In this document: piece after piece, positions 1-64,000 of the stretch
Position numbering within the stretch: the stretch's first letter is position 1
Layout of the letters: every line of letters begins with the position of its first letter
Origin: a virus
Virus record (IMG/VR): IMGVR_UViG_3300002835_007718
Span: 20,023-84,022 of that record
Strand: one strand, 5' to 3'
Length of the DNA stretch: 64,000 nt
Program-made: the position numbers and the translations under genes
The notes under the pieces: generated by a model
The model's database searches: none
Told to the model about the DNA's origin: nothing
Seen by the model: the letters and a program-made list of their open reading frames with translations, nothing else

Positions 1-432
1 ATTTGCTTCAGCACCTTCTACATCCATTTTAACAATGTGGGGTCTTATAGTTTCGTTGTTTGCGTTTTTAAATGGGACACTAATTGAATTTTCTTTGTTA
101 AAAATACTATATGTTCCATTATTTGATTTACCATCGGAACGCATTCCTATTGTAAACTCGCCATCAGAATTAAACAACCCATATTCGTGTATAGTAAATC
201 GTGTATCTTCTAACTTTCGTAGTTCGTTCAAATTGTCTGGCTGTGGTTCGTATGCATGAAGTTCACATTCAGGATATACTTCTAAAAAAGATTCGGAAAA
301 ATATCCAATATTAGCACCAATATCGGCTATAATAGGATTTGGTGGATTTACACCATACGTTTCCTTCAATTCTTTTATTTGACGAAGTGCGCCAGGTTTA
401 AGTTGTGATTTTAATTGTTTTGTTAATAACAT
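1..432 (-). CDS. FkbM-family methyltransferase (partial, runs off the left edge; absent from the ORF track)
   Basis: ATG at 432-430. My translation gives IIADIGANIGYFS (SAM motif), LHAYEP and IVKMDVEGAE, all FkbM hallmarks. Confidence 0.85.
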   Translation of the reverse strand, partial: MLLTKQLKSQLKPGALRQIKELKETYGVNPPNPIIADIGANIGYFSESFLEVYPECELHAYEPQPDNLNELRKLEDTRFTIHEYGLFNSDGEFTIGMRSDGKSNNGTYSIFNKENSISVPFKNANNETIRPHIVKMDVEGAEAN

Positions 433-1130
433 TATTTTCTTGTTTTTAAAATGTAATGTCCCCAAAGTTCAGGATTATCAACTTCATAAGCATCACTTGT
501 GTATTCGTATTCTACTTTTAAACCTAAAGATTCTAACATAGATTGTATATTATCAATAGAATCCATCTTACCACCTCTATAATTTTCTACCTCAACATCC
601 TTAACAACATTTAAAAATTTTTCTAAATTTGGTTCTGGTGAGTATAAAGAACGATATTGGTTATATTCCGTAGCACATATTAGTCTTTCAGTTATATTAG
701 AAAAAGTTTTAAAGAAATAATCTATACTAAATATAACTCCAGAATCTTTAGTTAAATTTTGACATTTTGTAAAAAAATCTTTCTTATTATTTGTAGTAAG
801 ATGATGCAAAAACCAACGATTTAAAATAATATCAAATTTCACATCCGTTTCAAATTTAAATATATTTGCGCTTATAAATTTTGCACTCTTAAAACCATAA
901 GTAGAATTTTTAAACTCATTTTCAAATACCTTTGATAAGTCTATGCAAACTAAATTTATTTTTGATTTTGTATTAATATCAACATCTTGTATTTCCCAAG
1001 CGTTTGGAGAACCTACTATTAAAATATTATACTCAATTTCTAAATTACAATATGATTCTATAAAATTTTTAATATCTGTTCTAGTACATTTATCAAAAAA
1101 TTTATTGTGCATCATTGGATTTCCAGCCAT
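432..1130 (-). CDS. Class I SAM-dependent methyltransferase
   Basis: CIDLS, FDIILNRWFLHHL and GVIFSID resemble Methyltransf_25/31-type motifs. Confidence 0.65.
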   Translation of the reverse strand: MAGNPMMHNKFFDKCTRTDIKNFIESYCNLEIEYNILIVGSPNAWEIQDVDINTKSKINLVCIDLSKVFENEFKNSTYGFKSAKFISANIFKFETDVKFDIILNRWFLHHLTTNNKKDFFTKCQNLTKDSGVIFSIDYFFKTFSNITERLICATEYNQYRSLYSPEPNLEKFLNVVKDVEVENYRGGKMDSIDNIQSMLESLGLKVEYEYTSDAYEVDNPELWGHYILKTRK

Positions 1131-1137
1131 ATATTTC

Positions 1138-1680
1138 CTATTTTAAATTATTTTTTGCTAATTCTAAATCAGATTCATAGTGAACATCCACCGCATTATC
1201 TTTAATACATCCCAATCTTTTACTAACTTGACCTGATTTTAGATATGCATACTTAAATATACGAACTGAACCACTGCGTTTATAACTTGGATTAACCGTA
1301 ATCAAATCATCATATTTATTTTCAATCATATAGTCAATACACTCATCAAGAGTATGCGACCTATTTGGGTTGTCTGGCTGAAGACCTATTACAAGGTCGT
1401 AATCATGTAATGTTTTATTAACTATATCTAAATATACGTCCACCACTTCGGTATCACCACATAATTCTTTAGAGCGTTCATCAAAATAAACACCATATTG
1501 TTCACAAATTGATTTAACTTCAGCACTCTCCGATGAAACTAATATGGTTACCTCATGTTTACTTTGGTTTGCATAATCTACTGAATGTAGGAACATAGGT
1601 TTACCATTCAACTCACGAATGTTTTTCTTTTCCAATCGTGTTGAGTCAAGTTTGGTTGGGATAATTACTAATACTTTCAT
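1138..1680 (-). CDS. Acylneuraminate/CMP-sugar cytidylyltransferase (NeuA/KdsB-like)
   Basis: IIPTKLDSTRLEKKNIRELNGKPM N-terminus, LQPDNP, and a DVHYESDL C-terminal motif. Confidence 0.85.
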   Translation of the reverse strand: MKVLVIIPTKLDSTRLEKKNIRELNGKPMFLHSVDYANQSKHEVTILVSSESAEVKSICEQYGVYFDERSKELCGDTEVVDVYLDIVNKTLHDYDLVIGLQPDNPNRSHTLDECIDYMIENKYDDLITVNPSYKRSGSVRIFKYAYLKSGQVSKRLGCIKDNAVDVHYESDLELAKNNLK

Positions 1681-2594
1681 AATTTATTTATAGCCCATTT
1701 GTAGGCTTTTTCTTGTCCTTGAATTGTCATACCACCAATATGAGGTGTAAATATACAATTTAATTTTGAATTATCCAAATTAAAAAATGCAGATTTTGAA
1801 ATATCACCAAATTCATCCTCAATCACATCAGCTGCATATCCGTAAAGTTTACACTCTTTAAGTGCTTTGATTACATCTGATTCATTCACAATCTCACCAC
1901 GAGATGTATTTACTAAAAACTTAACATTACGAGAAAGTAAATCGTAGTCAATCATATATTTTGTTTCATCACTAACATGAACGTGAAGTGATACTGCATC
2001 GCATATTTGGAATAAATCCTGTAATGTTTTTACATTAGATTCATCTGAATATGGGTCATAAATATAAACTTGAGCATCAAAGGCTCTACAATATTTTACC
2101 ATCATCTTACCCAATCTACCATATCCAACAATACCAACTTTGAAGTCTTTCATTTGTTGACCTACAAAAGGTAGATAATCCCAACTTTTTTCTTCTTTGG
2201 TTTTGTTGTTTGAAATTGTAATGTTTCTCATCAAATCAAGAAGAAGTCCAAATGCAAGTTCTGAAGTAGATGGTAGTTGATTGATTAGTTCATAGTCTTT
2301 GGTTAAAGAATATATCTTGATTCCAACCGATTCACAATAATCAATATCAATATGATTCATACCCGTAGAGCAGGTGTTGATTAGAGATACATTTGTTCCG
2401 TTTAATAATTCCTCATCAATTTTATAAGTTTGTTGATTTGGATTACACAGTATTGTATCTATGCTTTTGTTCAATAACAAATCCCTAACTTCCGACTTTG
2501 AACCTTCTTCTAAAAGATGTATTTCACCCTTTGTAGCCAATAAATTTAAAACACCATTTAGATGTTTGATAGGAGTTACCACAGCTATTTTCAT
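1677..2594 (-). CDS. D-isomer-specific 2-hydroxyacid dehydrogenase (SerA-like)
   Basis: STGMNHID, GIVGYGRLG Rossmann motif, VNTSRGEIV and TPHIGG. Confidence 0.9.
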   Translation of the reverse strand: MKIAVVTPIKHLNGVLNLLATKGEIHLLEEGSKSEVRDLLLNKSIDTILCNPNQQTYKIDEELLNGTNVSLINTCSTGMNHIDIDYCESVGIKIYSLTKDYELINQLPSTSELAFGLLLDLMRNITISNNKTKEEKSWDYLPFVGQQMKDFKVGIVGYGRLGKMMVKYCRAFDAQVYIYDPYSDESNVKTLQDLFQICDAVSLHVHVSDETKYMIDYDLLSRNVKFLVNTSRGEIVNESDVIKALKECKLYGYAADVIEDEFGDISKSAFFNLDNSKLNCIFTPHIGGMTIQGQEKAYKWAINKL

Positions 2595-3583
2595 AAAAAC
2601 TTTTTAATTTCATTTACCATTAAGAATGTGCTGTTGAATTCAAGTCCGCCTGTAATGGTATTTTGTATAAAATCTTTTTTTAAAGTATACTCTCTTAAAT
2701 ATGATTTGAAATCATTATTAATATCAAAAAGACCATCGTAATCATAAAAGTTTGATACTTGACCACTTTTATCAATTAACACCGTAGGTATACCAAATTG
2801 AATGGGTTTAAACGCCAGAGTTGATGGTGCTGATATAACTATTTTACTTTCAGATATTAATTGATTATCGTTTTTAACATCTACTAATATACGATAATTT
2901 AAGTTATCAGGCAATATCCCTTTTAAATATTTTACATTGTGTTCAAACCCATTTTCATCAGCTCTACTTTTGAGCTTAAAAATTATCGGTAAATTATATT
3001 CTTTTTGTAAAGATACCAAATCTAATTTTTCAAAAAGTTCTTTTCCAAAGTTTACCTTAAACGGAGATGGTCTATTATTTAAAAAGTTTATGATGACAAG
3101 TATGTGTTTTTTTTCCAAACCTTTATAATTTATTAACCCATCATTCGCAGGTATTCCAATTGGTATACAATAATCAAACTGCTTTTCTTTATTTCCAAAA
3201 ACAAAACAGTTATCAAAGACTTTTTTATACCCTTCTATCAAATAAGGATTGTCACCATTTCCGTGGGTGCAAGCCAACATTGGACCTTTTTTATTTTCGT
3301 ATATTCTATCAAGCTTCGTTTTCGGTGTCAGCCGATTGTCATCTGAAATAATGAGGTCGTATTTTGAACTATCACAATAGTCGTAAAATACTTCATTAAA
3401 ATACGCATCATATTTTAAATCAAATACCAACCTTAAATCATCATCACCAACCCATTTATGAGATTTGCTCATTTGATAAACTTTGAGTAAATCTAATTCG
3501 TACTCTTTTGCAAGATGTGGTATGATTGGATAAATTCGTTCACCAACCCTATATTGTGAAGTTATGAATAGTATTTTTTTCAA
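2591..3583 (-). CDS. Putative GT-B transferase (TagF/sialyltransferase/capsule-like)
   Basis: C-terminal SKIVISAPSTLAFKPIQFGIPTV resembles a GT-B donor-binding segment; it sits next to the cytidylyltransferase operon genes. Confidence 0.45.
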   Translation of the reverse strand: MKKILFITSQYRVGERIYPIIPHLAKEYELDLLKVYQMSKSHKWVGDDDLRLVFDLKYDAYFNEVFYDYCDSSKYDLIISDDNRLTPKTKLDRIYENKKGPMLACTHGNGDNPYLIEGYKKVFDNCFVFGNKEKQFDYCIPIGIPANDGLINYKGLEKKHILVIINFLNNRPSPFKVNFGKELFEKLDLVSLQKEYNLPIIFKLKSRADENGFEHNVKYLKGILPDNLNYRILVDVKNDNQLISESKIVISAPSTLAFKPIQFGIPTVLIDKSGQVSNFYDYDGLFDINNDFKSYLREYTLKKDFIQNTITGGLEFNSTFLMVNEIKKFL

Positions 3584-4206
3584 TGGTATAACCTATGAAC
3601 TTTAAATGTTTCAACATACTTGATTCCCCTACGAGCACATTGGTAATTTGTATGGAAATCTTCTACAACCTCATCGGTAAAATAAAGGTGTTTTCTTTGA
3701 CTTTCAAAATTATCAAATTGTTTGATTTTTTCGCTCAAGAATGGAGTCACATCAACAAATACGTTGGGAACCCAAGTATCCAAAGTTGATGGAGTTCTAT
3801 AATCTACCACACTTATAGCGTGTCTTCTACAAACCGCCATACCCACATTGTTTATTTTTTTGTGGTCGTGGTGAGTATCTTCTTCAGGTGGAAGTAAAAT
3901 CAAATCATACGAAGATATATCGTGTGTTGTTTCAATCTTATTAACCAAAAAATCATATGGAATGTTAATAGTATGGTCTTCTGATAGGAATGAACCTTTT
4001 ACGTTTGGTAGAGAACTCCAAATGTTCATACACTCTTGGTGGCGATTTCTACTTGAAGATGTATCAAATTTACCACCAATTGAAATTGTTATAATATCAA
4101 ATTGAGTGTCTTGGAACTTATACATACTTGCCAAAGCCCCATATTCAATATCATCCGGATGTGGTGATAGACACAATACTCTATCTGCGTTTAAAAACTT
4201 ACCCAT
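3580..4206 (-). CDS. PIG-L/LmbE-family N-deacetylase
   Basis: SPHPDDIEYG and DTHHDH motifs; start taken at MGKFLN. Confidence 0.85.
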   Translation of the reverse strand: MGKFLNADRVLCLSPHPDDIEYGALASMYKFQDTQFDIITISIGGKFDTSSSRNRHQECMNIWSSLPNVKGSFLSEDHTINIPYDFLVNKIETTHDISSYDLILLPPEEDTHHDHKKINNVGMAVCRRHAISVVDYRTPSTLDTWVPNVFVDVTPFLSEKIKQFDNFESQRKHLYFTDEVVEDFHTNYQCARRGIKYVETFKVHRLYH

Positions 4207-4207
4207 A

Positions 4208-4912
4208 TTATTTTTTTCCGTTATGTCCACTAATCATTTTAAAATATTCGTTATTTCTAACATCACCCTCAAGATAATCAATCTTAAAGTTATTCTTCCA
4301 TTCTACATAGTTTAAACTCATTTGGTCTCTACGAGAATGATACTTCATTTCAGTCCACCAACCCTCATTTAATTTTACACAAGATGGGTCATTATGCTTT
4401 CTAATAACAACACTTGTTTCTGCTAATCCAAAATCTTTTGGAAATCCTTCGGATTTGTATTTTTCAATTTGTTGTTTAATAATGTTTGGATTATCCTTAA
4501 AGTTTTTGGTTCCACGCTCAGGCGTTCTATCCATATTCTGCTGACCCAACTGAAATATAGCATCAGCCTCTTGGTAGATACAATTTCTTTTATCAAAACA
4601 TTTCATATGGTCATATGTTTGAAAAATTTTACCATCAAGCAATGGATTCAAATCTTTTAACATTAACATATTACCATCCATCCAAATGGAATACTCATAC
4701 TCCGAAACATATCGGTGTGGTAGGGCTTTATACTTTCTAGCGTTTCTCGTTGGGTCTTCGTAGATTTGATTTACCTTAACAACCTTCCAAAAATCAGATT
4801 GAAACTCGTGGTCTGAAAAGCAGATATAGTCAATCCCTTCAGATTTGTATTGTCCTTGTGGTAAGTCATCATACTTACCAAATATAGCGGTGTAAACTAC
4901 TCCCTTTTTCAT
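4208..4912 (-). CDS. DUF616-like glycosyltransferase (GT-A)
   Basis: VYTAIFGKYDDL, SIWMDGN and SRRDQMSLNY. Confidence 0.8.
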   Translation of the reverse strand: MKKGVVYTAIFGKYDDLPQGQYKSEGIDYICFSDHEFQSDFWKVVKVNQIYEDPTRNARKYKALPHRYVSEYEYSIWMDGNMLMLKDLNPLLDGKIFQTYDHMKCFDKRNCIYQEADAIFQLGQQNMDRTPERGTKNFKDNPNIIKQQIEKYKSEGFPKDFGLAETSVVIRKHNDPSCVKLNEGWWTEMKYHSRRDQMSLNYVEWKNNFKIDYLEGDVRNNEYFKMISGHNGKK

Positions 4913-5748
4913 AGATAAAATTGACTACGGATTATGTTAGAACCAAGGTTTGGTCTTGCGACGGTGTAAGTGGGTGAGTAATTTGAAATGGTGTCGTTCA
5001 TACCTGTTTGATTACCCACATTGAACTTGGATTTAGTTTTGATATACAACTGAACTCGTGTGTTGATGTGTCTCATATCCAAAGCCGGTTTGAACACCAA
5101 ACCCACATCCTGCGATTTAGTCCAATAAAACATAGGTAGGTCATACTCATCAATTTTTTGTTGGATTTTCTCAATACCAACACCATCAAATCTATTTGAA
5201 ATCAGTAGAGTTCCAAAATCATCATCACAATGGTCTTTGATTACATTATCACCAAATTCCTTTTCTTCATCAGAAAAATACAACTCTGGCTCAATATCTT
5301 CAAAAGAATCAAACTGCCAGAATCGTAGGATTTCTTCCATCAACGGAGCATCTTCATTTCCATATATTCGGTAGTGGTCATTAAACACATCACCCTCAAA
5401 TGAATCTACAAATCCATCCACATATGGGTTATTGTCAAAGATGGTGTGAACTACATCAAATGGGTCGTCCCAAGAGGACCAGTTTTTTTCCATCTGACCA
5501 AACATCTTTCTCAACAATTCCGGCGAGGGAATCCACACTTTACAATCCGGATACTTCTCTTTGAGTTTTCGTGGGAACGAAGAAATAATTCCCCAATCAC
5601 CAACACCAAAACAAGTTCGTAGAATTACAAAGTTTTTAGTTTCAAGATACTCATCTGGAATGTAGGATGGGTCTTCCATAGGAAATCCCAACTTGTCAAC
5701 TTCTCCGATAGGATATAGTTCGTTATTGTATGTTCTCCAAAAAATCAT
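4909..5748 (-). CDS. Putative GT9 (heptosyltransferase)-like glycosyltransferase
   Basis: RTCFGVGDWGIISSFPRKLKEKYPDCKV resembles the GT9 N-terminus. Start MIFW overlaps the upstream stop (ATGA). Confidence 0.5.
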   Translation of the reverse strand: MIFWRTYNNELYPIGEVDKLGFPMEDPSYIPDEYLETKNFVILRTCFGVGDWGIISSFPRKLKEKYPDCKVWIPSPELLRKMFGQMEKNWSSWDDPFDVVHTIFDNNPYVDGFVDSFEGDVFNDHYRIYGNEDAPLMEEILRFWQFDSFEDIEPELYFSDEEKEFGDNVIKDHCDDDFGTLLISNRFDGVGIEKIQQKIDEYDLPMFYWTKSQDVGLVFKPALDMRHINTRVQLYIKTKSKFNVGNQTGMNDTISNYSPTYTVARPNLGSNIIRSQFYL

Positions 5749-6569
5749 TCCGAAACAGCCCTTCCTTTCATTTTTTCCCAATCTCGTTCAGGTCTAACTT
5801 CAAGGTTTGTTTTCCAACCACCTTCGATGGTGTTCATATTCACACCTACCTCTTTAGCAAATGTAATCAATGCGTTCACATCTTTTGGGAAACAGGTTCC
5901 ACCATATCCCATTTTACCATCCGGTCCGGGAACGTGAAGGTGAGAATCCCCAATACGACCATCAGAGGCAAATCCGTAAAGAGCATCATCCCAATTCACA
6001 CCAATTTCTAATGCAAGTCGGTAGAACTCGTTCATCACCGCAACTTTGGTGGCGAAGAATGTATTGTTCATATACTTGATGTATTCCGCAGTGGTAGAGT
6101 CGGTATGAATGATGTGTCGGTTTTTAAATCTATCCGTAAACAATTCTTCAACTCGTTTGGTAAGTTGTGGGTCTCCGCCCAAAATGATTCGGGCTTGAGT
6201 TAACATATCCAACTTTGCGGTTCGTTCAGTCAAGAACTCCGGTGAGAATACTACGTTGTATCCGTAGCGTTGTATTAAAACTTTGGTTGTACCCGGCAAC
6301 ACCGTGGACTTAATAATAAAGATTGTATCTTTTTTAGGAGTGATTGATTCAAAGAATTTTTCAATGTATGAAATGTCTTGTGAACCATCCAACTTCATAG
6401 GGGTTGGTAGTGATACAAAGACGAATTCTTGTTCGAGGGCTTCTTCAAGGGTATGGGTAGCCTTCAAAGGGTCAATGTCGTAAACACGCACATCTGCGGT
6501 TGGGGAAAAGGCAAACGCTTGGGACTCACCCACAAAACCATTTCCAATAATTGCAACTGTTTTTTTCAT
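5745..6569 (-). CDS. ugd: UDP-glucose 6-dehydrogenase family (short form)
   Basis: IIGNGFVG, IKSTVLPG, FSPEFLTE and GYGGTCFPKD catalytic Cys motif; likely true start MKKTVAII at 6569. Confidence 0.9.
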   Translation of the reverse strand: MKKTVAIIGNGFVGESQAFAFSPTADVRVYDIDPLKATHTLEEALEQEFVFVSLPTPMKLDGSQDISYIEKFFESITPKKDTIFIIKSTVLPGTTKVLIQRYGYNVVFSPEFLTERTAKLDMLTQARIILGGDPQLTKRVEELFTDRFKNRHIIHTDSTTAEYIKYMNNTFFATKVAVMNEFYRLALEIGVNWDDALYGFASDGRIGDSHLHVPGPDGKMGYGGTCFPKDVNALITFAKEVGVNMNTIEGGWKTNLEVRPERDWEKMKGRAVSE

Positions 6570-6621
6570 AGATAATTGTAAAATTTTCTTTATGACACAC
6601 GATTCGTTTCCAAAACACCCA

Positions 6622-7245
6622 TCACGATAGGGTTTCGTAATAATCGTTTTGTCGTTCTTGTCGTTCGATTTGCTTTGGATGATATAGAGAAAATTCTTCT
6701 GCCCAAGGTAAGTTTGAAATAGTGTTGTATCCAACGAGTTTCTCGTGAACCTTGTTTTCCCAACGAATGGACTCTTTGTTTTTATAGATTCTCCATTGTG
6801 GGTCTGGAAAGTTTACCCATCCCTTTTCATCTACGTTCCAACCCCACTTTTGAATGTGGTCTTGAGTCAATCCCTCTACTGTATTTACTCGTGGGACAAG
6901 AATTACATCCACATCATTTGATTGTAAAATTTCATGAATGTTATCCATAAGAACTTCATTGGGTATTTCATCTGCGTCAATCTGAAAGATATAATTACCC
7001 AAACAAGCTTCGGTTAATGAGTTTTTCATATGTCCAAAGTGACCATCAAAGTGATACCCAATTTTTCTGATACTATCACCTAATATAGTTAGATATCGTT
7101 CTACTTCGGGTGTTCCATTATTTGTATCGTAGAACACCACAATTTCATCTTGTGGTTGTTTTCGGTCAATAAGGAATGTAAGTAATCGTTGTATTTCAAC
7201 AAACTCGTTACAAACCGTCACTGCGTAACTAATTTTCATAATCAA
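6622..7245 (-). CDS. Glycosyltransferase family 2
   Basis: ISYAVTVCNE, IFQIDADE (DxD) and WENKVHE. Confidence 0.85.
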   Translation of the reverse strand: MIMKISYAVTVCNEFVEIQRLLTFLIDRKQPQDEIVVFYDTNNGTPEVERYLTILGDSIRKIGYHFDGHFGHMKNSLTEACLGNYIFQIDADEIPNEVLMDNIHEILQSNDVDVILVPRVNTVEGLTQDHIQKWGWNVDEKGWVNFPDPQWRIYKNKESIRWENKVHEKLVGYNTISNLPWAEEFSLYHPKQIERQERQNDYYETLS

Positions 7246-7715
7246 TCTTCTTTTTGAACTTGTTCTTCTTGTCTTCTTTTAGCTACGGAGGCTATTTTAT
7301 CATTTAACCCATAATTGTAATTATAAACTACTATCTGACTTACATTCGTGTAAATCAGAGTTCGGTATCCTTCTTGAAGTTTTTTCTTACGAATCTCACC
7401 CATATAGAATGCTTTAGATGCTTCATCAATTCGTAGTTTAGTTAAATCTAATTTACGAACACGGGTAGATTCCGCCATAATCTCTGGATAATCTGCTGCT
7501 AATTTTGAAAACAAAATTGGACTAACCTTATCAAGGTCTATACAATGAAGATATTCTTTAAATCTTGGTTGTAAAACAAACACGAAATACTCACTTTTTT
7601 CACCATTAACTTTAGTGTAGTTAATCTTAGCAACCATACCACGTTCCAATCGTTCTTTTTGTAAACGAGTTGGGTCGGTCATTTTATTTCGGTGTTGAGT
7701 TTTAAAATCAGGCAT
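7242..7715 (-). CDS. Hypothetical protein
   Basis: 157-aa ORF overlapping both neighbours. Confidence 0.65.
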   Translation of the reverse strand: MPDFKTQHRNKMTDPTRLQKERLERGMVAKINYTKVNGEKSEYFVFVLQPRFKEYLHCIDLDKVSPILFSKLAADYPEIMAESTRVRKLDLTKLRIDEASKAFYMGEIRKKKLQEGYRTLIYTNVSQIVVYNYNYGLNDKIASVAKRRQEEQVQKED

Positions 7716-8982
7716 CTAATTTCTTCAATTTAGGTAGTTGAAGTGTAACTTGTTGAGGTCCTTTTCCCGCGTTATGTTTTTGTAGAATGTCACCAAGTAA
7801 TTGAGTCATTTTTCCAATCGTAAAGTTATCCTTTACATACTTGCGGTTTTTACGAGACCTTTCTTCTGCTTTTTTATAATTATCGTAAATCCATTTTAAA
7901 TGGCCACCCGCGTCTGAATAATCTATATTAAACCAACTAGCTTCTTTCATAATCCAATCATTAGCTGATGATGGATGAACTTGTTTAACCTCACCACCAA
8001 TTAAGAAGTTGTAGTCATTATGTAGAAAATCCAAGTGACCACTCCAATTTGATGCAAGGATTGGTTTACCACTTACACACGCTTCTAATAGTGGTCTACC
8101 AAACCCCTCCCCCTTTGTAAACGATACGTGTGCTTTTACCTTTGGGTGATTATACAATGAGTTCATTTCCTCATCTGAAAGGTCACCATCGAGAATGTAA
8201 ATGTTTGGTATATTTTTAGAATCAATATTACTTTTAAGCATCTCAATTCGTTCTCGTATTTCATGAACATTTGTAATGCCAGGTGATACAAGTGATGTCT
8301 TGAGGATAAGTGCTGGCTTCTTTACTTTGTTTTTAAAAACTTCAAGAAATGTATAAACCAATCCACTAACATTTTTTCGGTCTTCACCAGAGTTTCCTTG
8401 TAACCAATGACCTACAAATAAAAATGCAAAATCTTCTTTGATGTTTGACATTACTTCGTTTACCGAAGGATGGACTGGCGTTTTGTTATCGTAGATATTT
8501 TCGTGGAATCCTTCAAACAAAACTTCAACAGGTTTGGTAAGTTTTAATTCACCAATTTTTTGTTTAGTCTTTTCATCAATTTTATCATAAATAACATTTA
8601 GTGTAGATGCAGAGTGATTCGATGAAACAATATTTAAATCCATACGATTACATCCTTCAATAAATGCAGGACTGGCTTGGTTGGTTTCAATTACAGCAGA
8701 AACCCCAATATTAAAATGACCAGCAGGTTGAAATTCATTTGGAATTGTAATCTGAATCCAAATATCCGGCTTTTGGTTTAGATTGGATATAAAACGAGAT
8801 GTTAAATCAGAATCGGATTCACTTAAAGCATTTTGAGGTGTATTACCCCATCGCTGTGGTAGGATACGAATATCCCACTCTTCATTTTTTACTTCGATAA
8901 GAGACCTAACAAAATCTCTTGAACGAGAACCATACCCACTTCTTGTTGCAATAGGGCAACTAACTACACATAACTTTTTCAT
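7708..8982 (-). CDS. Glycosyltransferase family 4 (GT-B)
   Basis: SGYGSRSRD and KGEGFGRPLLEA (E-x7-E motif). Confidence 0.9.
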   Translation of the reverse strand: MKKLCVVSCPIATRSGYGSRSRDFVRSLIEVKNEEWDIRILPQRWGNTPQNALSESDSDLTSRFISNLNQKPDIWIQITIPNEFQPAGHFNIGVSAVIETNQASPAFIEGCNRMDLNIVSSNHSASTLNVIYDKIDEKTKQKIGELKLTKPVEVLFEGFHENIYDNKTPVHPSVNEVMSNIKEDFAFLFVGHWLQGNSGEDRKNVSGLVYTFLEVFKNKVKKPALILKTSLVSPGITNVHEIRERIEMLKSNIDSKNIPNIYILDGDLSDEEMNSLYNHPKVKAHVSFTKGEGFGRPLLEACVSGKPILASNWSGHLDFLHNDYNFLIGGEVKQVHPSSANDWIMKEASWFNIDYSDAGGHLKWIYDNYKKAEERSRKNRKYVKDNFTIGKMTQLLGDILQKHNAGKGPQQVTLQLPKLKKLDA

Positions 8983-10394
8983 GCTTTATAAATATCAAAT
9001 CGTTTACGAGGAGCCCAATTTTGGAAACATCCTTCAATAGCTTCAACAAACTTTTCACCCATAGATTCAGATGCCATTTCTGCTTCTGATACAATCCATT
9101 CATGTCCTAATTGACCACACTTGATTAACGAACTTCTACCTTTTTTCAAAGCTTCGTCAAGTTGGTCTGCAATTTCAATATAATCGGCTCGGTCATCAAA
9201 AATATACGGAGTCGCAGGAGACCCTTGAAGAGAAAGATTGGATGGCCACACAGGAAAAGCCCAAACCCCCCAACTCAATGATTCATTAGATTTCCATTCT
9301 CTATGATTGTGAAGAGACCCGATTTTAATGTAATCCTCTTCAGTTAGTTGTTTACCATCTAATTCAAACCCACATTGGTCTTGAAGGCCACCGGTAACAT
9401 TCACAATAATTGGTGTGCCGGCTCGTAGAGCTTCACATGATGCAAGACCAAATCCTTCATTTGATGCAATGTTTAAAATTACATCGCCTGAATTGTAAAA
9501 TAAGTTAAGTTCCTCAACCGACATTATGGTATTAGTAAATTTATAATCACCAAATTTACCATTCCATTTAATTACTTCTGGAATATTTGTTCCGTTTTCA
9601 TCAATTGGTTGAGTATGCATAAACAACAACATTTTTTTATCGGGATGTCGTTTAGCAAATTCATTAAAAGCAATAACTAAATCACCTGGTTGTTTTCTAC
9701 GAATATTTCTATTGGCCCAAACTGCAATAAAATCGTATTTTTCTAAATCATGTTTCTTTTTAAACTCAATCAAGTTTAAATCGTCAGATGGTAGTGGTTT
9801 AAAATGTTTTGAAACTCCATGTGGAATGTATTTATAAGCCCAATCTTCTTTTGGCATTTTATAAGTTTCCAAAGTCCGTTTATTAATACCATAAGTTTGT
9901 TTTGAGATAGACATCAACAAATCACAACTTGCGTAAAACGGAGCGTTCCACATTGGGTCTGGCAAAGAGTCCCAAATGTTATAATACATAATAGGAACAA
10001 ACTGACGAACTTCTAATTCCATATCATACAACCACTTCCAAAAGCGAGGGTCGGTAAAGTGTAAGATTGCATCAGGCTTTTCAATATTGATTAATTCACG
10101 AAGAATGCCAGGATTCCCATATCCCGTATGAGCATAAATTTTAACACTAGCATCTTCTACGCCAGTTTCTTTAGCTACATCAGATGATACATCAAATATT
10201 TTTAGATGGTCTGGATGATTTAAAGCTGCCCCCAATTGAACCCAATCATATTTATGAACAGTAGATAATACTATTTCTTTAGATTGAGTTGCGATTCCAC
10301 TATGAAGTCGTAGGTCATCCGATAACAAAAGAATTTTCTTTTTCTTTGGTTTATTCGGGTCTATTTTTTTTAATTTAGGTAAGTTTACTTCCAT
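8979..10394 (-). CDS. Glycosyltransferase family 4 (GT-B)
   Basis: NRNIRRKQ and SNEGFGLASCEALRAGTP. Confidence 0.9.
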   Translation of the reverse strand: MEVNLPKLKKIDPNKPKKKKILLLSDDLRLHSGIATQSKEIVLSTVHKYDWVQLGAALNHPDHLKIFDVSSDVAKETGVEDASVKIYAHTGYGNPGILRELINIEKPDAILHFTDPRFWKWLYDMELEVRQFVPIMYYNIWDSLPDPMWNAPFYASCDLLMSISKQTYGINKRTLETYKMPKEDWAYKYIPHGVSKHFKPLPSDDLNLIEFKKKHDLEKYDFIAVWANRNIRRKQPGDLVIAFNEFAKRHPDKKMLLFMHTQPIDENGTNIPEVIKWNGKFGDYKFTNTIMSVEELNLFYNSGDVILNIASNEGFGLASCEALRAGTPIIVNVTGGLQDQCGFELDGKQLTEEDYIKIGSLHNHREWKSNESLSWGVWAFPVWPSNLSLQGSPATPYIFDDRADYIEIADQLDEALKKGRSSLIKCGQLGHEWIVSEAEMASESMGEKFVEAIEGCFQNWAPRKRFDIYKA

Positions 10395-10414
10395 TCGTAA
10401 CTTTGTTGTTTTTA

Positions 10415-10455
10415 TATTATATAAATATACGAAAAAATTTACTAATTTACAAATT
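10415..10455 (-). promoter_or_regulatory. Promoter of the glycan operon, with a host-type -33/-7 pattern overlapping TATTTATA
   Basis: Minus strand reads TTTGTAAATTAGTAAATTTTTTCGTATATTTATATAA. Confidence 0.55.
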
Positions 10456-10837
10456 TAGCACTTTTTCCGTATCGACCTAACACTCTATTAAAATGATTGT
10501 ATTCATTTTGTGGAATATCTCCAAAGTATATAAGTTTATCTGCATTTTCTACAACACAATTGTATTGATGTAGAGGTTGAGTTGGATGAAATGGTTTTTC
10601 ATAATACTCTTCATTCATACCACTATAAAGATTCATAGGTGTAGATGCTGAATTATATTCAATATATTTACATCCCATTTCTAAAGAAAACTTTCGAACC
10701 CACCGCTCAACCCCATTCTTACATCCTCTGGTGATTAAAATTAAATCTTCACCATATTTTTGTTTTAACTTAAATATAAGGTCTTTGATTTCGTTTCGAT
10801 TTTCATATTTTTCACTTCCAATCAAAGCCACTCTCAT
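10442..10837 (-). CDS. SLOG/YspA(DUF2493)-like protein
   Basis: MRVALIGS...LITRGCKNGVERWV resembles the SLOG nucleotide-binding fold. Confidence 0.5.
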   Translation of the reverse strand: MRVALIGSEKYENRNEIKDLIFKLKQKYGEDLILITRGCKNGVERWVRKFSLEMGCKYIEYNSASTPMNLYSGMNEEYYEKPFHPTQPLHQYNCVVENADKLIYFGDIPQNEYNHFNRVLGRYGKSAKFVN

Positions 10838-10874
10838 ATGTTTGTCCTTTTTAAATCGGTAATTTACTTTCACC

Positions 10875-11447
10875 CTATTGGAATTTTTTGTGTAATTGTT
10901 CTTTTTCAATAACATCTTTTAATCTTTTAATGTAATTTGGGTCTTCCGCATAACTTTTTGATAAATACTGAAAATAATCATCTTCATTTGTAATCCCACT
11001 TAAATATCTACATTGATAAAATGCGTAATCGTATACGGATTCTTCCCAACTTTCATAAAACGCATGATTGTGTTGAGTTCCTTTTGCGGTATTAACCCTT
11101 CGATATGCTTGTTTCATACCAAACAAATTATTATTTTTTTTAAAAATATTAGATGTCCAATGTCCAGTTTCAATTATAGATTGAGCCATTACAATGTGGG
11201 GAAATTTAACATTTAAATTATTTAATAAATTAACTAATTGCTCAGGTTCAAATGCTTTACGACCTTGATTAATTATAATTAATCGTTCCTCCGGACTTAA
11301 CTCACTAATAACCTTATGTCTAGCAATTTGTGTTGTGTATTGATAAGTTAGTATAGAAGTTATACCTAATACTATGAAAACTAATAGTATAAATTTATTA
11401 GTTACTTTTTCAAATTTCACTTGATTTTTTGAGTAAATATATAGCAT
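10875..11447 (-). CDS. GH73 glucosaminidase (peptidoglycan hydrolase) with an N-terminal membrane anchor
   Basis: AQSIIETG, NNLFGMK and YAEDPNY motifs; hydrophobic FILLVFIVLGITSIL. Confidence 0.85.
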   Translation of the reverse strand: MLYIYSKNQVKFEKVTNKFILLVFIVLGITSILTYQYTTQIARHKVISELSPEERLIIINQGRKAFEPEQLVNLLNNLNVKFPHIVMAQSIIETGHWTSNIFKKNNNLFGMKQAYRRVNTAKGTQHNHAFYESWEESVYDYAFYQCRYLSGITNEDDYFQYLSKSYAEDPNYIKRLKDVIEKEQLHKKFQ

Positions 11448-11460
11448 ATTAATTAATTAA

Positions 11461-12408
11461 TTATTCTTTAATTCGGTCTTTTTTAGAACACAATTCACTA
11501 TCTTTGAATGGACACCATTTACAATTTTTACTATTTTTACCAGCGATAGCTTGAAAATCCCCATCAACTTTATATGTCCCATCTTCATTAAAACCTTCAT
11601 CAATAAATCGATTAAATTCCTTTAAGATTTTTCTCATTGTAGGAACTCCATGGGCTGGAACAAACTCTTGAACTCGTTTTTGAGCAAACATAGCCTCTTC
11701 CCATAATTTTCGTTTTACAATAAAATAACGAACTTGAATCTTTTCAAGAGGATATCCATATTGGTCAGCGAAGAATTTTTTGTAAAGTATCAGTTGAGCA
11801 GTTTTGGTTTTGTCATCTTTTTGATACTTGTTCCAACCATTAGTAGATGTTTTTATATCCCAAATTTCAATTGTGCCATCTTCTATGATTTCAAATACTA
11901 AGTCAAGAAATCCCTTCATCATGATATGTTCATTGGATTCGGATGCTGGGTAGTAGATAGGTAATTCCACACCTAATAACCTCATCTTTCGAGTTGAAAA
12001 ATATTCAGAACGATTCTTTTTTAAAAAATCTAATATTTCTACACCATCGAAGTAAAATTCGTTCATCTCACTTTTAGAGGTGAACTTTATATTATAGATA
12101 GCCATTGACTTTTTATACTCCCGTGTCATGTTGTCTAACAACATTTGGTTGAGGTCCATGGTATCGGCTGATGCTGGACTTTCGCTATATATAACTTTTA
12201 ACCAATCTTGGATAACTTCATGCATTGCAGTTCCAAAGATTAGGTGAATAGATGGGTCATCGGTTTTGTTACCATCTACGTAGGTTAGTTTCCATTGTTT
12301 AGGGCAGTTAGCCCACATTGTATATTGAGAATAGGAAATTTTAACATCACCCTTTTTCTCTTCATATACGGGAAAGTTAAATATATTGGAAACTACTGAC
12401 TTTTTCAT
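11461..12408 (-). CDS. Cas4/AddB-like PD-(D/E)XK exonuclease
   Basis: ISYSQ...CPKQW, GTAMHE, GFLDL, WDIKT, QLILY and C-terminal CKWCPF...C (Fe-S cysteines). Confidence 0.85.
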   Translation of the reverse strand: MKKSVVSNIFNFPVYEEKKGDVKISYSQYTMWANCPKQWKLTYVDGNKTDDPSIHLIFGTAMHEVIQDWLKVIYSESPASADTMDLNQMLLDNMTREYKKSMAIYNIKFTSKSEMNEFYFDGVEILDFLKKNRSEYFSTRKMRLLGVELPIYYPASESNEHIMMKGFLDLVFEIIEDGTIEIWDIKTSTNGWNKYQKDDKTKTAQLILYKKFFADQYGYPLEKIQVRYFIVKRKLWEEAMFAQKRVQEFVPAHGVPTMRKILKEFNRFIDEGFNEDGTYKVDGDFQAIAGKNSKNCKWCPFKDSELCSKKDRIKE

Positions 12409-12410
12409 CT

Positions 12411-12446
12411 ATACAAATATACGAAATTATTTTGAATTATCCAAAT
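12411..12446 (-). promoter_or_regulatory. Bacteroidota housekeeping-sigma-type promoter
   Basis: Minus strand ATTTGGATAATTCAAAATAATTTCGTATATTTGTAT contains -33 TTTG and -7 TAnnTTTG. Confidence 0.75.
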
Positions 12447-12820
12447 TATACCATTGGAAATCCACTTACTGAATTGTTTGTTGTTGAACGATATTGTGGT
12501 GCGTTTGAGCTCCAACCCTTTGAATGGTTGTTGAAATGCGGTTTTGAATATCGTGAAGTAGCTGTGCCAATCAAGTCCCAACCGCTTTCCCATTTTTCAA
12601 ATGAAGCACCATTTTTGAAAGTTACACTAAACTCATCAAAAAAGTCCAACATTTTTATTGAAACCTTACGAAAAATGTTCTTTCGTTCGGGCTTAATAAC
12701 CTCAATAAAAAGGATTGACCTAGCCTTAACTCGACAAATTTTCAAATCCATCGAAAACAACTGCCCCTTAACAGGAACATTTACTTTTACAATTTTACCT
12801 TGAAGCTCTGATAATTCCAT
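12446..12820 (-). CDS. Hypothetical protein
   Basis: 124-aa ORF with its own upstream promoter. Confidence 0.65.
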   Translation of the reverse strand: MELSELQGKIVKVNVPVKGQLFSMDLKICRVKARSILFIEVIKPERKNIFRKVSIKMLDFFDEFSVTFKNGASFEKWESGWDLIGTATSRYSKPHFNNHSKGWSSNAPQYRSTTNNSVSGFPMV

Positions 12821-12840
12821 AAATTTCCTCTTTTTACATA

Positions 12841-12896
12841 CTAAAGATACGAAATTTATTCAAATATACCAAATTTTAATGTTAAGAAATTGTTAT
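12841..12896 (-). promoter_or_regulatory. Promoter with an upstream TTAACA direct repeat (11-bp phase)
   Basis: Minus strand ATAACA-ATTTC-TTAACA-TTAAAATTTGG...TTTCGTATCTTTAG. Confidence 0.65.
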
Positions 12897-13312
12897 CATT
12901 TTCCCCATTTTCCGTTCTGAACAATTTGAGCAATGATACCATACACCGAAAGGTCAGCGAATGTATCTTGAACTGACTCACCAACCTCATCAGGTTGACC
13001 CAAAATAATCATTTGTTTCAATCTCTGAATTTTGTCGTTGATTCTGAACCAGAGTCCGGTAAGTGACAATTTGATGTCATCGTTGGTTTGTAGAGTTGTT
13101 CCTACGGAGATGTTACCAGGTCCGTAATTTCTTTGTTTTTTACAAAAAGTTTCGTACTGTTCATACATAATCCTTTTGTATTCCGCCATCATTTGGGGAT
13201 AGTTTTCTTCACAATATATAACAGCTGATTGTTCAGCACCACCATAAACATTTCGTTCTTCTTCACCAATCCACTCTATTTTGGTTTTTGCGTCTTTAAT
13301 CATTTTAACCAT
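12896..13312 (-). CDS. DUF1599 / nucleotide-modification-associated domain protein
   Basis: KKQRNYG, RINDKIQRL and ESVQDTFADLSVYGII. Confidence 0.75.
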   Translation of the reverse strand: MVKMIKDAKTKIEWIGEEERNVYGGAEQSAVIYCEENYPQMMAEYKRIMYEQYETFCKKQRNYGPGNISVGTTLQTNDDIKLSLTGLWFRINDKIQRLKQMIILGQPDEVGESVQDTFADLSVYGIIAQIVQNGKWGK

Positions 13313-13755
13313 TTATCTATTTCTTTTTTATCTACTCCGAACTTTTGAATAATCAATTTTACTTCATCTATTGTAAGAATTTCAAGATAATCTTCTATTT
13401 CACGAGAGGATAGTTTGAAATATTTACAAAGATACGTTACCACGTGTTTGTCCCACTTAGATTCTGATTTGCTTTTGATATATTTGTCAAAAGACTTTTT
13501 CTTTGGTAGAACATCCGAATACACTTTATATAGCTCACGAGATTTTAACTGACCATTAGTGTATTGTTGAATCTCGTTTACAAATTCAATGTAGTCTAGG
13601 TTCATAGATAGAAATCGGTTGACCATATACATATCAAACGATTTTCTATCTACCTCGGAGAGGGATTCCCACTTATCTTTTTTGTAGGTAATCCCCCCCA
13701 AGTGGTCAAAAAGTGACTTTGCTTTTACAACAATTTCATCACTTTTTTTCATCAT
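13300..13755 (-). CDS. Clamp loader small subunit (gp62-like)
   Basis: SLFDHL, FDMYMVNRFLSM and YFKLSSREIEDYL; lies downstream of the gp44-like gene. Confidence 0.65.
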   Translation of the reverse strand: MMKKSDEIVVKAKSLFDHLGGITYKKDKWESLSEVDRKSFDMYMVNRFLSMNLDYIEFVNEIQQYTNGQLKSRELYKVYSDVLPKKKSFDKYIKSKSESKWDKHVVTYLCKYFKLSSREIEDYLEILTIDEVKLIIQKFGVDKKEIDKWLK

Positions 13756-14014
13756 TTTCAAAAAATTCGCGTGGAGTGAACTTTGGATGCACTGTTCCAC
13801 AATCATTACAAACTACCACCGGAATAGGCAACATTGATGCTTGACCATTTGGAGATTGAATTGCGGGAACTTCTTTAAACATCGTCAACTCGGTGAAAAA
13901 AATACCATCACAATTAGGGCAAGCCACTGTGGGTAATTTAAATGGGTCGATTTGCATTTGCGGTGCTTGAGTCTTCTGACCCATAGGAATCACCTTGGTT
14001 TGTTTTTTTGTCAT
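13739..14014 (-). CDS. Zinc-ribbon protein
   Basis: CPNC...CNDCG. Confidence 0.65.
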   Translation of the reverse strand: MTKKQTKVIPMGQKTQAPQMQIDPFKLPTVACPNCDGIFFTELTMFKEVPAIQSPNGQASMLPIPVVVCNDCGTVHPKFTPREFFENDEKK

Positions 14015-14015
14015 A

Positions 14016-14933
14016 TTAATTAATTGTCATAATAATGTTAATCATCATCGCCATAGTGTTGATTTCTTTATCAACCACCATTGAGTCCTTATATTGACCA
14101 TCTGCGATGTTTAAGATGGTCTGACCTACTTTTCCATTAGCATACTCATCCACTCTATCATAAAGTGTTTTGTATAAAGGTGTGAAATCACGAACTTTTG
14201 AGTCAGCAATAATTTGTCGGATTGTAGTGAATTTTGTTTTCACATCAGCCGATTTAATTAATTCTTCTACTACATTATCTGCATAATTTGCTTGAATGTT
14301 TGAAGTTGAATCAATTACCAATTTACCATTGATAACTTGTCGTTGTGCTGCATTTAAAACTCTACGAATGTCAGGATATCCACTATTTACAAGAATAGCA
14401 AGTTCATCCGTTTGAAATTCCACACCTTCTTCATTTAGAATATCAAACAATCGTTTAGCAACTTCTTTCTTTGATGGCGGGGTGATAGCAAACGCCTGAC
14501 AACGAGACTGAATCGGGTCAATTACTTTTTCAACATAATTGCAAGTCAAAATAAATCGTGTTGACTTTGAAAATGTTTCCATTAAATTACGAAGAGCTGC
14601 TTGAGCATTAGGAGTCAAATAGTCGGCTTCATCTAAAATAACAACCTTCCATTTTTTGAAACCCATAGATGATGCAAACCCACGAATTTTATCACGAACC
14701 GCGTCAACAGAGTTTTCATCTGAAGCGTTTATATACATCAAATCACAATCAATCTGATTGGTAATAATTTTAGCAAGTGTGGTTTTGCCCGTTCCAGCTT
14801 GACCATATAATAAGAGGTGGGGAACATCCTCGTTTTGAATATAAATCTTTACTTTTTCAAGAATATGTTGGTTTCCAACATAACCTTCTAATGTATCTGG
14901 TCGATATTTTTCGACCCATAGTGAATTACTCAT
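14016..14933 (-). CDS. Clamp loader ATPase (gp44/RFC small subunit)
   Basis: LWVEKYRP, GQAGTGKTT, LDEAD and IQSRC. Confidence 0.95.
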   Translation of the reverse strand: MSNSLWVEKYRPDTLEGYVGNQHILEKVKIYIQNEDVPHLLLYGQAGTGKTTLAKIITNQIDCDLMYINASDENSVDAVRDKIRGFASSMGFKKWKVVILDEADYLTPNAQAALRNLMETFSKSTRFILTCNYVEKVIDPIQSRCQAFAITPPSKKEVAKRLFDILNEEGVEFQTDELAILVNSGYPDIRRVLNAAQRQVINGKLVIDSTSNIQANYADNVVEELIKSADVKTKFTTIRQIIADSKVRDFTPLYKTLYDRVDEYANGKVGQTILNIADGQYKDSMVVDKEINTMAMMINIIMTIN

Positions 14934-16117
14934 CTTCCTACTTCTTTTAAATATTTTTCTTTACAATCTTCCCACGACATACCAATGATGTCAATATAAA
15001 AGAGAGACTCTGGTTTGATACGACCCTCCTCATGAAGTTTTATGTATCTATTAATTGCTTTTGGTTTCCACCACTTCATCGTGTATTCATCACCTTGAAC
15101 AAACTTATCCTTCATTACAAGTTGGTCTTCAGTAATTTCATTGCGTAAAAACTCATTACCATTATCATACATTTGAGCGAAATATACCCCTCTTTTAAAT
15201 CCATGTTGATAGTGAGACGCTCTAATACCAACTTCTTTAAAAATCAGATTAATAATTTTTTGTTTCACTCCGGTAGCAGGCCCATCAACACCTTCTTTTT
15301 CAGCAGTTTGTTTAGCGTATTCTTCAGGCTTATTTTCCTTTATCCAATGATGCCATCCCTCATATACTGAATCATCTGGCTTTGTAGCTACCTTACCTGC
15401 GGATTCACCCAAAGTTTTAAAATGTGGAATTCCGTTATATTGAGAGTGAATACCATATAAAGATGTTGTTCCAACAGCAATCAGAGTTTGTCCGTATTTT
15501 TCTTTCCAATGGTTACGAACTTCTGCAGAGGTAGCCATACAAGCTACCAACTTACCACCCAAGAAGTTATATCCCAAAGGCTGTGTGCATACAATCGTGG
15601 TAGCAATCGTAGTATGATTCAACCTACCATCTTTGTATTTATTATCTTGTGTCCATCCAATATAGTTATCTCTAACCCCCAATGATGTCACATCCGACCC
15701 CAATGATACCAATCCAAGAATTTTACCACTAACTCGGTCTTTAATATAAATTTTGACATTACGACCTGGATTGGCGTCAAATGACATTGTATGGATTAGT
15801 TTTCGGATTTCAGTCCAACGAGTGGACTCTTTGGGGTCATCAACAATTTCCACATAAGGTTCAAGCAATTCAATTTCTTTAATCGTTTGTTCTTTGTTAT
15901 AGATGTCAATAGGCATCCAAAGAGCATCGTAATGAAGCGCCAGACCTGCTTTTCTCTTCATAGAGGTAGCCAAGTCATAGTTCCATTCTTGCCACTTTTT
16001 GTAAAGTGTTTGTTCCTCTACTGACATAGAAGAAAGGTAGTTCATATTTTCAATGAACTTACCCTTTTCTACATCATAGTTAAACTTAGGCTTTGCTGGC
16101 TCGGTATCCCAAAACAT
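14930..16117 (-). CDS. DUF4338 (DruA-like) protein, long form
   Basis: GLVSLGSDVTSLGVRDNYIGW, PLGYNFLGGKLVA and TTSLYG..SQYN. Confidence 0.7.
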   Translation of the reverse strand: MFWDTEPAKPKFNYDVEKGKFIENMNYLSSMSVEEQTLYKKWQEWNYDLATSMKRKAGLALHYDALWMPIDIYNKEQTIKEIELLEPYVEIVDDPKESTRWTEIRKLIHTMSFDANPGRNVKIYIKDRVSGKILGLVSLGSDVTSLGVRDNYIGWTQDNKYKDGRLNHTTIATTIVCTQPLGYNFLGGKLVACMATSAEVRNHWKEKYGQTLIAVGTTSLYGIHSQYNGIPHFKTLGESAGKVATKPDDSVYEGWHHWIKENKPEEYAKQTAEKEGVDGPATGVKQKIINLIFKEVGIRASHYQHGFKRGVYFAQMYDNGNEFLRNEITEDQLVMKDKFVQGDEYTMKWWKPKAINRYIKLHEEGRIKPESLFYIDIIGMSWEDCKEKYLKEVGR

Positions 16118-16812
16118 TACTTAATCTCTACTAAATAATAGTTTGATTTATACCCATCATGTTCAAAAGAAACATGAGCAAGACCTTGTGATGAGACCTT
16201 CATAGAAGATGCTTTAGCACCACGATTTGCGTTCAAGATTTCTTTCAAGTATTTAGCAGAGAATGAAATAGGTTCAACATCACTTTCACAAGTGCATTGA
16301 ACATTAATTGAAATTCGGTTTGAGTTGATTTTAGAATAACCTAAAATTATCTCACCTTTATTATTCTTACACTTGAATGTAAAAGTGTCAGAATCACTTA
16401 AAGCACCTTTAGATTTGATAAACTTACTTACGAAGTCTTCATCTAAAGTAATAGTAGAACCAAAATTAGGGAGCGCCTTGAGTTCTGGAACTACGGGAAT
16501 AACTGATAAATCAGCTAACATATAGTTTACTGATGTACCTGTGTCGGAGAACGCCAAACTGGCGGCACCTTCTTCAATATTGATGTTTGAATCTAAAACA
16601 CCAAGTAAACCTTTGAGTTGGGAAGTCGTGTATACACCAAATTCTCCGTTAGGGAACTCTTTGTCTTCACTTTCAACAGTACCCAAAAGGGTTTTGTCAT
16701 CAGAAATGAATTTTACAAACAATCCTTCATCGGTAGAGTTAATTTTTACAGATTCAACCTCACCACCCAAATTGTAACGGGCTACAAACCCTTCAAATGA
16801 ACTTTTTTTCAT
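16117..16812 (-). CDS. DNA sliding clamp (gp45/PCNA-like)
   Basis: About 230 aa with FGVYTTSQL and FSAKYLKEIL; sits upstream of the clamp loader. Confidence 0.75.
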   Translation of the reverse strand: MKKSSFEGFVARYNLGGEVESVKINSTDEGLFVKFISDDKTLLGTVESEDKEFPNGEFGVYTTSQLKGLLGVLDSNINIEEGAASLAFSDTGTSVNYMLADLSVIPVVPELKALPNFGSTITLDEDFVSKFIKSKGALSDSDTFTFKCKNNKGEIILGYSKINSNRISINVQCTCESDVEPISFSAKYLKEILNANRGAKASSMKVSSQGLAHVSFEHDGYKSNYYLVEIK

Positions 16813-16833
16813 GTTTTTTTATTTTTTATTTAT

Positions 16834-16866
16834 ACTAATATACGAAATAATTTTGAATTATACAAA
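16834..16866 (-). promoter_or_regulatory. Host-type promoter upstream of the clamp gene
   Basis: Minus strand TTTGTATAATTCAAAATTATTTCGTATATTAG. Confidence 0.65.
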
Positions 16867-17469
16867 CCATTGGTGGATTTTTTGTTTTCTTTTTTTAAAT
16901 CTATAAATGTAAATGTTTTTTGTTAATGTTTCCACATATTCAGCACTTCCATTATCCAATGCGTTTTTTAATTCAATAGCAACGGGTTTTAATTTCCCAT
17001 TGTGTTTGTTTCTTAAAGTTTTGCCGTGATACCTACGACCATTCCACATAATAACTCTTCCCGCTGATGTTTCACCCATATACTCAAAGTTTGTAGCTTT
17101 ATAAACCACACCTTCGTGTCCAAATGTTTTATCAGCGTATGAGATTATCATTTCTAAATCAGTATTTCGTTGTAACCACCGAAGCGTCCAACCTATAAAA
17201 TACGATTCGGTATTTTTTGGAGTATCATCAATACACACCAATCTTTTTAGTTCTAAAATCTTGGATGGATTGGGGTTATACTTTTCAGCAACTCCAAGCA
17301 TACCCAAAGACCCATAAACCATAGCACCAATCATAGTATCACCATCCATCAATTTAAAGCAATATGAAATGTGCAATCCATTCATATTTTTTGAATAGTG
17401 ATGGGTTTCCACGAAATCTACAATTTCACTCCGTGGACATTGTTCTACTATGTAATTGGTTACACTCAT
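16858..17469 (-). CDS. Mom-like adenine-modification enzyme (GNAT fold), copy 1
   Basis: HHYS, ELKRL...PKNTESYFI and ISYAD..GHEGVVYKATNF. Confidence 0.8.
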   Translation of the reverse strand: MSVTNYIVEQCPRSEIVDFVETHHYSKNMNGLHISYCFKLMDGDTMIGAMVYGSLGMLGVAEKYNPNPSKILELKRLVCIDDTPKNTESYFIGWTLRWLQRNTDLEMIISYADKTFGHEGVVYKATNFEYMGETSAGRVIMWNGRRYHGKTLRNKHNGKLKPVAIELKNALDNGSAEYVETLTKNIYIYRFKKRKQKIHQWFV

Positions 17470-17693
17470 TAATTTGTTCGCTCGTTGAACTTGTCCTCCA
17501 GCATTTCATTAATATTTCCAATAGTATACGCATTTTGTAAAACTGAATCTAATACATCATATGCGTCATCCTCTGAAATGTCACCAAATCGGTGAACATC
17601 ATCGGTGTGCCAGAGATTATCTACATAGTAACCATGTTCTTTTAATACTTGTTTTGCTTGTTTGGTAGTCATATCATTTAAATTAAAATCCAA
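17469..17693 (-). CDS. Hypothetical protein
   Basis: 74-aa ORF overlapping both neighbours. Confidence 0.6.
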   Translation of the reverse strand: MDFNLNDMTTKQAKQVLKEHGYYVDNLWHTDDVHRFGDISEDDAYDVLDSVLQNAYTIGNINEMLEDKFNERTN

Positions 17694-20202
17694 AAAATTG
17701 TGATGCTTTCTGAAGATTGGGATTTGGTTTATCCCAATTCATTGCATCGTAAAAATCATCAAGTTTGTTTTCTAAATCTTGTTTCCATATTTTATTATAG
17801 TCAATGTATTGTTGAACAAACTGATTGATTTGGGGTGGGTCGTTATGACCTGTAAATGCGGTGGTTTCCAAACCAAGTGGATTCTTTTTAAGATATACCC
17901 ATTTAATTTTATCACCATCTTTCATAGGTTCATATTTGTAAGGAGCTTTATAGTATTTTAATAATCTATTATAAGTTATAGCAGCTTTAACGTGTGCTGG
18001 TGTTCCTTTTTCAAACTCACCTAATGCGTATTCTTTACGAGCGTTTACATACTTAGACATATCCTTTACGGCAGAGTTTTTAGCGATGTCTTTAAATGTC
18101 TGATTTTCCATATTGGATTTATAGTCAATCAGTTTAGCATCAATTTCGGACTTGTCAACACCTTTTAGAATATCCAACAAAACAGTTTCCATCACCTTTT
18201 TAAAGTAAGTTGGGAATGATGACCTACGAACATCAAGTCCCTTTACATCCATTTTGTCACAAGGAACCGTATTGTCGTTAATAATCCATTGTGCGTATCT
18301 CTTTTTTGATACCCAAAATCCACCCTTTGCAATGGTTTCTTGTTTAATATCAAATCGGTGAGAATTTACATTAAATAACTTTTTGGACATTGTGTCGTAG
18401 ACCTTGTTGATGTGGGCTTGAACCTCTTGAGCTACGGACAAAATCGCAGGAACCATTTGTTCATCCGAAGTGGGGTCAATATTTGGGTTTCGGGCTTGAA
18501 CCAAGGGAAGTGCTTGATAAAACACGGAGTCCGTATCGGTATAAACATTATAATCACCCTCTTCACCAATAATACTTTTGTAGTATTGATTAGCAATCAT
18601 TTCAGTAGTTTTGATTACCGTCTGACCTGTAATTGTAGTAGCCTCCGCATTGTCTATATCATAAAATCTAAACGATGGTAATCCTAATACACCATAAAGT
18701 GAATTCAACATAATTTTCTGAACCAATTGACGTTGGGAATAAAACTTATAAAGTTCATCATTACCTACATTACCATATTTTTTCATTAAATCTTTATACT
18801 CGACTCGTTTATCAAACCAAACATTTAAGATTTCAGGTATTACACCTACCCTATCTTGCGTATATAATACACCATTTGATGATAGTGAATAGTTTGATTC
18901 CGTAATAAGTTTTTGAAATTCACTACGAGTCAATGGTGGAAACTCAGCGCCAGAATCATCTACAATTGAATAAGATTCAATTTTGTCTTTCATATAATCT
19001 TCCGATGAAAATGATTTTAATTTACCAATTTTCGTTTCGGGTGATACATTTAAAGTCATAATGATGGATGGATACAGCGATGTTAAGTCCAAGTCGTATA
19101 CCCATTTGTAAAGACCTGGTTTGGGTTCTTTAACATATGCGCCTGTAAATTTACCTTCACTATCAGAACCATCTTCATTTTTTTCGGCTCTCTTTGATTT
19201 ATCTGGCGCTACACGATTACTTCTACGAAGAAATGTTAAGATAGCACCTTCCAACCACTTTGATGAGAATAGAAAGTCTTCGTAAAAAACGTGACCTGCG
19301 TGACAAATCGCTTGAGCGAGTTCAATGAACTGAAGTTTTCTATCCATTTCAACAACCAACTCCACATCCACCAAGTTATACTCAATGAATTTTTCCAAGT
19401 CATCTCGAAATAATTGGTCAAGATTACCTTGATAATCAATCTTACCTCTACCCAATACAATATTAGCAATAGTATCTAATCGGTAATTTGGAAATTCTTG
19501 ATAGGTAAAGTTTTTGTAAAGAGCAAGATAGTCCAAACAAGAAACTCCCGCGATAATATAACGATTACGATATTTGTTGTATCCAATCTTACCAATTGGA
19601 GATAACTTGTTAGCCATTCTTTCACCCAACACATTTTTCAAACGATTGTATAGATAGGTGACATCAAAGTAGTCAATGTTCCAACCGGTAACAATTGTGG
19701 GATTGATTTCTTGCCATTTGTTTAGGAATGATTCAAGCAGGTCAGCTTCAGTTTTGAATGACCTAACTTGAGCACCCTTAATAGTTTTATCTACATAATT
19801 GTCTGATACAACATACACAAAATAGTCATTGGTCACCGAATCATGACCTGCAATTGAAGTAATTGCATTGCCTGCTTTATCAATGTCAGGTAAGCCAGTA
19901 TTCATCTCAACCTCAATATCAAAAGTCAGTATGGTATGACCTTTTGACACCTCATCTGAATCTCCATATTGGTCAATAAGAAACCGAGTTACTTCGTTTA
20001 CATCACTTTCATAGAGTTTAAGATTATCTTCTTGTTTCCAAAAATTTATCTTTTTAAGACGCTCTCCATGAATAGAAGTAAAAGCACCATTCCCATCTCT
20101 AACATAAGCATATCTACGGTATTTGCTTGTAAAATAACCCTTTTGGTCATCCCAACAATGAATGATACTTTGTTCTTTATCGTAGTAAACATTTTGATAC
20201 AT
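17683..20202 (-). CDS. DNA polymerase family B (gp43-like)
   Basis: FDIE and GWNIDYFD exonuclease motifs; DLTSLYPSII, KIMLNSLYG and YTDTDS polymerase motifs. Confidence 0.97.
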   Translation of the reverse strand: MYQNVYYDKEQSIIHCWDDQKGYFTSKYRRYAYVRDGNGAFTSIHGERLKKINFWKQEDNLKLYESDVNEVTRFLIDQYGDSDEVSKGHTILTFDIEVEMNTGLPDIDKAGNAITSIAGHDSVTNDYFVYVVSDNYVDKTIKGAQVRSFKTEADLLESFLNKWQEINPTIVTGWNIDYFDVTYLYNRLKNVLGERMANKLSPIGKIGYNKYRNRYIIAGVSCLDYLALYKNFTYQEFPNYRLDTIANIVLGRGKIDYQGNLDQLFRDDLEKFIEYNLVDVELVVEMDRKLQFIELAQAICHAGHVFYEDFLFSSKWLEGAILTFLRRSNRVAPDKSKRAEKNEDGSDSEGKFTGAYVKEPKPGLYKWVYDLDLTSLYPSIIMTLNVSPETKIGKLKSFSSEDYMKDKIESYSIVDDSGAEFPPLTRSEFQKLITESNYSLSSNGVLYTQDRVGVIPEILNVWFDKRVEYKDLMKKYGNVGNDELYKFYSQRQLVQKIMLNSLYGVLGLPSFRFYDIDNAEATTITGQTVIKTTEMIANQYYKSIIGEEGDYNVYTDTDSVFYQALPLVQARNPNIDPTSDEQMVPAILSVAQEVQAHINKVYDTMSKKLFNVNSHRFDIKQETIAKGGFWVSKKRYAQWIINDNTVPCDKMDVKGLDVRRSSFPTYFKKVMETVLLDILKGVDKSEIDAKLIDYKSNMENQTFKDIAKNSAVKDMSKYVNARKEYALGEFEKGTPAHVKAAITYNRLLKYYKAPYKYEPMKDGDKIKWVYLKKNPLGLETTAFTGHNDPPQINQFVQQYIDYNKIWKQDLENKLDDFYDAMNWDKPNPNLQKASQFFGF

Positions 20203-21332
20203 TAATTTAGTTGTTTATGTAGTTCTTGAATCATTTTATCTTCATTCAAAGATAGTTCCATTGCTCGTTGAAGTGACAAATTGTCTTGTTTTTTTCTGAA
20301 AGTGTCATCATCCAACATCTTGTCTAAATACCCAAAGAATTCCTTTTTTGTTTTGAAGAACATTCCGTTGGGGTCAATTTCGTGATAACAATCGGATTCT
20401 TGCCAAATCATCGCAGTTCCATTCATCATACAATCAGTTCCACTTACCGACCAACCATAATTAGTTTGTCTCATCTGAACACCAACCTTACATTTTTGAA
20501 GTTGTTGATAGTATTCGTTTTTTGCTAACTTTGTATTGTCAATCCAACCAAATGGAACTTTACCAGTTAATTGTGGAATCCACACTATAAAATCTTGTCG
20601 TTGGGTATGATACTCTTCCATCAACTCAATAAACTTTGGATATCCTTTGTAAGCTGCTGGTCGGTGGTTAAATACGATAATGTTTTCTTTTGTATCTTTT
20701 ATTTGAGTTACAACTTTATTTTGTGGTAATCCTAAATTCCATACTTTTAGAATATCATCCAATTTGTTAGTAAATTCTTCATTGAATACTTCCTTTGCCT
20801 CTAATAATACCCTATTTTTTTGGTCTTGCGTGTTAAGATAGCAAGTATCCATTTGAGATACTCCCATCAATTCAATAGGTAACCACAACCACTTTGCCTT
20901 ACCTTCTCTATTGTCAGGTCCGTTACACGATTTCATTTCCCACCAATGACAATAACCCACAATTTTCATGTCCATTGATTTTTTGTATCTACCGACTTGA
21001 GGCCAATCCGGCAAATGTGAATAGATTACATCATAATCAATATCCTTCAGAACTTTTATGAGGTCACTTGATGGAAATGCTCTTTGATTCATCATATCGC
21101 CTGGAATGTGAATCTCAACTTGTTTTACATTTGGTAGGTTCAACTTTTTAGTAACACTACCCTTTGGAACTAATACATTCCAATAGTATTCACCATAGTT
21201 TTCTAACGCTTTGATGTGATTATGGATTACATCAATGAATGAATCCTTTTCAATGTTAGATGAATTTGTTATGTTCGGAATTACCAACACCTTTCTGGCG
21301 TTTTTGTAATCTACTGATTCCCAAAAGTTCAT
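20202..21332 (-). CDS. GT-B glycosyltransferase, possibly DNA-acting
   Basis: IVFNHR...KG and YGWSVSGTDCMMNG (degenerate GT4 motif); overlaps the PolB start. Confidence 0.6.
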   Translation of the reverse strand: MNFWESVDYKNARKVLVIPNITNSSNIEKDSFIDVIHNHIKALENYGEYYWNVLVPKGSVTKKLNLPNVKQVEIHIPGDMMNQRAFPSSDLIKVLKDIDYDVIYSHLPDWPQVGRYKKSMDMKIVGYCHWWEMKSCNGPDNREGKAKWLWLPIELMGVSQMDTCYLNTQDQKNRVLLEAKEVFNEEFTNKLDDILKVWNLGLPQNKVVTQIKDTKENIIVFNHRPAAYKGYPKFIELMEEYHTQRQDFIVWIPQLTGKVPFGWIDNTKLAKNEYYQQLQKCKVGVQMRQTNYGWSVSGTDCMMNGTAMIWQESDCYHEIDPNGMFFKTKKEFFGYLDKMLDDDTFRKKQDNLSLQRAMELSLNEDKMIQELHKQLN

Positions 21333-21338
21333 TTACGT

Positions 21339-22058
21339 TTATTTATTTTTTACTAAAAAAGTTTTCCAATTTTTAACCAATGGTTTTAGGAATACCTTTT
21401 TAATAGGTGACTCCGTTATTACATAGTGTTCTCTACCCACAGCGTATCTCTTAATAGCTTCTTTAGGATGGTTTCTAGCCATTTCACCTCTCGTAGAGTT
21501 TTCACGCTGCCATAATAGTAATGGTGCTTTTTTAATAGAGTTACCTAATGTTTCACCGACCGCTATCCAATTATCTGCTAAGTATACTGCGCCATTTCTT
21601 TTGTTGTCGGACCCATCTATTAAGGGTTGAACGAATGTTTCTAACATTATTAGGTCATCACCATACTTTTCTTTCCATCGTTTAGAACCAATCTCTCTTA
21701 ATAATTTAAGAGCCATCGTTCCTGCATTTGGTATACCATTATCAGGAATCAAACAAAATCTATAATTGTTAGCTACTTTGTTTGAATTCTTTAATCGAGT
21801 ATCTTTGTCCCAACCTATCCAATTATCTCTTGCGCCAATAGCTAATACACAAGATGAAATGCCAATAGCCCCAATGGGTTTACTATCTAATGTTCTATAA
21901 ATAATGTAGTTTATTCTTCGCTGTGGAACATCCTTATACTTAACATACGAATGGTATGTATTTATAATATCTCTAAATATTTTGGTTTGATTTGAATTCA
22001 AACATTCTTGTAGAAATATGGGATAATCATAATTATTTGTATAATCAAAAAATGACAT
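21339..22058 (-). CDS. DUF4338 (DruA-like) protein, short form
   Basis: ARDNWIGW, NNYRFCLIP, LETFV and GAVYLADNWIAVGETLG. Confidence 0.75.
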   Translation of the reverse strand: MSFFDYTNNYDYPIFLQECLNSNQTKIFRDIINTYHSYVKYKDVPQRRINYIIYRTLDSKPIGAIGISSCVLAIGARDNWIGWDKDTRLKNSNKVANNYRFCLIPDNGIPNAGTMALKLLREIGSKRWKEKYGDDLIMLETFVQPLIDGSDNKRNGAVYLADNWIAVGETLGNSIKKAPLLLWQRENSTRGEMARNHPKEAIKRYAVGREHYVITESPIKKVFLKPLVKNWKTFLVKNK

Positions 22059-22069
22059 ATAATCGGTTA

Positions 22070-22543
22070 CTACTTATTTTTAGAGTTTAAAAAGTTAAAG
22101 AATTTTTTAAATCCAACTGATTTGTTTTTTCGTAATATGCCGGCGCTTTCCATTTCTTTAACATCCTCTTTTCCAATTTCAATAAATCGGAGATTTGACA
22201 TTTCTCGGAAATCAATACCAACAAAGAAATCCAAAGAATTCATTTTTTCATTAAAACCATTTTCGGTTACCTTTCTACCATACCCAACTTCTTTAGAAGA
22301 AGCAAATGAAATTTTTTCGGTGATTGAACGAACTTCAATTCGTTCACCATTTACACCATCAACATCATAAGAAGAACCTTCAGATTTTGCTCGTTGAGCT
22401 CCTATTTTATTAGCGTAAATAAACTCACCTAAACGACCAACAATTCGACCATCATTTAAAAATGCAATAACTTCAGATTCACTAAGTCCTAATCCTTCAG
22501 CTACTTTTTTCAAATTCAATTTGTGTGAAAATCGTTCTTTCAT
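22070..22543 (-). CDS. Putative PD-(D/E)XK restriction-endonuclease-like protein
   Basis: GRLGEFIYA...SYDVDG...RIEVRS gives an E..D..ExR pattern; start MKERF lies after a promoter. Confidence 0.45.
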   Translation of the reverse strand: MKERFSHKLNLKKVAEGLGLSESEVIAFLNDGRIVGRLGEFIYANKIGAQRAKSEGSSYDVDGVNGERIEVRSITEKISFASSKEVGYGRKVTENGFNEKMNSLDFFVGIDFREMSNLRFIEIGKEDVKEMESAGILRKNKSVGFKKFFNFLNSKNK

Positions 22544-22559
22544 ATCGTGTCTCTCAATT

Positions 22560-22600
22560 ACAAGTCTAATATACAAAAAAGATGTGATACACACAAGCTT
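22560..22600 (-). promoter_or_regulatory. Host-type promoter
   Basis: Minus strand CTTG...TTTTTTGTATATTAGACTTG. Confidence 0.55.
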
Positions 22601-22608
22601 TTTTTAAT

Positions 22609-22824
22609 TTATTTTTCTAATATCATATAAGTTACACAATCACATTCCATCTCCTGAAATACATCATCATAGATAACCTTTCGGATATCATCAGTATCAT
22701 AATACTCACCCAACTTACCGGAGTGTGTAGGTAGTGGATTTAAAGATTCAACATACGATTGAAAATGTGTTCCGATGAATTCATTCACCTTACTTACCAA
22801 CATATAATTTCCTGTCTTCAACAT
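22609..22824 (-). CDS. Hypothetical protein
   Basis: 71-aa ORF downstream of a promoter, with an AAGTTATG start context. Confidence 0.55.
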   Translation of the reverse strand: MLKTGNYMLVSKVNEFIGTHFQSYVESLNPLPTHSGKLGEYYDTDDIRKVIYDDVFQEMECDCVTYMILEK

Positions 22825-22840
22825 AACTTATCTTTTTTAT

Positions 22841-22902
22841 TACATAGTAAAGATACGAATAAATTACGAATTGCCAAAATTTTAATGTTAAGTTTATGTT
22901 AA
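22841..22902 (-). promoter_or_regulatory. Promoter with an upstream TTAACA direct repeat (11-bp phase)
   Basis: Minus strand TTAACA-TAAAC-TTAACA-TTAAAATTTTGG...TTCGTATCTTTAC. Confidence 0.65.
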
Positions 22903-22904
22903 AT

Positions 22905-23699
22905 TTACCAAAAATTTACTTTATTTTCTGGCTCGTAGGTTTCATACCGCTCTCCTTTAGGTAAAATATCATTTACGTTCTTTGGTGGAGTTTCACAAGG
23001 GTGTTTGAGTGAGTTCATCAACTTCTTTTTTTCCGATTTGTTAGTTGGTAGAATTTGAATGTATCTTAATTTAGACATTTCTTTTCTCCGCCAGAACTCT
23101 TTATATCCATCTTTACCAATTTCGGTTTTGAGGTGTTCCAAGTTATGCGAACCCCATCTTGAGAATACAGTTCTTGAGTGAATATATTGACCATTTTCAC
23201 CTTCCAAACAAATACCATAGTTTGGCATCAATTGAATTTTGTTGGTGTCTTGAAACAACCAATTTGTAGCACGATAAATACCACCCAAATGACCTTGGAA
23301 TGGGTCTGAATAGGATAGTAACATCTTAATGTTGGGAGCGTGTTCTCTCATCCATTTAAATGTTTGACCCAAAGCATATGATTCAATATTAGAACCATAC
23401 CCATCGTGAATAAAGAGCCGTGTTAACTCCAAACATTGGTCGTTACCCAATCCATCAATGATTGAGGTTACAGCGGACCTACCAACAGGAAAACCATATA
23501 CAGCGACACCAATCAATTGTTCATCATTACCAAGAATATCCAACTCATCAGTTTTGTAAAATATTCCCAATGAATATCTACACATAGTCCACGCGTGGGA
23601 ATAATGATGAGTTATAATCATATCCTTTGCAATGGCTTTATTTATTTCACGAATTGATACCCGTGAGGTGTCTACATATATCTTATTATCCTCTTTCAA
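22905..23699 (-). CDS. Mom-like adenine-modification enzyme, copy 2
   Basis: HHYSH, ELTRLF..DGYGSNIES and LSYSDP.QGHLGGIYRATNW. Confidence 0.8.
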   Translation of the reverse strand: MKEDNKIYVDTSRVSIREINKAIAKDMIITHHYSHAWTMCRYSLGIFYKTDELDILGNDEQLIGVAVYGFPVGRSAVTSIIDGLGNDQCLELTRLFIHDGYGSNIESYALGQTFKWMREHAPNIKMLLSYSDPFQGHLGGIYRATNWLFQDTNKIQLMPNYGICLEGENGQYIHSRTVFSRWGSHNLEHLKTEIGKDGYKEFWRRKEMSKLRYIQILPTNKSEKKKLMNSLKHPCETPPKNVNDILPKGERYETYEPENKVNFW

Positions 23700-24444
23700 T
23701 TGGGTCTAATTTGTAGATTTCTTCTATAAACTCTTCGTTTTCCGTTGGATATGGTAGCGATGGGTATTTTAATGATTTTAATATACGACTTTTTTTTGAA
23801 TTATCCAAAATATAAACATATCGGTGTTTTCTCAACTCTTTTTTTATCCAAAAAGGTTGATTTGTCATTTCTTGGATTTTTGTTGGATTATTAGTTCCAA
23901 ACTTTACAAATGATGTGCGTGAGTGAGTCCAGTCACCCCCCTCTTCCCACTTAAATAACCATGAATCGTTGGGTCTGATACGATTACCTTGATAAATCCA
24001 ATTTGTAGACATATAAACAGTTCCCTTATGACCCACCTTTGGGTCGGAGTAAGAGATAAGTGCTCGGATGTGAGAAGCGTTTTCTCTTAACCATTTAAAG
24101 GTTTGACCTACAAACCAACTTTCTACATTACACCCATACCCATCAAAAACAAATAATCGTGTAAGTTCAAGAACTTCAGTTCGGTCAAGAAGTGGTGAAA
24201 TAGACTGACCCGAATGTCTACCTATGGGGTCTCCATATGTAGCAACTCCAACTAACTCTTCATTTACACCACTAAAAAATTGATGCTCTTCTTCTGATTT
24301 GTAGAAAAGTCCTAATGCATATGATACCTTTGTCCAAATATGAGCATAGTGGTGATTTACCACGATTTCTTTAGCTACCGATTTTGAAATAGGTCTAACT
24401 GAAAATTTAGATGGGTCGAAATATACCTTACCTTCTACTTTCAT
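23686..24444 (-). CDS. Mom-like adenine-modification enzyme, copy 3
   Basis: HHYAH, ELTRLF..DGYGCNVES and ISYSDP..GHKGTVYMSTNW; paralog of copy 2. Confidence 0.8.
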   Translation of the reverse strand: MKVEGKVYFDPSKFSVRPISKSVAKEIVVNHHYAHIWTKVSYALGLFYKSEEEHQFFSGVNEELVGVATYGDPIGRHSGQSISPLLDRTEVLELTRLFVFDGYGCNVESWFVGQTFKWLRENASHIRALISYSDPKVGHKGTVYMSTNWIYQGNRIRPNDSWLFKWEEGGDWTHSRTSFVKFGTNNPTKIQEMTNQPFWIKKELRKHRYVYILDNSKKSRILKSLKYPSLPYPTENEEFIEEIYKLDPIERG

Positions 24445-24659
24445 TGATAATCATTAAATTCTCCAAAAAGTATATGAGTCCAAGTTTCACCTTTTACAAT
24501 TTTACGGATGTTCGTAGGAGATACCCCATTATTATGAGCAAGAACACGAATATTTCGGTGTCCGATAGCCCATAGTTTTCGGATTGCCTTTACTTGGGTT
24601 TCCGTGAGTTTATGTTGTGGGTGTGATTCTCCTCTTAACGACATCTTAAATCTCTTCAT
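24441..24659 (-). CDS. Small HTH DNA-binding protein (HNH-endonuclease-associated type)
   Basis: GESHPQHKLTETQVKAIR...GVSPTNIRKIVKGETW. Confidence 0.65.
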   Translation of the reverse strand: MKRFKMSLRGESHPQHKLTETQVKAIRKLWAIGHRNIRVLAHNNGVSPTNIRKIVKGETWTHILFGEFNDYQ

Positions 24660-25080
24660 TAAATTCTATTTTCAACTGACTAGCATCATTATTCCATGCG
24701 TTGTATACAATCTTACCCAAATCAGGTTTGATATAGTTTGGACCTTTTAATATTTTACCATCTTCACGATAGACTGGCTTACCATCTAACCCCAACTTTG
24801 ACATATTAGAACGATGAACCTCATCAAAACATTCTTCAATAATATCTTGCATCCCATGGGCTACAATCGTGCCTAAAAGAATATAAAGTTGGTCGGTTAA
24901 GGCGTCAGCAATTTCAATTGGGTCATCCATTTCATTAGCATGAATATATTCATCTAATTCTTCTTTACCAAGGTTATATCGTAAGTATCCCATGGTATCA
25001 CTTTGACTACAAGGTGAAGTTTCGATAGTGTGTCCAAATGTGCTATGGAATTCAACAAGCTTTTTTAATTGGTCTTTCAT
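24646..25080 (-). CDS. MazG-like/PRA-PH NTP pyrophosphohydrolase
   Basis: EELDEY, EIADALTD and EVHRSNMSKLG.DGKP.YREDGKILKG. Confidence 0.9.
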   Translation of the reverse strand: MKDQLKKLVEFHSTFGHTIETSPCSQSDTMGYLRYNLGKEELDEYIHANEMDDPIEIADALTDQLYILLGTIVAHGMQDIIEECFDEVHRSNMSKLGLDGKPVYREDGKILKGPNYIKPDLGKIVYNAWNNDASQLKIEFNEEI

Positions 25081-25400
25081 TTTGTCTTTATCATTTTTGC
25101 TTCAGCTGAAGTGTATCGGTCGTGTTTATGAATTGGGGTTTTAATTTTATTTTTATATGATTTTTCAATTGCTTTAATACACTTTTTAAGTGCATCCCAT
25201 TGTCCCCAAGTAATATGAAATTTCTTTTCACCACTAACATCATCAATGTGAATATCATATCCTTCACCATTACTCCATTCGGTTACTTCTAAGAAATCGC
25301 CTTTATCTTTTCTTTCAGCCATTGAGAATAGACAAAAATCTTTTAATTCTACAAACGCTGCGTTTCTTTTATTAATTTCTATTTTTGGTTTGTTTTCCAT
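25077..25400 (-). CDS. Hypothetical phage protein
   Basis: 107 aa with EVTEWSNGEGYDI; first gene after a promoter. Confidence 0.65.
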   Translation of the reverse strand: MENKPKIEINKRNAAFVELKDFCLFSMAERKDKGDFLEVTEWSNGEGYDIHIDDVSGEKKFHITWGQWDALKKCIKAIEKSYKNKIKTPIHKHDRYTSAEAKMIKTK

Positions 25401-25420
25401 AACTTTTATTTTTTATTAGA

Positions 25421-25455
25421 AGTCTAATATACGAAATAATTTTGGATTATACAAC
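25421..25455 (-). promoter_or_regulatory. Host-type promoter
   Basis: Minus strand TTGTATAATCCAAAATTATTTCGTATATTAG, near-identical to the 16834 promoter. Confidence 0.65.
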
Positions 25456-25484
25456 ACTTTTTTAAACTTTATTATCAATACCAA

Positions 25485-26579
25485 TCATAAATCACTTATT
25501 TTTTTAAGAGCCGATGCAACAACTTGATGCATATCATAGTATTTGTATTCTGCTAATCTACCACCAAAAATAACTTTGTCATTGTCAGCCAGTTCTTTGT
25601 ATTTTTTATACTTCGTGTTGTTATTTTCATCATTAACAGGATAAAATGGTTCTACACCTCGTGTATATTCTTGTGGAAATTCCATACTAACCCAAGTTGT
25701 TTTTTGATTTTGATTATCAAAATATTTGTGTTCAATAATTCTTGTGAATGAATTATCACTATCAGTATAGTTCATTACAGCACACCCTTGATAATTGTCA
25801 GTATTAATTTTCATGGTATCCCAACGAACGGATTTATATTCTAAATCACCAAATTGATAATTAAAATACTTGTCAATAGGGCCTGTATAAATTACTTTAA
25901 TAGCTAGGTCATCCCAATACTCTTTGTTTTCCAAATAGTCACAATTTGTATAGACCTTAATACCCTTTAACATTTTTTCAAATATTTGAGTATATCCTCC
26001 AATAGGAATACCTTGATATTTGTCGTTAAAATAGTTGTTATCATATGTAAATCTTACTGGCAATCTTTTTATGATTGAGGCTGGTAGTTCCGTAGCAGAC
26101 TTTCGCCATTGTTTTTCAGTATACCCTTTAATTAACTTTTCATAGATGTCTTTACCTACCAATGAAAGAGCTTGTTCTTCAAGATTGGTAATTTTACCAT
26201 TAAATCGTTGCTCTTCAATCTTTTGCCGTGCTTCATTAGGAGTCGTAACCCCCCACATCTGATTAAAAGTCCACATATTGAATGGTAAAGAGTAAATTTC
26301 ACCTTTATAGTTAGCAACAGGATTTAACTGAAATTGATTAAATTCAGCAAATTGATTAATATACTCCCAAATCCCTTTATCGTTAGTATGGAAAATGTGA
26401 GGTCCATATTTGTGAATATGAACCCCATCTTGATTTTCCGTGTAACAATTACCACCAATGTGGTCTCTTTTTTCAAGAACCAACACCGATTTTCCTTGTT
26501 TATTTAACTCGTGGGCGCATATTGAACCAAACAATCCAGAACCTACAATAATATAATCGTATTTAGAGGTTATTGACAT
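25485..26579 (-). CDS. glf: UDP-galactopyranose mutase
   Basis: IVGSGLFG, HIGGNCY, HKYGPHIFHT and GRLAEYKYYDMHQ. Confidence 0.95.
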   Translation of the reverse strand: MSITSKYDYIIVGSGLFGSICAHELNKQGKSVLVLEKRDHIGGNCYTENQDGVHIHKYGPHIFHTNDKGIWEYINQFAEFNQFQLNPVANYKGEIYSLPFNMWTFNQMWGVTTPNEARQKIEEQRFNGKITNLEEQALSLVGKDIYEKLIKGYTEKQWRKSATELPASIIKRLPVRFTYDNNYFNDKYQGIPIGGYTQIFEKMLKGIKVYTNCDYLENKEYWDDLAIKVIYTGPIDKYFNYQFGDLEYKSVRWDTMKINTDNYQGCAVMNYTDSDNSFTRIIEHKYFDNQNQKTTWVSMEFPQEYTRGVEPFYPVNDENNNTKYKKYKELADNDKVIFGGRLAEYKYYDMHQVVASALKKISDL

Positions 26580-27678
26580 AGTTTAGTGCTTTAGCGTGTA
26601 ATTCATTACACAAATTTCCAGTATCACAATATGCGTTATTTTCAATTAAAAATGAATAATCAGGAAAAGGGTTTTTACGAGATGGGTTTACTAAAATAGA
26701 TGTAATATTTAACATATTTCTATACTGACCTAGTTGTTCGTAGTAATTAACCAATGATAAGTAATGTTCATTTCTATATGGATTAAATTCAGTAGCTTTT
26801 GTGTAATAAAATAAAGCGTTGTCAACCTCACCTAAAAATTGATATGCATTTGCTACAAGCATCATAGCATAGTATCCCATATCATCCATTTTTTTTGGAT
26901 GATGTTGTTTGAACCAATCGTGATTTTGATTTAAATACATTTCATAATAAAAAATACATCTACGGGCGTATTCTCTAGCGTGATGTTCTCCAAATGGTAG
27001 ATTTTTAACATCATTGTAACCATCATTATATGACTTCGCGATATACCATAAATGATATGAATCCTCAAGCACTTTATTACTTGGAACTTTATCCAATTCT
27101 AATGTTAAAGCATCAGTAATAAATTTCATAGGGGCAAACCAAGTTTCACCATCGTTTGTAATAATTTGCCTAAATGATTTCGGTAATGGTAATCTCTGAA
27201 AATCTTCGCCAACATCAGGTAACCAAATTGTTTCATGTCGCTTATCATGTTGAAAATACCATGGAAGTTTTGCATTCCACATCCAAGTTCGGAAATATAA
27301 TGAGTTACCAGGATCAGCTACAATATTCCATGATTGAACCGATGTATCATTTAGAATAGACCAATCAAAATTAACATCAACTTGTAATTGTTCATCAGCA
27401 TCCATACGAAGAATCCAATCACACCCATGATTTGCTTTTAAACAAGTTTGTAAAGTGTGGTCACGATTCCAACCTGGATATTCCCATTTAGTTTCGTAAG
27501 TAAAGCCAGAAATACCACGACTCTGAAAAAACTCGTCAATGATATTTCTGGTATTATCGTTACCATTACATTGAATTACATAGTAATCAATATAATCTAC
27601 AACTGATTGTAACATTCGTGTAATTGTTGCTTCTTCGTTTCCGACCATTGCATTTACACATATTTTTGTTTGTTTCAT
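26563..27678 (-). CDS. GT2 glycosyltransferase with a C-terminal TPR-like region
   Basis: NEEATITRML and WILRMDADE (DxD); helical ANAYQFLGEVDNALFYY segment. Confidence 0.75.
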   Translation of the reverse strand: MKQTKICVNAMVGNEEATITRMLQSVVDYIDYYVIQCNGNDNTRNIIDEFFQSRGISGFTYETKWEYPGWNRDHTLQTCLKANHGCDWILRMDADEQLQVDVNFDWSILNDTSVQSWNIVADPGNSLYFRTWMWNAKLPWYFQHDKRHETIWLPDVGEDFQRLPLPKSFRQIITNDGETWFAPMKFITDALTLELDKVPSNKVLEDSYHLWYIAKSYNDGYNDVKNLPFGEHHAREYARRCIFYYEMYLNQNHDWFKQHHPKKMDDMGYYAMMLVANAYQFLGEVDNALFYYTKATEFNPYRNEHYLSLVNYYEQLGQYRNMLNITSILVNPSRKNPFPDYSFLIENNAYCDTGNLCNELHAKALNYVNNL

Positions 27679-27694
27679 AACTTTTTATTTTTGT

Positions 27695-29482
27695 TTATCC
27701 ATCACAACTTAAACAATCAGGATCAGTAGCTTTTGTAGCAATATCACCACGAAGAACTGATTCTGTTCTCATATAATAAAGGGTTTTAATACCCAACTTC
27801 CATGCTTCCATGTGAACTTGATTAATCCACTTTGGAGTTGCTTGAGTTGGAAACGCCAAGTTTAACGAAACTGATTGGTCAACATATTGTTGTCTAATAC
27901 CAGCTTGTCTTACCAACTCCAACTGATTGATTTCTTTAAAGGTTTTGTAAATATTCTTAACCCAATCAATTTCATTGTTTTTAAAATTAGATTCAGTCAT
28001 CTCCGAACGATTGGTTAATTTACCATTTAAATACCCCCAATTATCCAACTCATCAATACCTTGAACCGACCCACCATCTGCCAGAATTTGTTCCCAAGTA
28101 TCTTTGTTGTTAATTCCAAGTTTACGAAGCACTCGTTCCAATTCATTATTTTTACGAATAAATGTTCCTTTGGCAGTTTGTTCCGTAAATATGTTCGCAG
28201 CCCATGGTTCAATGCCTGGACTAATATTACCACTTAACTTTGAGTTTGATACCGTTGGAGCAATAGCCATTAAGTGTGTGTTTCTCATACCGGTTCCAAC
28301 ACACCATAGCGGTTCACCATATTCTTCAGCCATAGCGCGAGATGCTCTTTCAGCTTCAATTTTCATTTGAGAAAAAATCTTACGAGTTTCAAATTGAGCA
28401 GGAAGACCTTCAAATGACATACCTTTTTGTTGTAAATAAGTGTGCCATCCAAGAACTCCAAGTCCAAGTGCTCTACCCTTTTCAGCAGAACGAACTGAAT
28501 TTTCAAATCCTCTCATATTCTTGGCTCTTTGAATAAATTCTTCTAATACACCATCTAAAAACCAAGTTGCAGTATAGATAAGGTCGGTATCTTTCCACTC
28601 GTCATATTTAGATAAGTTAATTGAAGACAAACAACATACAAATGAGTGTGATTCATCCGTATGAAGAGTGATTTCAGAACAAATATTGGTCATAAAGACT
28701 TTTAATCCGTTTTGTTTGTAAGCTTCAGGATTAGTCTTGTTTACATTACCCTTAAACATAATATAAGGTTCGCCCGTAGCTTTTCTTTTTTGAAGAACCT
28801 TACCCCACTTCCGCCTTGCTTCAGCGTCACCTTCTTCAAGTTTTCTCATAAATTTATCACCAATAACAACACATTGGTGAAGATTAAGTGATTGTCGGTT
28901 TACATCACCCTTTGGTTCACGAATTTCAATCCATTGGTCAAAATCACCATGGTCAATGTTTAAATTTACTGAAGCAGCCCCTCTACGAACCGAACCTTGG
29001 TTTGTGGCAAGAATAGTTGAATCATAAATTTTAGCAAATGGAACCACACCATCAGATGTGCCATTGCCAGTAATTTTACTACCAGCCGCTCTAATCATAT
29101 TGATGCCAATACCAACACCACCACCATGTTTGGCAAGTAGCATCATTTCAAGGTTTTTTGTTCCAATCTCTTGAATAGAATCACCAACATCAATACCAAA
29201 ACATGATATTGGTAAACCTCTATCAGTACCCGTGTTTGATAATACAGGAGTAGCAAGGTTAAGCCAACCTCTCCATATATAATCAAAAAACTTACTAGCA
29301 AGATGTGGTTTTCCTAATCTCCTAGCGACTGCGGTTGAAACTCTCCAATAAGCATCTTTAGGCGTTTCTCCTGCCAAAAGGTATCCTTTAGAAATAGTTT
29401 TAGTATAAATTTCCGTGTTGCCCCAAACTGGAAAATCGACTCCGATTTCCCACCCAAGGTCTTCTCCATAATTTTTTGCCAT
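27695..29482 (-). CDS. nrdA: Ribonucleotide reductase class I alpha subunit
   Basis: PISCF, TNICSEI, AIAPT, KTLYY and C-terminal CLSCDG. Confidence 0.95.
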   Translation of the reverse strand: MAKNYGEDLGWEIGVDFPVWGNTEIYTKTISKGYLLAGETPKDAYWRVSTAVARRLGKPHLASKFFDYIWRGWLNLATPVLSNTGTDRGLPISCFGIDVGDSIQEIGTKNLEMMLLAKHGGGVGIGINMIRAAGSKITGNGTSDGVVPFAKIYDSTILATNQGSVRRGAASVNLNIDHGDFDQWIEIREPKGDVNRQSLNLHQCVVIGDKFMRKLEEGDAEARRKWGKVLQKRKATGEPYIMFKGNVNKTNPEAYKQNGLKVFMTNICSEITLHTDESHSFVCCLSSINLSKYDEWKDTDLIYTATWFLDGVLEEFIQRAKNMRGFENSVRSAEKGRALGLGVLGWHTYLQQKGMSFEGLPAQFETRKIFSQMKIEAERASRAMAEEYGEPLWCVGTGMRNTHLMAIAPTVSNSKLSGNISPGIEPWAANIFTEQTAKGTFIRKNNELERVLRKLGINNKDTWEQILADGGSVQGIDELDNWGYLNGKLTNRSEMTESNFKNNEIDWVKNIYKTFKEINQLELVRQAGIRQQYVDQSVSLNLAFPTQATPKWINQVHMEAWKLGIKTLYYMRTESVLRGDIATKATDPDCLSCDG

Positions 29483-29488
29483 AATTTA

Positions 29489-30484
29489 TTAAAATATATT
29501 TTCCCAATCTTCACCTTCGCCAGCCTTACTATAATCAGTAGGTCTAACTGCGAAAAAATCAGTATGTGTTGTTCCACCGGTTAAATGATAGAACCAACCC
29601 AATTCGTTAGCTGATTCTACATCAAAATCAAATAATTTTCCATCATACCCCAATTCGTTATACTTTTCATTAACTCTTCGTTTGATGAAGTTTTTAAGGT
29701 CGTCTTTTTTTAAGTTTTCAAGGTCACCCATTTCAAACATTTTATCAATGTAATTGAGTTCCAAGTCCAACATAATTTGTGCTGCTTCTTCAACAGCTGA
29801 TTTAGCTTTTACTTTTAAATCTGGATATTCGTCACACATATGTCTGAAAAGTTGACATCCCATTTTTGAGTGTAGAGATTCATCACGAACAGACCATTTC
29901 ATTTGTTGGCCAATACCTTTTAAAAGATTTCTCATTTGAAAAGAATAGAGAACTGCAAACGATGAATACAAAGCAACACCTTCTGCGAATGCGGAAAAAA
30001 TAGCGAGTGAACGAGCCACTTCGGTTCGAGCTTCATCACTCCATGTTAAGTCTTCGTATGTGTAATTGTTAGATACACCTGCTAGGTGTTCGAATCTTTC
30101 TGCGGTCGCAGGTTCATGTAAAAATGCGTTAAAATCATCTAAACCCAATGACTCGTTTAGATATGAATACGCTGTAGCGTGAATAGTTTCTTGTGAACCA
30201 AACATCATAGCCATGTGTTTGATTTCGTGTTTAGGAAACCAATTTGTAACCATTGTAGTCCAATAGTCTGAAACTGCACATTCAGTTTGAGCAAATCCCA
30301 AAAGAATATTACCAACTAAGTTTTTTTCAGATATTGACAAATTTTCATTCCAATCTTTAATATCCCCTTGCATTGGTATTTCAGTATGGAGCCAGAATGC
30401 TTGAGCTTGTTTTAACCAACCTTCGGTATAGTATTCTGGGTATTCAAAAGGTTTAAATGGGATGCGATTATCAAATAGGGACAT
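29489..30484 (-). CDS. nrdB: Ribonucleotide reductase class I beta subunit
   Basis: QETIHATAYS, AEGVALYSSF, RDESLH and DFF. Confidence 0.95.
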   Translation of the reverse strand: MSLFDNRIPFKPFEYPEYYTEGWLKQAQAFWLHTEIPMQGDIKDWNENLSISEKNLVGNILLGFAQTECAVSDYWTTMVTNWFPKHEIKHMAMMFGSQETIHATAYSYLNESLGLDDFNAFLHEPATAERFEHLAGVSNNYTYEDLTWSDEARTEVARSLAIFSAFAEGVALYSSFAVLYSFQMRNLLKGIGQQMKWSVRDESLHSKMGCQLFRHMCDEYPDLKVKAKSAVEEAAQIMLDLELNYIDKMFEMGDLENLKKDDLKNFIKRRVNEKYNELGYDGKLFDFDVESANELGWFYHLTGGTTHTDFFAVRPTDYSKAGEGEDWENIF

Positions 30485-30551
30485 ATAGTTTTTCCTGTAA
30501 ATTGTTAGACATAAATTGAAAATAGGTGATTATAGATATTGTAAATTTAAA

Positions 30552-31910
30552 TTAAAATCCAATGTCCCCCTTCATTTCTTTATATTTTTGAGCAAGTTCT
30601 TTTCTTACTAAACTCTCCCCACTTTTCATGTCTTTTTTCGTTTGTATACCATTAATGGAATCATCGTTATATATGTGAATTTGACCAGTTGAAAAGTTTG
30701 CTTTAGATGGAAATGTCATACCATCGGGGCCAAACCGATTTTTTATAACGTGCCATCGGCCAGTTCCAGCAAGTTTATCTTCAATTTTACGAGAAAGTGA
30801 TACAACAAAGTCAGCGGTCATCATTTTAGAAAATGAACCTGCAATCTTTACACCTGTAATAACATCATCTTCTGCGCCACTACGATTAATTTGAGATGCG
30901 GTATAAACAGGTACTTCGTATTCACCAGCCATACCACGAAGGTCTTCAATAATTTCTTCTAACTCTTCGTGTCTTTTTTCTTTTGCAGGTCCTCGTAACA
31001 AATCAGCATAATCAACAATTACAACATCCGGCTTTTTACCTTGTAAAATCATTTTGTCCATATGCGCTTTTAAAGAAGTAACACCTGCGGTTTTCGTTGG
31101 ATAGTGTTTTATAATAAGGTCACCTTTTACTCCTTGAATTGACTTTTTAACATCATCCATATTGTATTTTAAATTAGCGACCGCGATACCACTTAAAACA
31201 GCATCATAACGTTGACCCACATATCCATCATTTAATTCTAAAGTGTAATGAGCTACAATTTTACCTTGTTTCATCGCGGCAACTCCAATATTGATTAAAG
31301 ACCATGATTTACCAATACCCGGTGGAGCTGCAAACAAAACTAATTCACCTTTACCAAACCCACCCTGCGTTGCTTCATCAATAACATCCCAACCAGTTGA
31401 AACTACATTACGAACTGAATCTTCATATCGCTCGGTAATCATGGTTTTGTATTCATGCCCTAAATCCGAATCTTGGCCAGATTTCATAGCAGCATCAATC
31501 TTCTTTTTAATTACATCATACTTACCATCCTCTAAAAGTGTTACCGAATCAAGAATTGCGTTTTTAATTGATTGATTTTTACAAAAGTCAAGAACTTGTT
31601 CTTTTACATATTGTAAATCGTCACTTTCAAGGTGATTCCACGCGTATTTAAGAGTGTCAATTACGGAAGTTTTAAGAACATCACGGTCAATACTATTAAT
31701 TTTAACTTTGAGGACATCTAATGTCGGCATTTTTTCATATTGGTCAAAATACTGAAGAACTGATTTAACCAACCACTCCGATGCTTCGGAGTCAAAATAT
31801 TCTGGCTTAATAATATCATAGACTTGCCGTGTAAATGGCTTATCTGATATTAACGCAGATATTACTTTGTGTTGAAATGTGGTATTGAATTTACTTCCGA
31901 ACTTTTCCAT
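30552..31910 (-). CDS. Replicative helicase (gp41/DnaB-like)
   Basis: APPGIGKS, VDYADLL, SQINRSG and KNRFG. Confidence 0.93.
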   Translation of the reverse strand: MEKFGSKFNTTFQHKVISALISDKPFTRQVYDIIKPEYFDSEASEWLVKSVLQYFDQYEKMPTLDVLKVKINSIDRDVLKTSVIDTLKYAWNHLESDDLQYVKEQVLDFCKNQSIKNAILDSVTLLEDGKYDVIKKKIDAAMKSGQDSDLGHEYKTMITERYEDSVRNVVSTGWDVIDEATQGGFGKGELVLFAAPPGIGKSWSLINIGVAAMKQGKIVAHYTLELNDGYVGQRYDAVLSGIAVANLKYNMDDVKKSIQGVKGDLIIKHYPTKTAGVTSLKAHMDKMILQGKKPDVVIVDYADLLRGPAKEKRHEELEEIIEDLRGMAGEYEVPVYTASQINRSGAEDDVITGVKIAGSFSKMMTADFVVSLSRKIEDKLAGTGRWHVIKNRFGPDGMTFPSKANFSTGQIHIYNDDSINGIQTKKDMKSGESLVRKELAQKYKEMKGDIGF

Positions 31911-31913
31911 ATG

Positions 31914-31951
31914 ACTACAAATATACAACTTTATTTTAAGATATCAAAATG
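31914..31951 (-). promoter_or_regulatory. Host-type promoter
   Basis: Minus strand TTTGATATC...GTTGTATATTTGTAG. Confidence 0.6.
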
Positions 31952-32986
31952 CGTTTTTAAATTATTTTCTAAAGATGTAAATGAGTTTCGTAGCCACGAA
32001 TCAACATTAGCAAACGTAGTATAAAGTTTGTCATACATGAACATTTTTTTAAATTCTACCAAATCCAATTGAGGTCGGTGAGAATCCATAAGAGTTCTTA
32101 TATTTGAAGTAATGGATGATGATATTTCGGGATTTTTTAATTGCATCAATCTATAATTTATTTCAATAGTTTTAGAATTTTCAATTAACTTTTGAGACAA
32201 TTTAGAATCACATTCTGTTTTAATTTTAGACATAAACGTATCTAAATCAAACTCACCTTCATTCAAAAATGACATTTTACTATGAATTGTTTTTTCTCCA
32301 ATACCACGAACCCCATCAATATTATCAGACTTATCGCCTGTAATAACACGATAGAAAACAAGATTTTGTGGGATTACACCATATTCTTCTTTTACAAGCG
32401 ATTCATCATACATTTTCTTTTTTGTAGTTGCCCACACTTTAATACGAGGGTTTACCAACTGAAGAAAGTCTTTATCAGATGAAACAATTGTAACTTCTTT
32501 TTTAAAATAATGATTAGCAAGATATGCAATAATATCGTCAGCCTCTACATAATCAATATAAGTAAGAGATATTGGTAACACTTTAAGATATTCAATTAAT
32601 CTAGCAAATTGCTTTTTCATTGATTCTTGTTGGTCTTCTAAATCCTCATAACCAGCTAATCGGTTAATTTTAGTTAAACCAGTTCTACCTTCTTTATATT
32701 CCTTATAATAACTTTTTCTACGATTAGACCCACCCTTACCATCAAATACTATAATAACACGAGTTGGTTTTAATGTTCTGATAGTTGCGGCGGTGGACAG
32801 TAAAAATCCTGTCACACCACCACAATGTTCACCATCATCATTTAAGGCTGGAACTGCCCCAAAAACACGAATGAATTGATTTAATCCATCTACAATTAGA
32901 ACATGGTCATTAAGTTCTTCATTTCGAATTTCGGTATGTTCTTTTTTTACCTCTTTAAGGAGTTCCTTATACCTATTAATCATCAA
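31931..32986 (-). CDS. 5'-3' exonuclease / flap endonuclease (T4 RNase H-like)
   Basis: LIVDG, VFDG, YKEGR, EADDII, SSDKDFLQL and GDKSDNI.GV.GIG. Confidence 0.93.
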   Translation of the reverse strand: MMINRYKELLKEVKKEHTEIRNEELNDHVLIVDGLNQFIRVFGAVPALNDDGEHCGGVTGFLLSTAATIRTLKPTRVIIVFDGKGGSNRRKSYYKEYKEGRTGLTKINRLAGYEDLEDQQESMKKQFARLIEYLKVLPISLTYIDYVEADDIIAYLANHYFKKEVTIVSSDKDFLQLVNPRIKVWATTKKKMYDESLVKEEYGVIPQNLVFYRVITGDKSDNIDGVRGIGEKTIHSKMSFLNEGEFDLDTFMSKIKTECDSKLSQKLIENSKTIEINYRLMQLKNPEISSSITSNIRTLMDSHRPQLDLVEFKKMFMYDKLYTTFANVDSWLRNSFTSLENNLKTHFDILK

Positions 32987-34112
32987 AATCAGTTAATTCA
33001 ACATTATCAATGTTTGATTCAGCACTTGATTCTTTATAAGACATAATATATGTTTTACAAATGTCGTTATAGATAGTTTCTTTCATTTCGGGTCGATTTA
33101 ATAAAATCTCTTCAAAATTTTTGGCTTGAAATTTAATTTCTTCACCAGTTTCAACATCTACATAAGTATACCAAGCCCCACTCTGACTTACAAGTTTGTA
33201 GGTCTTCATCATTTCCAACCAAGAACCATAATTATCAATACCACTATCAAAATAGATATCATAATCAATAGAACGGAGCGGCGGCCCCATACGATTTTTA
33301 ATAACTTGAGCACGCGTCTTAATACCTACTACTTGCTCTACACCACCAATTTTTGATTTTAATTGACCCATTTGTTTCAATCGAATACGACATGATGAGT
33401 GGAATGCAATTGCTTTACCGCCACTTGTAGTCCACGGGTCTCCAAAAGATACACCCATACGGGTACGAAGTTGGTTTGTAAAGATAAGACAAATTCGTTC
33501 GCGGCCAATTAAGTTTGTAACTTTCCGCATTGCCTTAGAGATAATAATTGCTTTTTGAGTAGCATAACCAGCTTGGTCATAATCAGCAGAAATCTCAACT
33601 TTTGTAGATGCGCCCGCAACGGAATCAACCACAATAGTAACTAATTTCTTTTTATCACCTTCAGCGGTGCGGATTGACTCAATAATAGAGTCAATTGCTT
33701 CAAAGATGTCTTCCACAGTTTCCAATGGAACATATAACATCTTTTTAATGTCAACGCCGATGGCCATCAGAAAGTCCTGATTCATTGCGTTTTCGGTGTC
33801 AATGTAAACTCCAAAGCCACCTTTCTTTTGCGTGTCAGCAATAGCGTGAGCTGCGAGTAATGATTTACCACTTCCTTCTAAGCCTGTAATCTCCGTGATA
33901 CGACCCACAGGCAAACCGCCATTGGGGCGGTTTGCAATTGCGAGGTCTAACATTGGGGAGCCGGTAGATACCCATTCATCCAAATCGGTGGGTGTTTGTT
34001 CCGACCCATCCAAGAAAAACGCTACCTTATGGGCAGTTTTGAATTTCTTGTTGAGATTATTAGCCAGAATGGAAGATAGTTCATCGCGAGATGATTCTAC
34101 TTTCTTAGCCAT
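32976..34112 (-). CDS. recA: RecA/UvsX recombinase
   Basis: GLEGSGKS, VVDSVA, NQLR and GGKAIAFHSS. Confidence 0.95.
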   Translation of the reverse strand: MAKKVESSRDELSSILANNLNKKFKTAHKVAFFLDGSEQTPTDLDEWVSTGSPMLDLAIANRPNGGLPVGRITEITGLEGSGKSLLAAHAIADTQKKGGFGVYIDTENAMNQDFLMAIGVDIKKMLYVPLETVEDIFEAIDSIIESIRTAEGDKKKLVTIVVDSVAGASTKVEISADYDQAGYATQKAIIISKAMRKVTNLIGRERICLIFTNQLRTRMGVSFGDPWTTSGGKAIAFHSSCRIRLKQMGQLKSKIGGVEQVVGIKTRAQVIKNRMGPPLRSIDYDIYFDSGIDNYGSWLEMMKTYKLVSQSGAWYTYVDVETGEEIKFQAKNFEEILLNRPEMKETIYNDICKTYIMSYKESSAESNIDNVELTDFDD

Positions 34113-34117
34113 AAATT

Positions 34118-34882
34118 TTAATTATCGTTGAAAAGGTCTTCGAACGCGTCTTTCACACTTGCGCCAGGAGATGAGGTGGTTGTAACAGCGGTGGTGTCGG
34201 CGGTAGATACTTCTTTAGAATCTTCTACTTTACCAGTTTCCAACCATTGCTCTAACATACCTTGCATTTCATCATAGGAAGCACGTTTAAACATTGTAGA
34301 CAAATCAATTTGTTCCTTTGTCAAGTTCAAAATATTTTTGTCCTCTGAAATAGAGGTTTGACTTGGTTTTACACGAATGTAAGTTTCAGGATAAGATTTG
34401 CCAACTTCAGCAGCAGTTTTAAATTCTACTGTGATGTCACGACCACCTACTGGGTCAGTTAAATCACCATAATCAGGATCAGCAAAAAACCCAAGAAGTT
34501 CTTGATAAACATTTTTACCAAACCCCCAAAATTTAACACCTTCAGATTCTTCACCACGAACCAAGATAGGAACATAGGTGCGCATTTTTGGTGTCAATTG
34601 ACGAGATAGTTGGTAATCATCACGATTACCAGTTGCCTTCAACTTTTCAGCAAACTCCACAAGTGGGTCAGCCTCACCAAAAGATATTGGAGAGATGATG
34701 TTTTTACCACCAAAGTCAAAATGGAAGTAAAGTTCAATAAATGGGTTGTTGGGATTGTGGACATAAGGAATAATCCTTACTTGCTGCTTACCCGGAGTGG
34801 GTTTCCACAAATTGTCAGTCTTTGTTACTTTTGTCTGAAGAGTATTCAGACGATTGCGAATTGCGTTTAAGTCAATAGCCAT
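34118..34882 (-). CDS. Single-stranded DNA-binding protein (gp32-like)
   Basis: LWKP, VKFWGFGK, DLTDPVGGRD and an acidic C-tail FEDLFNDN; upstream of recA. Confidence 0.8.
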   Translation of the reverse strand: MAIDLNAIRNRLNTLQTKVTKTDNLWKPTPGKQQVRIIPYVHNPNNPFIELYFHFDFGGKNIISPISFGEADPLVEFAEKLKATGNRDDYQLSRQLTPKMRTYVPILVRGEESEGVKFWGFGKNVYQELLGFFADPDYGDLTDPVGGRDITVEFKTAAEVGKSYPETYIRVKPSQTSISEDKNILNLTKEQIDLSTMFKRASYDEMQGMLEQWLETGKVEDSKEVSTADTTAVTTTSSPGASVKDAFEDLFNDN

Positions 34883-34917
34883 AGTTTTCTTTTTTTTAAT
34901 TGTTAATTGTTAAACTT

Positions 34918-34955
34918 GTCACTAATATACAACATCTGGGTGACAATTCCAAATG
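34918..34955 (-). promoter_or_regulatory. Host-type promoter of the SSB-recA operon
   Basis: Minus strand ATTTGG...GTTGTATATTAG. Confidence 0.6.
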
Positions 34956-35017
34956 TATTTCAAAAATTTTTTAATTTTTAGTTTTGTGGTATTACCCACT
35001 TGTATAAATATGTAAAA

Positions 35018-35407
35018 TTATTTATTGACATCAACAATTTTAAATAAAGATGTTTTCATAATTTTATATCCGTTTCCATTGGTTAGAATAAGCGTATTTT
35101 GATACTGGTTCCAATTTATCTGATATTCTTTATCCACAATCCCACCATTTAATGAACTAATCAAAGAATTTAAAGCGTTGATTGTATACATGGTGTTTGA
35201 TTCTTTTTTTCTATGAACCATAATAGTTTCAGGAAGAAATTGATGACTATTATTAGCAACAATATTATAACTCACAACCAATTCGTTAGAAGGTTCTAAT
35301 TTTAAAATAAAAATTTTACGACTAAAAAGTTCGTATTTAAATACCTTTTCAATAATTGATTCAAATGATTCTTCATTTGTAAAGGTGCATAACAATTGTG
35401 TTTTCAC
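35018..35407 (-). CDS. Hypothetical phage protein
   Basis: 129 aa with QLLCTFT and VHRKKESNTMYTINALN. Confidence 0.7.
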   Translation of the reverse strand: MKTQLLCTFTNEESFESIIEKVFKYELFSRKIFILKLEPSNELVVSYNIVANNSHQFLPETIMVHRKKESNTMYTINALNSLISSLNGGIVDKEYQINWNQYQNTLILTNGNGYKIMKTSLFKIVDVNK

Positions 35408-35421
35408 TCATTTCTCCGTAA

Positions 35422-37056
35422 TTATTTTGTTCTATGTCTAAATAGTATTTTGGGCGAACCCTTATCTTCAGTTTTCATATCTACTTGTAAGAATGATTTA
35501 TCTTTACCACCCATATTGATTACAAGTTTTACACCATCGAATTTTACTCCAAATGGTGGTGTTGGATTACAATAATGGTCAGGTGATTTCATTTGGACAT
35601 CGCCTGTTTTTTTATTAATTACCTGCGTGTGAACATTCTGACCACATCCGTGAACATCCTTCCACATATCAGTTAATTTTTGCTGACCTTCTTTACTCTT
35701 TGATAGTTCTTCCATTTTGGATGAGAACTCACCAAGGTATGCTTGTTTTAAGTTTTTCTTTTGTTCAGCCTTTTCTTGGTCTGACATACTATCATTCCAA
35801 GCATACTTCTTTCTTAACTCACCAACTTTAGCATCAAGGTCTTTACCAATTTCACCCAAGTATGTAGCCCCAGCGTTATTAACGCCTGCGTTTTTCATTG
35901 TGATGTTTTTAGGGTCAGTATATGTTTTTGCGGAAATCTTCATAATTTGGTCGTTTCCATCTTTGTCTTTATACTGAATAATCAAATCCGTTGGGTCTAC
36001 TTTTGGGTCAATACCCAATTTAGCCAATGCAGTTTTACCCACACCACCCACTTGTTGAGCACCTGTAATTTGTGAGCCCTCTGGTAATGACGCTTTCATT
36101 ATATCAGCAGCCTTTTTGTTGATTGCGTCAAATTTAGCCTCATCACCACCCAAATCTTTTAGAGTTTTTTGAGTAGACTCATATGCAGCTTTGTTTTCAT
36201 CCGATGGGAACAAATATGATACAACACCTGACTCGTTGTGTTTACCACTCATATCAGCCAGAGCTCGGTCTTTGGCGCCACCTCTCATAGGGACATCAAT
36301 ACCTTCTTCTTGAATGATTTTGTTCATTTCTTCACTTACGGATGTTCCACTTGCACCTGTGAGGTGCTTGTAAGGTAAAGCGCTGTTTGGTGATAGATAA
36401 ATCTTCTTACCACCAGCGTGTCCTTCAATTAAATTATTGTCAGCCAACTCACGAACAGCTTGAACTCGTTCTTCACGAGTTTTTGCATTTACAAATTGGT
36501 CCCAATTTTGTTTTAAAACTTCAGCTCTTTGTAAAGTGTTTTCATCTTGACCAGCCAATAACTCATCTACTTTATTCAATTTAGCTTGTTCCGACTTTAC
36601 AGTTGCTGATGGAAATTGTTTTACTTCACCTTCCGGCTTATCTTGTTTTTCTTTTTGGGCCTTTTCAATTTCATCTTTACTTGGTGCAACGTGGGTTTCA
36701 GGATTTGGTTTTTTAACCGTGTATATGTTACCCGACTTTTTGTTTTTTACCCAACTATCCTCATCAAGGTTTTTTTCTTTGTTATGTAACTTATCTTTTT
36801 CAAGTTGAGTCATCATTCCCATCATGTCGTCTTCAAGTTCTTTTTCGGCAGGAGCTTCTTCTTTTTTAGAATCAGTTGGACTACCACCTTCTAAAATAGC
36901 CAATGCTATTTCTTTAGCTTGCTTTTCATCAAATTCTTCTAATAAAATTGAATATAACCCAGCAATTGACCTTTCGCTCAACGGATTGCTGTAAAGTTCG
37001 TATCCGACTTCATTCCACCATTTTTTTGAAATACGTTCAATGAGGAGTTTTTTCAT
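35422..37056 (-). CDS. Hypothetical protein with an acidic low-complexity N-region and a possible nuclease-like C-domain
   Basis: 544 aa preceded by the TATTTATA motif; PTDLIIQY...KISAK in the C-terminal part. Confidence 0.6.
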   Translation of the reverse strand: MKKLLIERISKKWWNEVGYELYSNPLSERSIAGLYSILLEEFDEKQAKEIALAILEGGSPTDSKKEEAPAEKELEDDMMGMMTQLEKDKLHNKEKNLDEDSWVKNKKSGNIYTVKKPNPETHVAPSKDEIEKAQKEKQDKPEGEVKQFPSATVKSEQAKLNKVDELLAGQDENTLQRAEVLKQNWDQFVNAKTREERVQAVRELADNNLIEGHAGGKKIYLSPNSALPYKHLTGASGTSVSEEMNKIIQEEGIDVPMRGGAKDRALADMSGKHNESGVVSYLFPSDENKAAYESTQKTLKDLGGDEAKFDAINKKAADIMKASLPEGSQITGAQQVGGVGKTALAKLGIDPKVDPTDLIIQYKDKDGNDQIMKISAKTYTDPKNITMKNAGVNNAGATYLGEIGKDLDAKVGELRKKYAWNDSMSDQEKAEQKKNLKQAYLGEFSSKMEELSKSKEGQQKLTDMWKDVHGCGQNVHTQVINKKTGDVQMKSPDHYCNPTPPFGVKFDGVKLVINMGGKDKSFLQVDMKTEDKGSPKILFRHRTK

Positions 37057-37068
37057 AAATATAAATAG

Positions 37069-38298
37069 TTAAATTACAAGCTTTACCATATTGCCATAAT
37101 TGTCACCAACCTCCACTTCGGTGGGAAACCCATCCGACTCCATAACTGCCTTTATCTTTTTGATATAGTCAATACCATCATCTTCATGGACATCAAATAA
37201 AATTGAGTCATAAGTATAAAGAATTGGTAACGAGTTTTGAGTCAATTTTAGTTGAAACAATTTTTCTAATATAAGTATGTTTCTTTCAGTCTCAACGGAT
37301 TGAAGAATGTAGTTAAATAACTTGTTTTTGTTTAAATCTTGGTTAAAAACGAGAGTTCTTTGTAAAATTGGGGTGTTTACGGACTTTTGCATTAAAAACA
37401 TACTCCATAACGAGTCAATATACTCCGATGTTTTACTAAAAAATGGGATGTGTTTGTAATCATCTTGAACACCCCCATATAATTGTCTAAATGTTATTGC
37501 TTTTGCATCTTTGATGTCCGCGCCATATTGATTAGCTAACCATTGGTGTGCTTTAATGTTTAATGGTATGTCTATACCAATTAGTTTACCAATCAACCGA
37601 ATGTGGTATCCATCAAAGTCGAGTTGATATAACTTACCATTTTTAAATCTTGATATAAATCGGTTACGAACCTCACCATCTTTTGGAAGTGCTGCATAGT
37701 TTACACCACCAAAAGTGTTTGATGGTCTTGATGTAGTAGTCAACATATTATATTGAGTGTATTCTATACCCGCTTGGGTGTAAAGTCCACTCTTTTCTAT
37801 CCAATTATACCCCTTTGGGTATAGTTGACTAAACTTATTGGAAATCACATTTTGTGATGTCCATTTATCTTTCCAATCTTGGAATTGTTCATAGTGTTTC
37901 CATATTGGAATAAGGTCATTTCCTCTTGGAGCTTTTCTCCTGCGGAACACTGTATAAATTGGTCGCTCATTAACCTCAAAATCTGACGCCTGATGGAATA
38001 ATCCCATCTCAAGGTCATACATATTAGGTAGGAAGTCATAGTGGTGTAAGAACTCTTTTAAACCCACTACCCACACCTCTTTGAATGACCCAAACTCTAT
38101 CTTATCCGTTACACCGCTTGCGTCTATATTATGGTAGTTTACAAATAAATCCAATTTACCATCTGAAATTATAATAGATGATATACGAGACATTCGTGGG
38201 TGTTTTTCTAAACTTGATAGAATAGGAAACACCACAACTTTTTCGGAAAGTTGGGAGAGATGTTTATGTAATTCTCCTTGCGTGTCTACTATTTTCAC
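37069..38298 (-). CDS. Divergent, compact family A DNA polymerase-like protein
   Basis: TTTSRPS, motif A LDFDGYHIRL, motif B AKAITFRQLYG, NYILQS and motif C TYDSILFD. Confidence 0.75.
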   Translation of the reverse strand: MKIVDTQGELHKHLSQLSEKVVVFPILSSLEKHPRMSRISSIIISDGKLDLFVNYHNIDASGVTDKIEFGSFKEVWVVGLKEFLHHYDFLPNMYDLEMGLFHQASDFEVNERPIYTVFRRRKAPRGNDLIPIWKHYEQFQDWKDKWTSQNVISNKFSQLYPKGYNWIEKSGLYTQAGIEYTQYNMLTTTSRPSNTFGGVNYAALPKDGEVRNRFISRFKNGKLYQLDFDGYHIRLIGKLIGIDIPLNIKAHQWLANQYGADIKDAKAITFRQLYGGVQDDYKHIPFFSKTSEYIDSLWSMFLMQKSVNTPILQRTLVFNQDLNKNKLFNYILQSVETERNILILEKLFQLKLTQNSLPILYTYDSILFDVHEDDGIDYIKKIKAVMESDGFPTEVEVGDNYGNMVKLVI

Positions 38299-38310
38299 AA
38301 ATTTTTATAC

Positions 38311-38730
38311 TTATATAAGTTTTACTTCAAAACGATTACGCATTTGTTCTAACTTATCTGATGGAACACCATGCTGATTTACTCCACCATGTCGGTTTTC
38401 TACTACAATAGTGAATACCATATATCCATACTTCTCTGCTAATTTAAAATACTCTTCCATTTCCCACTCTTGGGTAAATGTATTGGATACCACAATTTCA
38501 GGATAAAATTGTGGATTTACTTCATTATCCTTCATACGGGTTTCCACCTCATCTCTACACCACTTATGAGCTTCCCTTAATTTACTTGCATCAAAGTTAT
38601 AATTTCCTTCCGAATCATAAAAAAACTTATCAGCTTCACATACAGCATACTCATTCCAAATAAAATTTGAAAATGTTGATTTACCACTTCCTGGCAATCC
38701 TCTTACTAACGTTAATATTTTTGGTATCAT
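38311..38730 (-). CDS. P-loop kinase (AAA_33/PNK-like)
   Basis: RGLPGSGKST, EAD, VSNTF and HGVP. Confidence 0.8.
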   Translation of the reverse strand: MIPKILTLVRGLPGSGKSTFSNFIWNEYAVCEADKFFYDSEGNYNFDASKLREAHKWCRDEVETRMKDNEVNPQFYPEIVVSNTFTQEWEMEEYFKLAEKYGYMVFTIVVENRHGGVNQHGVPSDKLEQMRNRFEVKLI

Positions 38731-38734
38731 AATT

Positions 38735-39391
38735 TTATATTCTTTTTTCGTGATGGTCTTTAGGTAAAGATAGTTTCCTTACATCTCGACCTTTCATTAT
38801 ATTTAATACTTCATCCAATGAGATTGGTTTTAATTCGTTACCATCTACACCCACATCCATTGCTTTACCTTCGGCAACTCTAAGGTGTGGTGGTAAGTGA
38901 ACGTGTCCATGTAAGTGAACTACCCTATCAGCCATCCCATCCCAACTTGCAATTGGATAGTGCATACAAACAAATGTGAATTTATCCATCATACCTTTAC
39001 CAATTGTAGATGGTCTACGAACATCCAAATGTAGATAATCGTGAGTAGAACTGAATAGGTCTTGAATCCCTTCTTTGTTGTTTCGAATGTGGTGGTCATG
39101 GTTTCCAAACGTAAGGTGAATGTTTTTACAAACCAAGCGTGAACGGAATTCTTCAATCTTTTCAAATCCACCAAAAGACCAATCACCCAAGTGAATCAAT
39201 ACATCATCCTCACCAACTACCTCGTTGATGTTGTTAACCAACGTTGCGTTCATATGGTCTAAGGAGTTAAACTTACGAGTTAGATTCTCAGCACCCTTCC
39301 ATTGAGTTGTAGCGGAACAAATGTTCGCGTGTGAGTAATGGGTATCACTCGTAAAATATAACCTTTGACCTTTTTCTAAAACAAGTTTCAT
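38735..39391 (-). CDS. Calcineurin-like metallophosphoesterase
   Basis: SDTH, HLGD, GNHD, HYP and HGHVH. Confidence 0.9.
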   Translation of the reverse strand: MKLVLEKGQRLYFTSDTHYSHANICSATTQWKGAENLTRKFNSLDHMNATLVNNINEVVGEDDVLIHLGDWSFGGFEKIEEFRSRLVCKNIHLTFGNHDHHIRNNKEGIQDLFSSTHDYLHLDVRRPSTIGKGMMDKFTFVCMHYPIASWDGMADRVVHLHGHVHLPPHLRVAEGKAMDVGVDGNELKPISLDEVLNIMKGRDVRKLSLPKDHHEKRI

Positions 39392-39406
39392 ATCCTCAAC
39401 TTTATA

Positions 39407-39442
39407 TAACAAATATACTAATTCTATTTGAGATAGCCAAAT
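39407..39442 (-). promoter_or_regulatory. Host-type promoter
   Basis: Minus strand ATTTGG...TAGTATATTTGTT. Confidence 0.6.
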
Positions 39443-39447
39443 TTTAT

Positions 39448-40527
39448 TTACAATTTTTCAAATTTAGGTTTGATTAGTTTCCAAATAGTTGGTAAAATAG
39501 GCTTCCCATTATACATAGAAAATAAAACAGAGTTGTATTTGTGCGATTTAACTTCTTCCGCGTATTCTTTTTTTTGTAGATGCTTCAATTCATTAAATCT
39601 ATTGATACAAACAGTTTCAATTTTATTGTAGTTTGTTTTTAGCTCGGTTTCGTATTCTTTGATTTTATCGTAGAACTCGTCTGGAACATCCTTTAACAAA
39701 TCTTCCATATCATTACCATTGGAAAGTATTTCCCAAATTGATTTGGTAGATACTTCGGTCATAATTTTGTGCAACCTGACATACTCTTCAAACTTAATTT
39801 TCATTCTAAAGTTGCCAGGAAAATATCTTAAAACAAAACCCTCTTTGTTAACTTCATTCTTTTCTTTTAATGAATTGTAAAGGTCATCTGAAAAATTAAA
39901 ATGTTGTTCGGTTTTAACAATATCAGATTTGTTGATTCCGTTTGCTGAGAAAATAGAACAAGCCGTTGTCCAATGAAGTTCAGTTTCATCAGTTGGTTTC
40001 CAACCTGAAAATCCTTCGTTTAAAACCACAGATAAAAAAGTGATTTTTTCTTCACCATAGTTCACAACAATACGATTTTCAGGATAAATAATTTCTACAA
40101 GATAAGCATATTCTTTCATCCAAACTTTATCAAAGACTGAATAATTTCTTTTAAGAATTTCCATACCTTTGATTGATTGGTCTGAAGTAAATGAACCACG
40201 AGTCGCCATAATCCACTCACCTTCGTAGTTGAATAGAATACCCAATGACCCATCCATTTTTTCTTGGATGTAGACATAATCGCCTTTGGTTGGTATCATA
40301 CCTTTACCTGCGACCTCTTCATAGTTAAAGAATTTTGGGAATGGTCGAACCAATATCTTACCGGTATTATTATCGGTGATAAGTCCTCTACACATCATCG
40401 TAATCTCATCCCACTTACTTTCGTATTGAGTAGTTTGGGAGTAGTTCCAAATAGTCAAAGGTAAGGTTGGGTGGGTTTGTTTAATCAACCAACCATCTTC
40501 GTAGTATTTGTTTAAGATTTCTAACAT
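39448..40527 (-). CDS. RNA ligase (T4 Rnl1 family)
   Basis: CRGLI, PFPKFFN, EKMDGSLG, EGFVL and MKIK. Confidence 0.9.
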   Translation of the reverse strand: MLEILNKYYEDGWLIKQTHPTLPLTIWNYSQTTQYESKWDEITMMCRGLITDNNTGKILVRPFPKFFNYEEVAGKGMIPTKGDYVYIQEKMDGSLGILFNYEGEWIMATRGSFTSDQSIKGMEILKRNYSVFDKVWMKEYAYLVEIIYPENRIVVNYGEEKITFLSVVLNEGFSGWKPTDETELHWTTACSIFSANGINKSDIVKTEQHFNFSDDLYNSLKEKNEVNKEGFVLRYFPGNFRMKIKFEEYVRLHKIMTEVSTKSIWEILSNGNDMEDLLKDVPDEFYDKIKEYETELKTNYNKIETVCINRFNELKHLQKKEYAEEVKSHKYNSVLFSMYNGKPILPTIWKLIKPKFEKL

Positions 40528-40528
40528 T

Positions 40529-41143
40529 TTAATTTAAGCTATTTGGGTAGTATAAAAGGGTTGGGTTTTTCTTTTGGATATCAGGCAATTCACCTTCTAC
40601 TGACATAAGCCGATTAAACTCCATTACATCAAAACGACTGGTGATTAAGTGGTAACCATTTTTAGTTGGGATAATCGCCTCAATCTTATTACCCTTCGGT
40701 TTACAACATTCATTAATTACTGTTTTAGTTTTAAGGAGATATAATCCACCACGTGTATCAACATCCACAATCCAACGTTTCTCATAGGTTTTCAACTGAC
40801 CAACAACCGAATCAAATAAGTTCTTTTGGTTATGTTGACCATTACGAATCTTTTCAGCCAAAGTAACCATCATTTCCAACGAAACATCTTTATGGTTTTG
40901 TTTCTGAATGTGGATATAAGCTCTTGCTTTAAACGTTTCACATAACTTCTGAATCTCATCCATTCGGTTTTCCAAATACTGAATACTATCAACACAATAG
41001 GTTTTGATAGTTCGGACCGATTGGTGGTTATCTCGTTCACCTTCCGGCTGGTCTTTCTTTCGTTTGAAGATGTAAAGCATATAGAAGTCACCTTCATTGT
41101 CAAAGTTTAAAAGTGGTTTGATGGGGTCTAAATTGTTAATCAT
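40529..41143 (-). CDS. Hypothetical protein with AEP (primase-polymerase)-like motifs
   Basis: WIVDVD and TKNGYHL. Confidence 0.5.
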   Translation of the reverse strand: MINNLDPIKPLLNFDNEGDFYMLYIFKRKKDQPEGERDNHQSVRTIKTYCVDSIQYLENRMDEIQKLCETFKARAYIHIQKQNHKDVSLEMMVTLAEKIRNGQHNQKNLFDSVVGQLKTYEKRWIVDVDTRGGLYLLKTKTVINECCKPKGNKIEAIIPTKNGYHLITSRFDVMEFNRLMSVEGELPDIQKKNPTLLYYPNSLN

Positions 41144-41148
41144 AACTT

Positions 41149-41316
41149 TTATTTATAATACATTTTAATAGTTTCCTCAATTTCTTCAGGTGTTAAACTA
41201 TCACCTATTTCTTCAAGCATTTCTATGGTTGATGTACTAGTTTCTCCATAAGTGTCGATTTCACGATTAGCTCTTTCTTGCAACTCAATAAATCTTTTAA
41301 CTTTTTGAATATTCAT
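41149..41316 (-). CDS. Small hypothetical protein (55 aa; below the track cutoff)
   Basis: MNIQKVKRFIELQER...IKMYYK* with an AAAGTTATG start context; fills the gap between neighbours. Confidence 0.6.
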   Translation of the reverse strand: MNIQKVKRFIELQERANREIDTYGETSTSTIEMLEEIGDSLTPEEIEETIKMYYK

Positions 41317-41340
41317 AACTTTTATTTTTATAGTTTATAA

Positions 41341-41700
41341 TTAGATACCTTGCTCTCTGCGCAAATCATATTCTTCTTTCTCAAACTCCGAATATTCAAC
41401 CACCTTTAAATAAGGGTCAAACTTTGTTTCGTAATAACCATTCAGATTAGCCATACGAATCATTGAATCAATGAATGATTTACGAACAAACGTCATATCA
41501 GATGAACCAAACCCTTGGTCTTCCGGCCAGTCTTGGTAATCTTCAGCCACATCGTTAAGGGCTTCGTAAACTGCATCAGCGTAAGTAATCACGCGTTTTG
41601 TGTATTTTCCTTCCACCGGAAATGTGTTTCGGATTACATCAAATCCTTCGATTAACGAAGAAGAGGCAAGAACTGAATTAAGGTTAAATGGTAAGCTCAT
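41341..41700 (-). CDS. Hypothetical protein
   Basis: ORF downstream of the 41731 promoter; start MSLPF preferred, 41730 possible. Confidence 0.6.
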   Translation of the reverse strand: MSLPFNLNSVLASSSLIEGFDVIRNTFPVEGKYTKRVITYADAVYEALNDVAEDYQDWPEDQGFGSSDMTFVRKSFIDSMIRMANLNGYYETKFDPYLKVVEYSEFEKEEYDLRREQGI

Positions 41701-41730
41701 AGTATAAAGGGGTTTAAGTGTCTCAATCAT

Positions 41731-41793
41731 TACTATACAAATATAACAAAAAAGTTTGGATTGCCCAAACTTTCAATGTTAAATTTATGTTAA
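41731..41793 (-). promoter_or_regulatory. Promoter with an upstream TTAACA direct repeat (11-bp phase)
   Basis: Minus strand TTAACA-TAAAT-TTAACA-TTGAAAGTTTGG...GTTATATTTG. Confidence 0.7.
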
Positions 41794-41799
41794 ATAATA

Positions 41800-42372
41800 T
41801 TATTGTGACACTCTTGCATACTCAATGTAATCCGTAACATAGTTACGAATACCCTCCATATTTGCTTCTGCAAGAAGAACTAATCGCCGATTTGTATCAA
41901 ATATACCGGTATCCATGCCAGAGTCATTTAATTTACCAGTTAGCTTCCATGGTAGTGTTAATTTTAAGTAAAAAATTTCATTTGCTTTTTCAAATGAATC
42001 CGAGTCCACCTCTGTAATGATTGATTGAAAATGTCTTTTTAAAAAAAACCTATTGTAAAACCCGTTTGTGTAATCATTTTCAGTTGGTATTGGTTTACCA
42101 TAATTTATAAAATTAATTTTTACTACTTCCGATTGTTTAATCAAATCGTATTCAAATTTTTTATTTACAACATCCAAATTAAGGTCTAAATATGGAATAA
42201 GTTTTTTAGACAATCCTAAAATGTATGATGAAAGTGTAAACACCTCATTTGTGATGTATCTATGGTAGTCACCAATATATTCGGTGCCATCTTCCAACAT
42301 CCACTCTTTACCTTCGGTATAAAGCCCTCGTTGAATTTCGCCTTCAGGATAATATATTTTTTTTCTAGCCAT
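41800..42372 (-). CDS. Hypothetical protein (end of the tail/baseplate operon)
   Basis: 190 aa, overlapping the upstream gene's stop. Confidence 0.65.
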   Translation of the reverse strand: MARKKIYYPEGEIQRGLYTEGKEWMLEDGTEYIGDYHRYITNEVFTLSSYILGLSKKLIPYLDLNLDVVNKKFEYDLIKQSEVVKINFINYGKPIPTENDYTNGFYNRFFLKRHFQSIITEVDSDSFEKANEIFYLKLTLPWKLTGKLNDSGMDTGIFDTNRRLVLLAEANMEGIRNYVTDYIEYARVSQ

Positions 42373-44075
42373 TATGTCGTTACCATCATATATCCAACAA
42401 CAGTAGTTTCGAATATTGCGCCATCTACTTTATGTTCAATTTCACCCACTACAAAAGTTATGTTACCAGTTCCAACGGAGGCCGGTATTGGGTCAACTGA
42501 AAATGATTGTCCAAATTTTGGATTAAATCCATCTACAGTTACACTTAAATCAATATTATATCTAATAGATATTTTTTTACCAGGTAATTTTGAATTTATA
42601 TATTCGCGAAGTATTTTTTTAAAATCAGTAGAAGTTGAGGTATCATATTTATTACCCATTTCTATAATTTTTTGTTTTAATTTTTCTTCAGATTCACTAC
42701 TATCTATCGGAACTTTTGGAGAACACCCCCCAAATACATTAGATGCCATATTGTTTGGATATTTGCCACTTCCACCTGAAAATGCAATAGCTGCCATATC
42801 AGGATCCATATTAGATGACATATTAACTGATTTTACAGGACTATTAGGGCTTCTTAATGAAAGTATTGAGTTTCCGCTATATGCTATGTCGTATTTTTTA
42901 TTTACAATTTGAAATATATTTTTATTGTCAGGATCCGTTGTTATAACTAACTCAACAACTCCACCACTTAAATTTGAAATTTCTCCAAATAATTTTGATA
43001 GATAGGTGTTTACTGAATATTCACCTTTTTTATCTTTATTAGATTGTTTATTTAATAAATCATCTTCTATTTTTTTTAAAAATTGTGTAGATATCCATAA
43101 ATCGTTAGCGTCACCCATGTTACCTGCTAAGTCTGAAAAATTATTTTTATTTTCTCCGGCAGCGACATAAGCTCCGCCAGACGATGGAAAACATACCATA
43201 AGTGGGTCTGCTGACTTTAAAAATGGGAAGCTATGATATTTACCAGATAAAAATTGATATTGTTTTCCATTAGCAGATTTTGCTATTGCCGTATTGATTT
43301 CTGAAATTACTCTACGTAGTTTAACCACAGTTGCGTAATTTGAAGTATCACTAAAAAATCCGGATTCTACAAACGCATTAATAATTCCAAAATCACCCTT
43401 TGCTTTAGCTGAACCATCTTTTGATGGAATTCCTGCGCCAACTAATTCACCATCTTCGTTACGACTAACCCCTAATTCAGATTGGGCTTTAATATCTAAT
43501 GCAGCAAACAAACTATATCCATTTTTTTCACCAACAGAATCTTTTACAGAACTACCACCATCTCCCGTTGGTAAAGTAATACCCCCAGCCGTTCCAGCAG
43601 CACTACCTATTGCTTTTCCTGTGCAACTCCAAGACCCATCCTCCACATTGTAATTCCAACTAAAATCAAATATTGCAGCTTCAGATATACTAACAGAGTT
43701 TCCTGTATTATATCCAAAATTTACATTTATTAACGCGCCAGGTATCATAAACGAAGTTGCGCAAGCATCAAGTGTTGCTTTATCATAAACATTGTATTGA
43801 AATTCAATTTCCCACAATGCAGCTTCTGACAAATCACCACCACCATGGTTTTTAGTAGTAATGGATGTTAAATATGGGCCTGGAGCATACCTGCCACCAC
43901 GTTTTACATCAGGCGGAGCTCCATTAAAAAAACTTAATGTTTGACTACCAGCGCACGTAAATTGGTTATTGCCTACAGCAGTTACAGTTCCATAGGCTCG
44001 TCTTTTGTAGTTTGTTTGTTTACTACTAGCGGGCCCACTTGGCCAAGATACAAGTCCAGCGTCAAAAATTCCCAT
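42372..44075 (-). CDS. Putative baseplate hub / tail structural protein
   Basis: Position after the tape measure and LysM-like genes; FDFSW...WSC and a C-terminal VTVDG...FVV.EIEHKV motif. Confidence 0.5.
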   Translation of the reverse strand: MGIFDAGLVSWPSGPASSKQTNYKRRAYGTVTAVGNNQFTCAGSQTLSFFNGAPPDVKRGGRYAPGPYLTSITTKNHGGGDLSEAALWEIEFQYNVYDKATLDACATSFMIPGALINVNFGYNTGNSVSISEAAIFDFSWNYNVEDGSWSCTGKAIGSAAGTAGGITLPTGDGGSSVKDSVGEKNGYSLFAALDIKAQSELGVSRNEDGELVGAGIPSKDGSAKAKGDFGIINAFVESGFFSDTSNYATVVKLRRVISEINTAIAKSANGKQYQFLSGKYHSFPFLKSADPLMVCFPSSGGAYVAAGENKNNFSDLAGNMGDANDLWISTQFLKKIEDDLLNKQSNKDKKGEYSVNTYLSKLFGEISNLSGGVVELVITTDPDNKNIFQIVNKKYDIAYSGNSILSLRSPNSPVKSVNMSSNMDPDMAAIAFSGGSGKYPNNMASNVFGGCSPKVPIDSSESEEKLKQKIIEMGNKYDTSTSTDFKKILREYINSKLPGKKISIRYNIDLSVTVDGFNPKFGQSFSVDPIPASVGTGNITFVVGEIEHKVDGAIFETTVVGYMMVTT

Positions 44076-44078
44076 AAT

Positions 44079-44384
44079 TTATTTTGTATTTAAATTTAAG
44101 TATTCTGTCTCAATTTCATTAATAGAATCAGGATTTGGAATTCTTATTTGTATACCCAATGGAACTACAAAATCACCATATCCGATATTATTAGCTCTAG
44201 CAATTACCCACCAATAAGTAGAATTGCCGTAATACTTAAATGCAAGATTATCCAACCTATCACCAACTTGACCTGTAATATAAATGTCATTAATTGTTGG
44301 TTCAATTATAGGAAAAACAGTTGTAGATAAAAACTTTCTACCACTATTATCTTTTAAAACTTGTATGTTTTTATATCTTTCCAT
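44079..44384 (-). CDS. LysM-like baseplate/tail protein (gp53/tail X-like)
   Basis: GDRLDNLAFKYYG...WWVIARAN...QIRIP. Confidence 0.8.
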   Translation of the reverse strand: MERYKNIQVLKDNSGRKFLSTTVFPIIEPTINDIYITGQVGDRLDNLAFKYYGNSTYWWVIARANNIGYGDFVVPLGIQIRIPNPDSINEIETEYLNLNTK

Positions 44385-44390
44385 ATTCTA

Positions 44391-47156
44391 TTATGCAAAT
44401 TTTGGTAATGATTCAAATGAATATATACTATCACTACTTTTGTAGTAATCTTCGGTTGGTAGTATTGTTAATGATACAGCAATATCCATTCCCATCGCTA
44501 ATTCTGCAAGTTCCCCATCTTGATTTAACTCCCATGACATATCATCTGGAATTGTATAGGTTAACGATGTAATAAGAGTTGGAATGCCAGCGGTGCCATT
44601 TCCCCAAAGTTGACCAAGCCTAAAATAACAAATGTGACCTGTGTAAGTATCACTACCATATGTAGGTAATGTTAATTTTGCAAGAGTTGCAATTTTTTGC
44701 CACATTGTTTTCATTTCAGAACGCGATTGAGCATAAGCTTTAAAATTAAATGAAAGGGTTCTTTCAAATTCCTCATACATATAAGACTTATCTGCTCTTC
44801 CAGGATATTTGATACCATTCCATGAAGGTGAAAATGTTTCAGTAATACCATTTACAGTTCCTCTGAATTGTATAATTCTATTTAGGTCTGGAGTTCCATT
44901 ACCTCTATCATACGTAAAAAACAAATGAACAAAATCTTGTCCAAGTGTATTATTATATAAACTTGAGTTTATAGGGTCGGCGTTTCCAAGTGTATTATCA
45001 TATTTTGTAGAATCTGCCCCAAATAATCTTTTTAATGTTTTTTCACTACGAGGTAGTGGTTTTGGCAATTTATATTTAGATTCTCTCGATTGTTTAGAAT
45101 ACTCATAGTCCGAGCCTCCAAGTATATTTTGTTTAAATGCATCTCCATCATCCAATTCGTCATACATTTCTCTAAAGTCAGTAGCACTTCTTCTTATAAG
45201 TTTGGCGTTTTCAGAAATTAATCCATATGAGATTGCTTGATAATCTGCAATATCAGGCTGACCTGCAATTAAACCTTCCGATTTTAATAGATTTTTTTTA
45301 CGTTCCAAACTTGATGGAGCTACACCAAAGGTTGGCTCTCCGTTATTTGCGTTATCAATTGGGATTGGGGATTGTTCAATAGTTTGGTTAACCACACCAA
45401 ATTTATTAGCTTCATCTACATTTACTGGTAAATCATCTTTATAAGTATTAAATTGAGATGGACTGCCGGGTAAACCAGGCGACACGCTTAAAGGTTCATA
45501 TTTTTGTGAAAATAAAGCCTTTTGATGTGCTAATGTTTTTTCATTGCTTTCAAATGTATTTGAAAATCTTGTTGTGTTTGTTAATCCAATTCCGTATAAT
45601 GAATCAAACCCACCAGTTCGGGTTTGGGTAGCAAAAGGTAAGCCTGTAATTGTTGCCGTTGCGCTAAAAATATGATTACTATATAAGCCTAATAATTTAT
45701 CATCATAACCACTATCTAGCACGTTTTTATAAACACCGGTTGGGTCGCCTGGAAATAATCCATGCCGCGATGGTCTAAATCCAATATGCTGTCCTAATGT
45801 AGTCGCAAGTAAATTTACAGGTGTCCAAAGTGTTCCGTATTTATTTGTTCTTTGAGAACCAAATTGTCTAACAGCCCACAATAAACCTTTTACTGATAAA
45901 AAGAATGCACCAAGTCTAAGTGTATCAGCTACTGCACGAACAGTTGATGCTACAATACCACCTCTAATAAAACCATCGTCAATTCCAAGTCCAAAATCCC
46001 AAAATTCTGGTTCACCTTTGGTTATTTTTTTTCGTTGTATACCTCTTAAAATATACGGAGCTCTTATAATATTTAAAAAATTTGGGGAATCATCTTTTAA
46101 ATTATATTTTGCATACATTTTATCTAAAAATGATGGAGAGCTTCGTTGCTCCATTAATTTAGAAATACTCGTATAAGATTCTTCGTATTTATTACCATCT
46201 GGAGTATATCTTTGGGTATTTCCAGTTTCTTTGCCTAGCTTAAATTCTTTATAACCAGGTCTAAATGATAATCCTTCAAAATTACCATTAAAGTTTCCAT
46301 ATAATGAATTTTTGTTGTCAAATTGAGTTTGTGTAGAATTTACACCAACAAACGAAGATGTTGATTTGTGTTTCAAAAATGGAGAAAACCCAACTGCATT
46401 GCTATTTTCTATAAAATCAACATATTTTAGTTCTTTTGCTTGAAAAACTAAGCCAGGATTAAAAGAAAATTTTACTGGAGTAGTTTGACCAACAAATTGT
46501 GGAGATGCGTCAAATTTTACTGGAGTAGTTTCACCTAAAAATTGTGTAGATGAATCAAATTTTAATGGACTTGTTTCACCCAAAAATTGTGTAGATGAAT
46601 CAAATTTTAATGGACTCGTTTCACCTAAAAATTGCGGAGATAACGATGCCTGTAATTGTGTTGTTTCACCTAAAAATTGTTGCACAAACTTAAATTTTTC
46701 AGGAGTAGTTTGACCTTTAAATTTTTCTACGTTTGAGTAATCTTGAGGGGAGGTTTGACCTTTAAACCTATCACCTTGAACAACATCAGCTGGTGTAGTT
46801 TCACCTTTAAATTTATCTCCTTGTTGAACTACATTTGGAGTGGTTTCTCCTAAGAATCGTTCTAATAAAGAAATTTTGTTTGGAGTAGTTTGACCTAAAT
46901 AATTTGAAGAGTTATCAAATTTTACTGGAGATGTTTCTCCTAAAAATTTTGATGAATTATCAAATTTGTTTGGGTTAACACCTTGTTTAGGAGTTGTAAG
47001 ATTTGACTTTGGGGCAGAGGGGGTTGAGTCCACAAATTGTGATAGTGGAGTTTGATTGGTTGATGTTGGAATTTGCACTCGCTTTTTGTCAACAAGTGGA
47101 TTTTCCACTGGTTTTCTAAATTTAGACAAATCCGATTTTAAATCTTTTAACGCCAT
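44391..47156 (-). CDS. Large tail/baseplate protein with N-terminal 15-aa repeats and a C-terminal tube-initiator-like domain
   Basis: C-terminal FRGTVNGITETFSPSW...GRAD..YMY..FERTLSFNF. Confidence 0.6.
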   Translation of the reverse strand: MALKDLKSDLSKFRKPVENPLVDKKRVQIPTSTNQTPLSQFVDSTPSAPKSNLTTPKQGVNPNKFDNSSKFLGETSPVKFDNSSNYLGQTTPNKISLLERFLGETTPNVVQQGDKFKGETTPADVVQGDRFKGQTSPQDYSNVEKFKGQTTPEKFKFVQQFLGETTQLQASLSPQFLGETSPLKFDSSTQFLGETSPLKFDSSTQFLGETTPVKFDASPQFVGQTTPVKFSFNPGLVFQAKELKYVDFIENSNAVGFSPFLKHKSTSSFVGVNSTQTQFDNKNSLYGNFNGNFEGLSFRPGYKEFKLGKETGNTQRYTPDGNKYEESYTSISKLMEQRSSPSFLDKMYAKYNLKDDSPNFLNIIRAPYILRGIQRKKITKGEPEFWDFGLGIDDGFIRGGIVASTVRAVADTLRLGAFFLSVKGLLWAVRQFGSQRTNKYGTLWTPVNLLATTLGQHIGFRPSRHGLFPGDPTGVYKNVLDSGYDDKLLGLYSNHIFSATATITGLPFATQTRTGGFDSLYGIGLTNTTRFSNTFESNEKTLAHQKALFSQKYEPLSVSPGLPGSPSQFNTYKDDLPVNVDEANKFGVVNQTIEQSPIPIDNANNGEPTFGVAPSSLERKKNLLKSEGLIAGQPDIADYQAISYGLISENAKLIRRSATDFREMYDELDDGDAFKQNILGGSDYEYSKQSRESKYKLPKPLPRSEKTLKRLFGADSTKYDNTLGNADPINSSLYNNTLGQDFVHLFFTYDRGNGTPDLNRIIQFRGTVNGITETFSPSWNGIKYPGRADKSYMYEEFERTLSFNFKAYAQSRSEMKTMWQKIATLAKLTLPTYGSDTYTGHICYFRLGQLWGNGTAGIPTLITSLTYTIPDDMSWELNQDGELAELAMGMDIAVSLTILPTEDYYKSSDSIYSFESLPKFA
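46473..46967 (-). repeat. 11 tandem 45-bp (15-aa) repeats, core [FY]xG[EQ]T[TS]P
   Basis: For example KFDSSTQFLGETSPL and KFDSSTQFLGETTPV. Confidence 0.85.
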
Positions 47157-47165
47157 GTATTACCT

Positions 47166-49322
47166 TTACCTCATTTGGTCTCTATAACCCTGCATACGAG
47201 AATTTTTCTTATTCATTGTTGATATAACTTTATCATCAATAACTATCTGAACTGGTTGATTTTGAATATCAGAACGTAATCCTTTAATTTCTTGTAATAA
47301 TGCGTCAGATGAACTACCTTCAGGTGAATCAACACTACTTTTATCACCACCATCACCACCCATTCCAAGTGCGCTTGTAATTAAAGGTAACATCATACCA
47401 AGAACCAAAAGAGTTGGTAAAAACAATGTTACCGCTGCGAGTCCAACTGACATTGCAAGTAACCCTACCCCTAATAACCCAAAAATACCTGCGAGAGCTA
47501 TAAGACCTGGTGCAATTAATACCAAAGCGGTTAATTGTGTGGTTAATTCACCCATCATTCCAAATCCGGTAGCAATTTCTTGAATCGCTTTACCAAGAAC
47601 AAATAATGCGGATGCGATTACTAACATAGCAGCGGCACCAGCAATAATAGCTACTGCGCCTACACCTGACATCATAATAGTTCCAACTAATGCAAGAGCA
47701 CCAACAAGGGCCAACATAGATACAACTGCCATACCAACGGCTTCCCAAGAAACACTCATAAATTCTTGAACTGCTTTACCAAATACAAATACCGAAGCCG
47801 CTACTAATACAAGAGCAGCGCCACCTGCAATTAGTTTTTTGGCATCAATTTTTTCAATAGCATCGGTCATACCGCTAAACATACTACCGCCACCAGCAGC
47901 GCCACCAGCACCACCACCAGCAGCACCAACACTTTTTGATAAATTTTTCATCATAAAATATTGACCTATCATTTGAGCTAAAAGTGGTAAAGATGACATA
48001 GCACCTTGTTTGATAGTATTAAACATTGCTTTTTGAGCTGCTTCTTGTTCTTGAATAGCAATGGCTTGTTCCGTGGTCGTAACACCAGTTTCTTTCATTA
48101 TTTTATCTAAAGCTTCTTGTTTAGTAACCATTTCAGTAAGTTGGTCTGATGTCATACCATATGATTCCGCTAAAAATCCAATTTGTTTAACACCCATGTT
48201 TCCAAGTTGTTCGGAAGTTAGTCCAGCCTCTTTCATTGCCTCTGCCATTTGCTCCATACCTTGAGCTCTATCACCATATTGGATTTCCATGGCAGCGTTT
48301 CTCATCTTTTCAGTATCACCTAACATTTCGCCTAAACCAAATTGTCTGGCTTTCATTTGGGCTCTTAAAGATGATTCGACATCTAACATATTTGATGACA
48401 TATCCTCCATTAAACCCATTGACATACCTTGTTTTTGTAATTGTGCTGTTTTTTGAGCAAGATATTTTAATTCTTCTTTTGATTTACCCACCATAGCAGT
48501 CATATTTGAAGACATATCTTTCAAAACCGCAGAAGCATTAACTCCCGCATCTTGAGCAATTGCTTGGATTTCAGCAGTTAATTCAGAAGCATTGCCTGAT
48601 GCTGATTGGAATATGGAATTCATTTGGGCAGCACCCTCGACTCCCATAGCGCTTAATTTTGTAATATTTTTTTGCATATCAGCTGTAATTACAGCCGTGC
48701 TTCCATAATATTCGGAAGCATCTTTTGCAGCATTTGCTAAGGCTTCACCACCATACAACAACCCCTCCATGGAAAGCATAGCAGACATGGTTTGTGCTCC
48801 CAATCTTGCAGATTCTGCGGCAGTAGCACCAGTTTGGGTATAAAGTTCTTTTGCAAGACCAACAGTAGATTCAAATGCTGAAGTAATCATTTCCGATGCT
48901 TTTTTAGCAAGAACCATACCGGCCCCAAACGCAGTTCCAGCCTTCAACATATCACCAAGAGTTCCCAATGACCCTAATAGATTATCTTTAAAGTCTTTGG
49001 TGAGGTCTTTTATTTCTTCTTCTTTATCTTTTTGTTGTTTTTTTAATTCAAGGATTTCCTTCATCCTATCTAACTGTTCAATATAAGTTTGGTTTACAGT
49101 ATCACCACGTTGAATTTGTTCTAATAACAAATCATCAATAGCTTTTTGGATACTTTCAATTTGATTTCCAAGCTCTTTTTCTTCTTGTAATTTATCTAAC
49201 AGCTGTGTTTTAACATCACGACCTTTTTCAGATAAAAAAAGATGCGTCTTTACACTATCTACAAGAGCGTTTTGAAGATTTATCTCACTTTGAAGTTGTT
49301 CTTTTCTATCACTAACAGCCAT
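47166..49322 (-). CDS. Tape measure protein
   Basis: Ala/Met-rich helical protein with hydrophobic C-terminal segments; downstream of the tube and chaperone genes. Confidence 0.8.
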   Translation of the reverse strand: MAVSDRKEQLQSEINLQNALVDSVKTHLFLSEKGRDVKTQLLDKLQEEKELGNQIESIQKAIDDLLLEQIQRGDTVNQTYIEQLDRMKEILELKKQQKDKEEEIKDLTKDFKDNLLGSLGTLGDMLKAGTAFGAGMVLAKKASEMITSAFESTVGLAKELYTQTGATAAESARLGAQTMSAMLSMEGLLYGGEALANAAKDASEYYGSTAVITADMQKNITKLSAMGVEGAAQMNSIFQSASGNASELTAEIQAIAQDAGVNASAVLKDMSSNMTAMVGKSKEELKYLAQKTAQLQKQGMSMGLMEDMSSNMLDVESSLRAQMKARQFGLGEMLGDTEKMRNAAMEIQYGDRAQGMEQMAEAMKEAGLTSEQLGNMGVKQIGFLAESYGMTSDQLTEMVTKQEALDKIMKETGVTTTEQAIAIQEQEAAQKAMFNTIKQGAMSSLPLLAQMIGQYFMMKNLSKSVGAAGGGAGGAAGGGSMFSGMTDAIEKIDAKKLIAGGAALVLVAASVFVFGKAVQEFMSVSWEAVGMAVVSMLALVGALALVGTIMMSGVGAVAIIAGAAAMLVIASALFVLGKAIQEIATGFGMMGELTTQLTALVLIAPGLIALAGIFGLLGVGLLAMSVGLAAVTLFLPTLLVLGMMLPLITSALGMGGDGGDKSSVDSPEGSSSDALLQEIKGLRSDIQNQPVQIVIDDKVISTMNKKNSRMQGYRDQMR

Positions 49323-49340
49323 CAGAAATCCTTAAATGGG

Positions 49341-49580
49341 TTATTTACCTAAATTATAAGCTTTATCAAAAGCATTTGCTAATTTACGAAGTTTATCTTT
49401 TTCATCTTGCGTAGGGGCGCTATTAATGGTGTCTTCGATTTTATTTTTAATATTATCAAGGTCTTGTTGGAGTCGTTGTTTTAATTTTGTTTTTTTACTA
49501 ACAAACAAATCAAAGATTCCCTCCGATAGCCCGGCGGATTTAAATACTTCTTTAAGTTTTGATTTTTTAATTGTATTCAT
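49341..49580 (-). CDS. Hypothetical protein
   Basis: Start MNTIKK after a TATTTATA motif. Confidence 0.6.
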   Translation of the reverse strand: MNTIKKSKLKEVFKSAGLSEGIFDLFVSKKTKLKQRLQQDLDNIKNKIEDTINSAPTQDEKDKLRKLANAFDKAYNLGK

Positions 49581-49615
49581 AATACATTCCTTTACATCAT
49601 ATAGTATAAATATAG

Positions 49616-49642
49616 AAATACCCAACAAAGTGTTGGGTATTT
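49616..49642 (-). terminator. Hairpin terminator
   Basis: Minus strand AAATACCCAACA-CTT-TGTTGGGTATTT, immediately after the frameshift ORF stop. Confidence 0.7.
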
Positions 49643-49643
49643 A

Positions 49644-49862
49644 CTATTTTCTTGTTTTTGAACGAATTTTGGCAGCTTCTGTGTCATGAGCCTTCTTTTC
49701 ATCCGTTTTGAATTCTATAATTTTGTTAATATAAAACTTTCTAACCCATATTGGAAAGTTGTATACATCGGAAAAGGTAAATCCACCATTTCCATGATAT
49801 ATTAAATCAAAAATATGTGAGTGGAGATGCTTTCTGTAACTAGGACTTAGGCCAAAAAAAGG
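49644..49862 (-). CDS. Frameshift extension of the tail assembly chaperone (gp51/gpGT-like; no start codon)
   Basis: Frame reads PFFGLSPSYRKHLHSHIFDLIYHGNGGFTFSDVYNFPIWVRKFY...KTRK* and opens at a T7 run. Confidence 0.7.
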   Translation of the reverse strand, partial: PFFGLSPSYRKHLHSHIFDLIYHGNGGFTFSDVYNFPIWVRKFYINKIIEFKTDEKKAHDTEAAKIRSKTRK

Positions 49863-50712
49863 TCACATCCATAGGCAGTAGCATTTCCCTCCTTTCCCCA
49901 GTTTCCTCTGATACAAATTCCCATGTAAGGTCAATATCAGGAATAACTTCATTAATATATCCACGAAGAGCTTTAGAATCAACTGCGAATAATTCATTAT
50001 CAACAAAATGATTAATAGTTCGTTGTTCATGGTCACCATCTACCGAAAGAATCATCGCCTTTAAACGTGTTGTAAGTTCTCGTGAGGTTTCGTCTTTTAA
50101 CTTACGATTTGCCTTTTTTATCTCCTCAACCTCATGTTTAACTTTTCTATCTTTAGATTCAGTCATAGCCATGAATGTAATTTTACGATTTGATGTAGGT
50201 AATGTAAATTCAAATTCATTTTTATGAAGTTCTACTTGAGCAGACCCATCATATTCTTTATTTTCAAATTGAGTTAAATCAATAATATCTTTTTGTTTAT
50301 TATTTGAAAATGGGTCTTGAATTTCTACTTCATAGTCTTTACCATATCCGAGAATACGAGCTGCAATCATAATTGCGTTTTTATCACCACTTACTAAATC
50401 AACATATTTGATTGGTTGACCTTCGCCATTAGAGATGATAAGCGATTGAAACAATCGGTCAAGAACTGACCCATCTTTGATATATGATTGCGTTGTAAGA
50501 ATATCTTCTTCTTTTGCAGTCATATATTTCATTTCAATTTTACCTGTCGAAAGGGGATTGTCTTTTGAGTAAACAAGCCCTTTCGATGGTAAGTCAATAA
50601 TTTCAGTTGGAAATTTATAATCACGAACTTGTTGAACTTCGTGTTCATTTCTCAACTGAGAAACGATGTCTTTATTTGACATCCCTTTATAGTCATCTTG
50701 TAAATCTACCAT
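49840..50712 (-). CDS. Tail/baseplate hub assembly chaperone (gp26-like)
   Basis: IDLPSKG, KYMTAKEEDIL, RILGYG and C-terminal FFWP. Confidence 0.75.
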   Translation of the reverse strand: MVDLQDDYKGMSNKDIVSQLRNEHEVQQVRDYKFPTEIIDLPSKGLVYSKDNPLSTGKIEMKYMTAKEEDILTTQSYIKDGSVLDRLFQSLIISNGEGQPIKYVDLVSGDKNAIMIAARILGYGKDYEVEIQDPFSNNKQKDIIDLTQFENKEYDGSAQVELHKNEFEFTLPTSNRKITFMAMTESKDRKVKHEVEEIKKANRKLKDETSRELTTRLKAMILSVDGDHEQRTINHFVDNELFAVDSKALRGYINEVIPDIDLTWEFVSEETGERREMLLPMDVTFFWPKS

Positions 50713-50728
50713 AACTTTTTGATTTTAA

Positions 50729-50983
50729 TTAAGATAATTCAATTGAATAATTACCATCAGAGCCTACTAATTTAGATACTCCTGGTTGAAATCCTTCAGG
50801 CATTTCAATTTCTAATGAAATACAATCCATGTATGAAGTGTCCCAACCGCTAAGTGGCAATTGCCATTCTGTGGTGGCTACATCGATTGTTTTAAAGCCG
50901 GTGTCAGCTGCATCTACAAATGAACCCACTCCGTTTACATACTCAACGACATTGGTTTCTTTTCTTCTTACAAAATTTGTCAT
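50729..50983 (-). CDS. Hypothetical protein
   Basis: 84 aa, preceded by the TATTTATA motif. Confidence 0.6.
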   Translation of the reverse strand: MTNFVRRKETNVVEYVNGVGSFVDAADTGFKTIDVATTEWQLPLSGWDTSYMDCISLEIEMPEGFQPGVSKLVGSDGNYSIELS

Positions 50984-51042
50984 TATTTTTCCTTATTATT
51001 TGTTAACTTATATATAAATATGTAAATAAAACTTTTTAATAC

Positions 51043-51068
51043 AAAAAAACCCCACCGAAGTGGGGTTT
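51043..51068 (-). terminator. Intrinsic terminator with a C(UUCG)G tetraloop
   Basis: Minus strand AAACCCCAC-TTCG-GTGGGG-TTTTTTT after the tail tube gene. Confidence 0.9.
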
Positions 51069-51087
51069 ATCATTTTTTAATCTAAAA

Positions 51088-51576
51088 TTAGTATTGTAAG
51101 ATAGCGTAATCGTAAGTCAATGTTAATTCAACGGTTGCAAGGTCTTCACCTGCATAATCCATATCAGAAAATTTAGCTGTCTGAATAAATGCGCCTTTTA
51201 ATGTCCATTCTTCTACTTTATCACCAACAGGACCCAAACTATTAAATGTGATATCTTTTTTATAGAAATCAGAATATCCATCACGGCCAGTTACCGATTC
51301 GTGGTGTAAACGAACCCACTCCATAACAGCTTGTGCAGCTGAAGGAACTACGGCATCGTAAAGGGTTATTGCAACATCCGACCATTCAGAACGACCCTTA
51401 ACATATCTACGAGTGTTAATGTGGTCAATGGTAACTTTACCATTAACTATTTCGGGTCTAGCTGCTGTTTTTATCAAGTATGCGGGAATACCTTCAATAT
51501 ACATAATGAACCTATTGGACATTTTAGGTTCAAAATTGGTGAACATGATTTCATTTGGGTCAAGTAATTGTGCCAT
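51088..51576 (-). CDS. Tail tube protein (gp19-like)
   Basis: FEPK..NRF, EW.LKGAF and LTLTYDYA; follows the sheath gene. Confidence 0.85.
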   Translation of the reverse strand: MAQLLDPNEIMFTNFEPKMSNRFIMYIEGIPAYLIKTAARPEIVNGKVTIDHINTRRYVKGRSEWSDVAITLYDAVVPSAAQAVMEWVRLHHESVTGRDGYSDFYKKDITFNSLGPVGDKVEEWTLKGAFIQTAKFSDMDYAGEDLATVELTLTYDYAILQY

Positions 51577-51622
51577 TTATATTTCTCCTATTATCTTTTT
51601 AATAAATAGTCGTTTATTTAAT

Positions 51623-53956
51623 TTATGCTCCAGGGAACGTTGCGCCCGTTGGAAGAATGTTAAAGTCAAGAACAATGAATTCTGCTGTCTTTGATGGTTG
51701 TAGGAAAATTTCACCTACCATAGTGTTTCTATCAATTACATCAGGAGTGTTATTAGTATCATCCATTACAACACGGAAAGCAAATAAACCATTTCTTTGT
51801 TGGATTGATTCCAAGTATGGGTTTACAATTGACAAGAATCGGTTTCTTGTTGCAGCCGTATTATTTTCAAATACCAAATATCTTGTAGAAGATGCAATAA
51901 ACTTCTTAACAGCAATTAACAATCTACGAACATTGATTCTATCCAATGCGGATGGTCTAGCTTGTAAGGTTTTTTGACCGAATACAGTAGCACCTTGGCC
52001 AGGGAATGTAGCGATTGGGTTTACACGGCCTTCGTAAAGTGTGTCTCTCTCAGCGTGAGTCAAACGAGATTTAACTTCAATAACATTTGTTAATCCACCT
52101 CTATTCAAACCTGCGGGAGCAAACCATTCAGCAGCAACCGAATCATTGAAAGCAATCACGCCAGGTAAAACAACACTTGGCGGAACCCATACTGGCTTGT
52201 TCTTATCAGTATCAAGGATTTTAACCCATGGGTGGTAAGTAGCAACATAGTTAGAGTCAAACGAAGTTAATGCGTTTACAACCGTAGTGTTTGAATCTTG
52301 ATATGCGCCTGCATCCATTACAAAGAAACAATCTTGTCTATCTTCACACATATCTTTAGCGTATATAGTTACTGAAGAGTGTAGTCTATGTAAAACGCCT
52401 GGAAGAACAACCATATTAATATCAAACTCATCAGGATTTGAAACTGCGTTGATAGCTTTTCTTAAAGCGATAGTACCAGTAGCCGTAGCAGATGAACAAT
52501 CCAACCCTTGAGTGTTTCCAGCAACAATACTTGTTCCTGTAAGGATTACCCGATTTGGCTCCCAACCATCAAAACCACCTTGAAGTGGAACCATAAATTT
52601 CTTAGCATCTACATTAGATGTTAATGTAATTGGAGAACCATTTGAGTGACAAGTAGCCAAATCAAAGTCAGAACCAACAATTTCCGTGTTAGCGTCTGGA
52701 GTTGGCATTAAGAAGTTTAGGTTATCAGTTGAACTGAAATCATAATCATATCCTAAGAATACTCGTGTGTTTACCACACCACCTAATGATTGAGATACAA
52801 CATAGGTTGGAGTTGGTAAATTATAACCACTATGAAGTGGTGATGTTAGAGCAGCAAATCCAAAAGGAACTAATGATGAGTCAATAGCACCATTTGTTAC
52901 ATCACTTGTCATTTCAACACGAATGTGAGCCGAATTGTTGGGATAGTCTCCCTCAAATACTAATTTACCATTTTCATCTACATTAACATATCTATCACCA
53001 ATAACTCTTGCGATATAATTTGGAGAATTTGGGTCAAGGTTAAGACCTGTAAACTCTTCAACAATATTTGGTCGTGTGTCTGCGTCTTGAATACTTGTTC
53101 CAAAGATTGAGTTTGGAATTTTTGCAGTATCTACTCTACGAACTTGTAAAGTAAATGTTCCGTATTCTGAACCAGGAACTTCAGATGCTGGTTTAACATC
53201 ACGAATACCAATCTTAAATTCATAGTTTGTAGCGGTGCCATGTGAAAGAGTATAAACTTTAAATAAGTTTGTAGCTACACCACCAACTTTTTGTGAAAGG
53301 ATATATGGAGTTGATGCTTCAGAATATGCTTTAGTATAGTCGGTATCAATTTTAGATAGTGATACCTTAACATTCTCACCTGTAGCAAATGATGCTGATT
53401 GGAATGTTGAAAAGTTCAACATAGTATATGCAACCTTTGAAGATTTAGGAGCATATCCATAAATTTTAGTAAAGTAATTTTGTGAACTTGGATTCATAGA
53501 AGCCGAAGTTGCAGTTGAACTTACTGAACTACCAGTTAAGGTCAATAAGAACAAAGAAGCACTTGCTGCTGTATCTACTATTGAATCATCAAAATCACCA
53601 CCAAAAGTAGCAGTAGTTGGGTGTAATAAAGCACCTACTCGTTCACCTGCAGATGATGAAATTACTAAAGCAACTGGCTTTGCTGTATATCCATCATTAC
53701 CCAATACTCTAACGATTGTAGCAGTGCCAGCATCTTCTAAATAAGCTTGTGCTGTATATGGAAGGTATGAGTCTTCGGTTAAACCTCCGAAGCGTTGTGT
53801 AAATTCATTAAAAGATTCTACTTGTGTTGGAACAAAAGCAGGACCTTTGATAGTTTGCCCAATAAGAGCGGCACCAATTTCAGCAATACCAGCAGGTAAA
53901 AACGAAAGGTCTTTTTCTCGTGTAAATACGCCTGGACTAACAATTCTTTCAGCCAT
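51623..53956 (-). CDS. Contractile tail sheath protein (gp18-like)
   Basis: SPGVFTREKDLS, WFAPAGLNRG, GQKTL, RINVRRL and AEFI. Confidence 0.95.
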   Translation of the reverse strand: MAERIVSPGVFTREKDLSFLPAGIAEIGAALIGQTIKGPAFVPTQVESFNEFTQRFGGLTEDSYLPYTAQAYLEDAGTATIVRVLGNDGYTAKPVALVISSSAGERVGALLHPTTATFGGDFDDSIVDTAASASLFLLTLTGSSVSSTATSASMNPSSQNYFTKIYGYAPKSSKVAYTMLNFSTFQSASFATGENVKVSLSKIDTDYTKAYSEASTPYILSQKVGGVATNLFKVYTLSHGTATNYEFKIGIRDVKPASEVPGSEYGTFTLQVRRVDTAKIPNSIFGTSIQDADTRPNIVEEFTGLNLDPNSPNYIARVIGDRYVNVDENGKLVFEGDYPNNSAHIRVEMTSDVTNGAIDSSLVPFGFAALTSPLHSGYNLPTPTYVVSQSLGGVVNTRVFLGYDYDFSSTDNLNFLMPTPDANTEIVGSDFDLATCHSNGSPITLTSNVDAKKFMVPLQGGFDGWEPNRVILTGTSIVAGNTQGLDCSSATATGTIALRKAINAVSNPDEFDINMVVLPGVLHRLHSSVTIYAKDMCEDRQDCFFVMDAGAYQDSNTTVVNALTSFDSNYVATYHPWVKILDTDKNKPVWVPPSVVLPGVIAFNDSVAAEWFAPAGLNRGGLTNVIEVKSRLTHAERDTLYEGRVNPIATFPGQGATVFGQKTLQARPSALDRINVRRLLIAVKKFIASSTRYLVFENNTAATRNRFLSIVNPYLESIQQRNGLFAFRVVMDDTNNTPDVIDRNTMVGEIFLQPSKTAEFIVLDFNILPTGATFPGA

Positions 53957-54026
53957 TATTTTTCTCCTAAATTCAAAATTTGGTTTTTCTTATAATAAAT
54001 AGACCATAAATTAAGGAAACGAATAC

Positions 54027-54308
54027 TTATTTGTTGGGAGTGAATGTATTTGTAGAAATATCATACTCACCATCTCCGTATTTTTCCCTTAATCGCTTGC
54101 CTAATTGTAATTCCTGAACTTTAACATCATTATATGAGTTTATCAATGTGACTTTTTCACTTTTTAACTCTTGAAATGCGTTTTCTAACTCCTGAATATT
54201 TAATTCTACTTCTCCAATACGAGAAATGGTTATTAAAATTTTTTGTTGAAGTTCTTTAATCTCAATAACTTCTTCTTCGGTAAATTGTTTTACTAATTTT
54301 TCTTCCAT
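54027..54308 (-). CDS. Coiled-coil hypothetical protein
   Basis: Heptad pattern; C-terminal EKYGDGEYD. Confidence 0.65.
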   Translation of the reverse strand: MEEKLVKQFTEEEVIEIKELQQKILITISRIGEVELNIQELENAFQELKSEKVTLINSYNDVKVQELQLGKRLREKYGDGEYDISTNTFTPNK

Positions 54309-54349
54309 AACAATTATATTAGTTTGTTTACAGTATAAATATGTAAAAT

Positions 54350-55189
54350 TTATTCATTACCACTTTTAATTGGAGCATCAGTATTATTTAATTTTGGAGA
54401 ATTACCCCATGAAACTTTTCCAACTGAAAATCTGCGTTTAGTATTATTTACCATACCAGCATATTCGGGCACAATGTATGCTTTTGCTGTTAAGGTTATA
54501 TTTGCTCTTGTAATTCGGTCTTCGGTTACTGATGTTACTGTTTCAAATGAATATGAATCGGCTTTAATTACAAATTTATACCTATCACCAAAAGAACGAC
54601 CTTGAAAATATATAATTTGTTCTACAATTTTGTTTACTTGTTCCATGTATTCACACCAAATAGCAACTTCATATTCTAAATTAACATAATCAGGTCTTTC
54701 AACCGACATAAATTCTCTAACTGGCTGTTGGTCGGTTAAAATTGAAAATTGGTCGTATCTATTTGCGCTTGTATATTTTCTTTCAAACATCTGATGCGCA
54801 TCTTCATTTTCAGCAACTTTTAATTTGGATAATTCTGTATTAATTGAAAGGTTGTTTCTTTTAAATGAAATAACGGGCGTTAATAACATATCATTGTCAT
54901 CAACCATGTAACCTCTTTGTTGTGCAGATACCCATTTTTCGGCAGATGCATAAATAACAGGTACAGGATAAAATCTCCCATCGCTTTCAATGGTAGGCTT
55001 TACATTATTTTCTAAAAAATTTTTAAATGCAGAATCAACATCGTAAATACCAACCGAAATATTTTTTACATTATCTTGGTCTCTACGAACTTGCTTTGCT
55101 TTATTCAATTTTACATCTTCACTTGTTGAAGATTGTGTTTGAGTAAGATTTGGTTTTATGGTGTCGGTATTTCTATATTTAGTTGCCAT
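54350..55189 (-). CDS. Tail terminator / sheath stabiliser (gp15-like)
   Basis: VPVIYASAEKW and PDYVNLEYE...QVNKIVEQI; lies between neck and sheath genes. Confidence 0.7.
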   Translation of the reverse strand: MATKYRNTDTIKPNLTQTQSSTSEDVKLNKAKQVRRDQDNVKNISVGIYDVDSAFKNFLENNVKPTIESDGRFYPVPVIYASAEKWVSAQQRGYMVDDNDMLLTPVISFKRNNLSINTELSKLKVAENEDAHQMFERKYTSANRYDQFSILTDQQPVREFMSVERPDYVNLEYEVAIWCEYMEQVNKIVEQIIYFQGRSFGDRYKFVIKADSYSFETVTSVTEDRITRANITLTAKAYIVPEYAGMVNNTKRRFSVGKVSWGNSPKLNNTDAPIKSGNE

Positions 55190-55716
55190 TATAATCCCAT
55201 TGGTATAATATTATTGTTTTGATTTGAATTACCAAATCGAGTATCTACTAAATTAAGTGAAGTCCATCTTGTTGCGTGAGTGTCACAAATTATAGAAACA
55301 GAATATCCTTGTGTGTTTCCACCATCCCATGTTTTTGGATTTTTTCCAACAAAGAATTGGTTTTCGTATTTTGCATCTACCAAAAAGTAAGTATCATTAT
55401 ATTGAATAACATCACCAACTTGAGGAAAAACATCTTTTTCAACTAAAGTATCTCTTAAAAAATTAAATTTAACTTCACGAACATACGATTGTCCAAAATC
55501 ATCTGAAATTTGGGCGGATTGAGCATATTCAAATGTTGCAGGAACTTTAACGGGCTGTTTATATATTTTATCTTTACCTTCACCATATAAATTGGATTTA
55601 GTGTCTTCAACAGATAGCATATAATAATATATTTCCGTATCAATAATATCATTGATTAATTCTTTATTTAAAGTTCTAAATAAAGACATATCACGCTGTC
55701 CGCCAAATAATGCCAT
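55189..55716 (-). CDS. Neck/head closure protein (gp14-like)
   Basis: NLYGE and PQVGDVI; synteny with neck and terminator genes. Confidence 0.65.
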   Translation of the reverse strand: MALFGGQRDMSLFRTLNKELINDIIDTEIYYYMLSVEDTKSNLYGEGKDKIYKQPVKVPATFEYAQSAQISDDFGQSYVREVKFNFLRDTLVEKDVFPQVGDVIQYNDTYFLVDAKYENQFFVGKNPKTWDGGNTQGYSVSIICDTHATRWTSLNLVDTRFGNSNQNNNIIPMGL

Positions 55717-55720
55717 TATA

Positions 55721-56884
55721 TTATCCTATGTAAATTGGTCTTGGAACTCTAGCAAGAGTTAATTCAATAAATTCAGCTTCATCTTTTTTAGCTTCCATTT
55801 GTGCTCTACGAGATGTTGCTTCTAACATTTCTTTTAATTCAGTCAATAAAATTTCTCTTTCAGCAGCAGCTTCACTACGAAGGTCAGCCCCATCCAAAGT
55901 TACATCAGAGCCTGGAATCGGGATTGATGAAAATTTTGAACGAACCGCCCCTAGCATTTCTTTAGCTAATGCTAATGAATATCTAGCAATCCATTGTCTT
56001 CCAGCAGAATTAATTGCAGTATATCTTAATCGGTTAAACGGCACATTTGAAAAGTCGCTTACTACATTTAGTTTTGCGATTGGTGAGTTTGTTTCACTTT
56101 CCAATGTGTAGTCAAAGTAAACTTTTGTGCCTTCATCAGATAGTGCCGGAATTGGAAATAATCTTACACGAGTTCCATCGATATGGAATCCATATGATGA
56201 TTTACGAATAAGGTCATTAAATTCAATTGCCTGTAAACGAAGTAGGTCATCAAACATTGGTTGCATCATAAATGATACGCCAGGTGAATATGCTCCCCAA
56301 CCAAATGTATTTAACATTTGTTGTGAACCCATACCTGTTCCTACAAATGGGTCAAAGTATCTAATGACAGCCGGTGGTTGAAAATGATAAAATCTACGAA
56401 TCGTAACACCATCTAAAACCGAACCACTTTCTAAAGTCACAACACTACCATCAGCAAGGTCATAAATTTGTTTACCACTAACCATTTCAAATGAGCCGGT
56501 GTAAACCGTCACACGACCACCACTTAATGCTTCAGTTCCATAATCTTTAGCAATGTTAACAACGCCTGATAAATTAGCGTTAAGTTGTGTATCTCTTAAA
56601 TCCAAGTTTAAATCGGAACCTTGAAGAGATAACATATTTTCTTTTGCTCTATATTGATTTACTTGTGATGAATACTCATTTGCTGATTCTTCAAAACAAG
56701 TAAAAAAATTGATATCTTGTAATTCAATATCTACAATTGGATATCCCAATCGTTTAGCGCACCAATCCGCAACTTTTGGAGCATCCGACCTGAATTGTGA
56801 ATCAGAATCAAAAAATCCGAAAGGTGTTGATGAACCACTTGTAAATGAACCTGACCCCGGCCATATTGGAATATTAATTGCCAT
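55721..56884 (-). CDS. Neck protein (gp13-like)
   Basis: RLGYPIVDIEL and WIARYSLALAKEMLGAVRSKF..IP...VTLDG. Confidence 0.8.
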   Translation of the reverse strand: MAINIPIWPGSGSFTSGSSTPFGFFDSDSQFRSDAPKVADWCAKRLGYPIVDIELQDINFFTCFEESANEYSSQVNQYRAKENMLSLQGSDLNLDLRDTQLNANLSGVVNIAKDYGTEALSGGRVTVYTGSFEMVSGKQIYDLADGSVVTLESGSVLDGVTIRRFYHFQPPAVIRYFDPFVGTGMGSQQMLNTFGWGAYSPGVSFMMQPMFDDLLRLQAIEFNDLIRKSSYGFHIDGTRVRLFPIPALSDEGTKVYFDYTLESETNSPIAKLNVVSDFSNVPFNRLRYTAINSAGRQWIARYSLALAKEMLGAVRSKFSSIPIPGSDVTLDGADLRSEAAAEREILLTELKEMLEATSRRAQMEAKKDEAEFIELTLARVPRPIYIG

Positions 56885-56904
56885 TTAAGCTCCTGTATTA
56901 TTAT

Positions 56905-56922
56905 CTCACTATATAAATAGTA
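56905..56922 (-). promoter_or_regulatory. Putative phage late promoter TATTTATA (representative copy)
   Basis: The motif or a close variant recurs upstream of structural genes near 37060, 49605, 51013, 51601, 53993, 54334, 56912 and 60517. Confidence 0.55.
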
Positions 56923-56928
56923 TAACGT

Positions 56929-58605
56929 TTATCTTTCCAAGTTTTTCATGAAAGACACAATAATATATCTCTTACCTTTAGTAACCGCTCTAGCCCCATG
57001 TTTATGGGTTATGTTTCCAGGATGAAGAGTTGCATAACCAATTGAGTTTTTTACCAACTTTTTTTGCCGTTTAAACCAAGTTCCACCCCCTTCATATTCA
57101 TTAAAGTCTGAAAGTTGTATTAAACAAGTAATATCAGATGAATCATGGTGAATACCTAAATGTCCTTGAGCGTCTGGCGTATACTTTGCAAGAAAGTTTT
57201 CACTACTCATATTATCCCAACCCTTTCCATTAAGAGCCCACATATGAATTGAGAGTGGCATTACAAATTGTTTTAAAATTTCCAAATAGGTATCGTGTAA
57301 TCCAATAGTTTCTAATACCATATCAGTAGTTGGATAATTTTCATGCCTGTTAGTAGTCCAACACTCACAATGTTCAGCTTCTTCACGAATCATTTTACAA
57401 AATTCTTCAGTAAATAATGGAAATGAAAAACAATTGTCAAATGGCTCGTCCGTGATTAAGTCCCACTCTTTTGTTCTTGCGGAATATGTCACAAACCTAT
57501 TAATCCAAGCTTGTGGATTTTCATTGTAGGTGTATAACTCTGGATGTAATTTTCCATTGTTTTTAATAACATCTACCCATTTACCTATGCGGTTTTCCCA
57601 ACTTTCATTTTTTGCAAAATTATATGCGGTCTCTTGATTTAATTGTTGTAAAGATTTGTTATTATACAAATATTTAAATTCTTCAAAAATTTTACTTTTT
57701 AAAATTTCCAAATCAGATGGAGTTGATATTAATGCAGATTTTCCTAATAACAAATTACCCAAATTACCTGTATCAGTTGATACAATTTTTACATTACCAT
57801 ACATCATTTCTAACGCTGTAATACAAAATGTTTCAATATATTTTGATGGATACACCCAATATTCTGAAGATTTAATTTGAGTATAAAGTTCTTTTGGAGA
57901 TAAGTTATCTACAAAATGAACTCCATCATAAAATCCTTTATAGTTTTCATACCATTCCAATCCATATGGTGGCGTGGCTACCCAAAGAGTTGCTTCAGGA
58001 ATCATGTCTTTGATTCTTGGCCAGATTTCTAATAATTCCTTTAGCCCTCTATCTGCTGCTGATGTATATATAAATTTATTTTTATATTTTGGAACATCTA
58101 TATCTTGCCAATCATATGGGTCGATTGCGTTTTCGATTACAATGATTTTATTTTTAATTTCAGGATAAGTGTTTTCTAATAATTTTTTTTGATATTCAGA
58201 TACAGCAATTACAGATGTTAATCTATTGTCTAATAAATAATTTCTACCATTATTTTCTAAAACTTCACCATTATACCATGGATAAAATTCCTCATTGTGA
58301 ATCCAAAAAAATGACTTATCATATGATATATTTAAAGATTCTAAAACTTTTATGTAGTGTATATAAGCAGTTGCTATTACAATATCAAAATGTTGGTTTT
58401 CTTGTAGTTCTCTTATATTTGTATATACAACCCCATCGCATACATCTGAAATAACTTCACCACTAACAACAACATTATATCCCTCTGCGAATAAATAATC
58501 CGCAAGTTTTATAGTTGAATATTCAGTTCCACCTGCTCCTAACTCTAACCATGTTTTTTTATTAAATGGTAATTTTTGATAACCTGTGTAAATTAATACT
58601 TTCAT
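56929..58605 (-). CDS. Bifunctional GT4 glycosyltransferase fused to a PLOD/LH3-like collagen lysyl hydroxylase
   Basis: N-domain: GAGGTE, YTSAADRGL, YPS..IETFCITALE. C-domain (about 56929-57552): FPLFTEEFC, ENYPTTD, NFLAKY, HHDSS, YEGGG.WF, LHPGNITHKHG, RYIIVSF. Confidence 0.85.
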   Translation of the reverse strand: MKVLIYTGYQKLPFNKKTWLELGAGGTEYSTIKLADYLFAEGYNVVVSGEVISDVCDGVVYTNIRELQENQHFDIVIATAYIHYIKVLESLNISYDKSFFWIHNEEFYPWYNGEVLENNGRNYLLDNRLTSVIAVSEYQKKLLENTYPEIKNKIIVIENAIDPYDWQDIDVPKYKNKFIYTSAADRGLKELLEIWPRIKDMIPEATLWVATPPYGLEWYENYKGFYDGVHFVDNLSPKELYTQIKSSEYWVYPSKYIETFCITALEMMYGNVKIVSTDTGNLGNLLLGKSALISTPSDLEILKSKIFEEFKYLYNNKSLQQLNQETAYNFAKNESWENRIGKWVDVIKNNGKLHPELYTYNENPQAWINRFVTYSARTKEWDLITDEPFDNCFSFPLFTEEFCKMIREEAEHCECWTTNRHENYPTTDMVLETIGLHDTYLEILKQFVMPLSIHMWALNGKGWDNMSSENFLAKYTPDAQGHLGIHHDSSDITCLIQLSDFNEYEGGGTWFKRQKKLVKNSIGYATLHPGNITHKHGARAVTKGKRYIIVSFMKNLER

Positions 58606-59897
58606 TTTCCCTCTACAATATAATTTAAAACTTGTTCTTTTTCGTAATATCGTGACCTATCCATCCAATTTTGAAGTTTATGTGCCTGATTTTTAGAATA
58701 ATCCCAACACCAATCTTCTTTTCCTAATTCAAGAATTTTCTGATGAATAAATGGGTCATAATAATCTTTGATTAATCTTGCTCTTCGATTTATGTCTGTT
58801 GAGTTATTATCAACCGTAGAATTATAATTGTTGTATTGAACATATAACATTTTTTTTAAATGAATCATACGAGTTTCAAGAAATGTTTTTACAATTAATT
58901 CATAATCATCGGCTACTGAAATATTTCTACTATGTCCTCTTATTTTGTGATATGTATCTCGATTCCATACTCTACAATGATTTGGCATTCCTATATTAAA
59001 CCTAATTGTTTTTGGATTAATATCAGGATAATGATGAGTTAACCAAGTATGACCATCAAACTTTTCCCAAGTATGACCTGCGTATGCCCAATCAAATGGA
59101 TTTTCAGGATGACCATACCAATCATTACCAATACGACCATATTGTCGTGGGGTTCCATCTTCATAGACCTCGGTTACATCGGTATAAATAAATCCAGCGT
59201 CTGGATATTGTTTGCTTGCATTTAAAACATCTTCTAAACAAGTTGAAATAAGAACATCATCATGGTCTAATTCAAATAACCACTCACCACTACATAACAT
59301 AGCAGCTCTATGCTTTACCTCGCCAACATTACCTGCTGAAGTTGGTGATATTCTATAAACATTTACTCTATAATCTTGACTTGCAATAGTTTTTAGGTAT
59401 TCAAATGTTTTATAATCACCCTCTGGCGAATCGTCAATAACAACCCATTCCCAATTTGGGTATGTTTGATTTTTTAAAGATTCGTATGTTCTAAATATGC
59501 GTTCATTTGTTTTGTATGTTGGCGTAAATACTGAAAGAATTGGTGTTTTTTTATTACCATATACTTCTTTTTGAGATTTACACGCCCAAAATGTAGATTG
59601 ACATACCACATCATTTGCAAGTATATTATCAGGTATAATTTTATCATAAACGCGTAATTTACTACTAACCATAGTATGATGCATCATTTCGGTAACTTCA
59701 ACAAAATGATTTCCTATTGTTATAATAATATCTGGCCGATGAATAGCTAAATGGGCTTTAAATTCAGCTGAACTTTCATATGAATGTAAGATTACATTTT
59801 CAAATAATCCTTCTTCCCAATATATGTCAGATTGAATTTCAATTTTGCCAAATCTATCCCAACCATAAATAAGAGCGCTTGGTAAACTTGTTTTCAT
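58602..59897 (-). CDS. GT2 glycosyltransferase with an N-terminal extension
   Basis: SVFTPTY, QTYPNWEWVVIDD, ELDHDD and ADDYEL. Confidence 0.88.
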   Translation of the reverse strand: MKTSLPSALIYGWDRFGKIEIQSDIYWEEGLFENVILHSYESSAEFKAHLAIHRPDIIITIGNHFVEVTEMMHHTMVSSKLRVYDKIIPDNILANDVVCQSTFWACKSQKEVYGNKKTPILSVFTPTYKTNERIFRTYESLKNQTYPNWEWVVIDDSPEGDYKTFEYLKTIASQDYRVNVYRISPTSAGNVGEVKHRAAMLCSGEWLFELDHDDVLISTCLEDVLNASKQYPDAGFIYTDVTEVYEDGTPRQYGRIGNDWYGHPENPFDWAYAGHTWEKFDGHTWLTHHYPDINPKTIRFNIGMPNHCRVWNRDTYHKIRGHSRNISVADDYELIVKTFLETRMIHLKKMLYVQYNNYNSTVDNNSTDINRRARLIKDYYDPFIHQKILELGKEDWCWDYSKNQAHKLQNWMDRSRYYEKEQVLNYIVEGK

Positions 59898-59900
59898 AAA

Positions 59901-60500
59901 TTACTTATATGGTTCACCACCTACCCAAAGAACAAAAGATTTACGAGTGCCTCGTGTTACAGGCGTTACTCTATGTAAGTAAAAGGATGGAAATAGTATA
60001 GCAGCACCTTTGTGTCTATGTGCTATCATTTCTTTACCAATATTAAATTCTAAATTACCACCATCATAATCTTCTGGCGATGATAATTGAACCGTAACTG
60101 AAATTTTTCTTTGATTTTGAATACCAATTCCACAATCCATGTGCCAATCGTAATGACCACCGCCCTCATAATATTCTGTATATTGAATTTGTTCATTCAT
60201 TGTAGACAAATCAAATTTCCACATTAAATCATTTGCTTCCACAATCATATTGTGAAGTTTTGAATAAACCCATTCCCATTCTTGGGTTTGAGGACACCAT
60301 TTTATTTGAGATTTACGATAATTAGATATTTTAGATTTATCGTCTTGACCAACAGCAGCTACTTGAAATGGTAATTCAAAAGTCATTTCTTCGATTTGTT
60401 GTAATTCATCAGATGTAAATCCATCTTTAAACCAATAGTAATCTGTGTAGTTTACATCGCTACGATGTGAGTTTCTATCAAATGTAAATTTATTTTGCAT
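59901..60500 (-). CDS. 2OG-Fe(II) oxygenase (prolyl-hydroxylase/PKHD-type)
   Basis: YDWHMD, RKIS, YDGG.L and FPS..LHRVTPVT.GTRKS. Confidence 0.9.
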   Translation of the reverse strand: MQNKFTFDRNSHRSDVNYTDYYWFKDGFTSDELQQIEEMTFELPFQVAAVGQDDKSKISNYRKSQIKWCPQTQEWEWVYSKLHNMIVEANDLMWKFDLSTMNEQIQYTEYYEGGGHYDWHMDCGIGIQNQRKISVTVQLSSPEDYDGGNLEFNIGKEMIAHRHKGAAILFPSFYLHRVTPVTRGTRKSFVLWVGGEPYK

Positions 60501-60535
60501 AACAATTTATTTTGTTATAAATATAGAACTAAATC

Positions 60536-63500
60536 TTAATAAGACCCACTAATGTAAGTTTCTATAATCCAAATTTGGTCACCAATTTGCCATCCGTGTT
60601 TTTTAAATGTAAGTTTGTTTAAAGAATCATTCCATTCAAAAAACCCACCAGCAAGAATGTTACCTTTTTCACCTTTTAAACCACCATCACCACCTATGCC
60701 GGTATCACCATTTGTTCCAAAATTACCTTTTGAACCCAAATTACCAGCAGCACCTTGAGAACCAATAGCTCCTTGAGCACCTTGAACTCCCTTGTTACCA
60801 ACATTACCTTGAGCGCCTTGCGGACCTGCTGGTTCGGGTGTATCGCCAGTTATACCTTTAATACCTTTATTACCCGTTGCACCTTGAGAACCTTGGTCAC
60901 CTTGAGCGCCAGTTGCACCTTTAGCTCCTGGTATGTCCTCAGAAGGACCTTGAGAACCTTGAATACCTTGAGAACCTTGGTCACCTTGAACACCTTTAAT
61001 ACCCTTGTCACCCACATTACCTTGAGAACCTATAACGCCAACTGCACCTTGAGCACCTTGAATACCTTTTATACCTTTATCACCAGCAGCTCCTTGAGCT
61101 GCTTCAAATGGGTGTTGACCACCTTGAGCGCCTTGGATTCCTTTTGCACCTTGAAGTCCCAAATCACCAGCAGCACCTTGAGAACCTTGAGCACCTTGAG
61201 AACCTTGGTCACCTTGAGAACCTTGAATCCCTTTATTACCAGCAGAACCTTGAGAACCTTGAGCACCTTGAGAACCTTGGTCACCTTGAGAACCTTGAAT
61301 TCCTTTATTGCCAATATTACCTTGAGCGCCTTGTGGACCAGCTGATTCAGGCGTATCGCCAGTTATACCTTTAATACCTTTATTACCTGCTGCACCTTGA
61401 GAACCTTGGTCACCTTGAGCACCTACTCCGCCTTGAGCACCTTGAAGTCCCAAATCACCAGCAGCACCTTGAGAACCTTGAGCACCTTGAGAACCTTGGT
61501 CACCTTGAGAACCTTGAATCCCTTTATTACCAGCAGAACCTTGAGAACCTTGAGCACCTTGAGAACCTTGGTCACCTTGAGAACCTTGAACTCCTTTATT
61601 ACCGGCTGCACCTTGAGCGCCTTGCGGGCCTGCTGGTTCAGGTGTTTCACCGGTTATACCTTTAATACCTTTATTACCTGCCGCACCTTGAGAACCTTGG
61701 TCACCTTGAGCACCTTGGATTCCCTTAGCCCCTAAATTACCAGCAGAACCTTGAGAACCTTGAGCACCTTGAGAACCTTGGTCACCTTGAGAACCTTGAA
61801 CTCCTTTATTGCCGGCTGCACCTTGAGAACCTTGAGCACCTTGAGAACCTTGGTCACCTTGAGAACCTTGAACTCCTTTATTGCCGGCTGCGCCTTGAGC
61901 ACCTTGGTCACCTTGAGCACCTACTGCACCTTGAGCACCTTGAAGGCCTAAATTACCAGCAGCACCTTGAGAACCTTGAGCACCTTGAGAACCTTGGTCA
62001 CCTTGAACTCCTTGAACTCCTTTATTACCAGCAGAACCTTGAGAGCCTTGAGCACCTTGAGAACCTTGGTCACCTTGAGCACCTTGAACTCCTTTATTGC
62101 CGGCTGCGCCTTGAGCGCCTTGCGGACCTGCTGGTTCAGGTGTTTCACCGGTTATACCTTTAATACCTTTATTACCTGCTGCACCTTGAGCGCCTGTAGC
62201 ACCTTGAGCACCTTGAGGTCCTTGAGGACCAGTATTACCAGCAGCACCTTGAGAGCCTTGAGCTCCAATAGGACCTAATCCACCCGAACGACCTATTTCG
62301 TCAGTATGTTGATACCAAGTCCCACCGCCTGATTCAGATGGTTTTTTCCAATATACTCGTAAACCTTCTCCGCCAGCATATTCTTGAGTTCTTACTAAAA
62401 ATGAGTATGAAACACCAGCGGTTAATGAAATTGTACCTGTGGTTGTTCCTAATGCAGGGGTTCCTCTACCACCATAAAATGAGGTTACAAGAGTTCCATT
62501 AACAAACAAATCTACTGAATCATCAGACTCGGCTGTAAATGTATATGTTCCTGTTTCAGTTGGTATAAATGTTCCGAATGCCCTAACTGCAAAATAATCT
62601 CCACTATTTGGAATACTAACTCCAGCGCTAGTCAATGTTGCTGATGATACCCAATTTAATATTGTAGTAGCAGCAACAAAGCCTTGTGAATGTAAAGTTG
62701 AATTTGAATATGCTGTATCAAAGAATTTACCAAAATCAGTAGCATCTGTTGGATAAACTGAATATTGAGAAGTAGAACCATTTCCACCATGAGTAGACCA
62801 CACTTCAAAATTTAATGCGGCAGACCCAAATACACTACCTTTATCACCCGTAGCACCTTTAGGACCTTGAGGGCCGATAGCACCAACTGAACCTTGAGCA
62901 CCTTGAGCGCCGGTATTGCCCGCTGCGCCTACAGACCCTTGAGCACCTTGACCGCCTTGAACACCTTGAGCGCCCGTATTACCAGCAGCGCCTTGATTAC
63001 CTTGAGGGCCTGTAGCCCCACCAGCACCTTGAGAACCTTGAGCGCCCGTATTACCAGCTGCACCTTGAGAACCTTGAGGGCCCGTAGCCCCACCAGCGCC
63101 TTGAGAACCTTGAGCGCCTGTATTACCAGCAGCACCTTGATTACCTTGAGGGCCAATAGCACCAACTGAACCTTGAGCACCTTGAGCGCCTGTATTACCA
63201 GCAGCACCTTGAAATCCTTGAAATCCAACTGGACCTTGATTACCTTGAGCGCCTGTATTACCAGCAGCACCTTGATTACCTTGAGGGCCTGTAGCCCCAC
63301 CAGCACCTTGAGAACCTTGAGCGCCTGTATTACCTGCTGCACCTTGATTACCTTGAGGACCTGTTCCTTCAGGCGCATCGCCAGTTACACCTTTAATACC
63401 TTTATTACCTGCTGCGCCGACAGACCCTTGAGCACCTTGAGCACCTTGATTACCTTGAGCGCCTGTATTACCAACAGCACCTTGATTACCTTGAGGGCCT

Positions 63501-64000
63501 GTAGCCCCACCAGCACCTTGAGAACCTTGAGCGCCTGTATTACCTGCTGCACCTTGATTACCTTGAGGACCTGTTCCTTCAGGCGCATCGCCAGTTACAC
63601 CTTTAATACCTTTATTACCTGCTGCGCCGACAGACCCTTGAGCACCTTGAGCACCTTGATTACCTTGAGCGCCTGTATTACCAACAGCACCTTGATTACC
63701 TTGAGGGCCTGTAGCCCCACCAGCACCTTGATTACCTTGAGGGCCTGTAGCCCCACCAGCACCTTGAGAACCTTGAGCGCCAGTAGCCCCACCAGCACCT
63801 TGAGAACCTTGAGCGCCCGTATTACCCGCGGCACCTTGATTACCTTGAGGGCCAATAGCACCAACTGAACCTTGAGCACCTTGAGCGCCTGTATTACCAG
63901 CAGCACCTTGATTACCTTGAAATCCAACTGGACCTTGATTACCTTGAGCGCCTGTATTACCAGCAGCACCTTGATTACCTTGAGGGCCTGTAGCCCCACC
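60536..64000 (-). CDS. Collagen-like fibre protein with a central PA14 domain (partial; start lies beyond the window)
   Basis: The frame is open from 64000 to the stop at 60536 (at least 1154 aa). Gly-X-Y repeats flank the PA14-like GDYFAVR..GTYTFTAESDDSVDLFVNG..QEYAGGEGLRVYW. The track's 62803 start is an internal GTG. Confidence 0.9.
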   Translation of the reverse strand, partial: GGATGPQGNQGAAGNTGAQGNQGPVGFQGNQGAAGNTGAQGAQGSVGAIGPQGNQGAAGNTGAQGSQGAGGATGAQGSQGAGGATGPQGNQGAGGATGPQGNQGAVGNTGAQGNQGAQGAQGSVGAAGNKGIKGVTGDAPEGTGPQGNQGAAGNTGAQGSQGAGGATGPQGNQGAVGNTGAQGNQGAQGAQGSVGAAGNKGIKGVTGDAPEGTGPQGNQGAAGNTGAQGSQGAGGATGPQGNQGAAGNTGAQGNQGPVGFQGFQGAAGNTGAQGAQGSVGAIGPQGNQGAAGNTGAQGSQGAGGATGPQGSQGAAGNTGAQGSQGAGGATGPQGNQGAAGNTGAQGVQGGQGAQGSVGAAGNTGAQGAQGSVGAIGPQGPKGATGDKGSVFGSAALNFEVWSTHGGNGSTSQYSVYPTDATDFGKFFDTAYSNSTLHSQGFVAATTILNWVSSATLTSAGVSIPNSGDYFAVRAFGTFIPTETGTYTFTAESDDSVDLFVNGTLVTSFYGGRGTPALGTTTGTISLTAGVSYSFLVRTQEYAGGEGLRVYWKKPSESGGGTWYQHTDEIGRSGGLGPIGAQGSQGAAGNTGPQGPQGAQGATGAQGAAGNKGIKGITGETPEPAGPQGAQGAAGNKGVQGAQGDQGSQGAQGSQGSAGNKGVQGVQGDQGSQGAQGSQGAAGNLGLQGAQGAVGAQGDQGAQGAAGNKGVQGSQGDQGSQGAQGSQGAAGNKGVQGSQGDQGSQGAQGSQGSAGNLGAKGIQGAQGDQGSQGAAGNKGIKGITGETPEPAGPQGAQGAAGNKGVQGSQGDQGSQGAQGSQGSAGNKGIQGSQGDQGSQGAQGSQGAAGDLGLQGAQGGVGAQGDQGSQGAAGNKGIKGITGDTPESAGPQGAQGNIGNKGIQGSQGDQGSQGAQGSQGSAGNKGIQGSQGDQGSQGAQGSQGAAGDLGLQGAKGIQGAQGGQHPFEAAQGAAGDKGIKGIQGAQGAVGVIGSQGNVGDKGIKGVQGDQGSQGIQGSQGPSEDIPGAKGATGAQGDQGSQGATGNKGIKGITGDTPEPAGPQGAQGNVGNKGVQGAQGAIGSQGAAGNLGSKGNFGTNGDTGIGGDGGLKGEKGNILAGGFFEWNDSLNKLTFKKHGWQIGDQIWIIETYISGSY
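60660..62290 (-). repeat. Gly-X-Y collagen repeat block 2 (Lys-rich in the Y position)
   Basis: GAQ/GSQ/GDQ/GNK triplets with recurring GNKGIKGITG[ED]TPE[PS]A units. Confidence 0.9.
62840..64000 (-). repeat. Gly-X-Y collagen repeat block 1, including a near-exact 210-bp tandem duplication
   Basis: ctgttccttcaggcgcatcg occurs at both 63361 and 63571. Confidence 0.9.

Follow-up and report, generated by a model that had tools for sequence, protein, structure and literature searches.

The window analysed here, 64,000 nucleotides of an 84 kb virus record, comes from an uncultured T4-like phage whose genome is 43% complete in that record, and it raises the question of why genes of the Mom and DruA families are placed among the phage's replication genes and what they do there. 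Genes for PolB, the clamp and the clamp loader alternate here with three Pfam Mom genes, two of the DruA/DUF4338 family and one that is weakly GT4-like, as a preliminary description of this DNA had claimed and as Pfam and PHROGs searches confirmed, and all genes of the cluster lie on the minus strand:

13300-13806, minus strand: clamp-loader A (PHROGs)
14016-14933, minus strand: clamp-loader ATPase (Pfam)
14930-16117, minus strand: DruA_L, long DruA/DUF4338 protein, 395 aa, flanked by the genes for clamp and clamp-loader ATPase (Pfam DruA 86.3 bits, E 2.6e-24)
16117-16812, minus strand: clamp (PHROGs)
16858-17469, minus strand: Mom1, short Mom-family GNAT, 203 aa, flanked by the PolB and clamp genes (Pfam Mom 123 bits, E 1.4e-35)
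17683-20202, minus strand: PolB, 839 aa (Pfam)
20202-21332, minus strand: GT376, GT4-like glycosyltransferase and probable module accessory (weak Pfam match to the GT4 N-domain)
21339-22058, minus strand: DruA_S, short DruA/DUF4338 GNAT, 239 aa, presumed modification partner of the adjoining nuclease (Pfam DruA 77.1 bits, E 1.7e-21)
22070-22543, minus strand: Type II restriction-endonuclease homologue, Pfam DUF6998 (PADLOC REase_II PDLC03550, full length, E 1.2e-14)
22609-22824, minus strand: orf71, small ORF between Mom2 and the nuclease, at most a candidate module member
22905-23699, minus strand: Mom2, Mom-family GNAT, 264 aa (Pfam Mom 158 bits, E 4e-46)
23686-24444, minus strand: Mom3, Mom-family GNAT, 252 aa, in tandem with Mom2 (Pfam Mom 145 bits, E 4e-42)
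24646-25080, minus strand: MazG-like PRA-PH protein (Pfam E 9e-13)

The whole 84 kb record contains exactly three Mom and exactly two DruA genes. The described position of the long DUF4338 gene, between clamp and clamp loader, is borne out by these coordinates. In the phage Mel-JY01, the same replisome genes are contiguous, with neither Mom nor DruA between them; the Mom and DruA genes are accessory insertions into the conserved replication module of a T4-like phage. Searches that included Pfam and PHROGs gave no family match for orf71, a 93% identical copy of which occupies the same position in L251.

To determine which neighbours belong with the inserted genes, we compared 49 loci of relatives, seeded by PolB. 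MazG, DUF1599, GLF and a small HTH gene are kept in relatives that lack both Mom and DruA, and DUF1599 is also found in Mel-JY01; thus these genes are backbone and lie outside the system. GT2-TPR is a backbone gene as well. MazG and DUF1599 had been listed as members of a modification system, a role that their retention in close relatives without Mom or DruA contradicts; the DUF1599 gene itself is present, but its Pfam score of 22 bits falls below the cut-off of 25, with phrog_1485 matching at E 4e-12. Mom2/3 and DruA_L, which occupy two separate positions, were both present in 33 of the 49 relatives, both absent in 15 and discordant in one. They were lost together in three crown-clade lineages, and all four independent contrasts on the PolB tree agreed with joint inheritance, a number too small for significance (p 0.125). 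Three relatives (L199, L200 and L201) carry DruA_L without any Mom gene within the stretch examined, and Mom1, DruA_S and DruA_L vary among phages in both location and copy number. GATC avoidance had the same strength in phages with Mom/DruA as in those without; the genes thus do not stand in for avoidance of the site.

GT376 was present in 24 of the 34 relatives positive for Mom/DruA and in none of the 15 negative ones. Most relatives have it within the Mom cassette, so this joint loss could be hitch-hiking; in distant phages (L196, L198, L200 and L202), a GT gene adjoins DruA_L. The preliminary description had a GT-B gene overlapping the PolB start. The overlap stands, stop and start sharing one base (TAATG), but the GT-B call is weak: Glyco_transf_4 scored 20.2 bits against a cut-off of 28.5, a sequence search against the PDB returned no match, and the neighbours of GT376 in language-model (Atlas) feature space were viral clusters and GT4 families.

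Mom1, Mom2 and Mom3 are true members of the Mom family, scoring far above the cut-off of the Pfam model (PF25680; 27.1 bits). Mom2 alone matched PDB entry 8BV8 at E 3.9e-8, and the family profile matched it at E 2.8e-26 over the whole length, including the HTH-like insertion (Mu residues ~175-209; at sequence level, the profile alignment reaches chain residue 225) that is needed for Mu Mom activity (PMC13219725, from which the residue roles given here are also taken). In a 16-sequence family alignment, the equivalents of Mu H58, Y59, R111, S124 and Y159 are invariant and all align to 8BV8, and the D149 equivalent is kept in 15 of the 16; Mom2 retains all six. Mom3 is 44% identical to Mom2, and their tandem is kept in most relatives, whereas Mom1, with 1226 metagenome homologues, is found only in some.

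Mu Mom is a Gly-tRNA(Gly)-dependent GNAT that produces N6-carbamoylmethyl-adenine in dsDNA (Silva et al., Nat Commun 2026, PMC13219725). By analogy, the most likely activity of Mom1-3 is a post-replicative modification of duplex DNA, in which the exocyclic amine of adenine receives an aminoacyl group carried by a charged tRNA; sequence context or donor is probably what sets the paralogues apart. The likeness covers the Pfam scores, the full-length alignment to 8BV8, the six active-site residues and the phage anti-restriction setting. Unlike Mu, however, this lytic T4-like phage has three paralogues per genome rather than one; they sit in its replisome module, whereas Mu Mom belongs to a late com-mom operon, and they are co-inherited with a DruA gene and a glycosyltransferase. 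Moreover, the essential Mu R151 is not conserved (F in Mom2, K in Mom3, T in Mom1), and an invariant His stands three residues further on, at the place of Mu R154.

Both DUF4338 proteins scored above the 27-bit cut-off of Pfam DruA (PF14236), and both matched PADLOC DruA1 (E 7e-25 for DruA_L and 3.8e-7 for DruA_S). The suggestion that DUF4338 is related to Mom holds for the short DruA family, which aligned with Mom over 192 columns (hhalign 95.7%, E 8.8e-9). DruA_L gave no direct profile match to Mom and is related to it solely through DruA_S (hhalign 98.9%). The same division applies to the motif G..Y...N[WF], seen as GVVYKATNF, GGIYRATNW, GTVYMSTNW and GAVYLADNW, which had been noticed in the three Mom proteins and the short DUF4338: the motif is real and sits in a block that profile comparison aligned as homologous, and DruA_L lacks it. 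DruA_L is also without an equivalent of R111, and DruA_S without one of D149.

The preliminary description had named the lack of a GNAT fold in DUF4338 as evidence against its reading. DruA_S is clearly a GNAT: its AF2 model (pLDDT 82.5) had 46 PDB matches at E 1e-3 or better, and all of the matches listed by Foldseek were GNATs (GCN5, RimI, PCAF and others) at probability 1.0. For DruA_L the assignment is weak. Its model (pLDDT 88) had no match reaching E 1e-3, the best being E 3e-3, but the top matches were all acetyltransferases (p300, malonyl-CoA decarboxylase, KKT23 and TmcA; probability 0.98). Earlier work has already described the DruA domain as a GNAT (PMC10853773) and has reported Synechococcus phages that carry DruA-like genes (bioRxiv 10.1101/2025.08.05.668817).

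What DruA_S might act on is suggested by its neighbour, an ORF called at 22070-22594 that had been overlooked as a restriction-endonuclease homologue and whose start is probably the ATG at 22543, giving a protein of 157 aa. The nuclease gene lies directly upstream of DruA_S, its stop codon 11 nt before the DruA_S start. The motif E40, D60, E70-x-R72 is invariant in 16 aligned homologues that span the family, with arginine in place of the catalytic lysine; against solved restriction enzymes, the nuclease profile gave no significant match (best, NhoI at E 1.3). Among 113 related loci, the slot behind the nuclease holds a PF01555 methylase (an N6/N4 DNA methylase of the SPPY type) in 91, DruA_S in 13, something else in 6 and a contig edge in 3. 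A DNA methylase or DruA_S thus lies directly downstream in 104 of the 110 informative loci, often with overlapping stop and start codons, and the six others have neither adjoining. DruA_S has replaced the methylase and occupies the modification slot of a restriction-modification (R-M) pair. All 13 nuclease-DruA_S pairs keep the conserved residues of both genes, at identities down to 49% for the nuclease and 67% for DruA_S, and they occur in at least three unrelated gene contexts; 43 of 46 seeded DruA_S loci have no adjacent nuclease. The swap from methylase to DruA may have been a single event, as a single clade of DruA-partnered nucleases was not rejected by the AU test (p 0.596). The 84 kb record contains no methylase of PF01555, PF02086 or PF00145, and PF01555 is also absent from five near-complete relatives.

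DruA_L relatives are fused to ParB_N and UDG domains, and DruA_S-like genes adjoin DNA methylases in prophage-like regions. With the methylase slot, these associations point to DNA as the DruA substrate, and to that extent they bear out, from gene content and order, the earlier suggestion that DUF4338 is a DNA modifier.

We therefore considered how the genes might work together. Our main reading, to which we give a probability of roughly 0.6, is that this T4-like replication module carries inserted Mom/DruA GNAT genes for DNA modification that would protect the phage DNA, with DruA_S partnered with the nuclease. DruA_S and the upstream nuclease would form a two-gene unit in which DruA_S does the methylase's job and marks phage DNA at or near the nuclease site, so that the nuclease would cut only unmarked DNA of the host or a competitor. 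DruA_L and GT376 would be functionally linked to Mom2/3 and may elaborate the modification made by these or serve additional sites. Overall, the module would shield the phage's DNA against restriction, in a lineage that Type II restriction puts under heavy pressure. Whatever is said here of target base, donor and chemical steps in Mom and DruA action is a proposal.

The five GNATs could instead be unconnected orphans that modify DNA, each at a site or base of its own, gained singly as anti-restriction cargo, joined in no pathway and linked to neither nuclease nor GT, their co-occurrence the product of block deletions and of shared selection by hosts that do or do not have the defences concerned. 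The variable placement and copy number of Mom1, DruA_S and DruA_L, the many DruA_S loci without a nuclease, the relatives with DruA_L and no Mom in the stretch examined, the absence of the GT from 10 of the 34 Mom/DruA-positive relatives and the ability of Mu Mom to act alone (PMC13219725) all accord with such independence. We nevertheless consider it rather unlikely, as Mom2/3 and DruA_L sit at separate sites and yet were co-lost in three crown-clade lineages, nuclease-DruA_S adjacency is kept across three unrelated contexts and deep divergence, and the GT adjoins DruA_L in distant phages without Mom2/3. GNATs need not act on DNA, and the TacT and AtaT toxins, for example, acylate aminoacyl-tRNA. 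DruA, and perhaps some Mom paralogues, might thus acylate a replisome or host protein, an aminoacyl-tRNA or a small molecule, with closeness to replication genes reflecting only early or middle expression timing. DruA_L would suit such a role, having a Q-x-x-G-x-N stretch at what its sequence suggests is the place of the classical GNAT CoA-binding loop and lacking both the Mom catalytic R and a direct Mom match. This explanation is made improbable by the replacement of a DNA methylase by DruA_S behind a restriction endonuclease, by the ParB_N and UDG fusions and the methylase neighbours, and by the report that Druantia type I adds an adenine-modification signal without a methylase domain (bioRxiv 10.1101/2024.04.14.589459).

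The nuclease homologue, for its part, might be a nuclease of the homing type or of DNA repair, or a relic without activity, adjacent to DruA_S by an accident of a mobile cassette. Free-standing homing endonucleases are abundant in T4-like phages, and the E-x-R substitution, the lack of a significant match to solved restriction enzymes and the six homologues without an adjoining methylase or DruA would fit. However, a downstream modification gene, present in nearly all informative loci and often with overlapping codons, is the signature of R-M rather than homing, and the invariance of E..D..ExR and the full-length match to PADLOC REase_II also argue against this reading, which we judge very unlikely.

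Returning to the protective Mom/DruA module, comparison with known systems shows where it would depart from them. The nuclease-DruA_S unit resembles Type II R-M pairs, which viruses can carry (chlorovirus R-M systems are an example), in having a gene for a small PD-(D/E)xK-type nuclease followed by that for a DNA-modifying enzyme, and, like the nuclease-SPPY N6_N4 methylase pairs of related phage contigs, it moves as a two-gene unit between phage backbones. The modifier, however, would be a GNAT-fold acyl or aminoacyl transferase rather than an AdoMet methyltransferase, and the protecting mark would accordingly be non-methyl. Multi-enzyme hypermodification pathways (T4 hmC glucosylation; ViI, M6 and SP10 thymidine) likewise use several phage enzymes including a glycosyltransferase, with ties to replication genes and to restriction resistance. 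In contrast, no hydroxymethyl-pyrimidine route is tied to the module here, the ThyA-type gene of near-complete relatives being found also in one that lacks Mom and DruA, and the core enzymes are GNATs, which would act after replication. Both phage proteins share with Druantia type I the DruA family, by Pfam and PADLOC scores. The Druantia partners DruB, DruC, DruD and the ~2000 aa helicase DruE are absent here (the largest ORFs of the window encode a 1154 aa collagen-like protein, a 921 aa protein and the 839 aa PolB); the DruA genes adjoin replisome genes, the GT and the nuclease in a phage rather than lying in a defence island, one paired with a small Type II-like nuclease and the other linked to Mom genes. 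A DNA-marking role is a proposal, for the phage proteins as for Druantia, in which an 'm6A' signal has been reported (bioRxiv 10.1101/2024.04.14.589459). A broader proposal, which we regard as possible but doubtful, is that DUF4338/DruA proteins are sequence-specific transferases whose product is a non-methyl mark, acyl or aminoacyl, attached to a DNA base through its exocyclic amine. A phage DruA could then replace an R-M methylase, bacterial DruA would be the self-marking enzyme of Druantia type I, with its 'm6A' signal a Mom-like adduct, and Mom2/3, DruA_L and the GT would here build one composite hypermodified base stepwise.

DruA is the signature protein of Druantia type I, which was among the first 'new' defence systems described. 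According to a 2024 preprint, host DNA acquires a new adenine-modification signal from Druantia type I, which has no methylase domain (bioRxiv 10.1101/2024.04.14.589459). The gene replacement behind the phage nuclease is a natural experiment: a methylase follows the same nuclease family in about 90 loci, and in 13 a DruA-type GNAT does so. The swap implies that DruA writes a protective DNA mark, and its place in the phage methylase slot points to DruA as a DNA-marking enzyme, as judged from the genes. The locus also offers a small, directly clonable test system of two genes, encoding a 157 aa nuclease and a 239 aa DruA. If confirmed, the finding would give restriction-modification biology a class of 'M' enzymes whose mark is not a methyl group, would extend tRNA-dependent Mom chemistry to a much larger family and would explain the possible mislabelling of such marks in sequencing-based methylome calls.

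The window covers bases 20023-84022 of an 84 kb IMG/VR virus record. Mom, DruA and replication genes are interleaved along one strand of it, as listed here, together with orf72, with the database that assigned each gene:

13300-13806, minus strand, clamp-loader subunit (loader A; PHROGs)
14016-14933, minus strand, clamp-loader ATPase subunit (Pfam)
14930-16117, minus strand, DruA_L, the long DruA/DUF4338 protein (Pfam, 86 bits)
16117-16812, minus strand, clamp (PHROGs)
16858-17469, minus strand, Mom1 (Pfam Mom)
17683-20202, minus strand, PolB (Pfam)
21339-22058, minus strand, DruA_S, the short DruA/DUF4338 protein (Pfam, 77 bits)
22905-23699, minus strand, Mom2 (Pfam Mom)
23686-24444, minus strand, Mom3 (Pfam Mom)
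24441-24659, minus strand, orf72, a 72-residue protein similar to the HTH segment at the C-terminus of phage HNH endonucleases (PHROGs, E 6e-5)

The three Mom genes score 123-158 bits against a Pfam cut-off of 27, and a search of the whole 84 kb record (43% complete by CheckV) found exactly three Mom and two DruA genes. A common motif occurs as GVVYKATNF, GGIYRATNW, GTVYMSTNW and GAVYLADNW. Pfam, PHROGs and this motif check thus confirmed the preliminary description of three Mom and two DUF4338 proteins that share a motif and are interleaved with PolB, clamp and clamp-loader genes. Pfam gave a clear PRA-PH/MazG-type match for MazG, the DUF1599 and GT-B assignments fell below its threshold, and NCBIfam had no name for any of these proteins. 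The stop of the GT4-like glycosyltransferase (GT376, 20202-21332, minus strand) overlaps the PolB start as TAATG.

Every gene of the region lies on the minus strand, at a G+C content of ~34%, and the flanking genes encode a ribonucleotide reductase, a DnaB-type helicase, a 5'-3' exonuclease, a UvsX/RecA-type recombinase and gp32. PolB is T4-like and closest, among isolates, to that of Microcystis phage Mel-JY01 (48% identity), in which PolB, clamp, loader ATPase, a small ORF, loader A and a DUF1599-like gene follow one another unbroken, without Mom or DruA. In relatives (viral loci, of which 46 were seeded with DruA_S and 80 with Mom2), Mom and DruA genes occupy variable places within this same replication module. 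Given this contiguous order in Mel-JY01 and the variable placement in relatives, the Mom and DruA genes are accessory cargo inserted in a conserved replication backbone. PolB itself is in two pieces in loci L006, L190, L191, L203, L207 and L208, separated by an insert that may be an intein, an intron or a homing endonuclease. In L164, L166, L177, L190, L191 and L208, the gene after PolB is similar to DruA_S (38% identity).

To define which genes belong together, we used 80 loci seeded by PolB only, 49 of which span both insertion slots. Across these 49, Mom and DruA_L were both present in 33 and both absent in 15, DruA_L stood alone in one and Mom alone in none; of the 34 loci with Mom or DruA, 24 had a GT376-like gene, against none of the 15 that lack both. 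The PolB tree holds four independent contrasts in Mom presence, a number of pairs that cannot reach significance (p 0.125), and DruA_L changes the same way in all four, three of them being joint losses of Mom and DruA_L within the crown clade. The two positions are separate, Mom2 and Mom3 being upstream of PolB and DruA_L between clamp and loader. In distant phages (PolB ~44% identical) a GT376-like gene directly follows DruA_L and Mom2 and Mom3 are absent. DruA_S, its neighboring nuclease and Mom1 are sporadic extras. We lean toward parallel or partly coupled action of Mom2, Mom3, DruA_L and the glycosyltransferase over action in series on one base; the chemistry, donor and target base of the Mom and DruA enzymes we infer.

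MazG, DUF1599, GLF, GT2-TPR and orf72 are retained in relatives without Mom and DruA and are therefore backbone genes rather than members of the module, so the preliminary description was wrong to count MazG and DUF1599 as parts of the system. Although the HTH gene orf72 overlaps the Mom3 start, its place in the backbone is unchanged in relatives that lack Mom; because it is kept in relatives without Mom or DruA, we rejected it as a Com-like regulator of Mom. A hydroxymethyl-pyrimidine route to an acceptor for the glycosyltransferase found no support either, as the 84 kb record has no ThyA-family gene, and one of the near-complete relatives with a ThyA-type gene lacks Mom and DruA. A 124-residue ORF without a family match (12446-12820, minus strand) adjoins DUF1599 in the window and lies between Mom2 and the glycosyltransferase in L135, L169-L173, L190-L192 and L208; it therefore travels together with the module or close to it.

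Downstream lie numerous genes for sugar-nucleotide enzymes and glycosyltransferases. Genes of this kind on the minus strand of 1-10400 and 25485-27678 encode a cytidylyltransferase, a 2-hydroxyacid dehydrogenase, a PIG-L deacetylase, a TOD1/MUCI70-like glycosyltransferase, a UDP-glucose dehydrogenase, a GT2, two GT1/GT4-conflict-like proteins, a UDP-galactopyranose mutase and a GT2-TPR, and they are kept in relatives without Mom and DruA. At 38311-40527 (minus strand), an AAA_33-type kinase, a metallophosphatase and a T4 Rnl1-type RNA ligase adjoin one another and resemble a Pnk/Rnl-type tRNA-repair set as in T4.

The preliminary description had proposed that DUF4338 is probably a Mom-related DNA modifier. 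Homology and fold support this idea, and the strongest support is the position of DruA_S in the methylase slot of a nuclease–modifier pair. The Mom family profile (A1) matched the Mu Mom crystal structure 8BV8 across the whole chain (E 2.8e-26), and hhalign aligned the short DruA family profile (A2) with the Mom profile over 192 columns (95.7%, E 8.8e-9). In this alignment, R100 of DruA_S pairs with the Mom arginine (Mu R111), N-x-G-T/S of DruA_S stands opposite the N-x-E-S block (Mu S124), and NGAVY.A.NW of DruA_S stands opposite the Mom GH.G..Y.A.N[WF] block; DruA_S has no counterpart of Mu D149. The AlphaFold2 model of DruA_S (pLDDT 82.5) matched only GNATs in the PDB (GCN5, RimI and PCAF; probability 1.0), with 8BV8 absent among the Foldseek matches listed, and the DruA_S profile had no significant sequence match in the PDB. 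DruA_L is homologous to DruA_S (98.9%, E 3.5e-17) and had no detectable homology to Mom by hhalign (0.7%); its model (pLDDT 88) gave weak PDB matches (best E 3e-3), all of them acetyltransferase folds, one being that of the RNA cytidine acetyltransferase TmcA. DUF4338 has already been termed a GNAT (PMC10853773), and DruA-like genes have been recorded in Synechococcus phages (bioRxiv 10.1101/2025.08.05.668817). The cultured Pelagibacter phage Mosig EXVC030M (L320, MT647606.1 13988-15683) carries a DruA_L homologue of full length (34.5% identity, annotated as DUF4338) directly followed by a MazG gene; pelagiphage HTVC008M, which likewise has full-length homology to DruA_L, has two matching places.

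The new element here is a putative restriction endonuclease, recognized by sequence homology, beside DruA_S. The ORF at 22070-22594 matches Pfam DUF6998 weakly and PADLOC REase_II (PDLC03550) over its full length (E 1.2e-14); because its homologues have ~157 residues, it likely starts at the ATG at 22543. E40, D60 and E70-x-R72 are invariant among the 16 homologues aligned, and the stop codon lies 11 nt ahead of the DruA_S start. Homologues were collected from 113 loci, viral and metagenomic. Directly downstream stood a PF01555 N6/N4 DNA methylase in 91 of them (E about 1e-42 to 1e-45), a gene of the DruA_S type in 13 and another gene in 6, and in 3 the position fell outside the contig. The partner methylases have SPPY in motif IV, which in beta-class enzymes points to N4-cytosine methylation, a rule with exceptions. 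Every invariant residue is preserved in each of the 13 DruA_S partners, as is the catalytic motif in each of their nucleases, down to 49% (nuclease) and 67% (DruA_S) identity. The unrelated gene contexts in which the pair is found number at least three. A pattern scan of genome contigs found no bacterial homologues of the nuclease. On the simplest interpretation, DruA_S would do the methylase's job, marking DNA so that the adjacent nuclease spares it. Several independent methylase-to-DruA swaps would accord with the unconstrained nuclease tree, which needs 3-4 partner changes, but are not established, as the AU test did not reject a single clade of DruA-partnered nucleases (p 0.596); we therefore limit the claim to replacement of the methylase by DruA_S on one or more occasions.

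Further pointers to DNA as the DruA substrate come from gene fusions, neighborhoods and a published report. Relatives of DruA_L carry N-terminal fusions to ParB_N, UDG-superfamily and DUF3102 domains, and in bacterial MAG contigs DruA_S-like genes occupy early regions of prophage- or ICE-like character, where their neighbors are N6_N4 methylases, replication-initiator HTH proteins and DUF932. Searches for PF01555, PF02086 and PF00145 detected no DNA methylase in the 84 kb record, and five near-complete relatives had no PF01555 methylase. Druantia type I has been reported to add a new 'm6A' motif to host DNA without a methylase domain, the gene behind it being described as unknown (bioRxiv 10.1101/2024.04.14.589459; the motif report is also cited in 10.64898/2026.05.12.722862).

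Mu Mom moves glycine from Gly-tRNA(Gly) to adenine N6 in duplex DNA, where the adduct rearranges to N6-carbamoylmethyl-adenine; the enzyme has four essential residues, R111, S124, D149 and R151, and also needs an HTH-like insert (Silva et al., PMC13219725). The Mom proteins of the window retain H58, Y59, R111, S124, D149, Y159 and the insert region, but have F, K or T at the R151 position, and their donor or detailed mechanism may therefore differ from that of Mu Mom. A dedicated tRNA-Gly beside DruA was sought without success: the 84 kb record has no tRNA, and the Mom and DruA genes had no Rfam match.

The 84 kb record contains 7 GATC sites against 274 expected (O/E 0.03) and 18 GTAC sites against 257 expected (O/E 0.07), and CTAG, ACGT, TCGA and CATG are also depleted (O/E 0.25-0.40). 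This palindrome avoidance is consistent with strong Type II restriction acting on the lineage. Avoidance of GATC is lineage-wide, and non-GATC palindromes are erased phage by phage. We rejected the possibility that Mom and DruA relieve site avoidance, as the GATC O/E was 0.04 with these genes versus 0.07 without them. Thus, equal avoidance with and without Mom and DruA shows that the modification genes supplement site avoidance rather than substitute for it.

Follow-up and report, generated by a model that had tools for sequence, protein, structure and literature searches.

The L230 protein of Acanthamoeba polyphaga mimivirus (6ax6/6ax7) is a bifunctional collagen lysyl hydroxylase and hydroxylysine glucosyltransferase that carries its glycosyltransferase (GT) N-terminally and its lysyl hydroxylase (LH) domain C-terminally in one polypeptide, and mimivirus also encodes collagen-like proteins with X-Lys-Gly. 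The Fe and 2-oxoglutarate (2OG) ligands of L230 were essential in Guo et al. 2018 (PMC5802723), and L230 requires its dimer interface, at which Leu873 inserts into an aromatic pocket, in order to act on long collagen chains (PMC5802723). Human LH3/PLOD3 (complex with ColGalT1, PDB 6fxk, 8zgc) has two GT-A-type domains, one catalytic and one accessory, before its LH domain and acts in the ER; with ColGalT1, the Y-position Lys is hydroxylated and then receives one sugar from an inverting GT and one from a retaining GT. Bacillus BclA-type proteins and ordinary phage collagen-like tail fibres are long surface Gly-X-Y fibres in which Thr is frequent at Y, and they have no lysyl hydroxylase and bear their glycans on Thr. 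Glycosylation of BclA is known, and according to a 2022 review the majority of prokaryotic collagens carry neither hydroxylation nor glycosylation (PMC8968730). We found no paper describing the collagen hydroxylation and glycosylation system discussed here in phages; the published examples of such chemistry that we found are all from animals and giant viruses.

The virus analysed here is an uncultured marine T4-like tailed phage, with a bacterium and not an amoeba as host, and like mimivirus it encodes both a GT-LH polypeptide and a collagen-like protein with X-Lys-Gly. Four successive minus-strand genes close an 84-kb IMG/VR myovirus contig, of which we analysed a stretch of 64,000 nt (the window); in 5′ to 3′ order they encode a collagen-like fibre, a stand-alone 2OG-Fe(II) oxygenase (OXY), a GT2 and a GT4-LH fusion protein (Table 1). 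The ORF listing, the translations and the Pfam assignments agree with the earlier note that the four genes are consecutive and co-oriented. Its view of them as a cassette is supported by the tight packing at this locus (spacings of 35 nt and 3 nt, then a 4-nt overlap), but the four need not occur together, since GT2 is missing from some related phages and the GT4-LH gene from others. Between the cassette genes, promoter-like sites were not in excess and no terminator-like sites were seen. The order of the adaptor, sheath, tube and hub genes that follow is common to all related loci, and in every relative the cassette sits in the structural module, between fibre and neck genes. The window carries a second sugar gene cluster besides the cassette.

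Table 1. Features of the cassette and its flank, with positions in the window.
Feature	Position	Strand	Evidence or remark
Collagen-like fibre, partial, 1154 aa	60536-64000	-	Pfam Collagen 8.8e-118 in 12 stretches; PHROG tail-fibre families up to 1e-218
Gly-X-Y segment 1 of fibre, aa 2-390	62831-63997	-	
Non-collagen insert of fibre, aa 391-569	62294-62830	-	Holds PA14 domain
PA14 domain, aa 466-556 of partial fibre ORF	62333-62605	-	Pfam PF07691 3.2e-11
Gly-X-Y segment 2 of fibre, aa 570-1115	60656-62293	-	
C-terminal non-collagen domain of fibre, ~40 aa, ends SGSY	60539-60655	-	Conserved pattern in relatives
OXY, stand-alone 2OG-Fe(II) oxygenase, 199 aa	59901-60500	-	PF13640 (2OG-FeII_Oxy_3) 8.8e-15
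GT2 glycosyltransferase, 431 aa	58602-59897	-	PF00535 (Glycos_transf_2) 5e-15
GT2 catalytic domain, aa 122-252	59142-59534	-	PF00535
GT4-LH fusion protein, 558 aa	56929-58605	-	Pfam GT1/GT4 + PF25238; stop codon 56929-56931
GT4 domain of fusion protein, aa 1-345	57571-58605	-	Pfam Glyco_trans_1_4, Glycos_transf_1, Glyco_transf_4
PLOD-type LH domain of fusion protein, aa 351-558	56932-57555	-	phmmer vs LH3 and L230, fold, ligands
Head-tail adaptor-like gene, directly downstream of cassette	55721-56884	-	PHROG match
Tail sheath gene, past adaptor-like gene	51623-53956		PHROG match
Tail tube gene, after tail sheath	51088-51576		PHROG match
Baseplate hub gene, after tail tube	49840-50712		PHROG match

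Sequence, modelled fold and catalytic residues all place the C-terminal domain of the fusion protein in the PLOD/L230 family of lysyl hydroxylases. Its best sequence match was human LH3 (phmmer E = 7e-30 over 200 residues, query 351-553 vs chain 501-713), with L230 at E = 5e-23, and the homology spans the whole ~200 residues, including the part before the jelly-roll. No other PDB family fell below E = 0.01 in phmmer, and the next appeared at E = 0.7. All seven PLOD motifs pointed out in the earlier note are present in aa 352-558 (nt 56932-57552) and align with the same motifs of human LH3. Structural comparison likewise upheld the family assignment, the AF2 model of the domain (pLDDT 89) matching L230 6ax6 with a TM of 0.85 and an rmsd of 2.5 Å over 205 columns at 30% identity (Foldseek), and LH3 at 6.6e-19. 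The Fe and 2OG ligands are identical to those of L230, with H486, D488, H536, R546 and Y475 aligning with H825, D827, H877, R887 and Y814, and the Fe(II) triad His-x-Asp...His together with the 2OG-binding Arg and Tyr does not vary among 25 homologues, whose identity goes down to 43%. The dimer-interface residues of L230 are kept only in part, a point against the maturation reading set out below: the Leu is replaced by an invariant Ile (Ile532); one pocket position is Trp and the others are without clear alignment.

The fibre ORF lacks its 5′ end, being cut off where the contig stops, which agrees with the earlier reading of a protein of at least 1154 aa. It contains 300 in-frame Gly-X-Y triplets in 10 runs, including long uninterrupted collagen triple-helix repeats (PF01391 8.8e-118). 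Where more than 20 X-Lys-Gly sites had been claimed, we counted 33 Lys at Y and none at X (GNK 15, GIK 8, GDK 3, GAK 3, and four other triplets once each); a 33:0 split has a probability of ~1e-10 if X and Y are equally likely, although the relevant control is the LH-less relatives (17 Y : 14 X) and not this equal-odds expectation. The C-terminal non-collagen domain may serve in trimerisation or registration, and its pattern GGYFEW...L.FK..GW.SGD...E.Y.SGS[YF] also occurs in the cassette-proximal fibre of related loci. In near-complete relatives, hardly any collagen repeats lie outside the 2-3 ORFs immediately upstream of the cassette.

We consider it likely that the phage uses the cassette to mature its own collagen-like fibre, and its gene content suggests that the phage probably hydroxylates and glycosylates the lysines of that fibre. 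The PLOD-type domain would hydroxylate the Y-position Lys of Gly-X-Lys-Gly with Fe(II), 2-oxoglutarate and O2, during infection and before the chains wind into the triple helix, a role suggested by homology, by a complete set of catalytic residues and by the way Lys varies together with the LH gene. The fused GT4 domain would add the first sugar to the new hydroxyl, as suggested by its fusion to LH and by analogy with L230 and LH3, and since GT4 enzymes are retaining an alpha linkage would be expected. GT2 and OXY might perhaps add further modifications, candidates being glycan extension and the hydroxylation of X-position Pro with O-glycosylation of Hyp or Thr. The product would be a glycosylated fibre bearing a PA14 sugar-binding module, encoded by a fibre gene block that, in this marine T4-like myovirus of ~170-180 kb, stands between the head module and the tail module. 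Such a modification might serve fibre stability, shielding of the virion or adhesion, as the earlier note proposed. The proposed order, in which Lys hydroxylation at Y is followed by one inverting and one retaining transfer, has the same logic as that of LH3/ColGalT1, but the phage protein has one GT-B domain in place of two GT-A-type domains and would act in the bacterial cytoplasm.

By sequence and modelled fold the fused transferase is a GT-B fold GT4 enzyme of the retaining type, with PimA, MshA, BshA and WaaG as its fold matches (Foldseek, TM 0.6-0.7) and EX7E glutamates (E258 and E266) that are invariant in 25 homologues. The likeness to bifunctional LH3 and L230 drawn in the earlier note holds for the arrangement, with the GT N-terminal and LH C-terminal in one ORF, an architecture kept in the best 120 of 296 homologues. 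It does not extend to the transferase itself: Pfam detected only GT1/GT4 families and not the PLOD-type GT-A domain (PF25342) in the fusion protein, and, as the domain shares no homology with its counterparts in LH3 and L230, the acceptor of GT4 is conjectural. Next to the bifunctional L230, the phage fusion is a putative bifunctional enzyme, and unlike L230 it is accompanied by a separate GT2 and by an oxygenase that is prolyl-hydroxylase-like. GT2 is, by sequence, an inverting GT-A enzyme, with chondroitin synthase and a beta-1,3-GlcNAc transferase as PDB sequence matches and acidic DxD-type motifs (DD and DHDD) in its translation; its N-terminal 120 aa gave no family match.

OXY is the only enzyme that accompanies the fibre gene in all 39/39 classified loci of the lineage. 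Its assignment as a 2OG-Fe(II) oxygenase is supported by PF13640 and by the ligands H120, D122, H176 and R186 (HxD...H + Arg), invariant in 12 orthologues, and can be narrowed, as the protein looks prolyl-hydroxylase-like in fold and ligands. The best fold matches of its AF2 model were prolyl 4-hydroxylases and PiuC (2.5e-9 to 2.6e-7), and PiuC was also matched by sequence (5e-10). Fold and HxD...H...R ligands are thus common to OXY, the P4H/PHD group (Pseudomonas PPHD 4iw3, PBCV-1 vCPH 5c5t) and PiuC/PKHD-type enzymes, but identity is only 15-23%, and X-Pro-Gly (Pro at Y), the classical P4H site, is absent from the partner fibre (0/300 triplets, vs 23 Pro at X). Pro was likewise mostly at X in the 48 collagen ORFs of the wider LH-profile set (2756 at X vs 248/11719 triplets, 2.1%, at Y). 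One bacterial OXY orthologue is followed directly by a collagen-like gene, and that neighbour has Pro at Y.

These enzymes also allow a reading, which we regard as unlikely, in which Lys is hydroxylated but the sugars go elsewhere: GT2, and possibly GT4, would O-glycosylate Thr or Ser directly, as in Bacillus BclA, or hydroxyproline made by OXY, with hydroxylysine serving hydration, stability or cross-linking. It would fit the P4H-like model of OXY, the glycosylated state of BclA-type proteins (PMC8968730) and the abundance of Thr, which takes 10-37% of Y positions in all fibre variants. It would also fit the LH-minus relatives, which retain both OXY and GT2 and in which GT2 consequently cannot depend on hydroxylysine. 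Against it, GT4 and LH are covalently joined in one polypeptide, and fusions of a GT with LH are found repeatedly throughout the family. In L230 and LH3 the fused GT acts on hydroxylysine or its glycan, as is reported by, among others, Luther et al. 2011. Moreover, GT2 is missing from 3 of the LH-plus loci (L058, L107 and L174) among the 39 classified, and these phages keep GT4-LH with Lys-rich fibres.

The strongest new evidence comes from 39 distinct related loci of the lineage, a natural experiment in which we classified loci by LH presence (31 plus, 8 minus) and saw fibre Lys at Y go hand in hand with the LH gene. Every LH-plus locus (31/31) had 7.7-36% Lys at Y (1619 Lys at Y, 24 at X), compared to 0-2.8% in all LH-minus loci (8/8; 17 at Y, 14 at X), in which the preference for Y was gone (Mann-Whitney p = 1.7e-5, without phylogenetic correction). 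LH-minus here means no LH in the record, these records being fragments, 3-16% complete, so that LH could lie elsewhere in the genome. The best tree has 4 changes of LH state and the bootstrap trees have 3-4, with Lys following each time; the strongly supported branches alone force only 1 change, and independent pairs are too few for a sign test. Exchange may also move the fibre gene together with the enzymes as a single block, in which case the association between Lys and LH would arise through linkage.

Linkage without function, with GT4-LH modifying another target (a virion or host protein, or a small Lys-containing molecule) and travelling in a mobile block, would be compatible with that single forced change, but we judge it quite improbable given that Lys at Y follows LH perfectly in the 39 loci and that the Y-over-X bias vanishes without LH. 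The sole characterised members of the LH domain family, furthermore, act on collagen X-Lys-Gly. The expected co-occurrence of LH homologues with collagen genes was borne out in most related and distant phage loci: a wider scan used a profile of remoter LH proteins, which share 35-40% identity with the query protein of that scan, and 61/78 viral loci had a collagen ORF no more than 10 kb from LH; the collagen genes carried 3603 Lys at Y and 40 at X. Some phage loci with LH lacked a collagen gene in the 10 kb around it, and two phage records lacked one altogether, as the linkage reading would allow. Co-occurrence did not extend to adjacency in bacteria, since full-length homologues of GT4-LH (44-51% identical) stand among unrelated housekeeping genes, with no collagen genes found within 10 kb. 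Two such genomes nevertheless encode Lys-at-Y collagen-like proteins elsewhere, an Aliishimia genome with Lys at Y in 64/158 triplets and a Chromatiales genome with GAPGAKGDA repeats.

That the GTs are host-takeover or "moron" genes remodelling the host envelope, beside a decayed or non-catalytic LH-like domain, is scarcely credible: PHROG does class the GT families as "moron, auxiliary metabolic gene and host takeover" and names the GT2 family GtrB-like O-antigen conversion, and the second sugar gene cluster would be in keeping with this, but the invariant Fe and 2OG ligands, the position inside the structural module and the co-variation of Lys with LH all oppose it.

For the favoured reading of a fibre maturation system, a broader and tentative extension is possible, namely that marine T4-like phages run an animal-style collagen maturation in the bacterial cytoplasm (Lys hydroxylation, O-glycosylation and a second hydroxylase) with modular enzymes gained and lost along with fibre Lys, and that the phage and bacterial LH family was the source pool of animal PLOD and mimivirus L230, not the reverse. 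The LH family comprises 2351 cluster representatives. Its LH domain nearly always stands at the C-terminus, and fusions to glycosyltransferases are found again and again, which also speaks for the maturation reading. The window's own protein is without GT25, the animal collagen galactosyltransferase (ColGalT) family; sister phage proteins carry a GT25 domain, and the fusion partners across the family include both GT25 and the PLOD GT domain (PF25342).

Comparative evidence supports a putative phage system for hydroxylysine glycosylation of its own collagen fibre. The earlier note had described four consecutive co-oriented genes near the end of the window, and the ORFs and their Pfam families are as it named them: a collagen-like fibre, a 2OG-Fe(II) oxygenase, a GT2 glycosyltransferase (GT) and a GT4 fused to a PLOD-type lysyl hydroxylase (LH) domain (see table). 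The genes are spaced by 35 nt and 3 nt and then overlap by 4 nt; promoter-like sites show no excess, and terminator-like sites are absent between the four. Because the contig stops within the collagen gene, the N-terminus of the fibre is missing. The encoded portion contains 300 in-frame Gly-X-Y triplets with 33 Lys at Y and 0 at X, bearing out the more than 20 X-Lys-Gly sites noted earlier.

Features of the cassette, the fibre and the second sugar-related cluster (window coordinates, nt)
Feature	Coordinates	Strand	Annotation
Collagen-like ORF, 1154 aa, 5' end open	60536-64000	minus	Pfam Collagen (8.8e-118) with PA14 insert
Globular insert, ~180 aa, within the fibre	62294-62830	minus	PA14 (carbohydrate-binding type)
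C-terminal non-collagen domain of the fibre	60539-60655	minus	counterpart of domains ending in SGS[YF]
Oxygenase, 199 aa	59901-60500	minus	Pfam 2OG-FeII_Oxy_3
GT2, 431 aa	58602-59897	minus	Pfam Glycos_transf_2
GT4-LH fusion protein, 558 aa	56929-58605	minus	Pfam GT1/GT4 and PF25238
D-2-hydroxyacid dehydrogenase	1677-2594	minus	second sugar cluster
UDP-glucose/GDP-mannose dehydrogenase family protein	5745-6734	minus	second sugar cluster
GT4-like glycosyltransferase	7708-8982	minus	second sugar cluster
GT4-like glycosyltransferase	8979-10394	minus	second sugar cluster
190-aa protein	10875-11447	minus	glucosaminidase domain PF01832
PD-(D/E)XK nuclease	11461-12408		adjoins the glucosaminidase-domain gene

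By sequence, the only PDB relatives of the LH domain were human LH3 (E = 7e-30 over 200 residues) and mimivirus L230 (E = 5e-23); no other family scored better than E = 0.7. All seven LH motifs listed in the earlier note lie within residues 352-558 and align with the motifs of human LH3. In L230, Fe is bound by H825, D827 and H877 and 2OG by Y814 and R887, while L873 forms the dimer contact (Guo et al. 2018, PMC5802723). The phage residues H486, D488, H536, Y475 and R546 align, in that order, with these five ligand residues, Ile532 aligns with L873, and all six are invariant across 25 homologues down to 43% identity. The AlphaFold2 model (pLDDT 89) superposed on the LH domain of L230 with a TM score of 0.85 and an rmsd of 2.5 Å. 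Sequence, ligand residues and model therefore establish the LH half as a member of the family, as the earlier note had proposed. The N-terminal 345 residues form a GT-B fold whose best matches are the retaining GT4 enzymes PimA, MshA, BshA and WaaG; the glutamates of the GT4 EX7E motif are invariant in the 25 homologues, and Pfam detected no PLOD GT domain in the window's fusion protein. In contrast, the GT domains of LH3 are GT-A and non-homologous to this half, so the likeness to the GT+LH enzymes LH3 and L230 holds for the LH half but not for the transferase.

The window is the final 64 kb of an 84,022-bp IMG/VR viral contig (43% complete by CheckV), and its minus strand carries all long ORFs. 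By PHROG annotation, the replication genes are a T4-like set, comprising a family B DNA polymerase, UvsX, a DnaB-like helicase and ribonucleotide reductase, and the tail module is contractile, with an adaptor-like protein, sheath, tube and baseplate hub. Judged by the tail sheath, the closest isolate is Microcystis phage Mel-JY01 (56%), where the equivalent site is occupied by a capsid gene, two hypothetical genes, PhoH and neck genes instead of the cassette. Against 50,697 phage records the cassette gave zero megablast matches, and tblastn against phage records gave only weak and partial ones.

A word-indexed search returned 296 homologues of the GT4-LH protein, the best 120 of which keep the GT4 and LH architecture; a form of about 790 aa has an additional GT25 domain between the two. 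Across 38 related viral loci, one or two co-oriented collagen ORFs are present wherever the upstream DNA suffices, followed by the oxygenase, GT2, GT4-LH and the head-tail adaptor-like gene. Four near-complete relatives (completeness 87-97%, length 167-181 kb) have nearly all their collagen repeats in 2-3 ORFs directly upstream of the cassette; farther upstream are genes for the major head protein and PhoH, as well as a block of large fibre-like genes, one of them a gp9/gp10-like connector. This gene order therefore places the collagens in a fibre block that separates the head module from the neck-tail module.

Several features of the fibres were also observed. The PA14 insert splits the window's collagen fibre and suggests that the fibre itself binds sugars. 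In four relatives (loci L002, L004, L034 and L107), both fibre paralogues end in short conserved non-collagen domains finishing with SGS[YF], possibly trimerisation domains. The upstream paralogue is Lys-poor in L002 (4/207 triplets), but in L004 it has 73/340. The GC content of the collagen gene (window 62000-64000) is 42-49%, against about 33% elsewhere, and the long shadow ORFs in alternative frames or on the plus strand were rejected as genes, being by-products of the Gly-codon repeats.

To compare fibres with and without LH, we used loci retrieved by way of the adjacent adaptor gene as well as the oxygenase. The cassette proved modular: most loci have the full collagen-oxygenase-GT2-GT4-LH series, the oxygenase accompanies a fibre gene in every classified locus, GT2 is absent from 3 distinct loci (L058, L107 and L174), and GT4-LH is absent from 8 (L061, L064, L071, L072, L074, L123, L124 and L179), whose records are 3-16% complete, such that an LH gene could lie elsewhere in those genomes. 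Lys occupied 7.7-36% of Y positions in the cassette-proximal fibres of 31 LH-plus loci (1619 at Y vs 24 at X in 7539 triplets), and 0-2.8% in the 8 LH-minus loci (17 at Y vs 14 at X in 1137 triplets). The two ranges do not overlap (Mann-Whitney p = 1.7e-5, uncorrected for relatedness), and without LH both the amount of Lys and its preference for Y vanish. The same association would arise if fibre and enzyme genes were exchanged together as a unit. Since the adaptor-protein tree left LH-plus and LH-minus loci unresolved, the oxygenase tree was used. LH presence changes 4 times on this tree and 3-4 times on bootstrap trees, none of which gives a single change, although its strongly supported branches by themselves force just 1 change; fibre Lys content tracks every change, with at most 4-5 independent pairs, too few for significance in a sign test. 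Other residues also differed in their placement. His makes up 10-20% of X positions in five fibres of the LH-minus group (L060, L061, L064, L074 and L179) and averages about 1% in LH-plus fibres (0-4% per locus), and aromatics are enriched at X in the pooled LH-minus loci (Phe 5.1%, Tyr 3.2%). In LH-plus fibres, any Arg is at X (e.g., L008 612-4874 and L034 3803-6565; up to 19 per fibre and 0 at Y), so that their basic residues are separated by position, with Arg at X and Lys at Y.

Searched against 1.84 billion cluster representatives, the LH domain returned 2351 matches at E ≤ 1e-3, of which 621 had E ≤ 1e-10 and 87 had E ≤ 1e-30; the domain is C-terminal in nearly all. The architectures sampled were GT25-LH, GT4-LH, GT4-GT25-LH, PLOD-GT-LH, GT25-PLOD-GT-LH, DUF6445-LH, GT25-LH followed by TPR repeats, and LH alone. 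This recurrent fusion to GTs, including both animal collagen GT families, supports a hydroxylate-then-glycosylate logic. Single-protein scans of viral contigs with one GT25-LH protein and one stand-alone LH protein gave no matches; a GT25-LH protein profile found 454 viral relatives. A collagen ORF lies within 10 kb in 61 of the 78 loci read from this set, mostly co-oriented and directly upstream, and the 48 distinct collagen ORFs have 3603 Lys at Y and 40 at X. Among five records with no collagen gene nearby, three carry one elsewhere on the record, and the other two (39-44% complete) have none on the record. One further contig (L046, from a Flavobacteriaceae MAG, GC 29%), probably phage DNA binned into the MAG, encodes at 6176-7564 a GT25-LH protein of 463 aa and two domains, the nearest pairing to animal ColGalT plus PLOD; collagen ORFs are absent from the 9.7 kb of this short low-GC contig.

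Full-length GT4-LH homologues (44-51% identical) of Granulosicoccaceae, a Chromatiales symbiont of Bugula, Rhodobacteraceae and Aliishimia have unrelated neighbours and no collagen gene within 10 kb, which is the main evidence against an obligatory coupling of LH and collagen. Collagen-like proteins are encoded elsewhere in these genomes: a 785-aa frame in Aliishimia has Lys at Y in 64/158 triplets and at X in 1, and the Chromatiales genome encodes a secreted protein with GAPGAKGDA repeats. This genome-level co-occurrence is weak evidence, since 4/14 control genomes also gave collagen matches.

The oxygenase retains HxD...H and Arg. Its best sequence matches are PiuC/PKHD hydroxylases, and prolyl 4-hydroxylases (Pseudomonas PPHD, Dictyostelium PhyA, PHD2 and PBCV-1 vCPH) are the best matches of its model (pLDDT 75). 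On contig C162 of the Chromatiales bacterium ex Bugula neritina (L192:9008-11136), a collagen-like gene with a secreted product, in which the repeats put both Pro and Lys at Y, is immediately preceded by an orthologue of 40% identity; the GT4-LH homologue sits on another contig, and the orthologue occurs in 1/85 genomes of this order. The phage cassette and this neighbourhood therefore link the oxygenase to collagen in two settings. We ruled out a classical collagen P4H because Pro at Y is almost absent from phage fibres, the window fibre having 23 Pro at X and 0 at Y; X-position Pro is our tentative best guess for the target. GT2 resembles inverting GT-A enzymes and is retained in LH-minus phages, and is therefore independent of hydroxylysine there. 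It may extend the glycan or, by analogy with BclA-type proteins, act on Thr or Hyp (PMC8968730).

Prokaryotic collagens generally lack hydroxylation or glycosylation (review PMC8968730), and other bacterial dioxygenase families have been predicted to modify collagen-like proteins in a study that does not treat PLOD-type enzymes in phages (Iyer et al. 2010, PMC2938197). The full-text literature tied lysyl hydroxylase only to animals, mimivirus and other giant viruses, with no bacteriophage description found. To our knowledge, hydroxylysine-linked collagen glycosylation has been demonstrated in animals and mimivirus only. The known relative is the viral bifunctional collagen LH/GT enzyme, from which the phage version differs in its occurrence in bacteriophages, its non-homologous GT-B transferase, its modular companion enzymes, and a fibre Lys content that rises and falls with the LH gene. 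If the proposed system is real, the ocean virome would harbour collagen post-translational chemistry on a wide scale, given the viral relatives and domain cluster representatives counted here, the origin of PLOD enzymes would become a testable phylogenetic question, and glycosylation of the fibre would enter phage host recognition and particle stability as a new variable. Mimivirus enzymes were reportedly borrowed by Rutschmann and colleagues in 2014 for hydroxylated, glycosylated recombinant collagen in bacteria; compact enzymes evolved for the bacterial cytoplasm could serve the same production.

A second sugar-related cluster lies on the minus strand at window positions 1677-10394, and could provide nucleotide sugars for fibre glycosylation, consume them, or have no relation to it. 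The 190-aa glucosaminidase-domain protein, whose gene adjoins that of the nuclease, is probably a lysin.
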